From assembly GCA_030018355.1 (NCBI GenBank), contig JASEFN010000005.1, positions 3,712 through 67,711 on the forward strand: a stretch of DNA of 64,000 bases, read 5' to 3'. The translations under genes were made by a program, and so were the position numbers. Every line of letters begins with the position of its first letter. Position 1 is the first letter of the stretch. The notes beneath the pieces were generated by a model. That model searched no databases. It was not told the origin of the DNA and saw only the letters and a list, made by a program, of their open reading frames with translations. This document shows, in pieces, positions 1 through 64,000 of this stretch. The DNA comes from Caldisericia bacterium. Its GTDB lineage: Bacteria; Caldisericota; Caldisericia; B22-G15.

Positions 1-9716: not shown

Positions 9717-10765
9717 AGGTATTCCTTTAAAATATTCTTAATATATTCTGCTCTTAAATTATCTATTATACTTTCTAAAGGGGTTTCAAATTCAATTTTC
9801 ATGATATTAGACCTTGTTTTAATTAAGAGTTCATTTATCAATTCAATAGGTATATCGATAATTTTCAATAAAGATGCTAATCTCAAAATTGAAAGAGTTT
9901 CACTCACATCTTTATAGGAGATTTTATAGGAATATTTTAATTTATTTTTTACTTTTCTAACCTCATCTAATAGAAAATTTTTATTTTTTAAAACATACTT
10001 TTCTCTTTCCTCTCTTTCTAATTTAATTATCTCTCTTCCTATTTTTTTAACACTATCAATTATAGTCTCTTCACTTTTACCAAGCGATGTTGAATTTGAA
10101 ATTTGAAATAAAGAAGAAACTGTTTCGCTCCATTCACCAAATGTTCCTCTAATAGTTATTGAGAATTTTGTTGAATTCTCAATTATGTCATTCATTTTAC
10201 CAGTTAATGTCAAAATTGGCAAATGAACAAGAAGAGATGCTCTTAATCCTGTACCAACATTAGTTGGACAAGATGTTAAATAACCAAGATTATTAGAGTA
10301 TGATATTTCAATATTATCTTCTAATTCATCTCCTATTTCAAAAACATTTATAATGATATCATCAAGAGTAAAACCTTCTTTAATTATTTGTATTCTTAAA
10401 TGATCTTCCTCATTTATCATTATACTTACTGTTCCATCTTCACTTAAATATAAATATTTTCCATAAGGATTTTCAATGAATAAGGGCGAAACTAAATGCA
10501 TTTCCACAAGAGCATACCTTTCAACATCGCTTAAATCAAGAATATTTAACCCAAATAGATTAAATTTCTTGTAAAAATTTGATTTTTCAATCTTTTCACT
10601 GATAATTCTAACTATTTCGTTTTTCTCTGAAAGCAAACATTTTTGTGGAAAATTAAAACCTTCTATATTTCTGGCAACTTTGATTCTGCTGCTAATTATA
10701 ACATCTCCATTTGAACCATAAACTTTAATCCAATTGGGTAAATTCTTAAGAATTGTTTTTAACAT
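9713..10765 (-). CDS. mcsB: Protein arginine kinase McsB
   Basis: SSRIKVARN, INEEDHLRIQ, LTSCPTNVGTG; follows mcsA. Confidence 0.92.
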   Translation of the reverse strand: MLKTILKNLPNWIKVYGSNGDVIISSRIKVARNIEGFNFPQKCLLSEKNEIVRIISEKIEKSNFYKKFNLFGLNILDLSDVERYALVEMHLVSPLFIENPYGKYLYLSEDGTVSIMINEEDHLRIQIIKEGFTLDDIIINVFEIGDELEDNIEISYSNNLGYLTSCPTNVGTGLRASLLVHLPILTLTGKMNDIIENSTKFSITIRGTFGEWSETVSSLFQISNSTSLGKSEETIIDSVKKIGREIIKLEREEREKYVLKNKNFLLDEVRKVKNKLKYSYKISYKDVSETLSILRLASLLKIIDIPIELINELLIKTRSNIMKIEFETPLESIIDNLRAEYIKNILKEYL

Positions 10766-11264
10766 TATTTAAAAGTTCTTTTATTTTATCTCTTATTTTT
10801 GCTGCATCTTCATATCTCTCTTCTTCAATTGCATATTCTAATTCTCTTTTTAAATTTTTAATTTTTTCATCTATTGATGTTCTCGGTGTAAATTTTTCTC
10901 CTTTTCTTTTTCCAACATGTTTCATACTACCATGTAAGTTTAATATTATTGGCCTTAATTCTTCTTTGAAATTATCATAACATTTGCTACATCCTAAAAA
11001 TCCGGTTTTTTTAAATTCCTCAAATTTTGTCCCACATACATTGCAAACTTTTTCTTCTTTGTCTTCTTCAATAAAACCTGGCATTAAACTTAAAAATTTC
11101 TTTATTATATTTTCATCATATGGAATATTTAACTCTTTTAATATACCCTTTAATCCTAATTTTGAAGCACATTCAAAACATATATGAAGTTCTTTTTTTT
11201 CATTGTTTATTATTTCTGTTATAAAAATAGATGCTTCGTTCTTTTTGCAAATATCACAAATCAT
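10746..11264 (-). CDS. mcsA: McsA (CxxC pairs plus UVR domain)
   Basis: CDIC, CFEC, CNVC, GCSKCY, EERYEDAAKIRD. Confidence 0.93.
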   Translation of the reverse strand: MICDICKKNEASIFITEIINNEKKELHICFECASKLGLKGILKELNIPYDENIIKKFLSLMPGFIEEDKEEKVCNVCGTKFEEFKKTGFLGCSKCYDNFKEELRPIILNLHGSMKHVGKRKGEKFTPRTSIDEKIKNLKRELEYAIEEERYEDAAKIRDKIKELLNNVKNNS

Positions 11265-11281
11265 GTTTTACCTCTAAAATC

Positions 11282-11290
11282 ATTTTATCA
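11282..11290 (-). promoter_or_regulatory. Possible extended -10 promoter for mcsA
   Basis: TGATAAAAT overlapping the gltX stop, followed by SD GAGGT and ATG 11264. Confidence 0.4.
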
Positions 11291-12688
11291 TATAAATTTT
11301 TTAATTCTTTTTAGAACTACATCTTTGCCCAAAAGTTCCATTAAAATAAACAAACCAGGAGACGCAAATCTTCCAGTTAGTATATACCTTAAAGATTGTG
11401 CAATATCTTTTAATTTAATATTTAATTCATTTAATATACTTTTAACACAATTTTCTATATTTAAACTATCAAAAATCTCTAACTTATTAATTTTTAAGTA
11501 AAAAGTTTTTAGAAACTCAATAAAAATTTTATTATTTTTAATTTCATTTATTATATTATTCTCATATAATGGTTCATTATAAAAATATTCTGTAAGATAT
11601 TCTATATCACTTAAAATTTTGATATTTCCTTTTATTTCTTTTAAAATTTTGTATAACAATTCATTTCCTTTCAATTTTAACTTTTCTGGAATAAATTTAT
11701 CTGCTATAACAAAAAGTGATTCTTCATTTAAATTTCTTATATAATAAGAATTTATCCACTTTAATTTATCATGATCAAAAACTGGGGAACTTTTAGAAAT
11801 TTTATCAAATGAAAACAAATCTATCATCTCATTTAATGAGAAAATCTCTTTTGACTCCTTTAATGAAAATCCTATTAAAAATATATAGTTTAAAATTGCT
11901 TCTGGTAAATAGCCTTCTTTCATAAACTCTTCTATAGAGACTGAACCGTGTCTTTTTGATAATTTTTCTCTATCTTTTCCAAGAATAAGAGGAAGATGTC
12001 CAAATTTTGGAGGCTCAACTCCGAATGCATTGTATAAAAGTATTTGTTTATGGGTATTTGAAAGATGATCTTCTCCTCTAATAACATGAGAGATTTTCAT
12101 CTCAATATCATCAACAACACAGGAAAAATTGTAAACAGGCATACCATCACTTCTAACAATTATAAAATCATCTAAAATTTCATTATTAAACTCAACCTTT
12201 CCTTTTATTAAATCATCAAAAACAACCTTTCCTTTTGGTACTTTAAATCTGTATGCATGTTCTTCATTTAAATTTAATCTTCTATTAATTTCTTCATAAG
12301 TTAAATTTTTACATTTTCCACTATATTTATAAATTTTTCCTTTTCTTATGGATTCTTCTTTTTCTTTCTCAATTTCTTCTTTTTTACAAAAACAGGGATA
12401 GGCAAGTCCTTTATTAACAAGAATTTGAAGATAATTTTTATAAATATCTAATCTCTCGCTTTGAAAATATGGACCTTCGTCCCATATAATATTTAACCAT
12501 TTTAATCCATTTAAAATAGCCTCTGTCGATTCTTTTGTAGATCTCTCCACATCAGTATCTTCTATTCTCAAAATAAAAATACCTTTTACTTTTTTTGAAA
12601 ATAAGAAATTAATAAAAGCTGTTCTTACGCTTCCTATATGTAAAAGACCCGTAGGGGATGGAGCGAATCTTACCCTTACATTTTCCAT
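11288..12688 (-). CDS. gltX: Glutamate--tRNA ligase (copy 1)
   Basis: RFAPSPTG.LHIG, RIEDTD, RGEDH, KLSKRHG. Start likely ATG 12688 behind AAGGAG. Confidence 0.95.
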   Translation of the reverse strand: MENVRVRFAPSPTGLLHIGSVRTAFINFLFSKKVKGIFILRIEDTDVERSTKESTEAILNGLKWLNIIWDEGPYFQSERLDIYKNYLQILVNKGLAYPCFCKKEEIEKEKEESIRKGKIYKYSGKCKNLTYEEINRRLNLNEEHAYRFKVPKGKVVFDDLIKGKVEFNNEILDDFIIVRSDGMPVYNFSCVVDDIEMKISHVIRGEDHLSNTHKQILLYNAFGVEPPKFGHLPLILGKDREKLSKRHGSVSIEEFMKEGYLPEAILNYIFLIGFSLKESKEIFSLNEMIDLFSFDKISKSSPVFDHDKLKWINSYYIRNLNEESLFVIADKFIPEKLKLKGNELLYKILKEIKGNIKILSDIEYLTEYFYNEPLYENNIINEIKNNKIFIEFLKTFYLKINKLEIFDSLNIENCVKSILNELNIKLKDIAQSLRYILTGRFASPGLFILMELLGKDVVLKRIKKFI

Positions 12689-13404
12689 TCTGAACACTCC
12701 TTTTTAAAATCACAATATCTGCAAAAATTATTCTCCTTTTTATAAAATTTCTTATTTTTAATTTTTGTACCAACATCAATTATTAAATCTATTGACTCTT
12801 TCAAATTTTCTTCTTTTAAATTGATTCTCTTTTTACTATCGTAATCAAGAGATAAATAATAAATTGATAAAAATCTTGGTGGTTTCTTAAATTCATTTTC
12901 AAATGCAATGTAGTAAATTGACATTTGAAGCAACTCACTCTCATCAATAAGTCCAATTGCATTAAAATCAACATTATATTTACCAGTTTTATATTCTATT
13001 ACTTCATAGTCATCATTTATTTTATCAATTCTATCTATAAACCCAAATATCTCAAAATCGTTGACCTTAAACTTAACCTCAGTTTCTACTTTATATGCCA
13101 TCTCATAATTAAAAATGTTTTTATAATAATATTTTTTTAACAATTCGAGACCTCTTAAAAATTCTTTTTTCTCTTCATCACTATCTTTAAACCCCTCTCC
13201 AATCCAGTAAGTCTCATATATTTCTTTTAATTTCTCAAATGAAGGATATTTTGGTAAAGTATGAAATTTTGAAAGGGTCAAATGAAGTGTTTTTCCAAAT
13301 GATTTATAAGGTTTAGGTTTTTCTTTTAATTTCAATTCATATAGAAAATAATATTTTAAAGGACATTCAAGATAAGTTCTAATTTTTGAAAAACTAAGTT
13401 TCAT
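12676..13404 (-). CDS. PD-(D/E)xK RecB/AddB-family nuclease with a probable Fe-S cluster
   Basis: LSFSKI..Y.ECP, GFIDRID, EYKTG, Q..IY, C-terminal CxxCx5C. Confidence 0.85.
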   Translation of the reverse strand: MKLSFSKIRTYLECPLKYYFLYELKLKEKPKPYKSFGKTLHLTLSKFHTLPKYPSFEKLKEIYETYWIGEGFKDSDEEKKEFLRGLELLKKYYYKNIFNYEMAYKVETEVKFKVNDFEIFGFIDRIDKINDDYEVIEYKTGKYNVDFNAIGLIDESELLQMSIYYIAFENEFKKPPRFLSIYYLSLDYDSKKRINLKEENLKESIDLIIDVGTKIKNKKFYKKENNFCRYCDFKKECSEWKM

Positions 13405-13993
13405 TCTTAAATATCTCCTTCAAAATGTTATCAATCTGTTCTTTTGTATTTTCCCAATTATATGAATTGTTTATAACTCTATCTGCATATTTTAATTTTT
13501 CTTCAATATTTAATTGAGCCTCTATTCTATTTTTCGCTTCTTCAATACTATAATTCTCTCTTTTAATTAATCTCTCAAGTTGAGTTTCAGGATCTGTATA
13601 AACAACCCAAACTTCATCAACAAATTTATGCCAGCGAGCTTCTATTAAAATGGCAGCATCTAAAATTACATATTTAGTTTTTTTTCTTTTTAATTCATTT
13701 ATTTTTTTCTTTATTAATTTTGTTAATATAGGTAGGGTTATTCTATTTAATCTTTTAAGATTTTCTTTCGAAGAAAAAACAATATTTCCAAGTTCTCTTC
13801 GATTTATAGATCCATCTTCATTTAAAATATTTTTTCCAAATGTTCTAACTACTTTATTTTTTACACTCTCCAAACTTAAAACTGTCTTTCCAATTGAATC
13901 AGCATCTATTATTTTAAACCCTTTAGTTTTAAGATATTCGCTTATTTTTGATTTTCCAGATGCAATATTTCCTGTAAGTCCAATTAATTTCAT
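13394..13993 (-). CDS. coaE: Dephospho-CoA kinase
   Basis: IGLTGNIASGKS, IIDAD, QLERL, RIEAQ. Confidence 0.95.
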   Translation of the reverse strand: MKLIGLTGNIASGKSKISEYLKTKGFKIIDADSIGKTVLSLESVKNKVVRTFGKNILNEDGSINRRELGNIVFSSKENLKRLNRITLPILTKLIKKKINELKRKKTKYVILDAAILIEARWHKFVDEVWVVYTDPETQLERLIKRENYSIEEAKNRIEAQLNIEEKLKYADRVINNSYNWENTKEQIDNILKEIFKNET

Positions 13994-16461
13994 TTTTTAC
14001 ACTCAAGCCAATTCTTACCAATTCCATATTCAACTTTTATCGGAACTGACAGTTTTATTGTATTCTCCATTTCTTTTTTCACCATCTCAACCACTTCTTG
14101 AACTTCATTCTTATGAATCTCCAAAAGCAATTCATCATGTATCTGTAAAACTATTCTTGACTTTTTGTTTTTTAATTTATTCCATATATTAACCATACTA
14201 ACTTTTATTATATCTGCTCCTGAACCTTGAATTGGTGTATTTATTGCAATTCTCTCTCCAAATTTAATAAGGTTTATATTTTTTGATTTAAATTCAGGAA
14301 TATATCTTCTTCTACCAAGAATTGTTTCTACATAACCCTTTTCTTTGGCCTCATTAATAATGTTGTCAATGAATTTTTTAACTCCTTTAAATTTATTGAA
14401 ATACATATTTATGTAAATTTCAGCTTCTTCTTCAGAAATTCTAAGCTCTCTTGCCAATCCATGAGGGCTCATTCCATAAATTACTCCATAATTTATTGTT
14501 TTTGCTTTTCTTCTATGTTCTTCATTAATTTTCTCTTTTGGAATAGAAAAAAGTTGTGATGCTGTTTCAGTATGGATATCTAAATTGTTTTTAAAAGCCT
14601 CTATAAGGTTTTCATCTGATGAAAAATGAGCAAGAATCCTTAATTCAATTTGAGAATAATCAAAAGATGCTAAATAATAATCATCATCTGAAATAAATGC
14701 TTCTCTTACTTTTTTTCCAAAATCAGTTCTTATAGGAATATTTTGTAAATTTGGTTCTTTTGAAATAATTCTACCTGTAGTCGTTCCAGTTTGTATAAAA
14801 GTGGTATGTAATCTATTATCTTTATCAACAAGTTCAGGTAAAACATTGAAATAAGTAGTAAGAAGTTTATTCAATTCTCTAAACTCTAATATTTTTTCAA
14901 TGACTGGGTGGAGATTTATTAATTCAATTAATGTATCCTGATCTGTTGATAAACTTTTTTTATTTTTTAAGAAATTTTTTAAATTTAATTTTTCATATAA
15001 TAGAAAACTAACCTGTTTTGGTGATTGAGGATTAATTGGAAAACCTGCTATTTCAGAAATTTCGATTGTAAGTTTTTCAATTTTTTTCCTTAATTCATCT
15101 CTTATTTTTATTAACTTTTCTTTATCTACTTTTATTCCATAAAATTCCATGTCACTTAATACATAAGATATTGGAAGTTCAACATCAAAAAGAAGTCTTT
15201 TTAAATTACAATCTTCTATCTCTTTTAATAGTATTTCTCCTAATTTCAATAATTTTGGTAATAAATTTTCAACATTTTCATCTGAAACACTTTCGCCTAA
15301 ATATAATGGAATTAAAGTTTTTAAATCATAATTTTTTTTATTTGTGTTTAATATATAACTTGCAAGTTCAGTATCAAATATATTTTGTTTAAACTCCAAA
15401 GGATAAAGACTTGAAATTAAGTTTTTGAAGTTGTGTGTAATTAAAATTTTTTGGTTATTTAATTCTAATAAATCATCCTTTTTTCCTCTATAAAATCCCT
15501 TTTTACAATAAAAAATTATTTCATCATTGTGTTTTAAAAAAGATATTTTATCTTCACCCAAAAGAGTTTCTTTAGAAATAAAGTTTAGATCAACTTTTTT
15601 CTCTTCAATTTTAAATCTATCAATCAAAGAGTGGAATTCAAGTTCTGAAAATATTTTTATTATATTATTTATATTCATTTCGCCTCTTTTTAAATCCGAA
15701 ATTGAAATTTGGATATCCAAATCTGTTTTTATTTTTGCAACTTCATATGATGATATAATTTGTTCTCTATAGTTTTTTATTATTTCTCCTATTTTACCTC
15801 CTGGTGGATTTTCCAATAATTCAAAAAGTGATTTATATTCTTTTAATAATTTGATACTACTTTTTGGACCAAGAGCTGGTACTCGAGGTATATTATCTGA
15901 AGCATCACCAACTAATGCTTTAAGTTCTGGTAATCTTTCAGGGGTTATCTCAAATTCATTTATAAATTTTTCTTTTGTATAAACTTCAATATCTGTTATA
16001 CCTTTTTTTGTTAGTCTAACTTCACTTTTATCTGAAAGAAGTTGAAGTAGATCTCTATCGGCTGTTATAATGATTGAATAAAAAGATTCCTCTTGAGCCT
16101 TATTTTTAATTGTTCCAATAATATCATCTCCCTCATACCCCTCTATCTCTATTGATTTAATTCCAAAACTATTAAGTATCTCCTTAACTCTTTCTTTTTG
16201 GATCTTAATTTCAGGTGGAGCTTTTGGTCTATTTTCCTTATATTGAGGCATTATATCAATTCTAAAAGTTGGGGCACCCTTATCAAAAGAAACTGCTATA
16301 TATTCCGGATTTTCATCATCAATTAAATTTAGTAAAATCCTAACAAAACCATATGTAGCACCAGTTGGTTCACCTTTTGAATTAATCAAAGGAGGTAGCG
16401 CATAATAAGTTCTAAAAAGAAGAGAGCTTCCGTCAATTAAAAAAATCTTTTTCATGACCAT
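13990..16461 (-). CDS. polA: DNA polymerase I
   Basis: LIDGSS 5'-nuclease, GRIISKEPNLQNIP, DYSQIELR, QIHDEL; 3'-5' exonuclease region looks degenerate. Confidence 0.97.
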   Translation of the reverse strand: MVMKKIFLIDGSSLLFRTYYALPPLINSKGEPTGATYGFVRILLNLIDDENPEYIAVSFDKGAPTFRIDIMPQYKENRPKAPPEIKIQKERVKEILNSFGIKSIEIEGYEGDDIIGTIKNKAQEESFYSIIITADRDLLQLLSDKSEVRLTKKGITDIEVYTKEKFINEFEITPERLPELKALVGDASDNIPRVPALGPKSSIKLLKEYKSLFELLENPPGGKIGEIIKNYREQIISSYEVAKIKTDLDIQISISDLKRGEMNINNIIKIFSELEFHSLIDRFKIEEKKVDLNFISKETLLGEDKISFLKHNDEIIFYCKKGFYRGKKDDLLELNNQKILITHNFKNLISSLYPLEFKQNIFDTELASYILNTNKKNYDLKTLIPLYLGESVSDENVENLLPKLLKLGEILLKEIEDCNLKRLLFDVELPISYVLSDMEFYGIKVDKEKLIKIRDELRKKIEKLTIEISEIAGFPINPQSPKQVSFLLYEKLNLKNFLKNKKSLSTDQDTLIELINLHPVIEKILEFRELNKLLTTYFNVLPELVDKDNRLHTTFIQTGTTTGRIISKEPNLQNIPIRTDFGKKVREAFISDDDYYLASFDYSQIELRILAHFSSDENLIEAFKNNLDIHTETASQLFSIPKEKINEEHRRKAKTINYGVIYGMSPHGLARELRISEEEAEIYINMYFNKFKGVKKFIDNIINEAKEKGYVETILGRRRYIPEFKSKNINLIKFGERIAINTPIQGSGADIIKVSMVNIWNKLKNKKSRIVLQIHDELLLEIHKNEVQEVVEMVKKEMENTIKLSVPIKVEYGIGKNWLECKK

Positions 16462-16468
16462 TTTGAAT

Positions 16469-16497
16469 ATTATATTAATTTTTTAAATTTCAGTCAA
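16469..16497 (-). promoter_or_regulatory. Sigma70 promoter for a probably leaderless polA transcript
   Basis: TTGACT-N17-TATAAT, then 7 nt to ATG 16461; no SD. Confidence 0.75.
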
Positions 16498-16786
16498 CTT
16501 TTTTCTCTTTAATTATGTAAATTTTTTCTCCATCTCTTGTTAACTTAAAATTCTCCTTTATCCACTTTTCTATTCCTTCGTCACTTTTTATGAATTCAAT
16601 TTTCAGTTTTAATTCTTCAATTTTATCTTTATATACCGAAATTTCATTTTCTAAATTTTTAATCTCATTTTTTAATTTAAAAAACTTAACTAATGGAAAA
16701 GATATAATATAAATAAAAATTAAAATGAATAAAACTAAAATTGTTGTTTCAATTTCTTTTCTTTTATACACTAATTTGTTATTCAT
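16490..16786 (-). CDS. Septum formation initiator (FtsL/DivIC family)
   Basis: Single TM, coiled coil, IEKWIKENFKL..DGE..Y tail. Confidence 0.75.
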   Translation of the reverse strand: MNNKLVYKRKEIETTILVLFILIFIYIISFPLVKFFKLKNEIKNLENEISVYKDKIEELKLKIEFIKSDEGIEKWIKENFKLTRDGEKIYIIKEKKVD

Positions 16787-16788
16787 AT

Positions 16789-18195
16789 TTAAACCTTATT
16801 TAACTTAATCATATTTGTTCCACCTGGTACTCCTGGTATTACACCTGAAACAGAAATATAATAATCTCCACTTTTTAAAAATTTAATTTTTCTAGCCTCA
16901 TATTCAATTGTGTTAATTATATCACTTTCGCTTGTAAATCTTTTAACAAGAATTGGAATAATACCCCAATAGACTTTCATTTGTTTGACAGCATTTTCAT
17001 TTGGAGTTAATGCAAAAACTGGTGCACTAGGTCTAAATCTTGATATATTTATCGCGGTTTTTCCAGTTTCTGTAGTAACAATTATTGCCTTTGCTCTAAC
17101 TTTTAAACTTAATAAAACTGCAGAGTAGCATATTGATAAAAGAGGATCATTTTTAATATACAACTCCATATTTAATAGCCATGCCTCATATGGAAGTTCA
17201 TTTTCAACCTTCTTTGCGACTCTATTTATAAATTTTACTGCATCAACAGGATATTTGCCTATAGCTGTCTCTTGAGAAAGCATTAAGGCATCAGTTCCAT
17301 CGAAGATTGCATTCGTTATATCTGAAACTTCTGCTCTTGTTGGATAGGGTTTTTCAACCATTGAATCAAGAATTTGAGTTGCAGTAATAGAAAATTTTTC
17401 AGAAAAAAGTGTTTTATTCAATATTTTTTTCTGAAGTATAGATACTTCCTCAAGATTAACTTCAATTCCCAAATCTCCTCTTGCAACCATAACACCATCT
17501 GAAACATCTATAATTTTATCTATATTTTTAACAGCATCTCTCTTTTCAATTTTTGCAATTACAGGAATATAATATCCATGTTTTTTAAGGAAATCTTTTA
17601 AAAATAAAATATCATCTGCATTTTTGACAAAAGATAAAGCAATAAAATCGACTTTTTCTTTTATTCCAAATTTTATATCTTCAATATCCTTTTCTGTTAA
17701 AGAAGGAATATCTAAAGATTCTTTTGGAACATTAATTCCTTTATTATCACTTAATTCTCCACCTTCAACTACTTTAGTTTCTATATAATCTTCCCCAGTT
17801 GATAAAACTCTAAGTTTTATTCTTCCATCATCAAGGAGAATTGTATCTCCTTTTTGAAGATATTTTGGCAAACTTTCATATGAAATTGAAACATAGTTTT
17901 TGTCACCTAAAACTTTTTTTGTTGTTAAAATAAAATTATCACCACTCTTCAATAAAATTTTTTTATTTTTAAATTTCCCTATTCTTAATTTTGGTCCTTG
18001 TAAATCAAAGAGTATTGGTATAAATTTATCAATATCTCTAACTTTTTTTATTAAATTACTATGATAATTATAATCTCCATGAGATAAATTTAATCTAAAT
18101 ATGTCTGCTCCATTTTCAAAAAGTTTCTTAATTATTTCTTTTTTTTCAGAGGCTGGACCGAGAGTTACAATTATTTTTGTCTTTTTAAAATTCAT
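16789..18195 (-). CDS. pyk: Pyruvate kinase
   Basis: KTKIIVTLGP, RLNLSHG, DLQGPK, VMVARGDLG, ATQILDSM. Start likely ATG 18195. Confidence 0.96.
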   Translation of the reverse strand: MNFKKTKIIVTLGPASEKKEIIKKLFENGADIFRLNLSHGDYNYHSNLIKKVRDIDKFIPILFDLQGPKLRIGKFKNKKILLKSGDNFILTTKKVLGDKNYVSISYESLPKYLQKGDTILLDDGRIKLRVLSTGEDYIETKVVEGGELSDNKGINVPKESLDIPSLTEKDIEDIKFGIKEKVDFIALSFVKNADDILFLKDFLKKHGYYIPVIAKIEKRDAVKNIDKIIDVSDGVMVARGDLGIEVNLEEVSILQKKILNKTLFSEKFSITATQILDSMVEKPYPTRAEVSDITNAIFDGTDALMLSQETAIGKYPVDAVKFINRVAKKVENELPYEAWLLNMELYIKNDPLLSICYSAVLLSLKVRAKAIIVTTETGKTAINISRFRPSAPVFALTPNENAVKQMKVYWGIIPILVKRFTSESDIINTIEYEARKIKFLKSGDYYISVSGVIPGVPGGTNMIKLNKV

Positions 18196-18850
18196 AATAC
18201 CTATATTTTTGTCTTCTTCCACCAAATAAGATTATTAAAATTAACCCAGCAATAAAACCTCCAATATGAGCCCAATAAGCAACGCCTGAAGCAACAGTTC
18301 CCAAACTAGCAAATCCTGGAATCAATTGAAGAATAAACCAAAAACCAAGAAAAATTATTGCTGGAACAGGTATAACAGAAAAATACCAAAATAGTGGAAC
18401 CAGTGCCAAAACTTTAGCATTGGGATATAGATAAAAATATGCACCCAAAACACCAGCAATTGCACCAGATGCTCCAATTGTAGGAATTGGTGAGTTTGAA
18501 TAGATAAAAGAATGTGTAAGACCTGCTAGAATACCACATAAAAAATAAAAAATTAAAAATTTAATTGAACCAACTTCATTTTCAACATTATCACCAAAAA
18601 CCCAAAGATAAAGCATATTTCCAATTATATGAGCAAAATTTCCATGTAAAAAAGTTGAAGTTATAAGTTTTAGATATTCAAAACCCCCAAATTTAAAAAG
18701 GTTTTTTGGAATTAAGGCCCATTTATAAATAAAAGGGATAGGATTTCTTAACATAATTTGATAAATAAAAATTAGAAAATTAATAACTATTAAAGATATA
18801 ACTACGAGTGGAAATTTTCTTCTTGGATTTATATCTGAAATAGGTATCAT
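18185..18850 (-). CDS. Rhomboid family intramembrane serine protease
   Basis: HGNFAHIIGNM, GASG, AHIGG; SD AAGGAGG. Confidence 0.93.
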   Translation of the reverse strand: MIPISDINPRRKFPLVVISLIVINFLIFIYQIMLRNPIPFIYKWALIPKNLFKFGGFEYLKLITSTFLHGNFAHIIGNMLYLWVFGDNVENEVGSIKFLIFYFLCGILAGLTHSFIYSNSPIPTIGASGAIAGVLGAYFYLYPNAKVLALVPLFWYFSVIPVPAIIFLGFWFILQLIPGFASLGTVASGVAYWAHIGGFIAGLILIILFGGRRQKYRYYEF

Positions 18851-18885
18851 AAATCCTCCTTAAATTAATAAATTTATTAATAAAA

Positions 18886-19608
18886 TTATACAAAAATTTT
18901 ATTGAAATAGTTTTTAAATTTAAATCCAAAATTGTTCTCTAAAAAGGATGAAAGTATCAAATAAATTATTTCTAACTCATCCCTTTCAAACACAATACTT
19001 TCTTCATAATTAAGACTTATCATCATTATTTTTTCATATAAATTTTTATTTAACTCTATAAAATTTTTTGTTCTGTGACTTGAACAAACAAAACCATTTA
19101 AATTAAAATCATATGTATATTCTTCTTTTATCATTTCGCTACATTTTATACATTTATCAAAAGGAAATTGAACACCTTCAATTTTAATAAAATTAAAAAT
19201 AAAATTAATAAAAAGTGAGTTATAGTTGTTGAAAGTTTTTAATTTGTTAAAAAAATCAAAAAGTGCATTAAAAAGATTATTATTAGAATTATTTTCAACC
19301 TGTGTTTTATCTATTAAATCTAAAACTTGAAGGGCAACAAGAGACCTATTTAAATCTCTTTTTATAGTTAAAAACGACTCTATAACTTTTGTTTCAGTTA
19401 AATAATAATAATCTCTTTTCTTATAAAGAGATGTATCAATTAGATTCATTGTTTCTATAATAGAAGTCCATTTTGTATCTTTTTTAAAGCCACTTTTTGC
19501 TCTTGCAACAACTTTTCCTATTGTATCTGTAAATAGAAAAACTAAAGCATCATATTCTTTTATTGGTATTTTTTTTATTATAAAAGATTTTGTTCTAACT
19601 ATTTCCAT
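18886..19608 (-). CDS. recO: DNA repair protein RecO
   Basis: N-terminal OB fold (EYDALVFLFT...GKV), CxxC...C zinc motif; conserved position. Confidence 0.85.
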   Translation of the reverse strand: MEIVRTKSFIIKKIPIKEYDALVFLFTDTIGKVVARAKSGFKKDTKWTSIIETMNLIDTSLYKKRDYYYLTETKVIESFLTIKRDLNRSLVALQVLDLIDKTQVENNSNNNLFNALFDFFNKLKTFNNYNSLFINFIFNFIKIEGVQFPFDKCIKCSEMIKEEYTYDFNLNGFVCSSHRTKNFIELNKNLYEKIMMISLNYEESIVFERDELEIIYLILSSFLENNFGFKFKNYFNKIFV

Positions 19609-20257
19609 TTTCTTCCACTATTTTGACTGAAGATGATGTGCCAATTCTATTAGCACCAGATTTAATTAATTCAACAGCCTGCTCAAATGTTCTTATGCCT
19701 CCTGACGCTTTAACTCCAAAATTTTCTCCAACAACTTTTCTTATTAACTCAACATCCTCTTTTGTTGCTCCTCCTTGAGAGAAACCTGTTGAGGTTTTTA
19801 CAAAATCTGCACCTGCTGCTTTAACGATTGTAGAAGCAATTATTTTTTCTTCTATATTTAAAAGCGATGTTTCTATAATAACTTTAAGAATTTTATCTCC
19901 TATCTCATTTTTAATCGTGTTTATTTCATCATATATATACTTATAATTTTTTGATTTTAGATATCCAATATTAATAACCATATCTATTTCATCTGCTCCA
20001 TTTTTAATAGCCTCTTTTGCTTCAAAAATTTTCGTTTTAATAGTGGAATTACCTAATGGAAAACCAACAACTGTAGCAATTTTAATGTCATATCCATTAA
20101 GAATTTCTTTTACATAACTAACATAAACTGGTGCTACACATACAGCAAAAAACCCATATTTAATTGCTTCATCACATAGTCTTTTTATATCTAAAATTGT
20201 TCCTTCTGGCTTCAACAAAGTATGGTCTATAAATTTAACAATCTCTTTTTTTGTCAT
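19595..20257 (-). CDS. deoC: Deoxyribose-phosphate aldolase
   Basis: IDHTLLKP, GFPLG, KVIIET, FVKTSTG, VKASGGIR. Confidence 0.96.
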   Translation of the reverse strand: MTKKEIVKFIDHTLLKPEGTILDIKRLCDEAIKYGFFAVCVAPVYVSYVKEILNGYDIKIATVVGFPLGNSTIKTKIFEAKEAIKNGADEIDMVINIGYLKSKNYKYIYDEINTIKNEIGDKILKVIIETSLLNIEEKIIASTIVKAAGADFVKTSTGFSQGGATKEDVELIRKVVGENFGVKASGGIRTFEQAVELIKSGANRIGTSSSVKIVEENGNS

Positions 20258-21028
20258 TTAAAACCCCTTTACTTCATTAAATATCTCAATAATTTTTGAA
20301 AAAGCATCAACTCTTAAAGATGCGCCTCCAACAAGGAATCCATCTATTTCATCTTCATTTGCAAGCTCCTCCACATTTTCAATTCTTACACTTCCACCAT
20401 ATACAATTCTTATTTTTTGAGCAATTTCACCACCACCATACTTTTCAATTAATTCTCTAATAAATTTATGCATATCACTTGCTTCTTTGGGTGTAGCATT
20501 TACTCCAGTGCCAATCGCCCAAACAGGTTCATAAGCAATTATAATATTTTCAAGTGAGTTAAGTGGTATTTTTTTAAGATCATTTTTAAACTGATTTTCA
20601 ACTATCTCTTTTTCAATTCCTTTTTTTCTCTCTTCAAGAGTTTCGCCTAAACAGAGTACTGGTTTTAAACCATATTTAATTGCAGCAATAACTTTTTTGT
20701 TTATCATTTCATCTGTTTCACCAAAAATTTTTCTTCTTTCAGAATGACCAAGAATAACATATTCTACTCCAATCTCTTTCAACATTGTTGGTGAAATTTC
20801 GCCAGTATAGGCACCACTCTCTTCCCAATGCATATTTTGTGCCCCAAGATACATATGAGGTAATTCAAAAAAATCTTTTAAAAAATAGAGCAAAGTAAAA
20901 GGTGGAAAAATAACAATATCACTCCCCCTTAAAAGAGAAACACTTTTGTTTAGTGCGACAATTGTCTCTTTTGCATCATTCATGAGTTTGTTCATTTTCC
21001 AATTGCCACCAATCCAACCTCTACGCAT
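20258..21028 (-). CDS. tpiA: Triosephosphate isomerase
   Basis: GNWKMN, GHSERR, AYEPVWAIGTG, YGGSV, VGGASL. Confidence 0.97.
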   Translation of the reverse strand: MRRGWIGGNWKMNKLMNDAKETIVALNKSVSLLRGSDIVIFPPFTLLYFLKDFFELPHMYLGAQNMHWEESGAYTGEISPTMLKEIGVEYVILGHSERRKIFGETDEMINKKVIAAIKYGLKPVLCLGETLEERKKGIEKEIVENQFKNDLKKIPLNSLENIIIAYEPVWAIGTGVNATPKEASDMHKFIRELIEKYGGGEIAQKIRIVYGGSVRIENVEELANEDEIDGFLVGGASLRVDAFSKIIEIFNEVKGF

Positions 21029-21047
21029 AAAAATACCTCCTCATCAA

Positions 21048-21452
21048 TTAAAGAAAGTTTTTTGAAAATGGATAAGGTAAAAGTTCCTCTAATTTGTAAA
21101 TCTTATATTCATCTCCATTTGAAAGAATTAATTTCAGGTCTGGAGAAAATTCCATCATAACCTGTCTACATATACCACATGGAGATGGAATATTTTTTTT
21201 ATCATTAACATAGACTGCTATAATTTCAAAATCTTTTTCCCCTTCAGAAATTGCTTTAAAAATTGCAACTCTTTCCGCACAAATTGTTGCACCAAAACTT
21301 GCATTTTCAATATTACAACCAGTGAATATTTTACCGTTTTTAGTTAAAAGAGAAGCCCCTACTTTATATCCAGAATATGGAGAATATGCTTTTTCACTTG
21401 CCTCTTTTGCAATGTTAACCATTTTTTGAATCAATCTCTTTGTTAGTTTCAT
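21048..21452 (-). CDS. cdd: Cytidine deaminase
   Basis: YSPYS, CAERVAI, PCGICRQ. Start ATG 21452 (alternative TTG 21464). Confidence 0.94.
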   Translation of the reverse strand: MKLTKRLIQKMVNIAKEASEKAYSPYSGYKVGASLLTKNGKIFTGCNIENASFGATICAERVAIFKAISEGEKDFEIIAVYVNDKKNIPSPCGICRQVMMEFSPDLKLILSNGDEYKIYKLEELLPYPFSKNFL

Positions 21453-22698
21453 CTTTTTTCTCAACCTTTATTTTAATAATTCTATTACCTTTTACTTCAA
21501 TTGCAATAAATTTCAAAGATTTATATTCAATAGATTCTCCTTTTACTGGAATATGGCCAACTAAATCTAAAAACAAACCTCCAAGTGTTTCATAATCTTC
21601 ATGAGGAAGTTCTATTCCAAGAATTTCTTCCGCGTCTTCAATTGAAATTTTAGCATCAAAAATTATCTCTTTCTCATTTAATTTTTTAAATGGAACTTCT
21701 TCTAAATCATATTCATCTTGAATTTCTCCAACAATTTCTTCTAATAAATCTTCCATTGTTACAATGCCCTCAAAACCACCAAACTCATCAACAACAATTG
21801 CCATATGTATTTTTTTCTTTTGCATCTCTTTAAAAAGTTCTGATGTTTTTTTAGTATCAGGAACAAAAATTGTTGGATGCAATAAATCTTTAATGTTTAT
21901 ATCTTTTTTATTGAATGTAACCTTTAATAAATCTTTTGCATGTAGAACTCCAATAATGTTATCAATATTCCCTTCGTATATTGGAATTCTTGAGTGTCCT
22001 GTTTTGTTAATTGTTTCTATTATATCTTCAATTTTTGTATCAACATGTAAGGCTACAACATCAACTCTTGGTATCATAACCTCATAAACAGGTTTATCTT
22101 GGAACTCAATAATACTCTCTATTAACTCTTTTTCTTCTTCCTCTATTGTTCCACTTTCACTGCTCATTGAAAGAAATATTTTAAGTTCCTCTTCATCAAA
22201 AGTTTTACTTTTTTTAAGATTTTTTCCAAAAATTTTTAAAATTTTTGAGATTATAGTGTTTATTATAAATGAAAATGGTCTTAAAATATAAGATACTAAT
22301 AATAAAAAGGGCTGTACTTTCAATATAAATGATTCTGGGTTATAAGTTGAAATTGTTTTAGGAAGAAGTTCAGCAAATATAACAATAACTATTGTCATTA
22401 TTATTGAAGAAAATACAGTGCTACCATATTTTATGTTTTTCAAAAAAATAGTATTTGCAATTGATGCAGCTAGAATATTTACAAAATTATTTCCAATAGT
22501 TATTGTGCTTATAAAATCTTCTGGTTTTTCTTTAAATTTTAGAATGATTTTTGCTCTTTTATCATTTTCATTTGCTCTTTTTCTTAATTTAATTTCATTT
22601 GAACCTATAAATGAAATTTCTGATGCTGAGAAAATATAAGATATAATTAATAAAATAAAAATTATAAATAAATTATAAACTAAATCAATACTATCCAA
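21415..22698 (-). CDS. Hemolysin/CorC family CNNM-CBS-CorC_HlyC protein
   Basis: SASEISF, AELLPK, MIPRVDV, HSRIPIY, VDEFGG.EGIVTMED; TTG start. Confidence 0.92.
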   Translation of the reverse strand: MDSIDLVYNLFIIFILLIISYIFSASEISFIGSNEIKLRKRANENDKRAKIILKFKEKPEDFISTITIGNNFVNILAASIANTIFLKNIKYGSTVFSSIIMTIVIVIFAELLPKTISTYNPESFILKVQPFLLLVSYILRPFSFIINTIISKILKIFGKNLKKSKTFDEEELKIFLSMSSESGTIEEEEKELIESIIEFQDKPVYEVMIPRVDVVALHVDTKIEDIIETINKTGHSRIPIYEGNIDNIIGVLHAKDLLKVTFNKKDINIKDLLHPTIFVPDTKKTSELFKEMQKKKIHMAIVVDEFGGFEGIVTMEDLLEEIVGEIQDEYDLEEVPFKKLNEKEIIFDAKISIEDAEEILGIELPHEDYETLGGLFLDLVGHIPVKGESIEYKSLKFIAIEVKGNRIIKIKVEKKDETNKEIDSKNG

Positions 22699-23154
22699 CT
22701 ACACATCACCTCTTTTTTTAATTATATCATTATTGTTACCTTTGATTAGAAAAGGAATTATAAGAATTACTATTGAAAAAATTATTGAGAAGAAATCAAT
22801 TTTTTTAATATACCTTAAAAATAAGCTTAATCCTAAAATTATAGAAAATATAGAAAAAAGTAAAACTCCTCCAGCAATTGTATCTTTTACTGCTTTTATT
22901 TTCTTATTGTAATCTTTTTCTATTTTATCACATAAAATTTCAAGAGCACTATTTATAAGTTCAGAGTAAAGAACAAGTGTTATTATTAAAAAAATAAAGA
23001 AAAGATAAATTTTATCAATTTTAAATTTTATAGAGAAATATATGACAATAATTGCAAATGATACTTGAATTCTAAAATTTCTTTCTCTTAAATATGTATT
23101 AATTAAACCTCTAAAGGCGTTTCTGAAACTATGTATTAGATTTTTGTTTTTCAT
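22699..23154 (-). CDS. dgkA: Diacylglycerol/undecaprenol kinase family
   Basis: SFRNAFRG...ERNFRI, ELINSALE, KD..AG. Confidence 0.85.
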   Translation of the reverse strand: MKNKNLIHSFRNAFRGLINTYLRERNFRIQVSFAIIVIYFSIKFKIDKIYLFFIFLIITLVLYSELINSALEILCDKIEKDYNKKIKAVKDTIAGGVLLFSIFSIILGLSLFLRYIKKIDFFSIIFSIVILIIPFLIKGNNNDIIKKRGDV

Positions 23155-23542
23155 AATATTTAAAATATTCCTCTTCTTTTTTTCTCATAATTTCTCTTTC
23201 TTTTCTTTTCATATGATCAAAACCTAAAAGATGAAGAAGTCCATGTATATAGAGTTTTAAAAAACTCTCGCCTCTTTTTTCAACATTATAGTTTGAAATT
23301 ATAATTTCACCCTTAAGAATTGGGGAATTTTCATAAATAAAAGATAAAACATTAGTTGTACGATCAAGGTTTCTAAATCTTTTATTTAATTCTCTCAGAT
23401 CTTCTTTATTTAAATATGCAAGAGAAATTTCAAATTTTTTGTAGCCCTCTTTTTTAACAATCTCCTCTGTTAACCTTCTTAAAAACTCTCTGTTAATAGG
23501 TATTTTACTTTTTTTCTCGTATATCTCTATCTTTGAATACAT
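23129..23542 (-). CDS. ybeY: rRNA maturation endoribonuclease YbeY
   Basis: LNKRFR..D..TNVLSF, HGLLHLLGFDH. Confidence 0.93.
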   Translation of the reverse strand: MYSKIEIYEKKSKIPINREFLRRLTEEIVKKEGYKKFEISLAYLNKEDLRELNKRFRNLDRTTNVLSFIYENSPILKGEIIISNYNVEKRGESFLKLYIHGLLHLLGFDHMKRKEREIMRKKEEEYFKYYEKQKSNT

Positions 23543-25541
23543 AACTTATCCTTTCATGATACATCGATGTTAATGTTTTTATAAAAGCCTCTTTTATTTT
23601 TAAAATGTCTTTAAATGATAGATTTGAATTATTAAGTTGACCATCAGAAATTTTTGAGTCAATTACATCATTAACAAAGTCTGAAAAATTTTCACTCTCA
23701 ATTTTTTCTCCTCTAACAGAAGCCTCAACTGCATCTGCTAACATTATAATTCCAGTTATTTTGGAGGATGGAATTGGACCAGGGTATCTAAAACTTGATT
23801 CATTTGTGTTAGGATCAATTTGTTTTGCTTTAGAATAAAAATAACTAACAAGAGTTGTTCCATGATGTTCTTTTATAGCATCAACAACAATTTTTGGTAA
23901 ATTGTATTTTTTTGAAAGTTCTACACCAACTCGAACATGAGAGATAATAATTAAAGCTGAAAGAGTAGGAGAAATTGAATCGTGAGGGTTAAAGTTTGGG
24001 TTGTTTTCAATAAAAAAGTCAGGTCTTTCCATTTTTCCAATATCGTGATAGTAAGCACAAACTTTGGCAAGTAGAGGATCTTCTCCAATCGCATCTGCTG
24101 CAATTTGAGCCAAAGTGCTCACATTTAATGAATGTTGATAACTTCCAGGTGCTTTTTCTATAAATTCTTTTAAAAGAGGATTGTTTATATTTAGGAGTTC
24201 AACAAGCCCGATTGGAGTATGTATTGAAAGAATTTTTTCTAAATATGGCACAAGAACCAATAGCAACAAAATTGAAATTATTGGATTTAAAATAATATAA
24301 ATAGAATTCAACAAATAGGATGAAATTACAAAATTTCTATTTATTAATTCAGTTGATATATAAATTAATAAAAACACAAAACTTAAATTAGACCCAATTT
24401 TTAAGAAATCAGTAATATTTATTATTTTCTTTGTTTTTAATGAAAAAATTATTGATGCAAACAAAATTAATGTTATTAAAAGAAATTTATCATTAAAATT
24501 GATTACATAAAAAGCAATCACAGGTAAAAGTATTGTTATTGAAGTTAAAAGATCAAAGAATAAAATAGTCAAATTAGAAATTAAATAAATTGGTAAAATA
24601 TTAACATTTTTAATTAACTTTCCAAGAAGCATTGATACAAAAAGTATTATAATTATAAAAATCTTTTCTTTTAATCCAAAAGATTTATTTAAATTAAGAA
24701 CATTATGAATAATAATTGATAATATTATTGATAGGAAAAGCATAAAAATAATAATTATAAAATCTTTCGATGTAAATAAAAGGTTATAATTTTTTAATAT
24801 TTTTATTTCATTATCAGTAATAACGGTTCCCTTTGAAAAAATTGTATCACCTTTCTTTATAAATTTTTTAATAGGTTTAATATTTTTTATTACTTCTTCC
24901 CTTTTTTTGTTTGTTAACTCTTCATTTACTATTAAATTTGGTTTTAAAATTGTCTTTAAAATTGTTAAAATTATCTTTTTTTCATTAGAAGATATCTCTT
25001 TATCTTTAACCATTAAATCAATTTTGTTTTCGATATTTATTAAATCGTTTTCTTTTAAACCAGTTTGAAGTAAATTAGATGTTATTAAAATGATATTTTC
25101 TTTAAATTTTGAAAAATCTGAAACAGATATTGATTTAATCTCTTTAATAGTTTCAAGATCTAATGTTATTCCATAATTTTCAAAAAGATTTTCAAGAGAA
25201 TCGTTTTGATTATTTCTATAATTTTCAAGCAATTCAATAATTTTTTTTATGTTATTAAATATTTCTTTATCAACTTCTGGTTTATACTCATAATATATAG
25301 GAACACTTTCTAATGCCTTTTCAATCTCTTTATTTGTTTCATCTTGATCAATAACTTCTATATCTTTTGGTGAAATTAAATCTTTATTTAACTTAATACC
25401 TTTTCTAACGAATATATACGGTGGTATAAAAGAATAAAATAGAAATGAAAAAAAAATTAAAGTTAAGATTAATTTTAAAATAAAATCTTCTTTTTTAAAT
25501 TTAAGATTTATTTTTTTTCTTAATATTTTCGAAATTTTCAT
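23505..25541 (-). CDS. 7TM-HDIG phosphohydrolase (PgpH-like c-di-AMP phosphodiesterase)
   Basis: Extracellular 7TMR-HDED region, TM helices, APGSYQHS, YHDIGK, EHHGT, LADAVEA; start uncertain (25541 or 25550). Confidence 0.88.
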   Translation of the reverse strand: MKISKILRKKINLKFKKEDFILKLILTLIFFSFLFYSFIPPYIFVRKGIKLNKDLISPKDIEVIDQDETNKEIEKALESVPIYYEYKPEVDKEIFNNIKKIIELLENYRNNQNDSLENLFENYGITLDLETIKEIKSISVSDFSKFKENIILITSNLLQTGLKENDLINIENKIDLMVKDKEISSNEKKIILTILKTILKPNLIVNEELTNKKREEVIKNIKPIKKFIKKGDTIFSKGTVITDNEIKILKNYNLLFTSKDFIIIIFMLFLSIILSIIIHNVLNLNKSFGLKEKIFIIIILFVSMLLGKLIKNVNILPIYLISNLTILFFDLLTSITILLPVIAFYVINFNDKFLLITLILFASIIFSLKTKKIINITDFLKIGSNLSFVFLLIYISTELINRNFVISSYLLNSIYIILNPIISILLLLVLVPYLEKILSIHTPIGLVELLNINNPLLKEFIEKAPGSYQHSLNVSTLAQIAADAIGEDPLLAKVCAYYHDIGKMERPDFFIENNPNFNPHDSISPTLSALIIISHVRVGVELSKKYNLPKIVVDAIKEHHGTTLVSYFYSKAKQIDPNTNESSFRYPGPIPSSKITGIIMLADAVEASVRGEKIESENFSDFVNDVIDSKISDGQLNNSNLSFKDILKIKEAFIKTLTSMYHERISYVFKDRDIREKK

Positions 25542-26493
25542 ATGCTTCAACTATTTTTTGTACAATTGGATTTCTTACAATATCAACTTTATTTAATTCA
25601 ACAATTCCAATATCCTCAATATTTTTAAGAATTTTAATTGCTTTAACTAAACCGGATTCTTTTGGATTTTCTATATCTATTTGAGTTATATCACCAGTAA
25701 TAACAACTTTGGAATTAAATCCCATTCTTGTAAGAAACATTTTCATTTGGGAATAAGTTGTATTTTGTGCTTCATCAAGAATAATAAAAGAATCATTTAA
25801 AGTTCTACCTCTCATATAAGCAAGTGGCGCTATCTCAATTATGTTATTTTCAATTAATCTTGTAACTTTCTCAACCTCAATTAAATCATAAAGAGCATCA
25901 TATAATGGTCTAAAATGTGGGTCAACTTTTTCAAGGAAAGTTCCAGGAAGAAAACCAAGTTTTTCACCTGCTTCCACAACAGGTTTTGTAAGAATTATTC
26001 TTTCAACTTTTTTATCAAAAAGGTAAGCCAATGCAGAGGCTATTGCGAGATATGTTTTTCCAGAACCAGCAGGTCCAATACAGAAAACAAGATCTTTTTT
26101 TCTTATCATTTCAATATATTTTTTTTGATTTTCACTTTTTGGTTTTACCTTCTTTCCTTTACTTGATACAAAAACAACATCAACAAAGAATTCTCTCGTT
26201 ATTCTATAACTTTTATCTTTAATTGAATTAATGCTTTTTCTTAGTTCATCTTTTGTAAGTAGAATATTTTTGTTCCTTTTAATATCAAAAATATCTTTTA
26301 TAAATTGGTCAAGATCATCGGGAATATTTTCAGATGAATATAATTTAAGTCCCTCTCTTGTTATTTTTATCCTTAAGTTAAAATTCTTCTCAAGTTCTTT
26401 TATTAAATCTGTATAATAACCTAAAAAGGTTACTGCCTCTTCTTCATTAATAAAAGGATAAAAACCTTTTTCTTTTAATTCAGAGGATTCTAT
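25501..26493 (-). CDS. phoH: PhoH family protein (full length needs a non-canonical start)
   Basis: GPAGSGKT, LGFLPG, LAYMRGRTL, LDEAQN. Frame is open 128 codons upstream of the track ATG (26109), up to TAA-CTT-ATA behind AGGAGG (26503-26508). Confidence 0.88.
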   Translation of the reverse strand: MESSELKEKGFYPFINEEEAVTFLGYYTDLIKELEKNFNLRIKITREGLKLYSSENIPDDLDQFIKDIFDIKRNKNILLTKDELRKSINSIKDKSYRITREFFVDVVFVSSKGKKVKPKSENQKKYIEMIRKKDLVFCIGPAGSGKTYLAIASALAYLFDKKVERIILTKPVVEAGEKLGFLPGTFLEKVDPHFRPLYDALYDLIEVEKVTRLIENNIIEIAPLAYMRGRTLNDSFIILDEAQNTTYSQMKMFLTRMGFNSKVVITGDITQIDIENPKESGLVKAIKILKNIEDIGIVELNKVDIVRNPIVQKIVEAYENFENIKKKNKS

Positions 26494-26512
26494 AAGTTAA
26501 CACCTCCTCAAA

Positions 26513-26674
26513 TTATTTCTTTTTTCCTTTTCTTTTTCTTCTTTCAACTGATGGTGGTATGAAAAATTCTCTCTTTTTAATTTCAGAAAGTATTGCCTCT
26601 CTTTCACATTCTTTCTTAAATCTCTTTATTAAACTATCAAGATCCTCACCTTCACGTCTATATACTGCTGGCAT
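26513..26674 (-). CDS. rpsU: 30S ribosomal protein S21
   Basis: Not in ORF track; MPAVYRREGEDLDSLIKRFKKECEREAILSEIKKREFFIPPSVERRKRKGKKK; SD AGGAGG; follows mtaB. Confidence 0.93.
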   Translation of the reverse strand: MPAVYRREGEDLDSLIKRFKKECEREAILSEIKKREFFIPPSVERRKRKGKKK

Positions 26675-27959
26675 TATTAGTTCTCACCTCCTTTTCTATT
26701 GGAACTCCATAATAGAATTCAGAAATAACTATACCATATTCTACAAAATTTTTTGAATTTTGTAAATATATTTTATAGAATTTATTTTTTTCAAATTCCT
26801 TATCTATAAAAACCCTGATGTAATTTTCTGTAAAACCAAAAAGTTTATCTTCTTTTTTTGTCTCACCTAAAAATACAAGTTCTTTATTTACAAATCTATT
26901 TAATACTTTATTGGAAACTTCCTTTGCAATTTTTTTAATTATTTTTATTCTCTCTTTTATTATTTCTTCATTTAATTTCTTATCTCTCAAATATTTTGAA
27001 GCAAATGTACCCTCTCTTTCTGAATATGGAAAAATATGACATTTCAAAAATTCAACTTTTTTAATAACATCTATAGTTTCATAAAAATCATCTTCATTTT
27101 CATCTGGAAATCCAACAATAATATCAGTTGTAATAGTAGAATTTTTAACACTCTCTTTAAATTTAAATGCCCTATCTAAATAATAATTTTTGTCATATCT
27201 TCTTCTCATTAAATTTAAAATTTTATTACTTCCACTTTGAAGAGGAAGATGTATGTGAGGACATAATTTCTCATTTTGGCAAAAAAATTGAATTAACTCA
27301 TCACTTAAAAATTCAGGATCTATTGAGGATAATCTTATTCTAAAATCATAAGGATAACTTAAAAGTTCTTGTAATAATTTAATCAGGTTTTTATTTATAT
27401 CAATACCGTAAAAACCAAGTTCTGTTCCAGATAAAACAATTTCCTTATAACCATTTTTTAATAAATTTAAAAATTCTTCTTTAATAACATCAATATCCTT
27501 TGATCTTGCACTGCCTCTTAAATAAGGAACAATACAATATGAACAAAATTTATTACAACCTTCTTCAATTTTTAAAAATGCCCGGGTTCTATCTTCAAAA
27601 AATGAAATTGTTTGTTTAGTTTTGCTTTTTTCCTTTTCCATGTTAAGAATTTCATAAATGAAATTTTTAATATCAATTTCATCTTTAAGTGGCAAATAAT
27701 AAACACCCTCTAATTTTTTATTTTCTTTAAAGCAACCTGTAATTATAACTACACCATAATTTTTAAATTTTTTTGCATATTTTAAAACTTCCTCTTCTGC
27801 TTTTTCTGTAACAATACAACTATTAATAATTATTAAATCTGCATTTTTATAATCTGTAACAGGTATAAAATTTTTATCAATAATTAGATTTTCTTTTATT
27901 AGTTGTGAATCATATTGATTTACTTTACACCCAAATGTTTTAATAAAAAATTTAATCAT
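26658..27959 (-). CDS. mtaB: tRNA t6A37 methylthiotransferase MtaB
   Basis: TFGCKVNQYDS, EGCNKFCSYC, HLPLQSGS; rsmE-mtaB-rpsU synteny. Confidence 0.92.
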   Translation of the reverse strand: MIKFFIKTFGCKVNQYDSQLIKENLIIDKNFIPVTDYKNADLIIINSCIVTEKAEEEVLKYAKKFKNYGVVIITGCFKENKKLEGVYYLPLKDEIDIKNFIYEILNMEKEKSKTKQTISFFEDRTRAFLKIEEGCNKFCSYCIVPYLRGSARSKDIDVIKEEFLNLLKNGYKEIVLSGTELGFYGIDINKNLIKLLQELLSYPYDFRIRLSSIDPEFLSDELIQFFCQNEKLCPHIHLPLQSGSNKILNLMRRRYDKNYYLDRAFKFKESVKNSTITTDIIVGFPDENEDDFYETIDVIKKVEFLKCHIFPYSEREGTFASKYLRDKKLNEEIIKERIKIIKKIAKEVSNKVLNRFVNKELVFLGETKKEDKLFGFTENYIRVFIDKEFEKNKFYKIYLQNSKNFVEYGIVISEFYYGVPIEKEVRTNNASSI

Positions 27960-28681
27960 TTTTTAAACTCTCTAAGTTTAAAGAGAAAAAGTGTAAGAAT
28001 TACAATTGGAGCAATTTCTGCTCTTAAAATTCTTTTACCAAGAGTTAAAGGTATAAAATCTTTTTTCTTTGCCATTTCTATCTCTTTTAAACTAAAACCT
28101 CCTTCATTTCCAACAATTAATACAATATCTTCGCACTCATTTATTTCTATATCATAAACGCTCTTTTCCTCTTCAAGTTCCCAAAAAATAAATTTATTTT
28201 TTGTTTTAAAATTTAGATTCAAAAACTCTTCAAATTTTATAGGAGCGTAAACTTCAGGAATTCTATCTCTTTTTGATACCTGAGCCTCCTCTTTTACAAT
28301 TTTTTTAAATCTAACTAATTTTTCATTTTTAAATATAAATTCAGTTCTTTCTGTTATTAGTGGATAAAAAGATCTTACACCAAGTTCTGTTCCAGTTTTT
28401 AAAATTGATTCAAACTTTTTCCCTTTTGGAATGGCTTGTGCAAAAATTATATTAACTTTTGGTTCACAACTATCTGCAACTCTTTCTTCAAATATTAATT
28501 TTGCTACTTTATCTTTTATTTCTATTATTCTTGAAATATATTTTTCACCCCTATCAACTACTACTAAAACTTTATCTCCCTCTTTTGCTCTTAGAACATT
28601 CACAAGATGATGAAAATCATCTTTATCAATTATAGCAATATTTCTTTTAACTCTATCTTTTGGAACAAAAAATTCATGCAC
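27956..28681 (-). CDS. rsmE: 16S rRNA m3U1498 methyltransferase
   Basis: HHLVNVLR, TELGV, VGNEGGFS, LGKRILRAE; GTG start. Confidence 0.94.
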   Translation of the reverse strand: MHEFFVPKDRVKRNIAIIDKDDFHHLVNVLRAKEGDKVLVVVDRGEKYISRIIEIKDKVAKLIFEERVADSCEPKVNIIFAQAIPKGKKFESILKTGTELGVRSFYPLITERTEFIFKNEKLVRFKKIVKEEAQVSKRDRIPEVYAPIKFEEFLNLNFKTKNKFIFWELEEEKSVYDIEINECEDIVLIVGNEGGFSLKEIEMAKKKDFIPLTLGKRILRAEIAPIVILTLFLFKLREFKK

Positions 28682-29697
28682 TATATTTTCTCCAACTTCT
28701 CTTTTATCTCTCTCGCATATTGTTTCAATATTTTGAAAAGATATTCAAAGTCAAATCTCTCTGGAGTAATAAAGCCAAGTCCAGCCTCAACATTGTCTTC
28801 TTTTAAATAAGGAAGATCAATTAATACACTTTTTTCTAATGTTAAATCTTTTATTTCGTTTCCAATTAGAATTAATAAATTTTTAAATTCTGTTAAAAAG
28901 TCAACAAGAGATAAAGCCTTTTCTTTTTCTTCAACAAATGCTATTAAAGTCTCAAGATCTTTTGATTTTTTAATATCCTCATAAGATAAAATATATTTTA
29001 AACCTTTTATATAAATATCACCTATTTCTCTCTTTTTCAATCTTTCTTTTAAAATTCTTTCAATTTCAATAATTAATTCTGGATAAACCCTTCTAATATT
29101 ATCTAAATATTTATAATTATCTTCTCTAATTGCTTTTAATATTTTATTTTTAATGTTAAAAAGTTCTTCATCAGGAATTTCTGTATCAGTTTTAATAATA
29201 TATTCTTCAACTTTATCTTCAAGTGCAATTATTAACAATATTTTCCCATATGAACAATTCATCAAATGTAAATTTAAAATTTTTTCATCTTTTGGAACTG
29301 AATAGAAAAAGAAAGATATTGAATTGGTTAAATTTGATAGTTTATTTAAGAAAAGATCTATAAAATCTTCACCAAGAATTGCAAATGACTTTTGAATATC
29401 TTTCTCAATTTTAAGGTTACTCATAACATTCATTTTTTCTATAATTTTATCAATATAAAATTTGATGCCCTTTTCTGTGGGAATTCTTCCAGATGAAGTA
29501 TGTATGTGGATAAGATAACCTTCTTCTTCAAATTCACTCAAATAATTTCTAACAGTCGCTGGAGAGATATCAAGAAAATATTTTTCAACAAGAGTTTTAG
29601 AACCTACTGGCAAACCAGTATCTAAATACTCTTTAATTGTTAATAATAAAATTGTCTCTTTTTTATCTTTAATTAGTTTTTCTTTTAAGTCTTTCAT
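28681..29697 (-). CDS. hrcA: Heat-inducible transcription repressor HrcA
   Basis: PVGSKTL, SPATVRN, HTSSGRIPT winged-HTH. Confidence 0.9.
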   Translation of the reverse strand: MKDLKEKLIKDKKETILLLTIKEYLDTGLPVGSKTLVEKYFLDISPATVRNYLSEFEEEGYLIHIHTSSGRIPTEKGIKFYIDKIIEKMNVMSNLKIEKDIQKSFAILGEDFIDLFLNKLSNLTNSISFFFYSVPKDEKILNLHLMNCSYGKILLIIALEDKVEEYIIKTDTEIPDEELFNIKNKILKAIREDNYKYLDNIRRVYPELIIEIERILKERLKKREIGDIYIKGLKYILSYEDIKKSKDLETLIAFVEEKEKALSLVDFLTEFKNLLILIGNEIKDLTLEKSVLIDLPYLKEDNVEAGLGFITPERFDFEYLFKILKQYAREIKEKLEKI

Positions 29698-29704
29698 CAA
29701 TTAA

Positions 29705-29713
29705 ATTATATCA
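29705..29713 (-). promoter_or_regulatory. Extended -10 element for a probably leaderless hrcA transcript
   Basis: TGATATAAT overlapping the hemW stop, 7 nt before ATG 29697; no SD. Confidence 0.6.
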
Positions 29714-30833
29714 AATTTGAAAAAACTTCGTTACTGATTAATATTCCTTCAGTTGTTAATCTTATATTTTCTTTGTATTTTTTAATAAGCCCACTTTTTT
29801 CTAAATTTAATAATCTCTTATAAGTAATTTCATTTATTTTTCCAAATTTATCTTCAAACTTTTTTAAATTAACTCCTTCTATTTTTCTTAATGACAATAC
29901 AAAAAGTAAATTTTTCAGTTTTTCTTCATTAATACAATAAACTTTTGTGTATGGTTTTTTATTAAAACTTAAAGATTTGAAATAAAAAAATAGATCTCCA
30001 TTTTTTAAATAAAAATTTTTTATAAAACTAAAAGATTTTGGTCCAAAACCTAAATATTCTCCCCCATTCCAATAATTTAAATTATGAATTGATTCAAATC
30101 CTTTCTTTGCAAAATTTGAAATTTCATACTGTATATAACCATTACTCTCTAAGAAATTTTTAATCATTAAATAACCTCTTTTCTCTTTAATTTTATTCCA
30201 TGATTTAATTTCGCCTTTCATTAAATTAAAATAGATTCTTGTATCTTCATGATATTCTAAAGAATATAAAGAGATATGTTCTGGATTAAGTAATAAAGTA
30301 TTTTTTAAGGTTTCCTCTAAATCTTTTAAATTCTCATTTGGTATACCCAAAATTAAATCAATGTTTATATTGTTAAAGCCTACTTCCCTTAAAATTTTAT
30401 AAGAATCAAAAATTTTCTTTTTATTATGAGTCCTTCCTAAAATTTTAAGAGAATCTTCTTTAAATGTCTGCACACCAACACTAATTCTATTTACTCCAAT
30501 GTTTATTAAACTTTTGAATTTCTCAAGAGTAACTGTCTCTGGATTAACCTCTAAGGTTATTTCTTTAATCTCTTCAGTATTAAAATTTTTATTTAAGAAT
30601 TCTAAAATTAAATTAAAATCGTTTTCATCAAGTAAGGATGGCGTTCCACCACCAAAATATATGGTATTTATTTTACGATTACTAAGTAAATCTTGATTTA
30701 CAGAAATTTCTTTAATTAAACAATTAATAAACTTTTGTTTAATTTGTTCATTATATTTCACTGAATAAAAACTACAATAATTACATTTTTTTATACAAAA
30801 AGGTATGTGAAAATATAAAGAAATGCCTTTCAT
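29706..30833 (-). CDS. hemW: Radical SAM heme chaperone HemW (HemN-like)
   Basis: HIPFC..KCNYC, FGGGTPS, QYEISN, HNLNYW; lepA-hemW-hrcA synteny. Confidence 0.92.
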   Translation of the reverse strand: MKGISLYFHIPFCIKKCNYCSFYSVKYNEQIKQKFINCLIKEISVNQDLLSNRKINTIYFGGGTPSLLDENDFNLILEFLNKNFNTEEIKEITLEVNPETVTLEKFKSLINIGVNRISVGVQTFKEDSLKILGRTHNKKKIFDSYKILREVGFNNINIDLILGIPNENLKDLEETLKNTLLLNPEHISLYSLEYHEDTRIYFNLMKGEIKSWNKIKEKRGYLMIKNFLESNGYIQYEISNFAKKGFESIHNLNYWNGGEYLGFGPKSFSFIKNFYLKNGDLFFYFKSLSFNKKPYTKVYCINEEKLKNLLFVLSLRKIEGVNLKKFEDKFGKINEITYKRLLNLEKSGLIKKYKENIRLTTEGILISNEVFSNLI

Positions 30834-32608
30834 TCAACTTCCGTTATTGAAAGAAAAGCCTCTTGAGGTATTTCAACATTTCCTATCATTTTCATTCTTT
30901 TTTTGCCCTCCTTTTGTTTTTCAAGTAGTTTCTTTTTTCTAGTAACATCTCCACCATAACACTTCTGTAAAACATCTTTTCTCAATGGAGCAATGGATTC
31001 TCTTGCAATTATTTTTCCTTGAACTTTTGCTTGTAAAACAACTTCAAAAAGTTGTTTAGGTATAAAGCCCCTCATTTTATTCAATATCTCTTTTGCTTTT
31101 CTATACGCTTCATCTTTATATGCAATGAACGAGAGAGCATCAACAAGTTTACCATTAACGACAATATCGACTTTTGTTAAATCGCCTTTCTCCCAAGTGT
31201 CAATAGTGTAGTCAAAAGTACCAAATCCTTTTGTAACAGATTTTAAATCATCAAAGAATTTATAAATAATTTTTGAAAATGGTATTTTTGCTTCTATAAT
31301 TACTCTATTAGGATCTATATAGATCATATTTAAAAACTTACCTCTCCTTATCTCAATTAATTTTAAAACATCTCCAATAAAATCTTTTGGTGTAATTATC
31401 TTAACTAAAGCAATTGGTTCTAAAATCTCTTTTATTTTAGACTCTTCTGGAAATTTTGATGGATTTGTAATTTCTATCTCCTCACCGTCTTTTAAAATAA
31501 TTTTATATTTTGTTGAAGGATAAGTTATAACAATACTTTCACCAAATTCTCTTTCTAGTCTCTCTTCAACAATTTCTAAATGAAGAGATCCAAGAAAACC
31601 ACATCTAAAACCAGGACCAAGTTGAGATGAATCCTCTGGTTCAAAAACAAAACCTGGATCATTTAAATATAATTTTTCAATTGATTTACGCAAAGATTCA
31701 AAACCTTGAGGTAATGTTGGATAAATTGATGCAAAAACAACAGGTTTTAAAACTTTAAACCCAGGAAGAGGTTCAACATTTGGATATTTATAATCAACAA
31801 CTGTATCTCCAACCCTTATATCTTTAGGATCTCTGATTAATGCTGCAAAATAACCAACTTCACCTGAATTTAACTCATTTGTTTCTTTAAGATCTAATTC
31901 AAATATTCCAACTTCAATTACTTCAAAAACTTTTTTAGTTGAATATAGCATTATTTTCATTCCTTTTTTAATTTTTCCTTCAAAAACTCTTATATGAACA
32001 ATAACCCCTTTGTATTTATCATAATGAGAATCAAAAATTAATGCTTTAAGTGGAGAATCTTTTCTAATTAGAGGAGAGGGTATTTCATTTACTACTCTAT
32101 CAAGCAACTCTTTAACGCCAATCCCACTTTTTGCACTAACAAGAGAAATGTTTTTCTCATTTGTTAGATTAAAAATTTCCTCTTTTACTTCTTCAATTCT
32201 TGAATTTGGTAAATCTATTTTATTGATAACAGGAATTATTTTGAGATTATTTTCTTTTGCTAAATAATAGTGAGAAAGAGTTTGAGCCTCAACTCCTTGT
32301 GTTGCATCAACAAGAAGAATTGCTCCTTCACACGCAGCTAAACTTCTTGATACTTCGTAACTAAAATCTACATGTCCAGGAGTATCTATTAAATTAAGAA
32401 TAAATTCCTCGCCTCCTTTTTTATAAATAAGTCTAACAGGGTGGGCTTTTATTGTAATTCCTCTTTCTCTTTCTAAGGACATTTGATCCAATGCTTGACC
32501 TTCTTTTAAAAGCGGAGACATTAAACCACACAATTCAAGAAATCTATCACACAATGTTGATTTACCATGATCGATATGGGCTATTACAGAAAAGTTTCTT
32601 ATGTTCAT
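30830..32608 (-). CDS. lepA: Elongation factor 4 (LepA)
   Basis: IRNFSVIAHIDHGKST, DTPGHVDF, GFLGSLH, CYGGDVTRK. Confidence 0.97.
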   Translation of the reverse strand: MNIRNFSVIAHIDHGKSTLCDRFLELCGLMSPLLKEGQALDQMSLERERGITIKAHPVRLIYKKGGEEFILNLIDTPGHVDFSYEVSRSLAACEGAILLVDATQGVEAQTLSHYYLAKENNLKIIPVINKIDLPNSRIEEVKEEIFNLTNEKNISLVSAKSGIGVKELLDRVVNEIPSPLIRKDSPLKALIFDSHYDKYKGVIVHIRVFEGKIKKGMKIMLYSTKKVFEVIEVGIFELDLKETNELNSGEVGYFAALIRDPKDIRVGDTVVDYKYPNVEPLPGFKVLKPVVFASIYPTLPQGFESLRKSIEKLYLNDPGFVFEPEDSSQLGPGFRCGFLGSLHLEIVEERLEREFGESIVITYPSTKYKIILKDGEEIEITNPSKFPEESKIKEILEPIALVKIITPKDFIGDVLKLIEIRRGKFLNMIYIDPNRVIIEAKIPFSKIIYKFFDDLKSVTKGFGTFDYTIDTWEKGDLTKVDIVVNGKLVDALSFIAYKDEAYRKAKEILNKMRGFIPKQLFEVVLQAKVQGKIIARESIAPLRKDVLQKCYGGDVTRKKKLLEKQKEGKKRMKMIGNVEIPQEAFLSITEVE

Positions 32609-32617
32609 AATTTATTA

Positions 32618-32626
32618 ATTATAGCA
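32618..32626 (-). promoter_or_regulatory. Extended -10 element for lepA (very short leader)
   Basis: TGCTATAAT, 9 nt before ATG 32608; no SD. Confidence 0.65.
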
Positions 32627-32636
32627 TAAAATATAG

Positions 32637-32642
32637 TATAAT
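32637..32642 (+). promoter_or_regulatory. -10 box of a probably leaderless divergent hydrolase gene
   Basis: TATAAT, 7 nt before ATG 32650; no SD; -35 weak. Confidence 0.5.
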
Positions 32643-32649
32643 ATGACTT

Positions 32650-33021
32650 ATGATTTTGCCAACACATTACACATTTTCAATTTTTATTCTATCTTTAATT
32701 AAAAAAGATCCTTCAATTTTTTTATACGCAACATTCTCTTTGCTTCCAGATTTAGATATAAAATTAAAAGATCATCGAAGATTTTTACATTCCTTTTTAT
32801 TTTGTTTTTTAATTTTAATAATTTTTAGAAATAATTTAATATTCATTCCATATTTCTCTCATATTTTTTTAGATTATTTCACTTATACCCCTTTAACATT
32901 ACTTTGGCCATATAAAGGAAAATACTCATTGAGATTGATTAAAAGTGGAAGTATAATTGATAAATTATTAACAGTTTTATTTTTAATTCTTTTTTTGCTT
33001 AACTATTTTCTTTTAAAATGA
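32650..33021 (+). CDS. Membrane-associated metal-dependent hydrolase (YdjM/DUF457-like)
   Basis: H near N-terminus, LLPDLD, HRRFLHS, SHIFLD, LLWP. Confidence 0.8.
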   Translation: MILPTHYTFSIFILSLIKKDPSIFLYATFSLLPDLDIKLKDHRRFLHSFLFCFLILIIFRNNLIFIPYFSHIFLDYFTYTPLTLLWPYKGKYSLRLIKSGSIIDKLLTVLFLILFLLNYFLLK

Positions 33022-35173
33022 AACCTAAAAAATTTTGGTCTTTTTCCACATAAGGTCTAAAAATCTCAAGAAAGAAAGTATCTAAAATTAAAATGTAATA
33101 ATTTGATTTTTCTTTAAATCTAAATTCTGCAAAATTTAAAAGGGCATCCTTTGGTAAAAAATTTGTTGAATCATAAATTTTATAAATTTTATTTTCTTTT
33201 AAAAGATAGTAATTTCCTTTATCATTTACAAAAAAACCATCAAAAGAACCAATTTTATCTTTATAATGAATGAATTTTTCATCGTAAATCAAATATACTT
33301 TAATTCCTCTTAATATAAATTCTTTATCATATTTAGTTAGATAAGTAATATCTACATTTTTATCAAAAAGAAGATATTTTGATTTATTAAAAATAAGGTC
33401 TCTAAACAAATTATTTAAGTTATCTTTATAAAAAATTATCTTTTCATTATTTTCATTTATATAACCCTCAATTATAACTTCTTTGCTTTTTTCTATCCAT
33501 GAAACAAGAAAATTTAAAACTTCACTTAATATTCTAACAGGAAGATATGTTCTGCCATCTTTTAAAACTACAGATGAATCAATAAAATGTTCAAAACCAT
33601 TAACTAAAAGTTTGTTTTTATTCACATATAAATTGACAGTTATGTTTTTATTTTTTAAAATAATCTCTCCATTATTCCATACAACTTCATATCCAAGTGT
33701 TTCTGCTATAATTCTAACTGGCACCATTGTTCTTCCATTTAACAAAAATGGAGAGGTGTCCATATTTTTCTTAATTCCATCAATAAAATATTCCTTTTCT
33801 CCGATTTTGAATTTTATAGTATTAAATAATCTTAAACTCTCTTTATCTAATAAGAGTGAAATGCCTTTTAAATAAATAGTTATTTGACTTTTATCTGTTG
33901 AAAATATAAATTTCTCTTTTATATTTATCATTTTAGTAATAGGTATTTCTTTTATTATAATCTCAAAATTAAAATTCTTTGTATATTCATAAAATTTATC
34001 AAGTGAAATAAAATTGATTTCATATTTTAAAACATCAATACTATTTATTTTAATTTCAACTGGTAAAAATGTTCCAAGTCTAAATAAAGAAAAATTAACA
34101 TTTTCTTCTTTGCATATTTTTATTAATTTCTCAAGGTTTTCATGATTATCATTTGCTTGTATACCACATAAAATTTTTGATGAAACTTTTTTCTTTGTAT
34201 TTTTTATAATTTCTCTTACCCAATCTAAATTTTTTTCATAATTTTTATGATATGCTAATGGAGATACAAAATCTGATATCTCTGATAATTTTTTATAATC
34301 TTGTCCAAAATGTAAAAACCCATAAGGAAAAGAGTCTTTTCCACCTTCTTTATAAGATAAAAAAGATGAACCACTTTGAATTAATGTAACTGAAAAGAGG
34401 ATATCTTTTGAAATTGATTTAACAAATCCACTTATTTCTGAGGCAAATTTTGTTATAATTTCACTTCGTGCTTTTGATAACAATATAACATCTTTATCTT
34501 TATTATCATAAAGAGTAAATATATCCACATTTTTTCTAAAAAAATCAAGAATTCTTTCCCAATTTCCCCCATAGGATATAAAAATATTTTTTAAATTATC
34601 ATCATATCCATAATTTATATTTGGATATCTTATATAATCTAATTGAATTCCTTGAGCATCATAATGATAAATTAATTCTTGGACAATTACTTTTATATAA
34701 TTTAAATATTTATTGCTACTTAAATTAACAACTTTTAGATCCTTATCAGGGTAGGGGTAAAGATTATTTTTATCTGGTGAAAGAAAGGAGGCTTCTTTTG
34801 GATTATCTTTTAAAAATTTAGGATCATAAGCAATAGGTATATAGTAATGAATTTTGATTTCAAACTTTTCAAAAATTTTTAAAATTTTTAAAAGTGTTGC
34901 TTCATATTTTTTATATAAAAGTTCTCCATTGATATCTTTTGCTAGTATAAAAACATTTTTTATGTCTCTTTTTAAAAGAAATTTACATAAATTGTATATT
35001 TCTTCTTCTGAAGAGTTGTTGAATGTATTAATATGAATCCAAATTCCATTTCCAAAATCATAATTATTAAATAAATACAATTTTTTAGAAATAGTTAAGT
35101 TTTGAAAAAATAAAGAGATAAAAATAAATATTATTATTATAAATATTAATAAATTTTTAGTAAATTTTCTCAT
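32999..35173 (-). CDS. Exported GHL10-like glycoside hydrolase with copper amine oxidase N-terminal (stalk) domain
   Basis: N-terminal TM/signal, GIQLDYIRYP, SPLAY; stalk motifs GRTMVPVRIIAE and GRTYLPVR..SE. Confidence 0.75.
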   Translation of the reverse strand: MRKFTKNLLIFIIIIFIFISLFFQNLTISKKLYLFNNYDFGNGIWIHINTFNNSSEEEIYNLCKFLLKRDIKNVFILAKDINGELLYKKYEATLLKILKIFEKFEIKIHYYIPIAYDPKFLKDNPKEASFLSPDKNNLYPYPDKDLKVVNLSSNKYLNYIKVIVQELIYHYDAQGIQLDYIRYPNINYGYDDNLKNIFISYGGNWERILDFFRKNVDIFTLYDNKDKDVILLSKARSEIITKFASEISGFVKSISKDILFSVTLIQSGSSFLSYKEGGKDSFPYGFLHFGQDYKKLSEISDFVSPLAYHKNYEKNLDWVREIIKNTKKKVSSKILCGIQANDNHENLEKLIKICKEENVNFSLFRLGTFLPVEIKINSIDVLKYEINFISLDKFYEYTKNFNFEIIIKEIPITKMINIKEKFIFSTDKSQITIYLKGISLLLDKESLRLFNTIKFKIGEKEYFIDGIKKNMDTSPFLLNGRTMVPVRIIAETLGYEVVWNNGEIILKNKNITVNLYVNKNKLLVNGFEHFIDSSVVLKDGRTYLPVRILSEVLNFLVSWIEKSKEVIIEGYINENNEKIIFYKDNLNNLFRDLIFNKSKYLLFDKNVDITYLTKYDKEFILRGIKVYLIYDEKFIHYKDKIGSFDGFFVNDKGNYYLLKENKIYKIYDSTNFLPKDALLNFAEFRFKEKSNYYILILDTFFLEIFRPYVEKDQNFLGFILKENS

Positions 35174-35849
35174 TTTGAGTTAGATATTTAATAGCTTCAT
35201 TTGCTGCTCTTTTTTCAGCCTCCTTTTTACTTTTACCCTCACCAATTCCAATAATTTTATCGTTGATAAACACTCCAACTACATAAGTTTTGTCATGTTC
35301 CAATCCCTTTATTTCCAATACAGAATATTTTGGTAATAATTCAAATTTTTTTTGGGTAATTTCTTGAAGATATGTTTTACTGTCTGAAATTTTTTCAATT
35401 ATAATAAAGTTCATTAATTTATTTATTATTTTTCTTGGTGTTCTTAAACCTGAATCAAGATACAAAGCACCAATAAATGATTCAAAAGCATCGCATAAAA
35501 TATTTTCTTTTTCTCTTCCTCCGCTTTTCTCCTCTCCTTTTCCCAATGTGATATATTCATTAATTTTTAATATTTTAGCAAATTTTGAAAGTGTTTCTTT
35601 GCTAATTAATATTGCTTTATATTTAGCAAGTACTCCTTCAGAAACATTTCTATATTTTTTAAAAACTCTTTCGGTAATTAAAAAATTTATTATTGAATCA
35701 CCAAGAAATTCAAGTCTTTCAAAACTTATAGGAGGCTCAAAATTCTCTTTTGATGTATGGACAAGGGATCTTATGATAAGTTGTTTATTTTTTATTTTTA
35801 TTTTATAATTATTTTCAATAAAACTTATAAAATCATCAATTGAACTCAC
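35157..35849 (-). CDS. rnc: Ribonuclease III
   Basis: ERLEFLGDS, DAFESFIGALYLD, dsRBD; GTG start. Confidence 0.96.
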   Translation of the reverse strand: MSSIDDFISFIENNYKIKIKNKQLIIRSLVHTSKENFEPPISFERLEFLGDSIINFLITERVFKKYRNVSEGVLAKYKAILISKETLSKFAKILKINEYITLGKGEEKSGGREKENILCDAFESFIGALYLDSGLRTPRKIINKLMNFIIIEKISDSKTYLQEITQKKFELLPKYSVLEIKGLEHDKTYVVGVFINDKIIGIGEGKSKKEAEKRAANEAIKYLTQNEKIY

Positions 35850-36816
35850 TTTTCAATTTCTCAACAAGCCTTAATTCTACAAGATTCTTAGCCATTTTTA
35901 TAGCATTTTTAATAGCCACTCTTTTTGATCTTCCATGGCAAACAAGAACAGTTCCATTAACACCTAAAATTGGGCTACCTCCATACTTTTCATAGTTAAA
36001 TTTATCAAAATTATTTTTAAATTCATTTTTAACAAGTAAATAAGATAGTTTTGTTATTAAATTTTTACTAAAAATATTTCTTATCAATGAAAGAAAAAGA
36101 GATGCTTCACCCTCCAAAGTTTTTAAAGCAACATTTCCCACAAATCCATCAGTAACACATACATCAAAATTACCGTACAAAAAATCTTTTCCCTCCATGT
36201 TCCCCACGAATTCATCTGAAAAATGATCTTTTAATAATTTATAGACTTCTTTTGTAAAATTATTTCCTTTCTCTTCCTCTTCACCAATATTTAATAGTCC
36301 GATTTTAATCTCTTTTTTTCCAGTAATTAACTTCGAAAAAATTTTACCCATTTGTGCCCAATGTAAAAGATGTTGTGGTTCAGAATCAACATTTGCACCC
36401 GCATCAACAAGAATTAAAAATCCTTTAAGAGTTGGTATTATAGCAGATTGAGTTGGTCTTATAAAATCTTTTATTTTTCCTAATATAAAATATGATGATG
36501 TTAAAATTGCTCCAGTATTTCCAGCAGAAACAAAAGCATCACCATATCCTTCTTTTAAAAGAGTGATACCTTTATTTATAGATGAATCTTTTTTTCTTCT
36601 AAATGCCATAACTGGTTTATCTTCCATAGTGACAACTTCTTCTGCATGAATAATTTCAAATTTTTTTTCTTCTTCTTGTATTAAATATTTTTCAATTTCG
36701 CTTTTTTTTCCAACAAGAACTATATCAATATTTAATTCTTCTTTTGCTAATTTCGCCCCCTCTATTATCTCATGGGGGGCATAATCTCCCCCCATTGCAT
36801 CTAAAATAATTTTCAC
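35836..36816 (-). CDS. plsX: Phosphate acyltransferase PlsX
   Basis: DAMGGDYAP, SAGNTGA, LLNIGEE, DGFVGN, CHGRS. Confidence 0.96.
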   Translation of the reverse strand: MKIILDAMGGDYAPHEIIEGAKLAKEELNIDIVLVGKKSEIEKYLIQEEEKKFEIIHAEEVVTMEDKPVMAFRRKKDSSINKGITLLKEGYGDAFVSAGNTGAILTSSYFILGKIKDFIRPTQSAIIPTLKGFLILVDAGANVDSEPQHLLHWAQMGKIFSKLITGKKEIKIGLLNIGEEEEKGNNFTKEVYKLLKDHFSDEFVGNMEGKDFLYGNFDVCVTDGFVGNVALKTLEGEASLFLSLIRNIFSKNLITKLSYLLVKNEFKNNFDKFNYEKYGGSPILGVNGTVLVCHGRSKRVAIKNAIKMAKNLVELRLVEKLKSEFN

Positions 36817-37001
36817 TCCTCCACCTCTTTTGCAACAATCTCTCTTCCCTTATAATATCCACAATAAGGACATACCCTATGTGGAACAATAAGTTCATGA
36901 CAATGTGGACACTCAACTAAATTTACATTTGGTGGTTTATAAAAGTATGCCCTTCTCATTCTAACTCTTGACTTACTTTTTTTCTTTTTTGGAACTCCCA
37001 T
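36813..37001 (-). CDS. rpmF: 50S ribosomal protein L32 (four-Cys zinc form)
   Basis: MGVPKKKKSK...CPHC...HRVCPYCGYY. Confidence 0.96.
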   Translation of the reverse strand: MGVPKKKKSKSRVRMRRAYFYKPPNVNLVECPHCHELIVPHRVCPYCGYYKGREIVAKEVEE

Positions 37002-37025
37002 ATAAACTACCTCCTTTGCTTTAAA

Positions 37026-38159
37026 TTAAGTTTCAAATAAAATGGTGACTACTTTTGTATCTGGATTCCAAAGTACCTTTCCTCCTAAAAATTCAGATAC
37101 AAACCTTACAGGAACAACTGTTCTTCCCTTTAAAGTGTAAGGTGCCACATCTATTGAATAAAAAACACCATTCATTCTAACATAATTTTTATTCTGGTCA
37201 ACCCATAATTCTATATAAATATCATTGAAAATAATTATTGCCTTACTTTCATCTTTTACCCAAATAACTTGAGCGCCTCTATGTTCTGAAATAAATCTTA
37301 ATGGAACCATAGTTCTTCCTTTCTCGATAAAAGGAGGGAAGGGTAAAAGATATGGATTATCATTCACATAGGCTACTTGATTTCCAATTTGTAGTACTAT
37401 TTTTATATTTGAGGGTTTTTCAAATTTTACACTAATTACACCATTTCCACCATTGCTTTCAATAAAGATTTTTCCTTCTTCTAAACTCTCTTTTTTTATT
37501 GCAACATAAATTATATTATTATTTCCTTCAAAATTGGTATTTTTTAAAACTATCCAATCATCGTTTGTATATATTTTGCCTTTAATTACTCCTTTGCCAA
37601 TGTTTGTTATTTTTATTTCAAGAACTTCATCTTTATTTTTGAAAATAAGAACTTCAGGTTCATATTTTAATATTGGGACATCTTGGAGTTTAGGCGAAAT
37701 ATTAAGGTCAAGGGTTTTAAAATTTATATTATTTAAATTATTATCTTTAAGAACTACTTCTTTAAATTTTAAAAAAGTTTTGTTTTTTTCCTTTAAAATA
37801 AATTTTATATAAAAAAGTACTCCACTACCACTTATTCCTAACACATTTCCTCTTCTTGCACCACCAATAATTATTTCTCTTCTTTCTAAATCAATCTTAG
37901 ATAAAAAGAGAGTTTGAGTATCTTTTTTTAAAAATTCGCCTTCAATAACCTCTAATATTTTTAAATTTTCTGGTTCAAATTCAATGTAAATAGAAAATCC
38001 ATATAAATTTTTTACATTCTCAATTTTAACAGGAATAACTATTTCTTCGTTTGTTAAAATTTCTAAATTTGAATTTCCAAAAGAAATTAATGTCTCTTGA
38101 GAAATAAATGAAATGTTTAAAAATGTTAATATTATAAATAAAAAAATTAACTTTTTCAT
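37026..38159 (-). CDS. Secreted cohesin - BACON-like - stalk domain protein
   Basis: Signal peptide; cohesin NLYGF...SGSGVLF.IKF; ITNIGKG..W...ESNGG; [12 protein letters not shown] / [12 protein letters not shown]. Confidence 0.75.
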
Positions 38160-40645
38160 TGTTCTGTAACTATGTTAATAATTTTATTTTTTATATAAAT
38201 AGTTTTCTTAATTTTTTTATTTTCAAAATATTTTTTAAATTTAGTATCATCCATTATTATTTTCTCTACCTCTTTTTCATCAAGATCTCTATTTATTTTA
38301 ATTCTTCCTCTAACCTTACCATCAACTTCAACCACTATCTCAACGACTTCCCTTTTTAATATTTCTTCATCATATGAAGGCCATTGTTGAAGATGCACGC
38401 TCTCTTTATTACCTAATTTTTCCCACATTTCTTCTGAGATAAATGGTGCAAAAACAGAGAGCATTAAAATAAAGTTTTTAAATACTTTTTCTAAAAGTGT
38501 TAAATTTATTGTTTTTTCATTGTTCATATAGTCTTGAATTGAGTTTGTTAACTCCATTAAAGCTGCAATTGCTGTGTTAAATCTAAAATTATTCTCAATA
38601 TTATCAGTTACTTTTTTAATTGTCTCATTAAGTTTAATTTCTAATTCTTTATCCATCTCAATATCTATTTCAAACTTATTCTCTTTTTTCTCCCTAAGTT
38701 CGAGAAATCTATTGAAAAGTCTCCACACTCTATTTACATATCTACTCATACCTTCAATACCTCTATCTGTCCAATCAGCATCAAGTTCTGGAGGAGCAAT
38801 AAAAAGAATAAATAATCTTTCAGCATCAACTCCATATTTTTTTATAATTTCATCTGGTGAAACCACATTCCCTTTAGATTTAGACATTGCACTACCATTA
38901 TATAGAACCATTCCCTGAGTAAAAAGATTTTTAAAAGGTTCTTTGAAGTTTATATACCCTTTACTATAAAGAAATTTTGTAAAAAATCTCGAATAGAGTA
39001 AATGCAAAATTGCATGTTCAACACCACCAATATATTGATCCACTGGCATCCAATAATCAACATATTTCTTATCAAATGGAAAATCTTGAGGATTTTTTAA
39101 ACTATTTGGTGCTGTAAATCTTAAAAAATACCATGATGAGCAAACAAAAGTATCCATTGTTTCAGTTTCTCTTTTTGCTTTACCTCCACATTTTGGACAT
39201 GTTGTATTAACCCAAGATTCAGCAGTTTCAAGAGGATTTTTTCCCTCAATTCCAAAATTAACATCTTTTTCATCTGGTAGTAAAACTGGGAGATCTTCAT
39301 ATGGAACTGGAACTGCTCCACATTTTTCACAATTAATGATTGGAATTGGAGCACCCCAATATCTTTGTCTTGATATTAACCAATCTCTTAATCTATATCT
39401 TATAACTCGTTTTCCCAATCCTTTTTCTTCTATATATTCACTTATTCTTTTCTTTCCTTCATTTGATGGAATACCTGAAAAGATATCTGAATTCACAATA
39501 ATTCCCTCTTCTTCATAGGCTTCATTCATAGTTTTTTCGTCTAAACTAAAATCCTTATTTTGAATGACAATTTTAATTGGGAGCCCATATTTTTTTGCAA
39601 AATCAAAATCTCTAGAATCATGAGCTGGAACTCCCATTATTGCACCTTTTCCATATTGATAGACAACATAGTTTGCAACAAAAATTGGAATTTTCTCATG
39701 ACTTAAAGGATTTATTGCATAACTGTTTAAAAATAAACCCTCTTTTGTTAACTCAGTTGAAACTCTATCTATTTCACTTAATTTTAAAACATTTTCTTTA
39801 AATCTCTTAAATTCTTCATATAAATCATTTTTTAAAGCAAGTTTTTCAGAAAGTGGATGTTCTGGTGCTAAAGCCATAAAAGTTGTGCCATAAATTGTAT
39901 CTGGTCTTGTTGTAAATATATCTATTTTTTCATCAAAATCTAATACAGGAAATGATATGTCTACTCCTTCACTTCTTCCAATCCAGTTTCTCTGCATTAC
40001 TTTTACTTTTTCAGGCCAATTTTCAAGTAAATCTAAATCGTTAAGTAATTCTTCAGCAAAATGAGTTATTTTAAAATACCATTGTTCTAACTCTCTCTTT
40101 TCGACAAGTGTACCACATCTCCAGCATTTTCCACTTATAACCTGTTCATTAGCAAGAACCGTTTTACATTTTGGACAATAATTTACAAATGCTTTGTCTT
40201 TATAAGCAAGTCCAGAATTATAAAGTTCAAGGAAAAACCATTGGGTAAATTTATAATAATTGGGATCACATGTTGCTATTTCTCTATCCCAATCATATGA
40301 ATTCCCTTGCTTTATTAATTGAGATTTCATTATACTTATATTTTTATAAGTCCATTCTTTTGGAGAAATTCCTCTTTGAATTGCTGCATTCTCAGCTGGA
40401 AGTCCAAATGCATCCCACCCCATAGGATGCAATACATTATAACCCCTCATTCTTTTGTATCTAGCAACCACATCTCCTAGAGTATAGTTTCTTACATGTC
40501 CCATGTGAAGTGGACCAGATGGATATGGAAACATTTCTAATACATAATACTTTGGTTTATTATAATCATATTTAGAATATAATCTTTCTTCTTCCCATCT
40601 TTTAATCCACTTTTCTTCAATTTCAGAAAAATTATAATATTCCAT
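38156..40645 (-). CDS. leuS: Leucine--tRNA ligase
   Basis: [32 protein letters not shown]. Start ATG 40645 behind GGAGG; the track extension runs through a tRNA. Confidence 0.97.
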
Positions 40646-40665
40646 TAATACTCCTCCATGGAACA

Positions 40666-40741
40666 TGGTGGAGCAGACGGGACTCGAACCCGCGACCTTC
40701 TCCATGCCATAGAGACGCTCTCCCAACTGAGCTACTGCCCC
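40666..40741 (-). tRNA. tRNA-Ala(GGC)
   Basis: Cloverleaf, G3-U70 pair, A32-U38, anticodon GGC, encoded CCA. Confidence 0.96.
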
Positions 40742-40754
40742 TTTTATCTAAATC

Positions 40755-40783
40755 ATTATATTTTTTATTTGAAAATCTGTCAA
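40755..40783 (-). promoter_or_regulatory. Consensus sigma70 promoter for the tRNA-Ala-leuS operon
   Basis: TTGACA-N17-TATAAT. Confidence 0.85.
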
Positions 40784-40796
40784 GTTGATTTATAAT
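40769..40796 (+). promoter_or_regulatory. Overlapping divergent promoter for the NHL-repeat gene
   Basis: TTGAAA-N16-TATAAT; SD AAGGAGG before ATG 40838. Confidence 0.55.
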
Positions 40797-40837
40797 TTTA
40801 AAAGTAAGTTATAAGTTAAAAATGAAAGGAGGAATTA

Positions 40838-43800
40838 ATGACTTCTTTTAAAAAACTTTTAATTATTATTCTAACAATTTTTTTAGGCATTTTATTTTTG
40901 AAAGCCTCGGTTGCCCAACAAAGAGAAATTGCACAAGTAGGAGTTATTGGTGTTATGCCTGATGATTATGTAGGAGCATTTACGCTACTCTGGGCAAATA
41001 CTGTTGAAAGCGATTTTAATTCTGAACTCTCTTTTCCAATGCAAGGAATGAAATTTAAAAATGGTTATCTTTATGTTCTTGATACATCTTATGGTAGGGT
41101 TCATGTATTTGATAAAAATCTAAAACATGTTAAAGTTTTTGGAGAATTGGGATATGGAGATGGAAAACTTCAATATCCAGCGGATTTAGATGTTGACGAT
41201 ACGGGTAACATCTATGTTGCAGATTTCTTTAATAATTATATTGTCAAATTTTCCCCACTTGGAGATGTGCTTCTTCAATTTGGAGAAGAAGGAGTTGACG
41301 AAGGAAAATTCAATGGTCCATCAGGTATTGCCGTATCAAAAGATGGAAAAATTTTTGTTTCAGATCAATTGAATTCAAGAATTCAAGTTTTTTCAGATAA
41401 AGGAGAATTTCTAAAAACAATAAAAGTTGATGATATTGTTAATCCTGAAGGAATGACGATTGATGAAGAAAATAATCTTTGGGTTGTTGATGCAAAAAGT
41501 TGTAAAATATTTAAACTTGACTTAGATGGGAATGTTTTATTCTCTTTTGGAGGAAAAGGGTCTCAAGATACACAATTTGTTTATCCTTTTGACATTGAAG
41601 TAAAGGGAAATTATATTTATATTGTAGATAGAGGATTAGGAACACCCTTAAACCCGTGTATTAAAAAATTTGATAAAAATGGAAATTTTGTCTTAAAATT
41701 TGGTAAAAGAGGTACAAAGTTACCACTTCAACCTGGAGAATTCTTAACACCAGCAGGAGTTGCTGTTGATGATGAAGAAAATGTTTATACATTTGATGCA
41801 GGCTACTTTTATGGACCAGGAAATCCATTTGGATGGCCCAGAACAACAAGATTAACAGTTTTTGATAAAAATGGAAATTTTAAAACAAAAATAGATTATG
41901 ATTATTCAATTGAAGGGAGATTAATAAATCCTATTTCTGCATCAGTTGATTCTTCAGGAAATATATGGGTTGCACACTGGGCAAACTTTGCTGATATTGG
42001 TGAAATTGTTATTTTTAATAGTGATGGAAAATTTTTAAAGAAAATAACTGGAATTTCTGAGGATAAACCATTTGCAGTAATTGGTGGGGTTTTATGTGGA
42101 AAAAATGAAGTTTATGTATCTTCAGGAATAGAAGGAGCGCCAATTTCTGTTTTTGATTTACAGGGAAATTTCTTAAGAATTTTAGAAAATTGTAAAGACA
42201 CAATACTTCAACCATATCAAATGGTATTTGATAACAAGGGTAGAATTTGGGTTGTTACAAGAAATTTCATGGTGTATGCTATTTCACCAACAGATGGAAC
42301 AATTTTAAAAGAATTTCAAATTAAAGGTGAAGCAAACGCAATCGCAGTTGACTCAAATAATAATATTTATGTCGCAACATTTGATCATTATGTAGATGTT
42401 TATGATGAGAATGGAAAACTCTTAAGAAAAATTGGAAAAGGCGGGGGAAGGGCACTAGAAAAGTTCTGGTTCCCAACTGGTGTTGCTGTTGATAAAGATG
42501 GCGTAGTGTATGTTGGGGATACAGAAAATGGAAGAATTCAAATGTTTAAAGATGACGGAACATTTTTAGGTTCAACACCAAGAGGATATTATGAACTTGC
42601 TCATCTTTTTATTGGGCAAGATGGAATGATTTATGCTGCAGATCTTTTCCATAATGTAGTAAGAATTATCTCTCCATTTGGTGAAAAATTACAAGATTAT
42701 TCGTTTTCAATTACTTCAGATGCAATTGAAAAAATTACAAAACCAGGAATAGAAGTGTCATTCAACTTAACAATTTCTAATAAAGGAGCAAAACAAGATA
42801 CTTATGAAATTAATTTAGTTTCTAATGTATACGATTGGAAAGTTGTATATCCAAAAGAAGTAGCAGTTAATTCAAAAGAGAAAGGAAGTTTTGAAGTAAA
42901 AGTTTTACCACCCACTTCTGCAAAAATAGGTGATGAAATGATAGTAGAACTTGAAATTAAATCTAAAGGAGACCCTACTATTGTAAAGAAAATTTCATTA
43001 AAGGTTATACTTGCTACAAGAACAAAGGTTTTAATAAATAAAATTGATGTAGATCTTGATTCATCATTTGAAATTCCAATTCTTATTCAAGAAGTTGAAA
43101 ATTTATATGGTTTTGGATTTACATTAACTTATGATAAGGAGTTTCTTGATTTTGAAGATGTAATTGAAGGAGAATTCCTTAAAAAAGACGGAGTATCAAC
43201 TCTATTTTTAAAAAATGTTAATGAAGAAAAGGGGGAAATTATTGTTGGAGTATCAAGAACAGGTAAAGTTCAAGGTGTAAGTGGTGAAGGAGTTTTGATA
43301 AAATTTAAATTTAAAGCACTTAAATTAGGAAAGGTTGATTTGAAAATTTCAAATCTAATCTTAAAAGATCCTGATCTTAATGAAATAAAAGCAAATATTG
43401 AAATTGGTGAAGTAAATATAGTTGAACCAGATAAAAAACCACCTATTTTAACATTAACACTTCCAAGCGAAGTAAAAACACCAGATTTAGTGATTAGTGG
43501 AAAAATTACTGATGAAAGTGGAATTAAATATCTTAAAGTCAATGGAAAGGATATTCAAATAAAAGGAGATGGTACATTTACTTATATGTTAACTCTTGTT
43601 GAAGGAATGAATAAAATTTTAATTGAGGCTGAAGATACACGTGGAAATAAATTAACAAAGGAGTATTATGTTAATTATGTAAAAAGAATTGTATTAAAAC
43701 TTACAATTGGAAATAAAATTATGTTGGTTAATGACAGAGAACAAGAGATAGATGTTCCTCCACAAATTATTGAAGGAAGGACTCTTCTTCCAATTAGATG

Positions 43801-44080
43801 GGTTGCAGAACCTCTTGGTGCAAATGTTGGTTGGGATCCAAATGAAAAGAAAGTAACAGTTTCACTTAAAGATATCACAATTGAACTTTGGATTGGAAAG
43901 AACATTGCAAGAGTTAATGGCATAAATACGCCAATTGATCAAAATAATCCTAAGGTGGTTCCTATGATTATCTCTGGTAGAACCATGCTTCCAGTAAGAT
44001 TTGTTGCAGAAAATTTAGGATGTAAAGTAGATTGGGATCCAACTACAAAAACTGTAATAATAACATACCCAAAGGATTAA
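40838..44080 (+). CDS. Secreted NHL-repeat beta-propeller - Ig/NEW3 - cohesin - Ig - stalk domain protein
   Basis: Signal peptide; many FxxPxGIAVxxxGxIYVxD repeats; cohesin paralogous to 37026-38159; GRTLLPIRWVAE / GRTMLPVRFVAE. Confidence 0.85.
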   Translation: MTSFKKLLIIILTIFLGILFLKASVAQQREIAQVGVIGVMPDDYVGAFTLLWANTVESDFNSELSFPMQGMKFKNGYLYVLDTSYGRVHVFDKNLKHVKVFGELGYGDGKLQYPADLDVDDTGNIYVADFFNNYIVKFSPLGDVLLQFGEEGVDEGKFNGPSGIAVSKDGKIFVSDQLNSRIQVFSDKGEFLKTIKVDDIVNPEGMTIDEENNLWVVDAKSCKIFKLDLDGNVLFSFGGKGSQDTQFVYPFDIEVKGNYIYIVDRGLGTPLNPCIKKFDKNGNFVLKFGKRGTKLPLQPGEFLTPAGVAVDDEENVYTFDAGYFYGPGNPFGWPRTTRLTVFDKNGNFKTKIDYDYSIEGRLINPISASVDSSGNIWVAHWANFADIGEIVIFNSDGKFLKKITGISEDKPFAVIGGVLCGKNEVYVSSGIEGAPISVFDLQGNFLRILENCKDTILQPYQMVFDNKGRIWVVTRNFMVYAISPTDGTILKEFQIKGEANAIAVDSNNNIYVATFDHYVDVYDENGKLLRKIGKGGGRALEKFWFPTGVAVDKDGVVYVGDTENGRIQMFKDDGTFLGSTPRGYYELAHLFIGQDGMIYAADLFHNVVRIISPFGEKLQDYSFSITSDAIEKITKPGIEVSFNLTISNKGAKQDTYEINLVSNVYDWKVVYPKEVAVNSKEKGSFEVKVLPPTSAKIGDEMIVELEIKSKGDPTIVKKISLKVILATRTKVLINKIDVDLDSSFEIPILIQEVENLYGFGFTLTYDKEFLDFEDVIEGEFLKKDGVSTLFLKNVNEEKGEIIVGVSRTGKVQGVSGEGVLIKFKFKALKLGKVDLKISNLILKDPDLNEIKANIEIGEVNIVEPDKKPPILTLTLPSEVKTPDLVISGKITDESGIKYLKVNGKDIQIKGDGTFTYMLTLVEGMNKILIEAEDTRGNKLTKEYYVNYVKRIVLKLTIGNKIMLVNDREQEIDVPPQIIEGRTLLPIRWVAEPLGANVGWDPNEKKVTVSLKDITIELWIGKNIARVNGINTPIDQNNPKVVPMIISGRTMLPVRFVAENLGCKVDWDPTTKTVIITYPKD

Positions 44081-44096
44081 CTCTTAACAAAATTTT

Positions 44097-44128
44097 GCCC
44101 CTCCAAAATGGAGGGGCTTATTATTTTT
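44097..44128 (+). terminator. Intrinsic terminator after the NHL gene
   Basis: GCCCCTCCA-aaa-TGGAGGGGC (9-bp stem) followed by TTATTATTTTT. Confidence 0.75.
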
Positions 44129-44129
44129 A

Positions 44130-44486
44130 ATGAATAAAAAAAATTTAGGAAATTTAGGTGAAGAATTAGCAATTACTTATCTAAAAAGCAAAGGGTATAA
44201 AATAATTACAAGGAATTTTAGAACAAGATTTGGAGAAATTGATATAGTATGTGAAAAAGGTGATTCTATAATTTTCATTGAAGTTAGAACAAAAAGTGAT
44301 TTAAGTACAATTCTACCAGAAGAAAGTATAACTAAAAAGAAAATTGAAAAGTATAAAAAATTAGCACTTGAATATCTTGAAGTATCAGAAAGAAAATATA
44401 AAGAGATAAAATTTGAATTCTTAGGAATTGAATATAAAAATAATAAAAACTATCAAATAACTCATATTGAAAATTTTATTGATTAG
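44130..44486 (+). CDS. YraN/UPF0102 family putative nuclease
   Basis: G..GE..A..YL..KGY.I..RN.R...GEIDIV....FIEVR. Confidence 0.88.
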   Translation: MNKKNLGNLGEELAITYLKSKGYKIITRNFRTRFGEIDIVCEKGDSIIFIEVRTKSDLSTILPEESITKKKIEKYKKLALEYLEVSERKYKEIKFEFLGIEYKNNKNYQITHIENFID

Positions 44487-45201
44487 ATTTTGTTAATTCA
44501 TATAAAGCAATTCCTAAAGCAACTGATGTGTTCAAAGATTTTGTTTTTCCAAATGTCTTTATTTTTATTATAAAATCGCTTTCTTCAAGAACTTTTTTAT
44601 TTATTCCTTTATCTTCACCACCTACTATTAAAATAAATGGTTTAGGAGGATTAAATTTGTTTAGTTCAATTTCTCCACTCATATCAAGCGAAATGATCCA
44701 AAAACCTTTTTTCTTTAATTCTTTTATTGAATTTACTGTTCCACTAAATTCATATATCTTTAAATGAAAAATTGCGCCAGTTGAAGATTTTATAACTGTT
44801 TCAGTTATAGGTGTACTTCTTCTTTTAGGTAATATTACCCCTTTTGCACCAAAAATTTCAGCACTTCTTATTATTGCACCAAGATTATGTGGATCTTCAA
44901 TATTTAAAGGCAACACATAAAAACTTTCTTTGTTTGTTTCAATCTCACTTAATGAATAAATTTCTACTGGGGATATGAACCCTAAAAAATTAACACTTTT
45001 ATCAAAATTTCTAAAAAATTCTTCATCTTTGTATGTAAAGGGTATTTTATTTTGTTTCAATATATTTTCTAATTCTTTATTTTTATAACCAAATTTAAAA
45101 ATTACTTTTATAAGTTTATTTTCTTTAATTGCTTCAATAATTTCATTTTTATTAAAAACCTTATAATTATCGTCTAAATACAATTGTTTCTTTTCTCCCA
45201 T
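44476..45201 (-). CDS. rlmB: 23S rRNA Gm2251 methyltransferase (RlmB/TrmH SPOUT)
   Basis: EDPHNLGAIIR, VGGEDKG, SLNTSVA; follows cysS. Confidence 0.85.
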   Translation of the reverse strand: MGEKKQLYLDDNYKVFNKNEIIEAIKENKLIKVIFKFGYKNKELENILKQNKIPFTYKDEEFFRNFDKSVNFLGFISPVEIYSLSEIETNKESFYVLPLNIEDPHNLGAIIRSAEIFGAKGVILPKRRSTPITETVIKSSTGAIFHLKIYEFSGTVNSIKELKKKGFWIISLDMSGEIELNKFNPPKPFILIVGGEDKGINKKVLEESDFIIKIKTFGKTKSLNTSVALGIALYELTKSNQ

Positions 45202-46618
45202 CTCTTATCTCATATCCAAGTTCAATTAATCTATTTCTTATTTCATCTGATTTTTTAAATTCTCTATTTTCTCTCAATTTTTTTCTCTCTTCAGTAATTT
45301 TTTTAATCAATTCACTTTCTTCTAACTTTTCATCTTCTGGTAGATAAAAATTATAATCTTTTAATATTTTTATTAATTCATTTTTTAAGTTTTCTACAAC
45401 TTTAAATGATATTTTAATTCCAAGAATATTTAACATTTTATCCAGAATCTCTTTTAAAAATTTATATTCTCCTTTTATTTCATTAGAATTAAACTTATTA
45501 ATTAATTTAAAAATAACTCCAATTGCTCCTTGAGTGTTAAAATCATCATCCATAAATTCTATAAATTCATTAAAAAGTGAGTTTAATAAATTTCTTGATG
45601 GCTCATCTTCTAAATCTCCTTTTTGGGACAAACCTTCAACTATTGAATAAAACTCTCTAATTTTATAATATTCATTCCTTGTTTTTTCTATCTTTTCATC
45701 AGTATAATCTATTGGTGAGTGATAATCTGAAGATAATAAAAATAACCTTAACACCTCAGGTTCATATTTTTTAAGTATATCTTCAATTGTTAAAATGTTA
45801 CCAACTGATTTAGACATCTTCTCTTTATTAATTGTTATTAGTCCATTATGGAGCCAATATCTTACAACAGGTTTATCGCCCTTCCATGCTTCACCTTGAG
45901 CAATTTCATTTTCATGATGTGGAAATATAAGATCTATACCACCACCATGAATATCAAAACCAAAATCAAGATACTTTATTGACATCACTGAACATTCAAT
46001 ATGCCAACCAGGTCTCCCTTTTCCCCAAGGAGAATCCCAGAATACTTCTCCCTCTTTTACTTTTTTCCATAAAGCAAAATCAAGAGGACTTTTCTTTGTC
46101 TCATCAATTTCTATTCTTACACCCTTAATTAACTCATCGACTTTTCTATTAGAAAGTTTTCCATAATCTTTAAATTTACTAACTTCAAAGTAAACTCCAG
46201 TTTCTGTTTCATATGCAAAACTTTTATCTTGAAGATCTTTTACCATTTTAATAATTTCATCTATATGTTCAGTAACTCTCGGATATAAATTATTCTCTGT
46301 ATCAATATTTAATAGTTCTATATACTTTTTATACATATTTATAAAAGTCTCTGCTATTTCTTTAGGTGTAAGACCCCATTCTAAACTTCTTTTGATTATC
46401 TTATCATCTATATCGGTATAATTTTGTACATACTTAACATCATAACCTTTAAATTTTAAATATCTTTTAATTGTATCGTATATAACAAGTGGTCTTGCGT
46501 GTCCTATATGAGGATAATTATCTGGAGTTAAACCACAAACATACATATAAACTTTATCTTTTTCTCTTGTAATAAACTCTTCTTTTCTTCTTGTTAAGGT
46601 ATTATAAACTTTTATCAT
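45167..46618 (-). CDS. cysS: Cysteine--tRNA ligase
   Basis: YVCG.T, HIGH, GWHIECS, FPHHENE, KMSKS. Confidence 0.97.
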   Translation of the reverse strand: MIKVYNTLTRRKEEFITREKDKVYMYVCGLTPDNYPHIGHARPLVIYDTIKRYLKFKGYDVKYVQNYTDIDDKIIKRSLEWGLTPKEIAETFINMYKKYIELLNIDTENNLYPRVTEHIDEIIKMVKDLQDKSFAYETETGVYFEVSKFKDYGKLSNRKVDELIKGVRIEIDETKKSPLDFALWKKVKEGEVFWDSPWGKGRPGWHIECSVMSIKYLDFGFDIHGGGIDLIFPHHENEIAQGEAWKGDKPVVRYWLHNGLITINKEKMSKSVGNILTIEDILKKYEPEVLRLFLLSSDYHSPIDYTDEKIEKTRNEYYKIREFYSIVEGLSQKGDLEDEPSRNLLNSLFNEFIEFMDDDFNTQGAIGVIFKLINKFNSNEIKGEYKFLKEILDKMLNILGIKISFKVVENLKNELIKILKDYNFYLPEDEKLEESELIKKITEERKKLRENREFKKSDEIRNRLIELGYEIRDGRKETIVFRR

Positions 46619-48045
46619 ATTTTATTAATTACCTCCTTTATTCTATTTAGAGTTTCCTCTTTGCCAAGTAAATAAATATATATGTAAATTTCTGGACCTT
46701 CGTCTTTATGAGTAATAAGAACTCTTAACGGATGATAGAGGCTTTTTCCTTTCAGAGAAAGTTTTTTTCCTATATCTTTTATTAAATTTAAAATATTATT
46801 TTCATTCCAGTTATGAAGATTTTTAATAGAATTATAAAATTCATAGATCAAATTTTTATTTTCTTTCAAATAAGAAAGTTTTTCTTCTGAAAGTTCTTCT
46901 GGTTTATAAATATCATTTATCAGATTTTTAATATCGCTCAAAACAAAAATATGATCTCTCATAAGTCTTAAAAATTCCATTAGCCACTCGTCATCTTTAA
47001 TTTCAAAATTTCTATTTAAATAAAACTCTTTGACTTTTTTAAAAAGTTCTTCTAATGATAACATCTCTATATATTTATGATTCATCCATCTTAATTTTGA
47101 GGGAGAAAAAATTGCATTGCTTTTAGAAAGGTTTTCTATGCTAAATTCTTCTATAAGTTCTTGAAGCGAAAAAATTTCCTTCTCTTTTGTTTTGGGTGAA
47201 AACCCAAGAAGAGCCATATAATTAACTAGTGCTTCTGGAAGATAACCTTCATTTCTATAGTCTCTTAATGAAACTGATCCATGTCTTTTCGAGAGTTTTG
47301 TATGATCTTCTCCAAGTATCATTGGTAAATGTATGAATTTTGGTAAAGGAAAATCTAATGCTTTATAAATTAAAATTTGTCTTGGTGTATTTCCATGAAG
47401 ATGATCTTCACCTCTTATGACAAAATTTATTTTCATTAAAGCATCATCAATAACAACAGCAAAATTATAAGTTGGCATTCCATCTGAACGCATAATTACA
47501 AAATCATCAAGGTTTTCAATTGGAAATATAAGTTTCCCTCTTAACTCATCCTCAACTATAACTTCTCCACTTAAAGGAGTCTTAAATCTAACAACTGGAT
47601 TTGGATTCTTTTTTAATTTCTCTTCAATTTGTTCTTTACTTAAATTTCTACATTTTCTTGAATATTTAGGCATAAGACCTTTCTTTAACATCTCTTCTCT
47701 ATCTTTTTCTAATTCATCCTCACTACAGAAACAGAGATAGGCTTTACCCTCTTCTAAAAGTTTATTTATATAAAATTTATAAATCTCAATTCTCTCAGAT
47801 TGTCTATACGGTCCATATGGTCCACCTATATCAGGACCCTCATCCCAATTTATATTTAACCATTTTAATCCCTCAATTATATCGTCTTCATACTCTTTTT
47901 TGGATCTCTCTCTATCTGTATCTTCTATTCTTAAAATAAATTTTCCATTGTTTTTTCTGGCAAAAAGATAATTAAAAAGAGCTGTTCTTACATTCCCAAT
48001 ATGCATAAAACCAGTTGGTGAAGGTGGAAATCTTACTCTAATCAT
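46615..48045 (-). CDS. gltX: Glutamate--tRNA ligase (copy 2)
   Basis: RFPPSPTG.MHIGN, RIEDTD, RGEDH, KLSKRHG; gltX-cysS synteny. Confidence 0.95.
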   Translation of the reverse strand: MIRVRFPPSPTGFMHIGNVRTALFNYLFARKNNGKFILRIEDTDRERSKKEYEDDIIEGLKWLNINWDEGPDIGGPYGPYRQSERIEIYKFYINKLLEEGKAYLCFCSEDELEKDREEMLKKGLMPKYSRKCRNLSKEQIEEKLKKNPNPVVRFKTPLSGEVIVEDELRGKLIFPIENLDDFVIMRSDGMPTYNFAVVIDDALMKINFVIRGEDHLHGNTPRQILIYKALDFPLPKFIHLPMILGEDHTKLSKRHGSVSLRDYRNEGYLPEALVNYMALLGFSPKTKEKEIFSLQELIEEFSIENLSKSNAIFSPSKLRWMNHKYIEMLSLEELFKKVKEFYLNRNFEIKDDEWLMEFLRLMRDHIFVLSDIKNLINDIYKPEELSEEKLSYLKENKNLIYEFYNSIKNLHNWNENNILNLIKDIGKKLSLKGKSLYHPLRVLITHKDEGPEIYIYIYLLGKEETLNRIKEVINKI

Positions 48046-48099
48046 AAAACCTCCTTTTAAAATCTTTCATATATTATACAATAAAAATGAGGTAAGAAT

Positions 48100-48636
48100 A
48101 TGTTACCGGATTTTTTTACATTTTTAAGAATTTTAAGTGGATTTTTCATACTTTATCTTTCTATTTTCAATATAAATAATTTTTATCTATACTTTTACAC
48201 AATTTTATTTGGATGGACAACAGACATTTTAGATGGATATTTAGCAAGATTACTAAACATTGAGGGTAAACTTGGTAAATATGATTTTCAAATTGATCTA
48301 TTTTTTGAATGGTCCTTTTTCTTTTATCTATTTAGAATAAATTACATAAATGAAAAAATTTTTATAATTTATAATGTTATTTTCTTTCTTATTTTGTTTT
48401 TTTACTACAACAAAACTCTTTTAATGACAATACAAGCACCAGTTACTTTTTCACCATTTATAATTGCAATTTTATATTATAAAGATCTAAGAATAATAAT
48501 TCTGTTTTGGATTTTAATAAATCTTCTTCTCTTTTATAAGAGATTTATCAAAGTAGTTAAGGAATATATAGAGGGCATCCCAAGTCATAACCTTAATAAA
48601 AATGAAAATTATTATAGGCATAAGACTAAAAAATAA
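48100..48636 (+). CDS. CDP-alcohol phosphatidyltransferase family protein
   Basis: DxxDGxLARxxxxxGxxGxxxD motif (TDILDGYLAR...GKLGKYD); hydrophobic. Confidence 0.8.
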   Translation: MLPDFFTFLRILSGFFILYLSIFNINNFYLYFYTILFGWTTDILDGYLARLLNIEGKLGKYDFQIDLFFEWSFFFYLFRINYINEKIFIIYNVIFFLILFFYYNKTLLMTIQAPVTFSPFIIAILYYKDLRIIILFWILINLLLFYKRFIKVVKEYIEGIPSHNLNKNENYYRHKTKK

Positions 48637-48639
48637 ATA

Positions 48640-48667
48640 TTTACATAAATAAAATTTTTAATATAAT
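48640..48667 (+). promoter_or_regulatory. Putative promoter for tRNA-Ser/tRNA-Ala
   Basis: TTTACA-N16-TATAAT, 8 nt before the tRNA 5' end. Confidence 0.6.
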
Positions 48668-48675
48668 AAACTTTA

Positions 48676-48769
48676 GGAGAGATGGCTGAGTGGACGAAGG
48701 CACCCGCCTGGAAAGCGGGTAGGTGGGTTAAAACCCGCCTCGCGGGTTCGAATCCCGCTCTCTCCGCCA
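48676..48769 (+). tRNA. tRNA-Ser(GGA)
   Basis: CCCGC-CT-GGA-AA-GCGGG anticodon arm, long variable arm, G73, CCA. Confidence 0.96.
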
Positions 48770-48813
48770 TAAATAAGAAAATTAAAAGAAAATAAATTAA
48801 TATTTTATATTTT

Positions 48814-48888
48814 GGGGCAGTGGCTCAGAGGGAGAGCGCATCCTTCGCAAGGATGAGGTCGCGGGTTCAAATCCCGTCTGCTCCACCA
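48814..48888 (+). tRNA. tRNA-Ala(CGC)
   Basis: G3-U70, CATCC-TT-CGC-AA-GGATG, CCA. Confidence 0.96.
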
Positions 48889-50051
48889 CTTTTCTTTATT
48901 TCTTCAATTAAATTTTTTATAAATTTTAACTTTTTAATATATGATTCAACTCTTTCTTTTTGTTCATTATCTTGAATTATATATTGATAATTATCAGGGA
49001 AATAAAATTTAATATCATCATCACTAACTTCTATATCCTTTGAAAGTAAACTTAGAATAATATCGAGTTTTATTTGTTCTTGAGAGCTCTTATCAAAATT
49101 TTTTCTTAAATCCTCAATTGTTTCATTTCTGGCTTTAAGAAACTCCTCAAGAGAGATGCCACTTTTTAGAAGTTCTTCTTTAAGATGCTCAATTCTATGG
49201 GTTGTTTCATCATCAATGTATGTCTTAGGAACATAAAAATCATTAATTTCAATTAATTTTTTATTTATAAATGATTCAATAAACTCTTCATTAAATCTCT
49301 CTTTAATTATGGTATTTTTAACTTTTTCTTTAAATTCATCTAAATTTGAAACTTCAAAATCATTAAAGAAGTTTTCATCGAGTTCAGGATATTTTGGTTT
49401 TTTTACCTCAATAATTTCAATTATAATTTTTTTTCCTTGAATTTCAATATCTTTTTTATCACCAACATTCATTCCATAAACATATTCTTCAAGTAAATTT
49501 TTATTCTCTCCCACAATTAAAGATATTTCTTTTTCTTCTTCATTTTCTACAAATTTATATTTTAAGATAACATAATCTCCTTTTTCAATTGCTCCTTCTT
49601 TAGGAATAAACTCTTTTGCTTCTTCTTTTATTAAAGTGATTCTATTTTCAATCTCTTCATCTGTTACTTGTCTTAATTCCCTTACAATTTCATTTAAGTC
49701 TATATTATTAACATTTGGTATTAAATAAGTTGTAAGATAAAAAATTGGATTATCAAAATTAAAATTACTAAAATCTACATCAACTGAGGGAAATAGATTT
49801 TTAACATCATTAAAAACTTTTTCAATAGTTTTATCTCTTAATCTTTTCTTTATTTCATCAAAAATAGTCTCTGTTCCAATTATATTTTTTATCAAATTTA
49901 AAGGAGCCTTGCCAGGTCTAAAACCAGGGACTTTTACTCTTTTTGCATAATAATTTAAAACTTCTTTATATTCATTCTGTATTTCTTCTTTATCAAAAGA
50001 AATTTCATATAAAACTTTATTTTTTTCAGAATTTTTGATTGATAAGTTCAA
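48867..50051 (-). CDS. tig: Trigger factor
   Basis: VPGFRPGKAP ribosome-binding motif; shortened FKBP domain; TTG start behind GGAGG. Confidence 0.88.
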   Translation of the reverse strand: MNLSIKNSEKNKVLYEISFDKEEIQNEYKEVLNYYAKRVKVPGFRPGKAPLNLIKNIIGTETIFDEIKKRLRDKTIEKVFNDVKNLFPSVDVDFSNFNFDNPIFYLTTYLIPNVNNIDLNEIVRELRQVTDEEIENRITLIKEEAKEFIPKEGAIEKGDYVILKYKFVENEEEKEISLIVGENKNLLEEYVYGMNVGDKKDIEIQGKKIIIEIIEVKKPKYPELDENFFNDFEVSNLDEFKEKVKNTIIKERFNEEFIESFINKKLIEINDFYVPKTYIDDETTHRIEHLKEELLKSGISLEEFLKARNETIEDLRKNFDKSSQEQIKLDIILSLLSKDIEVSDDDIKFYFPDNYQYIIQDNEQKERVESYIKKLKFIKNLIEEIKKSGGADGI

Positions 50052-50052
50052 A

Positions 50053-51015
50053 TTAACCTCCTCTTCCTAATAAAACTTTGTTATACCATTCAATTAATTT
50101 TTCAACTTTATTACCATATTGGATTATTGATTCATTTTCATATTTTAAACTTTCTTTTAAATTTGCTAACTCTATCTCAACTCTATGTTTAATATATCTT
50201 TTTTTAACTTCTTCCTTGAAAAAATTATAACCTTCAATTCTATCTAATATTTTAAATATATAAAACCCCTTTACTGTCGTGATTGGCTTTGATATTTCTC
50301 CAACCTTTAAATTAAAAATAATTTCATTAACTGGCCCAATATATTTAAAGATATCAAAGTAATCAGTTATTCCATTATTTTCTTTCTCATCAGAATATTC
50401 ACTAACAACTCTCTCAAAAGGAACACCATTTAAAATTTTTTCATATGCTTCATATATTCTTTTTTCTTTCTCTTTGTAATCTGGATCGCCTTTATCTGAT
50501 TTTATATAAATAACTTGAGCCTTTAATTTTATAAATTCAATTTTATTTTTATTATAATAATCTATTAATTCATTTTCTTTAATGTTTTTAACAATTTCAT
50601 TCATAATTTCATTTTCAATTAAAGAAACATAATATTTTCTAACCTTATCACTTTCTGTATATTCATCAAAACCCTCAATTTTAGTTGGTGCTGTATAACC
50701 TTTTTCAATTGCATATTTCATAATTAAAGAATCTCCGATGATTTCCTCAAGAACTTGCTTTTTTATTGTTACATATCTCTCTTGAAAAGTTGGTGAATAA
50801 ATATTTTCTAATCCAACATTTAATAAAATTCTATTTTCTAAATCCTCATATGTAATAATATCATTTCCTACTCTTGCTGCTATTTTAGATTCATTTTGCC
50901 ACCAACTGATAAATTTAAAATATGATAATAAAACAACTATTAAAATAATAATAAAAAAAATAAAATACCTTAAAATTTTTTTCTTTTTATACTTTATATC
51001 AAATCTCTTTTTCAT
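50053..51015 (-). CDS. PrsA/SurA-like foldase (N-terminal TM, SurA_N, degenerate parvulin)
   Basis: AARVGNDIIT, FERVVSEYSD, LKVGEISKPITTVKGFYIFK. Confidence 0.75.
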   Translation of the reverse strand: MKKRFDIKYKKKKILRYFIFFIIILIVVLLSYFKFISWWQNESKIAARVGNDIITYEDLENRILLNVGLENIYSPTFQERYVTIKKQVLEEIIGDSLIMKYAIEKGYTAPTKIEGFDEYTESDKVRKYYVSLIENEIMNEIVKNIKENELIDYYNKNKIEFIKLKAQVIYIKSDKGDPDYKEKEKRIYEAYEKILNGVPFERVVSEYSDEKENNGITDYFDIFKYIGPVNEIIFNLKVGEISKPITTVKGFYIFKILDRIEGYNFFKEEVKKRYIKHRVEIELANLKESLKYENESIIQYGNKVEKLIEWYNKVLLGRGG

Positions 51016-51021
51016 CTATAT

Positions 51022-51108
51022 TGGTGCGAAGGGCGGGACTCGAACCCGCATGGGCTAATGCCCACTGGATCCTAAGTCCAGTGCGTCTACCAATTCCGCC
51101 ACCCTCGC
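51022..51108 (-). tRNA. tRNA-Leu(TAG)
   Basis: CTGGA-CT-TAG-GA-TCCAG, long variable arm, CCA. Confidence 0.95.
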
Positions 51109-51115
51109 AAAATTT

Positions 51116-51191
51116 TGGTGGGTCGTACAGGACTCGAACCTGTAACACCCTGATTAAGAGTCAGGTGCTCTACCATTTGAGCTAACGACCC
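51116..51191 (-). tRNA. tRNA-Lys(CTT)
   Basis: CCTGA-CT-CTT-AA-TCAGG, CCA. Confidence 0.96.
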
Positions 51192-51219
51192 ACCATTGAT
51201 TTTCATCTTAACTTAACAT

Positions 51220-51296
51220 TGGTGCGCCTAGCAGGAATCGAACCTGCAACCTGCGGATTAGGACTCCGCTGCTCTATCCTTTTGAGCTATAGGCGC
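51220..51296 (-). tRNA. tRNA-Arg(CCT)
   Basis: GCGGA-GT-CCT-AA-TCCGC, A20, CCA. Confidence 0.94.
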
Positions 51297-51300
51297 TAAA

Positions 51301-51378
51301 TGGGGTGGACGACGAGACTCGAACTCGCAACCATCGGATCCACAGTCCGACGCTCTAACCAATTGAGCTACGTCCACC
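51301..51378 (-). tRNA. tRNA-His(GTG)
   Basis: Encoded G-1, C73, TCGGA-CT-GTG-GA-TCCGA. Confidence 0.96.
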
Positions 51379-51379
51379 A

Positions 51380-51456
<77 letters not shown>

Positions 51457-51461
51457 AAAAA

Positions 51462-51539
51462 TGGTCGGGGCGAGAGGATTCGAACCTCCAACCTCATGTA
51501 CCCAAAACATGCGCGCTAGCCAAATTGCGCCACGCCCCG
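51462..51539 (-). tRNA. tRNA-Pro(TGG)
   Basis: C1-G72, CATGT-TT-TGG-GT-ACATG, CCA. Confidence 0.95.
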
Positions 51540-51552
51540 ACATCAAATAAAA

Positions 51553-51580
51553 AGTATATTAGAAATTTAAAAAAATTCAA
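51553..51580 (-). promoter_or_regulatory. Putative promoter of the six-tRNA cluster
   Basis: TTGAAT-N16-TATACT. Confidence 0.6.
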
Positions 51581-51585
51581 GAGGG

Positions 51586-52260
51586 TTATTTAATAAAAAG
51601 TGATAATATAAATGCAATAATTAATGCAGGAAGAAAATTTGATAATTTTATTTTTTTCAAACCTAATAAATTTAAACCAATACCAATAATTAATACACCA
51701 CCAACACCAGTAATCATATTTATTGTATGTTCTGTGAATAATCCTTTAATTAATGTTGATAGAAGAGTTATTCCTCCTTGATAAATTAATATTGGAAAAA
51801 TTGAAAACATTACTCCAATTCCTAAGGCAGATGAGAGGGCTATAGATGTTACTCCATCCAAAATTGATTTTGTATATAAAATTGTTGCATCCCCTGTCAA
51901 ACCTTCATTTATTGAACCAATTATAGCCATTGAACCTACACAAAAAACAAGTGTTGAAGTAATAAAACCTTCTGTAAATGGAGAATCTGTTTTAATTTTC
52001 GATTTTAATTTATCTCCTACTCCATTTAAAAATTCTTCAATTTTTAAAATTTCTCCTATTATGCCACCAAATAGAATAGAAAATACCATTATTATAATGT
52101 TATCTGTTTTTAATGCGAGCATAATTCCAAGTGTCAAAGAAGAAAGACCAACTCCATCAAAAGCAATTTTTTTAATTCTCTCTGGAAACCTTGAGCCAAT
52201 TAAAATTCCAATTAAACTACCTATAACTACTGTAAAAATGTTAAAAAAAGTGCCTTTCAT
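51586..52260 (-). CDS. DUF554 (YdfK-like) membrane protein
   Basis: GT..N...[23 protein letters not shown]; start ATG 52260. Confidence 0.88.
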
Positions 52261-52272
52261 TTTACACAACTA

Positions 52273-52302
52273 GAGAGGGAGAAATTAAACACTCTCCCTC
52301 TC
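52273..52302 (-). terminator. Hairpin enclosing the rpoC stop codon (terminator or stabiliser)
   Basis: GAGAGGGAGA/TCTCCCTCTC 10-bp stem with the stop in the 10-nt loop; no good U-tract. Confidence 0.4.
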
Positions 52303-55300
52303 CTCAATTAACTCTTTTTTCTCAACAATTTTTATTCCCTCATACTCTGAAAAACCTGTTCCCACTGGTATCATGCTACCAACAATAATGGCCTCTTTAA
52401 GTCCTTCTAATGTATCTATTTTACCGCTAATTGCGGCTTCAGCAAGAACTTTTGTTGTCTCTTGGAAAGAAGATGCAGATAAAAACGAATCTGCAGAAAG
52501 TGCAGCTTTTGTTAATCTTAAAAGCAATATTTTATATGTTGCTGGTGTTCTATTTTCAGCTTTTGCAACTCTATTTTCTTCCTCAACTTCACTTCTTTCA
52601 ACTTCTTGACCTGGATAAAATTTGGTATCACCTGGATTAATTATAATTGCTTTTCTTGTTAACTCTCTTAATATTATTTCTATGTGTTTATCATTTATAG
52701 AAACTCCCTGACTTTTATAAACCTTTTGAATTTCCTGTAATAGATATTGTTCTGTCTCTCTTAAACCCTTTATTTGGAATATTTTGTGTGGATCTAAAGG
52801 ACCTTCTGTTAATCTATCACCAATATTCACATAATCTCCATTTTGGACTCTTATTGATTTACCATATTGAACTATATAGACTGTTTCTTTTCCAATTAGT
52901 TTTTTAACTAATTCCTCTTTATCTAAACTTAAAATATCTTTAACTTTTTCAATTTTTGCTTCATTTAATGCTTCTAATATATCATCTTCGAGTTCCAATT
53001 CATACACTGAGGTATTTGGATCAACTGAAATGGAATTATTTAATTTTTCCATCAATCTTTCATATAAATTAATAGCAATTTCCCTGGTTCTTGGAGTAAT
53101 TATAATTTTTCTTGCATCTTCTTCGTCTTTTATAGTTACATAACCAGAAACATCAGAAATAATTGCACTTCCTTTTGGCTTTCTTACTTCAAAAAGCTCC
53201 TCAACTCTTGGTAAACCAGAAGTGATATCTTTTGCTGCGATACCACCAGTATGGAATGTTCTTAAAGTTAATTGAGTACCAGGTTCACCAATAGATTGAG
53301 ACGCGATGATACCAACAGCCTCACCTAAATTGACAAGTTTTCCAGTTGCAAGATCTCTACCATAACATTTTGCACAAACACCATTTGGAGCTGAACATGT
53401 TAATACTGACCTAATTTTAACCTTTTTAATACCATACTCCTTTATTTTATTAACTGCAACCTCATCTATTTCTTCTCCTTTTCTAACAATTAACTCTCTT
53501 TTAATAGGAACATTAACTAAAATTTCTTTTATGTTGTGTTTAATTAATTTATCAATTAATTCATCTGTAATCTTCTCGCCTTCTTTTGCTAAAACATGTA
53601 AATTTTCATCAACTATATCTTTTGCTACAAAACCTTCTTTTGGTCTCTCAATCTCAAGATTATATTTAACTAATTTCTCGGAAGGAGAATATATATCTTC
53701 AGCAGCATATCTTCCAAGAATTCTTTCTTCAAGAGTTTCAATGATTCTTTGACCTTCTCTAACTTCTTCTACTTCTATTCCATCTGTGAAATTTCTGATC
53801 CAAACTGTTCCAATATTTTTGCTTTCTATTTCAAGAGCTTTTTCTCTTGTTATCTCTTCATTTTCATGAACTATAACTTCACCTGTATCTGGATCAACTA
53901 CATCTTTTGCAGCTACTTTACCAACAATCTGTCTATATAAACTTTTTATAACTTTATCACCTATTATAATAGGTTTTACTGGAATAACTTCACAATCTTC
54001 ATATTTGATAAATACCTTATGAGCCACATCAGCAAGTCTTCTTGTTAAATAACCTGCGTCTGATGTTTTTAATGCTGTGTCTGCCAAACCTTTCCTTGAA
54101 CCATGCGTTGAAATAAAATATTCGAGTACAGATAGACCTTCTTTTAAGTTTGATTTGATTGGAAATTCAATAATTCTTCCTGAAGGATCAGACATAAGAC
54201 CTCTCATTCCAACCATCTGCAAAATTTGTTCGGGTTTACCTCTTGCACCTGAAATCGCCATTAAAAGAAGGAAATTAAATGGATCATATGTATTAAAAAT
54301 CTCATTTACTAATTCTTCTCCGGCTTTTAGCCAAACATCAATTGTTTTCTTATATCTTTCATTGTCTGACATTAAACCTTTTTCATAAAATTCTCTAAAT
54401 TTCCTCTCTTTTTCTTCTGCTTCTCTTATTATTTCGTCTCTTCTTTTTGGAATAACCATATCATCCATTCCAATGGTTAATCCTGAAAGTGTAACAATTT
54501 CAAAACCGAGTTTTTGAACTTCATCTAAAAGTTTTGCAGTTTTCTCAAATCCATATTTTTTAAATATTTGGAAGAATAAATCGTTTACCGTTTTTTGGTC
54601 AATAACCTTATCAAAAAATTCGAAATTCTCATCTTCGAGTGTTTCTTTAATTAAATTGTTAAAAATTACTCTACCAACCGTTGTATTATTAATCCACTTT
54701 TTATTCCAATAAAAATCAATAATTGTATGATATGTTACTTTTCCTTCATCTAATGCGGCATTTAAATCTTCTATTGTATAAAATTTTAAACCTTCTCCTT
54801 TTTCGCCTTTTTTCTCTTTAGTAAGATAAAAACATCCAGCAACAACATCTTGAACAGGTAATGTTATTGGTTTACCATGTGCTGGTGAAATTATATTATA
54901 TTTTGATAAAAGTAAATATTTTGCTTCAGTTTGTGCTGCAATTGATAAAGGAAGATGAACAGCCATCTGATCTCCATCAAAATCAGCATTATAAGGAGGA
55001 CAGACAAGCGGAGATATTTGAATCGCTTCACCATCGACTAAAATTGGCTTAAATGCTTGAATGCTCATTCTATGAAGAGTTGGTGCTCTATTTAAAAGTA
55101 CTACATAATCTTTAACTGTTTCTGCTAAAACTTTCCAAACTGGACTATTTTGATCTTTTACTGCCTGTTCAATCATCCATTTAGCGCTTCTTAAATTTAA
55201 AGCAATTCCTGTTTCTTCAAGATTATGCATTAAAAAAGGTTTAAATAATTCTAAAGCCATATTTCTTGGTAAACCACATTCATCCAATTTTAATTTAGGT

Positions 55301-56334
55301 CCTACAACAATAACGCTTCTTCCAGAATAATCAACTCTTTTACCAAGTAAATTTTGTCTAAATCTTCCTTGTTTTCCTCTTAAAATATCAGACAATGAAT
55401 GAAGTGGTCTATTGTGAGAACCTATGATTGGATGTATTTTATGAGTATTGTCTAATAATGCATCAACTGCTTCTTGGAGCATTCTTTTTTCATTTTGTAG
55501 CATTATTTCAGGAGCATTAACATCAATTAGTTTTTTCAATCTATTGTTTCTGTTTATAACTCTTCTATATAAATCATTTAAATCAACAGATGCAAATCTT
55601 CCTCCATCTAATGGTAAAAGAGGTCTTAAATCTGGAGGAATAACTGGCAAAACTGTCAACACCATATATTCGGGTTTATTACCAGATTTCAAGAATGCTT
55701 CAACATAATCAAGCCTTTTCATTGCTGAAGTTTTTTTCTGTTTTGTTGAAGATTTTTTAATCTCTTCTACTAATTCTTCTCTTAAACTTTCAAGATCAAG
55801 TGACTTTAGAAGTTCTAAAATTGCTTCTGCACCTCTTTTAGCAACAAAATTATATCCCCTTTCTTTATACTCTCTATATTCTTCCTCATTAATAACTTGT
55901 TTATATTTAAGAGGTGAATTTCCAGGATCTAAAACAACATATGAAGCATAATAAACTATTTTTTCAACATCATTTTTAGACATATCAAGAAGTACAGGAA
56001 TTATATTTGTTGATCTAAAATACCATATATGAACAACGGGTGACGCAAGATTAATATGACCAAACCTCTCTCTTCTTACTTTAGATGTTGTTATCTCAAC
56101 TCCACATCTTTCACAAACAAGCCCTCTATACCTTACTCCTTTTAGTTTTCCACAATGACATTCATAATCTTTAACTGGTCCAAATATCCTTTCGCAAAAA
56201 AGGCCGTCCATTTCAGGTCTAAAGTTTCTGTAATTAATAGTCTCGGCCTTTTTTACTTCACCATGTGACCAAGATAATATCTCTTCAGGTGATGCTAAAG
56301 ATATCTCAATGGCATTAAATTTCTTTTGAATCAA
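52285..56334 (-). CDS. rpoC: RNA polymerase beta' subunit
   Basis: N-terminal zinc finger, NADFDGD, LRTFHTGG; TTG start behind AGGAGG. Confidence 0.98.
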   Translation of the reverse strand: MIQKKFNAIEISLASPEEILSWSHGEVKKAETINYRNFRPEMDGLFCERIFGPVKDYECHCGKLKGVRYRGLVCERCGVEITTSKVRRERFGHINLASPVVHIWYFRSTNIIPVLLDMSKNDVEKIVYYASYVVLDPGNSPLKYKQVINEEEYREYKERGYNFVAKRGAEAILELLKSLDLESLREELVEEIKKSSTKQKKTSAMKRLDYVEAFLKSGNKPEYMVLTVLPVIPPDLRPLLPLDGGRFASVDLNDLYRRVINRNNRLKKLIDVNAPEIMLQNEKRMLQEAVDALLDNTHKIHPIIGSHNRPLHSLSDILRGKQGRFRQNLLGKRVDYSGRSVIVVGPKLKLDECGLPRNMALELFKPFLMHNLEETGIALNLRSAKWMIEQAVKDQNSPVWKVLAETVKDYVVLLNRAPTLHRMSIQAFKPILVDGEAIQISPLVCPPYNADFDGDQMAVHLPLSIAAQTEAKYLLLSKYNIISPAHGKPITLPVQDVVAGCFYLTKEKKGEKGEGLKFYTIEDLNAALDEGKVTYHTIIDFYWNKKWINNTTVGRVIFNNLIKETLEDENFEFFDKVIDQKTVNDLFFQIFKKYGFEKTAKLLDEVQKLGFEIVTLSGLTIGMDDMVIPKRRDEIIREAEEKERKFREFYEKGLMSDNERYKKTIDVWLKAGEELVNEIFNTYDPFNFLLLMAISGARGKPEQILQMVGMRGLMSDPSGRIIEFPIKSNLKEGLSVLEYFISTHGSRKGLADTALKTSDAGYLTRRLADVAHKVFIKYEDCEVIPVKPIIIGDKVIKSLYRQIVGKVAAKDVVDPDTGEVIVHENEEITREKALEIESKNIGTVWIRNFTDGIEVEEVREGQRIIETLEERILGRYAAEDIYSPSEKLVKYNLEIERPKEGFVAKDIVDENLHVLAKEGEKITDELIDKLIKHNIKEILVNVPIKRELIVRKGEEIDEVAVNKIKEYGIKKVKIRSVLTCSAPNGVCAKCYGRDLATGKLVNLGEAVGIIASQSIGEPGTQLTLRTFHTGGIAAKDITSGLPRVEELFEVRKPKGSAIISDVSGYVTIKDEEDARKIIITPRTREIAINLYERLMEKLNNSISVDPNTSVYELELEDDILEALNEAKIEKVKDILSLDKEELVKKLIGKETVYIVQYGKSIRVQNGDYVNIGDRLTEGPLDPHKIFQIKGLRETEQYLLQEIQKVYKSQGVSINDKHIEIILRELTRKAIIINPGDTKFYPGQEVERSEVEEENRVAKAENRTPATYKILLLRLTKAALSADSFLSASSFQETTKVLAEAAISGKIDTLEGLKEAIIVGSMIPVGTGFSEYEGIKIVEKKELIEERESV

Positions 56335-56347
56335 ATATATTCACCTC

Positions 56348-58423
56348 CTATGATTTTTCTAACTCTTCTTTTCTTTTTTTAATAATTTCTTCTGCTAATT
56401 TTTGAGGAACTTCGTCATATTTATAAAATTTCGCAGTAAAATATCCTCTTCCTTGAGTTATTGAAGCAAGATCCAATCCATAAGTAAGCATTTCTGATTC
56501 TGGAACAAGGGCTTTTACAATAGAAATTCCTTTATCAGAATTCATTCCTAAAATTTTTCCTCTTCTTGTATTTAAATCAGAAATTACATCTCCTAAGAAA
56601 TTTTCTGGAACTCTTATTTCAACTTCAAGTATTGGTTCAAGAAGTATTGGATTTGCCTCAACAAATGCTTTCTTAAATGCCATTGAAGCAGCTATTTTAA
56701 ATGCAAGTTCTGAAGAATCAACTGGATGATATGAACCATCATACAAAATTACTTGTACATCAACAACAGGATATCCTGCAATAATTCCTTCTTTCATCGT
56801 TTCCCTAATTCCCTTTTCAACTGCAGGAATATATTGTTTAGGTATTGCTCCTCCAAAAATTTTATCTATAAATTCAAACTCTTTTCCTCTTTCAAGTGGA
56901 TTAATTTCAATGAAACAGTGTCCGTATTGTCCATGACCTCCAGTTTGTTTCTTATATTTACCTTCTGCTTTAGCGGTCCCTTTTATTGTTTCTTTATATG
57001 CAATTTCAGGTTTCTTTAAGTTAACTTCAACTCCAAATTTTCTTGAGATTCTCTCAAGAATAACTTGAATATGAGTAGCTCCAGTACCCCTTATTATTAA
57101 CTGTTTTGTTATATCATTTCTCTCAACAATAAATGTTGGGTCTTCTTCAGCCATTTTAAATAATGCAGAGGTGAGTCTATCTTCGTCTTCTTTTCTTTTT
57201 GGTTCAACAGCATAAGAAATAATGGGATATGGAATTTCAAAATAATTGTATTTAACATTAAAACCAGATTGTGTTAAGGTATCACCAGTTGATGTAACAT
57301 TTAATTTTGTTATAACTCCTATATCTCCTGCTTTAATTTCTTGTGTTTTCTCTTGTGTCTTACCTATAATAAATCCAATAGATGAAACTCTTTCTTCTTG
57401 ATCTTTATTAACATTGTAAACTTTTGAATCAGCGGTAATTTTTCCTGTTATTACTTTTATATAATTTATTCTACCTACAAATGGATCAATGATAGTTTTA
57501 AAAATAATACCTGAAAATGGTAAATTCTCATCAAAATTTTTAACAACTGCTTCTTTTGTTTTTGTGTCATAACCAAATCTTTTTTCATCTAAATAAGGCT
57601 CTGGAAATTCATTTATTATGAAATCTAATATATCTTCAGTACCAATATCATTAATACTGGATGAAACAAGAATTGGAAATAGCATTCTATTTTTAACACC
57701 AATAAGAAGTCCTTTTTTAATCTCTTCTTCACTAAGAGTTCCATCAGTTAAATACTTATTTAAAAATTCTTCATCAACTTCAGCTATTTTTTCTATCAAC
57801 TCATTTTTGTAATTCTCAAATTCATTCTTTAATTCTTGAGGAATATCAACTTCTTTAAATGTGTCGCCATCAAAAATTTTACCCTTTTGGGTTATTATAT
57901 TTACAAAACCTTTGAAGTTTAAACCTTCTCCAATAGGAAGTAATATTGGTACTGCATCATTTCCAAAAAATTTTCTAATACTTGCAACTGCCTCTTTAAA
58001 ATTCGCATTTTCTCTATCCATTCTACTAATCACAAAGGCGGTTGGTAAATTTTCTTCTTTTACAAATTCCCAAACTCTCTCTGTCCCAACTTCAACATGA
58101 GATGTTGCATCCACAAGAATTAAACTTGCCTCAGATACAAGAAGTGCTCCTTTTACTTCAGATAGAAATTCTACATAACCCGGTGTATCAAGTATGTTAA
58201 TTTTATAACCTTTCCAATTGATTGGAATAACAGAAGTAGATAAACTTATATGTCTTTTTATTTCCTCAGGCTCAAAATCTGAAACTGTATTACCCTTATC
58301 AACACTTCCTTTTTTCTGAATAAATTTTGAAACATAAAGCATTGATTCAACTAAAGAAGTTTTTCCTGCGCCACTATGCGCAACTAAAGAAACATTTCTT
58401 ATTTTTGTTCTTTCTACTATCAT
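56348..58423 (-). CDS. fusA2: Elongation factor G-like protein (EF-G2 subtype)
   Basis: AHSGAGKT, RHISL, DTPGY, SRMD, EDPTF, KQTGGHGQYG, SYHPVDSSELAF. Confidence 0.92.
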   Translation of the reverse strand: MIVERTKIRNVSLVAHSGAGKTSLVESMLYVSKFIQKKGSVDKGNTVSDFEPEEIKRHISLSTSVIPINWKGYKINILDTPGYVEFLSEVKGALLVSEASLILVDATSHVEVGTERVWEFVKEENLPTAFVISRMDRENANFKEAVASIRKFFGNDAVPILLPIGEGLNFKGFVNIITQKGKIFDGDTFKEVDIPQELKNEFENYKNELIEKIAEVDEEFLNKYLTDGTLSEEEIKKGLLIGVKNRMLFPILVSSSINDIGTEDILDFIINEFPEPYLDEKRFGYDTKTKEAVVKNFDENLPFSGIIFKTIIDPFVGRINYIKVITGKITADSKVYNVNKDQEERVSSIGFIIGKTQEKTQEIKAGDIGVITKLNVTSTGDTLTQSGFNVKYNYFEIPYPIISYAVEPKRKEDEDRLTSALFKMAEEDPTFIVERNDITKQLIIRGTGATHIQVILERISRKFGVEVNLKKPEIAYKETIKGTAKAEGKYKKQTGGHGQYGHCFIEINPLERGKEFEFIDKIFGGAIPKQYIPAVEKGIRETMKEGIIAGYPVVDVQVILYDGSYHPVDSSELAFKIAASMAFKKAFVEANPILLEPILEVEIRVPENFLGDVISDLNTRRGKILGMNSDKGISIVKALVPESEMLTYGLDLASITQGRGYFTAKFYKYDEVPQKLAEEIIKKRKEELEKS

Positions 58424-61400
58424 TGACTCACCTCTTTCTTTTTGTTCTTTCTTTTTCTAGTTGGTAAATAAAATTTAACCTCTTTTTTCTCCTCTTTTTT
58501 CTCAAAATCAGGAATTGTTTTTATATTAATACCTAAGCCTCTTAATTCTCTAACTAAAACCTTAAAAGATTCTGGGATCCCAACTTCCTCAATATCTCTT
58601 CCTTTTACAATACTCTCATATGCTTTTCTTCTGCCTTCAATATCATCAGATTTTATTGTTAACATTTCTTGTAATAAATTTGCAGCACCATATGCTTCTA
58701 AAGCCCAAACTTCCATTTCACCTAATCTTTGACCACCAAATTGAGATTTACCCCCGAGTGGCTGTTGTGTTACTAATGAATATGGACCAGTTGATCTTGC
58801 GTGTACTTTATCTAAAACAAGATGGTTTAATTTCATAATATATGCGTATCCAACAAGGGCTTTTGATTTGAAAGGTTCTCCAGTATATCCATCGTATAAA
58901 ACTTCTTTACTATTAATATCTAAACCAGCCTTCTTTAACCATTCTTCAATTTCTTCTTCTTTTAAAGGTGTAAAAATTGGAATTTCAAATCTAATTCCTA
59001 ATTTATAGGCAGCATAACCTAACATTGTTTCTAAAGTTTGACCTATGTTCATTCTTGAAGGCACTGAAAGTGGTGAAAGCACTATATCAACTGGAGTTCC
59101 ATCTGCTCTAAATGGCATATCTTCTTCTGGAAGAATAGCAGCAACAACTCCTTTATTACCATGTCGTCCAGCCATCTTATCTCCAACCATAATTTTTCTT
59201 TTCTGAGCAACAAGTATTTTAACCAATTTCTCAATACCAACGGGTAGTTCATCTCCTTTATCTTTTGAATAAACTTTTGTCAAAATCACAGTTCCAAATT
59301 CACCTGGAGGAAGTCTTAATGAATTATCTACAACATCTTTTCCTTTTTCTCCAAACATTGCACGCCAAATTTTTGATTCAGGTGATGTATCAACTTCTGC
59401 TTTTGGAGCAAGTTTTCCAACAAGAATATCACCAGGTTTAACTTCAGCACCAACTCTTACTATTCCTTCTTCTGTTAAATTTCTTAATTCTGATTCATCG
59501 ACATTAGGTATATCTTTTGTTAAAATTTCAGGTCCTGCTTTAGTTTCTCTAACCATTGTTGTATACTCTTTTATATGAATTGATGTATATACATCATCTT
59601 TTACCAATCTCTCACTAATTAAAATAGCATCTTGATAGTTGTAACCTCTCCATGGTAAATAGGCAACTAGAAGGTTTCTTCCTAATGATAGAATTCCATC
59701 TTTAATTGCTTGACCATCAACAATAATATCTCCCTTTTTAACTGTATCACCTTTTTTTACTATAGGTCTTGAATTTATACATGTATCTTGATTTGATCTT
59801 GCAAATTTTTTTAATTCATATACTCTTTCTTCCTTTTTATTTTTTATAACTATTCTATCTGCAGAAACTTCTTTGACAACCCCATCTATATCTGAAATAA
59901 CTATGCTTGGATCATGCCTTGCAACTACTTTTTCCATTCCTGTTCCAACAATTGGTGGCTCTGGAAAAAGAAGAGGTACAGCTTGTCTTTGCATATTACA
60001 ACCCATAAGCGCTCTATTTGCATCATCATGATCAAGAAATGGAATCAAAGATGCTGAAACAGAAAAAACTTGAAGAGGTGATATTTCAATAAATTGAATT
60101 TTTTCAAGAGGTATTTTTTCAATAACTTCTCCTTTGTATCTTCCAGTTGCGAAACCATCATTTAACAAATTTCCTTCATCGTCTCTTAAAAGTTCACCTT
60201 TTTTATTAACAGGTGTATTCGCTTGGGCAATGTAATACTTTTCTTCTTCAAGTGCTTCAAGATAAACAATTTCATCAGTTAATTTACCATTTACAACTTT
60301 TCTATATGGAGTTGTTATAAATCCATATTCATTTATTTTTGCATAAACTGTTAACGAATTAATTAAACCAATATTTTGACCTTCTGGAGTTTCTATTGGG
60401 CATATTCTTCCATAATGAGATGGATGAATATCTCTTACCTCTAAACCTGCAGTTTCACGAGTTAATCCACCTGGGCCCATTGAGGAGAGTCTTCTTTTAT
60501 GAGTAAGTGATGAAAGAGGATTTGTTTGTTCCATAAATTGTGAAAGTTGACCAGTTCCAAAGAAACTTTGTAAAGATGCTGTAATTGGTTTAGAATTTAT
60601 TAGGTGTTGAGCAGTAAACATATCTTCTGAGTATGTGCTAATTCTTCCTTTCATAACTTTTACCATTCTGAGGAGACCGTATCTCATATTTACTTCCATC
60701 AATTCGCCTACACCTCTAACATATCTATTCCCTAGATGATCTATATCATCTAATTTCTCTTGGTTATTTTTTATCTTTATTGCATGTCTTATAATTGCAA
60801 CTATATCATCAAATGTAACAATATTATCTTTTAGAGACAAACCAAATTTTTGATTTATTTTATGTCTTCCAACATCTGAAAGATAGTTTCTTTTTTGATC
60901 AAAAAATGTAACATTAATTAAATTTTTTGCAGATTCTAAAAGAACTCTTTCTCCTGGTCTCAATTTTCTATATATATCAAGAATAGCATCTTCTTGAGTT
61001 TTATTTGTATCCTTCTCAAGAGTTTTCTTTATTATAGGATCTACCATCTCTTTATAAATTTCTAAAACATTTATACCTAAATCATAAAGAGTATGAATCT
61101 TTTCACTTGTAACATCTTCTCCTTCATAATAAACGATTTCTCCTGTCACTGGATCGTATATATTTTCACCAAATGTACAAGGTAGATTTTTTTCAAGATC
61201 ATAAATATTCACTTTTATTTTTCTTTTCTCTTTAAAAAGGTCCATTATTTCTTCATCACTCAATTCCTTAAACACTCTTAATATTGTTGGAAAATATAAT
61301 TTTCTTGATCCTTTATTTAATCTAATTACAAGAGTATTAGTTGACTCAACTTCAAATATAAACCATGTGCCTCTTTCTGGTATTAGCCTTGCTTCAAAAA

Positions 61401-61845
61401 GCACTCTGCCTGAATGAGCAGAGGATGGCTTTGTAAAATAGACACCAGGTGCTCTTATTAATTGTGATACAACAGTTCTTTCTGTTCCATTAAAAACAAA
61501 AGATCCATAAGGAGTAATATATGGTATTTCACCTAAAAAAACATCTTGTTCTTTTATTTCACCAGTTCTTTTGTTTGTTATTCTTACTTTTGCTTTTAAT
61601 TTTCCAGCATATGTTAACTTTTTTTCTTTACATTCTTCAACTGAAAGTTCTGGGGGAAATACTTTTGGGTCAAAAAATTCAACAACTGCTTTTGGAGTCT
61701 CAACAGGTGAAATTTCTTCTAAAAGTTTTGGTATTTTTTTATTTATAAAATTATAAAATGAATCTTTTTGAAATTGTAATAAATCAGGAATTTCTAAATT
61801 AGAAAATAAAAATTTATTGAAGTTTATAACTTCTTTTTTCTCCAT
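58420..61845 (-). CDS. rpoB: RNA polymerase beta subunit
   Basis: GRICPIETPEG, MGCNMQRQA, GDKMAGRHGNKG, GGQRLGEME. Confidence 0.98.
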   Translation of the reverse strand: MEKKEVINFNKFLFSNLEIPDLLQFQKDSFYNFINKKIPKLLEEISPVETPKAVVEFFDPKVFPPELSVEECKEKKLTYAGKLKAKVRITNKRTGEIKEQDVFLGEIPYITPYGSFVFNGTERTVVSQLIRAPGVYFTKPSSAHSGRVLFEARLIPERGTWFIFEVESTNTLVIRLNKGSRKLYFPTILRVFKELSDEEIMDLFKEKRKIKVNIYDLEKNLPCTFGENIYDPVTGEIVYYEGEDVTSEKIHTLYDLGINVLEIYKEMVDPIIKKTLEKDTNKTQEDAILDIYRKLRPGERVLLESAKNLINVTFFDQKRNYLSDVGRHKINQKFGLSLKDNIVTFDDIVAIIRHAIKIKNNQEKLDDIDHLGNRYVRGVGELMEVNMRYGLLRMVKVMKGRISTYSEDMFTAQHLINSKPITASLQSFFGTGQLSQFMEQTNPLSSLTHKRRLSSMGPGGLTRETAGLEVRDIHPSHYGRICPIETPEGQNIGLINSLTVYAKINEYGFITTPYRKVVNGKLTDEIVYLEALEEEKYYIAQANTPVNKKGELLRDDEGNLLNDGFATGRYKGEVIEKIPLEKIQFIEISPLQVFSVSASLIPFLDHDDANRALMGCNMQRQAVPLLFPEPPIVGTGMEKVVARHDPSIVISDIDGVVKEVSADRIVIKNKKEERVYELKKFARSNQDTCINSRPIVKKGDTVKKGDIIVDGQAIKDGILSLGRNLLVAYLPWRGYNYQDAILISERLVKDDVYTSIHIKEYTTMVRETKAGPEILTKDIPNVDESELRNLTEEGIVRVGAEVKPGDILVGKLAPKAEVDTSPESKIWRAMFGEKGKDVVDNSLRLPPGEFGTVILTKVYSKDKGDELPVGIEKLVKILVAQKRKIMVGDKMAGRHGNKGVVAAILPEEDMPFRADGTPVDIVLSPLSVPSRMNIGQTLETMLGYAAYKLGIRFEIPIFTPLKEEEIEEWLKKAGLDINSKEVLYDGYTGEPFKSKALVGYAYIMKLNHLVLDKVHARSTGPYSLVTQQPLGGKSQFGGQRLGEMEVWALEAYGAANLLQEMLTIKSDDIEGRRKAYESIVKGRDIEEVGIPESFKVLVRELRGLGINIKTIPDFEKKEEKKEVKFYLPTRKRKNKKKEVSQ

Positions 61846-61868
61846 AATCTCTCCAGTTTAATAAAGGA

Positions 61869-61892
61869 GAACCCCGAAGTTTTTCGGGGTTC
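61869..61892 (-). terminator. Hairpin/attenuator between rplL and rpoB
   Basis: GAACCCCGAA-N4-TTCGGGGTTC followed by a weak TCCTTTATT tail. Confidence 0.65.
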
Positions 61893-61895
61893 AAA

Positions 61896-62276
61896 TTATT
61901 TAATTTCCACTGTTGCGCCAACAGCGGAAAGTTTGTTTTTAAGATCTTCGGCCTCTTCTTTACTCAAACCTTTCTTTACTACTTGAGGTACTGCAGAAAC
62001 CATATCATTTGCTTCTTTTAATGAAATGTTAAGTGCTTCTCTTAATACTTTTATTACTTGAATTTTTGCTTGACCAACACTTGTTAATACAACATCAAAT
62101 GTTGTTTTTTCTACTTCTTGAGCCGCTGCTTGTTGTTGTGCTTGAGGCATTCCTGCCATTGGAACTGCCATTGGCATTCCAGATACACCAAACTTTTCCT
62201 CAAGTGCCTTGACAAACTCAATTAGTTCGACAACACTCATTTTTTCAATTGCTTCTAAGAGTTCCTCTTTTGTCAT
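61896..62276 (-). CDS. rplL: 50S ribosomal protein L7/L12
   Basis: LEEKFGVS, FDVVL, KIQVIK.LR, GATVEIK. Confidence 0.97.
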   Translation of the reverse strand: MTKEELLEAIEKMSVVELIEFVKALEEKFGVSGMPMAVPMAGMPQAQQQAAAQEVEKTTFDVVLTSVGQAKIQVIKVLREALNISLKEANDMVSAVPQVVKKGLSKEEAEDLKNKLSAVGATVEIK

Positions 62277-62290
62277 CTTTAGTTCCTCCT

Positions 62291-62812
62291 TTATTCTTTT
62301 TTACTTTTAATCTCATTTAAGGCATTAATTAGCCTTAACATTGGAGATTTTAATGCATATGAAATTCTAATTAAAGGTGATTTTAATGAATAAATAAGTT
62401 TTCCATATACTTCATTAATAGATGAAATAGTGGATAGAGAGTTAATATCATCTTTTGATAATATAGTTTTACCAAAAATACCACCTTTAATATCAAAATT
62501 TTTCTTATGAGTTTTTAAAAAATTATTTATGCTACTTAAAATCTGGAATGGATCTTCATATGCAAAAACAACTGCAGTTGTTCCATTAAAAATTGAATTA
62601 TTAAGTTTATAACCTTTTTTATCGAATACTTTTTTTAACAAGGTGTTCTTATAAACCTTAAATTCACCTTTTTTAGATTTTAACTCTCTTCTTAAAGGTG
62701 ATATTTCAGATACTGGTAGTTCATTAAAAGTAGTGAAAATAACAATTTTTGTTTCATCTAACTTTTTTTCTATTTCATTTAAGAGTTCGAGTTTTCTTTC
62801 CTTTGTTATCAT
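62291..62812 (-). CDS. rplJ: 50S ribosomal protein L10
   Basis: LRRELK....FKVYKNTL; start ATG 62812 behind AGGAGG. Confidence 0.93.
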   Translation of the reverse strand: MITKERKLELLNEIEKKLDETKIVIFTTFNELPVSEISPLRRELKSKKGEFKVYKNTLLKKVFDKKGYKLNNSIFNGTTAVVFAYEDPFQILSSINNFLKTHKKNFDIKGGIFGKTILSKDDINSLSTISSINEVYGKLIYSLKSPLIRISYALKSPMLRLINALNEIKSKKE

Positions 62813-62827
62813 CTTTCTCCTCCTAAA

Positions 62828-62922
62828 ATTAAAAAGTCCTTCCACCGAAGGACAAGAAAACTTTCTAACTTTCCCTGCCTCGGTGGGCGATAAACATTAA
62901 GCCAAAAGGCACCCACTATCTT
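62828..62922 (-). promoter_or_regulatory. L10 leader with terminator/antiterminator
   Basis: AAGATAGTGGG...TTAAT...CCCACCGAGG resembles the L10 leader consensus; terminator GTCCTTC-ggtg-GAAGGAC-TTTTT (62831-62853). Confidence 0.82.
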
Positions 62923-62929
62923 AGGCTCT

Positions 62930-63625
62930 CTAACCAACTAAGTTTAAAACCTTAATAGTATCTAATTTAATTGAAGGGCCCATAGTTGTAGTAATATAAA
63001 TCGATTTTATATATTGGCCCTTCACAGATTGAGGCTTTGCTTTTAAAATTGCATCAATTAAGGCAATAAAATTTTCTTTAAGTTTTTCTTCATTAAAACT
63101 GACTTTACCAATAACTGAATGAATATTACCTAATTTATCTGTTTTAAATTCAATTTTACCCATTTTAATCTCTTTGATTACTCTTCCAATGTCTTGAGTA
63201 ACTGTTCCTGCTTTAGCATTTGGCATTAATCCTCTTGGTCCTAAAACTTTTCCTAATTTAGATATAGCAGGCATCATATCAGGAGTAGCAACAACTGCAT
63301 CAAATTCAAACCAGCCATTTAAAATTTTTTCTATTGTTTCTTGATCACCAATATAATCTGCTCCTGCTTCTTCGGCTTCTTTAATTTTGTCTCCTCTAAC
63401 AAATGCGAGAACTCTTTTTGTTTTACCAATACCATGAGGTAAAAGAACAGAGCCTCTTACAGTTTGGTCTGTTTGTTTTGGATCTATATTTAATTTTATA
63501 TGTACTTCAACACTTTCGTCAAATTTTGCTGTTCCAAGTTCTTTTATAAGTTTAAATGCTTCATTCGGATCATATGCTTTACCTTTTTCAATCTTCGATA
63601 GTAATGCTTCATATCTCTTACTCAT
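62930..63625 (-). CDS. rplA: 50S ribosomal protein L1
   Basis: KFDESVE, LPHGIGK, LGPRGLMPN, TTMGP. Confidence 0.97.
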   Translation of the reverse strand: MSKRYEALLSKIEKGKAYDPNEAFKLIKELGTAKFDESVEVHIKLNIDPKQTDQTVRGSVLLPHGIGKTKRVLAFVRGDKIKEAEEAGADYIGDQETIEKILNGWFEFDAVVATPDMMPAISKLGKVLGPRGLMPNAKAGTVTQDIGRVIKEIKMGKIEFKTDKLGNIHSVIGKVSFNEEKLKENFIALIDAILKAKPQSVKGQYIKSIYITTTMGPSIKLDTIKVLNLVG

Positions 63626-63635
63626 CTTTCTTCAC

Positions 63636-64000
63636 CTACCTTTCAACTTCTACGCCCATACTTCTTGCTGTACCTTCAACTATTCTCATCGCTGCTTCAA
63701 TATCATCTGTATTTAGATCTTTTAATTTTTTTTCAGCGATCTCTCTAATTTGTTTTTTTGTGAGTCTCCCTACTTTAGTTTTATTTGGTTCACCAGATCC
63801 TTTTTCAATTTTAAGTGTTCTTTTAATGAGTTCTGAAACAGGAGGAGTTTTAATTTCAAAAGTAAAAGTTTTATCTTTATAAACAGTAATTATAACAGGT
63901 AAAATTATACCTTCTTGATCTTTTGTTTTTTGATTAAATTCATTACAAAATTGCATAATATTAACTCCTTTTTGACCAAGGGCTGGACCAATTGGTGGTG
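63636..64000 (-). CDS. rplK: 50S ribosomal protein L11 (5' end outside window)
   Basis: [18 protein letters not shown]...KTPP...GTARSMG. Confidence 0.97.

Follow-up and report, generated by a model that had tools for sequence, protein, structure and literature searches.

The C-terminal domain of the RNA polymerase alpha subunit (alphaCTD) binds DNA through the '265 determinant', which comprises R265, N268, C269, G296, K298 and S299, with the helix-1 residues R265 and N268 reading the DNA. Helix-hairpin-helix (HhH) motifs are classic non-specific binders of the DNA backbone. The N-terminal HhH modules of RAD51 paralogs are mainly protein or DNA contact domains, and NusA AR1 and AR2 are acidic (HhH)2 modules whose ligands are proteins and not DNA. 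Inserts such as SI3 and others of the SBHM/HABAS or BEAN type influence how stable open complexes are, how the enzyme pauses or which factors bind.

A 2024 survey of RNA polymerase architecture described inserts of the HABAS/SBHM, BEAN/BBM2 and sLC classes, and defined the beta' jaw as a small beta-rich domain, beta'-bD6, with insertion site vi (Alvarez-Carreno et al., PMC11515920). At this site the type 2 beta' of Dehalococcoides mccartyi (Q3Z8V3, residues 1016-1086) carries a HABAS insert; Caldisericum exile, the sole Caldisericota genome surveyed, has a beta' of 1263 aa and was listed for another unique architecture (PMC11515920). In Escherichia coli, dsDNA and T7 Gp2 bind to the jaw strands (V1176, Y1186-M1189), which are turned toward the downstream DNA channel; V1176 is located in the Gp2/jaw interface, E1187, E1188 and M1189 contact Gp2, and deletion of beta' 1149-1190 destabilised open complexes and altered pausing (PMC3778932). 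Gp2, sigma70 region 1.1 and Bacillus subtilis delta are small acidic elements that do not bind DNA; acting on these jaw strands or next to them, they gate downstream DNA or compete with it (PMC3778932). SI3 packs against the jaw and sets it on downstream DNA (PMC2939025), and a preprint reported that enzymes lacking SI3 have a jaw that is not engaged with downstream DNA (10.64898/2026.02.09.704077).

An insertion in the jaw hairpin of Caldisericia beta'

The window analysed in this study, a 64,000-nucleotide stretch of a Caldisericia genome, encodes an RNA polymerase beta' with the following features.

52285-56334, minus strand: rpoC, RNA polymerase beta' (1349 aa, TTG start; from the ORF list and translation)
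53188-53262, minus strand: trigger loop (aa 1025-1049, RTFHTGGIAAKDITSGLPRVEELFE), uninterrupted (translation and comparison with other beta')
53095-53115, minus strand: jaw strand preceding the insert (aa 1074-1080, ARKIIIT; AlphaFold2 strand 47-53)
52885-53094, minus strand: lineage-specific insert (beta' aa 1081-1150, PRTRE...LIGKE; length comparison, alignment and translation)
52867-52884, minus strand: jaw strand following the insert (aa 1151-1156, TVYIVQ; AlphaFold2 strand 124-129)

The ORF matched Pfam RNA_pol_Rpb1_1 to _5 and scored 1569 bits on NCBIfam TIGR02386 (cut-off 963.5), and an exact look-up found no identical record. Its translation, compared with other beta', contains no SI3 insertion. 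Searching all frames of at least 60 codons in the window with an E. coli RpoA query gave no phmmer match at E<=10, and Pfam assigned neither rpoA nor nusA among 40 of the larger window ORFs.

The minus-strand translation of 52885-53097 is TPRTREIAINLYERLMEKLNNSISVDPNTSVYELELEDDILEALNEAKIEKVKDILSLDKEELVKKLIGKE. The original prediction had noticed here about 65 extra residues splitting the jaw hairpin between KIIIT and ETVYIV, on the downstream face of the polymerase. Translation and alignment confirmed this inserted block, its size and its flanks (...KIIIT and TVYIV...), and the location at the jaw agreed with the PDB alignment and PMC3778932. In detail, a hairpin loop of about 7 residues, for example a KETGE-type turn in relatives, is swapped for the insert with a net gain of 63-65 residues, which forms a single clean 63-column block without internal gaps in the MAFFT alignment. 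Among 218 beta' sequences compared, the distance from GLPRV to EGPxxP was 78-81 aa in 206 and 143 aa in both the window protein and its 10 Caldisericia relatives; the one remaining protein had 210 aa. All solved beta' chains in the PDB aligned to the query as two blocks (1-57 and 123/125-211), with 0-4 target residues between the blocks in the five printed alignments, indicating that solved RNA polymerases have no counterpart of the insert. With window K1159 anchored to E. coli 1194, the ARKIIIT strand corresponds to E. coli beta' ~1172-1178 (jaw strand beta2) and the TVYIVQ strand to Y1186-P1191 (jaw strand beta3), so that the insert occupies the position of residues 1179-1185, the loop joining the two strands.

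The insert was present in 11 Caldisericia beta' sequences with zero indels (P0001 and P0121-P0130 carry it, like the window, and their beta' are 78-92% identical), and absent from 206 others. The Caldisericum-like P0139 has the same rpoB-EF-G-rpoC gene order and lacks it, and the Caldisericum-like beta' without the insert has 1264 aa. Matching genomes were all Caldisericota MAGs or an unclassified MAG, among them those with contigs CAZXJJ010000006.1 and JBAMLT010000207.1. The insert-bearing Caldisericia clade is uncultured. An insert-only profile gave zero matches in a set of 5.8 billion proteins, apparently reflecting a word-index limit, and a full-length query and an exhaustive search were used instead. 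As a block confined to one clade, placed in a surface loop and flanked by intact jaw strands, it belongs with the lineage-specific beta' inserts.

The abrupt presence versus absence between lineages, and nothing else, might suggest an assembly error, an intein or what is left of a mobile element inside rpoC, an explanation whose probability is close to nil. The insert recurred in independent NCBI, JGI, ENA and Logan assemblies and is hence not an assembly artefact; it is in frame and of equal length in the 11 sequences, which come from independent assemblies and sources, and AlphaFold2 predicted that it folds as a domain into which the jaw strands lead without a break. Mobile element, intein and duplication were effectively refuted by the lack of flanking direct repeats, by an insert GC within the range of the gene, and by Pfam and NCBIfam searches that detected no intein or transposase family.

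Predicted fold and probable relationship to the alphaCTD

Two parts of the insert were distinguished.

53035-53085, minus strand: N-terminal amphipathic helix (aa 1084-1100, REIAINLYERLMEKLNN; AlphaFold2 residues 57-73 in context, 10-26 in isolation)
52894-53013, minus strand: alphaCTD-like HhH core (aa 1108-1147; hhalign, profiles, AlphaFold2 and Foldseek)

Modelled in its jaw context, the insert was predicted with good support to be a four-helix domain (AlphaFold2, pLDDT 82-95), with helices at 57-73, 90-98, 104-108 and 112-120 and connectors of three residues on both sides, and the model of the isolated insert gave the same helices. Helices 90-98 and 104-108 are linked by a 5-residue turn (pLDDT >90 in context). 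The core helices span aa 1117-1125, 1131-1135 and 1139-1147 and a conserved G-K turn comes next. The insert appears to hold one complete HhH plus a half. In the N-terminal helix A7 and Y11 are invariant and L18 and N19 near-invariant.

Several tests, each of them weak, converged on the alphaCTD. Pfam PF03118 matched the window insert with 16.8-16.9 bits and E 0.005 (gathering threshold 23.8 bits), its best E among the 11 members being 0.0036, and 5 of 11 matched at E<=1. The best NCBIfam match was RpoA NF003519 (E 0.002, alpha 248-291), and the PDB profile search matched the RpoA CTD with E 0.56; these library matches all point to the alphaCTD, every one below its curated cut-off. An exhaustive hmmsearch of 1.84 billion proteins returned six hits. 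Two of them were the insert itself, and of the remaining four, three were multi-PF03118 (tandem-alphaCTD) proteins, the significant scores being sums over several repeats per protein.

Profile-profile comparison by hhalign placed insert residues 28-64 on alpha 255-291, the same register in which the original prediction had aligned the insert to the E. coli alphaCTD by eye. The hhalign probability against the PF03118 repeats was 90%, a value that is partly circular since the insert profile had itself recruited the repeat sequences. With an independent alignment of four bona fide alphaCTDs, the register was the same with P 6.5e-4, and the probability was just 27.6%. When columns were shuffled with composition kept, the score of 22.6 lay ~6 SD above the shuffled one (10.35±2.07), and 0 of 400 shuffles reached it. 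Foldseek with the isolated, lower-confidence model listed in its top 50 many alphaCTD-containing alpha chains together with N-terminal domains of RAD51 paralogs, the highest-ranked being the alphaCTD and the RAD51C/D domains, all with E-values >=0.46 and probabilities <=0.77. With the context model it retrieved beta' chains only (TM to query ~0.5), in keeping with an insert that has no match but uninformative on its fold.

The likeness covers about half of a complete alphaCTD, which has four main helices, two hairpins and helix 4. It runs from alphaCTD helix 1 through the first hairpin to helices 2 and 3 and on to where the second hairpin begins, and ends at alpha ~291; past the G-K turn the chain re-enters the jaw strand. 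The N-terminal helix lies outside the hhalign match and has no counterpart in the alphaCTD; in sequence order it stands in for the absent fourth helix. In sequence profile and structure the alphaCTD matches the insert best, and both would be small all-helical HhH-type modules of RNA polymerase. The insert differs by the extra N-terminal helix and the lack of helix 4, and is fixed inside beta' by 3-residue connectors, whereas a long, flexible linker carries the alphaCTD at the end of alpha.

Other HhH proteins were compared as well. The RAD51 paralog family PF21794 (RAD51D_N) gave the best single Pfam E-value (7e-4; 20.2 bits versus a cut-off of 27.3; 5 of 11 members matched), and the N-terminal domains of RAD51C (8gj9, 8ouy) gave the best TM to target, 0.62-0.63, with rmsd 3.4 over 44-47 columns. 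This score is also below cut-off and the biological context is another one. Bona fide alphaCTD-repeat proteins cross-hit PF21794 too, indicating that this match mostly means 'HhH clan'. The proposed likeness to the NusA AR modules was not borne out, as HHH_5 had zero matches at E<=1 in all 11 members (Pfam), and the insert is a single partial HhH and far less acidic, unlike the double (HhH)2 of AR1 and AR2. Archaeal A'' models running through the insert were rejected as evidence because they gained no bits there and left the insert alone unmatched, and the PDB search returned no archaeal or eukaryotic large-subunit chains.

Could the insert be a generic small helical bundle, with a convergent or compositional alphaCTD likeness, tolerated as functionless surface decoration? 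The database matches are sub-threshold throughout, and the insert ranks among the two 70-aa stretches of beta' with the lowest conservation (insert identity as low as 47%), a pattern also expected of a weakly constrained surface decoration. The loop is moreover permissive: Coprothermobacterota have an unrelated insert of ~130 aa, without any Pfam match, at the same jaw loop, and Dehalococcoides has a beta-rich one (PMC11515920). We nevertheless regard this explanation as unlikely. Four separate tools (two HMM libraries, PDB profiles and structure search) ranked the alphaCTD first or second, the hhalign score stood far outside its composition-preserving controls, the exhaustive search specifically drew alphaCTD-repeat proteins, and an invariant length with a conserved hydrophobic and charged pattern was retained down to the lowest insert identity. 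Based on the profile comparisons and the model, the C-terminal 40 residues are probably a diverged relative of the alphaCTD HhH core. The alphaCTD/HhH reading of the original prediction is supported by the rank of the alphaCTD at or near the top in Pfam, NCBIfam, PDB profiles and Foldseek, with the qualifications that the library scores are below cut-off and about half of the domain is present.

As to novelty, the site itself is already catalogued. The D. mccartyi insert resides in the same host domain bD6, is of similar size (~70 aa) and, by residue counting (~28 residues into bD6, inferred from lengths and not from an alignment), in the same loop; it is a HABAS, that is, a beta-rich barrel-sandwich, in contrast to the all-helical model in Caldisericia. 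Judged by this model, the insert would fall outside all three described fold classes, and Pfam gave it no match to a barrel-sandwich or BEAN family. The tentative view of the original prediction that the insert is undescribed agrees with the surveyed literature as regards the predicted helical alphaCTD-like fold, a type that none of the RNA polymerase inserts reported there has, but not as regards the insertion site.

Contact residues and possible roles at the downstream-DNA channel

The residues by which the alphaCTD contacts DNA are not retained. The R265-equivalent column 38 is D or E in 11/11 sequences and the N268 equivalent is E41 in at least 90%, as the original prediction had observed for the window; the C269 equivalent is A, V or I, and the K298/S299 region (fourth helix) is absent, with the G-K turn alone kept and invariant. 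The insert is net negative in 11/11 sequences (-3 to -6, pI 4.7-5.1), consistent with the acidic domain originally proposed, but only mildly so, given that 10% of the beta' 70-aa windows are equally or more acidic in a K/E-rich proteome. Conserved lysines (K47, K50, K59, K65 and K69) are located in or near the hairpins and might make some contact with DNA.

Taking these data together, the best explanation, to which we assign a probability of about 55%, is a diverged alphaCTD-type HhH module fixed on the jaw as an acidic contact surface or modulator that does not act in the alphaCTD manner. The Caldisericia clade has gained a ~64-residue insertion in the loop between the two jaw strands of beta'-bD6, and the 3-residue connectors on each side to the jaw hairpin would hold it at the mouth of the downstream-DNA channel. 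It would not bind DNA as the alphaCTD does, and would most likely offer a fixed, mildly acidic surface. This surface could dock a protein partner, for instance a factor specific to the lineage or an element resembling sigma region 1.1; alternatively, it could work in cis, modulating downstream-DNA loading by the jaw through steric or electrostatic effects. Either function, docking surface or channel gate, is inferred. The interpretation offered in the original prediction is thus supported in part.

A role in DNA binding was considered against the same observations. The HhH module might bind the downstream duplex non-specifically at about +15 to +25, lengthening the jaw and restoring the jaw-DNA contact missing without SI3, and may so stabilise open complexes or improve processivity. 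Such backbone binding is what HhH motifs are best known for, conserved lysines occur within and close to both hairpins, the G-K turn is invariant, and the insert sits on the hairpin whose E. coli strands bind dsDNA (PMC3778932); the window enzyme is also one of those without SI3, for which a DNA-disengaged jaw has been reported (10.64898/2026.02.09.704077). We consider it distinctly improbable, as all members are net negative, the R265 and N268 equivalents are conserved acidic residues, and the second hairpin runs directly into the beta-stalk without the fourth helix that bears K298 and S299. A further view, also doubtful, goes beyond the preferred contact surface: an alphaCTD module captured from rpoA or a tandem-alphaCTD gene would have been fused to the jaw strands that contact downstream DNA, becoming a fixed acidic gate or dock that regulates downstream-DNA loading and, through it, open-complex formation and pausing. 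It would be the enzyme's own equivalent of phage Gp2 or of sigma region 1.1, perhaps with a lineage-specific partner. Gp2, sigma70 region 1.1 and delta work in trans or belong to sigma, and their folds are unrelated to the insert; similar gating by the insert is conjecture.

Like E. coli SI3 (beta'i6) and the SBHM, HABAS and BEAN inserts, the Caldisericia insert is a lineage-restricted surface domain within a conserved RNA polymerase element, though SI3 is a beta-sandwich in the trigger loop while the Caldisericia insert is predicted as a helical HhH module in the jaw hairpin. In the surveyed literature, most lineage-specific inserts of the two large subunits belong to the beta-rich HABAS/SBHM class or to the BEAN or sLC type, and many are platforms for regulators or tune open complexes and pausing. 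An all-helical, alphaCTD-related module would add a fold class to this catalogue, and in the jaw it would exemplify the re-use of a domain within one enzyme. The captured gate, if true, would be a route of control at the front of the enzyme that is not known in other bacteria. The insert also provides a natural experiment on the role of the jaw in SI3-less enzymes.

Insertion in the β′ jaw hairpin

The original prediction held that about 65 extra residues split the jaw hairpin of RNA polymerase β′ between KIIIT and ETVYIV (52885-53097; minus-strand translation TPRTREIAINLYERLMEKLNNSISVDPNTSVYELELEDDILEALNEAKIEKVKDILSLDKEELVKKLIGKE). The host ORF scored above the NCBIfam rpoC equivalog cut-off, and the insert was delimited in this analysis as follows.

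Host gene and insert in the window
52285-56334, minus strand: rpoC, 1349 aa, TTG start, five Rpb1 Pfam domains
52885-53094, minus strand: the insert, β′ aa 1081-1150

The spacing from the trigger-loop motif GLPRV to EGPxxP was 143 residues in the window and ten relatives vs. 78-81 in 206 other β′ and 210 in one unrelated protein, and in an alignment of 22 sequences the insert formed a single 63-column block without gaps. In a PDB search, all solved β′ chains aligned in two pieces (query 1-57 and 123/125-211), separated by 0-4 target residues in the five alignments listed; the best-scoring split chains included Clostridium thermocellum (8i24) and other enzymes lacking SI3, the E. coli trigger-loop insertion, and the lower-ranked Thermus, Mycobacterium and E. 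coli chains likewise matched only outside the insert. Together, the spacing, the gap-free block and the split alignments confirmed the insertion, with the flanks and size originally proposed.

With window K1159 anchored to E. coli β′ 1194 in the PDB alignment, the post-insert strand TVYIVQ corresponds to Y1186-P1191; the pre-insert strand ARKIIIT corresponds to about 1172-1178, and the E. coli loop 1179-1185 is the segment replaced by the insert. The E. coli β′ sequence of this stretch is consistent with the published V1176, D1181, D1184, Y1186, E1187, E1188, and M1189. These residues are named by James et al. 2012 (PMC3778932). In E. coli, the jaw face directed into the downstream DNA channel is formed by these two strands, and the surface with which the jaw fragment binds dsDNA overlaps the T7 Gp2 site; without β′ 1149-1190, open complexes are less stable, and pausing, elongation and termination are all altered (PMC3778932). 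The trigger loop of the window enzyme is uninterrupted, therefore it has no SI3; according to a 2026 preprint, open complexes of SI3-less enzymes have a jaw that is disengaged from the downstream DNA (10.64898/2026.02.09.704077).

Alvarez-Carreno et al. 2024 describe the jaw as β′-bD6, a HABAS domain, and count its second half among seven known insertion sites, their example being an insertion of ~70 aa in Dehalococcoides (PMC11515920). By residue counting, the latter would occupy the same loop as the Caldisericia insert, so the site is already catalogued. A different, unrelated insert of ~130 aa, with no Pfam match, was observed in the same hairpin loop of P0142, a Coprothermobacterota β′, and its 13-member cluster of Coprothermobacterota MAGs, a further deep-branching lineage. 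Together with the Dehalococcoides case, this shows that the loop is a hot spot where insertions recur.

Fold of the insert

Pfam matched the insert to RAD51D_N (E 7e-4) and RNA_pol_A_CTD (E 0.005), both below cut-offs and each in 5 of the 11 insert members, the best NCBIfam match was an RpoA model (E 0.002, over alpha 248-291), and a PDB profile search gave the RpoA CTD at E 0.56. An exhaustive search of 1.84 billion representatives with the 11-sequence insert profile (E<=1e-3) produced six matches, two being fragments of the same β′ insert. Of the remaining four, three (E 2.8e-5 to 2e-4) consist of 2-7 significant stretches of PF03118, the Pfam family of the RNA polymerase alpha C-terminal domain (alphaCTD); the sixth, weakly matching several unrelated families in many stretches, looks repetitive and spurious. 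In detail, P0244 carries at least 7 alphaCTD units, P0245 (1042 aa) two, and P0246 three, preceded by a sigma-70 region 4 domain; the architecture of these proteins is uncharacterised, and they may form a pool from which alphaCTD-like modules are donated.

Profile-profile alignment by hhalign placed insert 28-64 on E. coli alpha 255-291, the identical register to that originally drawn by eye. The probability was 90% against the PF03118 repeats from the exhaustive search, a partly circular comparison, and 27.6% (P 6.5e-4), in the same register, against four bona fide alphaCTDs. Column-shuffled insert alignments scored 10.35±2.07 (maximum 18.55) vs. 22.6 for the real one, and none of 400 reached the real score, therefore the match is not explained by composition alone. 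AlphaFold2 predicted four helices for the isolated segment (pLDDT 71) and the same helices when modelled with the jaw (pLDDT 82-95), with three-residue connectors on each side to the two jaw strands. Foldseek ranked alphaCTD-containing alpha chains and RAD51C/D N-terminal domains top for the isolated model, all at E>=0.46. Combined, the library, exhaustive, profile-profile and structure-prediction evidence argues for an alphaCTD-like helix-hairpin-helix (HhH) core, with a probability of about 75-80%.

The proposed alphaCTD-like domain is thereby supported in its HhH core, but not as a complete alphaCTD: the match stops before helix 4, the chain re-enters the jaw after a conserved G-K turn, and an additional N-terminal amphipathic helix is present. 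The proposed likeness to NusA-AR was not borne out, as no similarity of the insert to HHH_5, a family of that type, was detected. Replacement of the DNA-contact residues by acidic ones was correctly predicted, the alpha R265 position being D/E in all insert members and the N268 position E in at least 90%. The term acidic domain fits the net charge (-3 to -6, pI 4.7-5.1), but the acidity is mild, because 10% of β′ 70-aa windows are equally or more acidic.

NCBIfam archaeal A'' models align with the trigger loop alone in insert-less β′, and on window β′ aa 999-1145 continue through the jaw strand and insert (profile positions 39-175). The score was not raised by this run and the insert by itself was unmatched by these models; the run-on is probably a neutral effect of alignment.

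Distribution and genomic setting

In a genome scan, only Caldisericota MAGs and one unclassified MAG were insert-positive. A full-length β′ search gave eight full-length and two partial clusters (P0121-P0130), 78-92% identical to the window β′ and all carrying the block; the next relatives (50-54% identical, including MAGs labelled Caldiserica or Coprothermobacterota) are without it. The Caldisericum-like P0139 (1264 aa) also lacks the insert and has the unusual rpoB-EF-G-rpoC order of the window and Caldisericum exile. C. exile is the sole Caldisericota genome in the 2024 survey, with a β′ of 1263 aa (PMC11515920); this β′ probably lacks the insert, because its length is close to that of P0139. 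The simplest history would be a single gain within Caldisericia after the Caldisericum-like line split off. Between carriers, identity is 47-70% in the insert, which has no indels, vs. 79-94% in the remaining β′, and neither flanking repeats nor a compositional anomaly was found at the insert (window GC, 26.8%).

Other features of the window
53335-53847 (approximate), minus strand: β′ aa ~830-1000, second enlarged, poorly conserved surface region, ahead of the trigger loop
56348-58423, minus strand: EF-G family gene, full-length, 691 aa, between rpoB and rpoC in the operon
58420-61845, minus strand: rpoB, β of 1141 aa, Rpb2_6 domain uninterrupted
32999-35173, minus; 37026-38159, minus; 40838-44080, plus: three large proteins ending in copper-amine-oxidase N-terminal-like domains
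11288-12697, minus; 46615-48045, minus: glutamyl-tRNA synthetase paralogs, two in one 64-kb window
5187-6176, plus strand: 329-aa ORF, PolX thumb and PHP domain only

The EF-G family gene (663 bits on TIGR00484, cut-off 659) has a 4-nt overlap with the rpoB stop, and 13 nt separate its end from rpoC. The C. exile annotation (rpoB-EF-G-rpoC-S12-S7-EF-G) has the same order as the window, and rpoB-EF-G-rpoC also occurs in the insert-less relative L006, therefore the order is a trait of Caldisericota that does not depend on the HhH insert. Conservation within β′ is lowest in the 70-aa stretch that begins at aa 884; the ~830-1000 region is enlarged in P0139 as well, and may be related to 'unique architecture 5' of C. 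exile (PMC11515920). The published table gives C. exile β a length of ~1398 aa and places insertions at 202-268 and 665-923 (PMC11515920). It seems that β inserts, like the β′ jaw insert, differ between the two Caldisericota lineages. The largest copper-amine-oxidase-like-domain protein also carries NHL/beta-propeller repeats and a cohesin domain, and the three probably form a cell-surface protein family. No polymerase palm or fingers were detected in the 329-aa ORF.

Possible role of the insert

The data and models describe the insert as a folded helical module of mild acidity, mounted rigidly on the loop joining the two jaw strands of the DNA-/Gp2-binding face. DNA binding in the alphaCTD manner would be impossible for it, which would make a contact surface more likely. 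This surface may serve a protein partner, or alternatively modulate the loading of downstream DNA in cis, by steric or electrostatic effects; other acidic elements acting at this same place are Gp2 (PMC3778932), sigma region 1.1 and the delta subunit of B. subtilis. Neither rpoA nor nusA lies in the 64-kb window. Conserved lysines in the insert hairpins would instead fit a module that binds DNA directly but non-specifically, and the unrelated Coprothermobacterota insert would fit a tolerated decoration on a permissive loop.

Described β′ inserts are predominantly HABAS domains, BEAN and sLC occurring in less common variants (PMC11515920), and no alphaCTD-like helical module in β′ was found in the insert literature covered. 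The insert had tentatively been thought undescribed, which holds for its fold in that literature, but not for its site (PMC11515920). It is classified as an RNA polymerase insert specific to one lineage, of a new fold type, at an insertion hot spot that was already known; its carrier clade is uncultured, and the structural claim is firm enough for testing.
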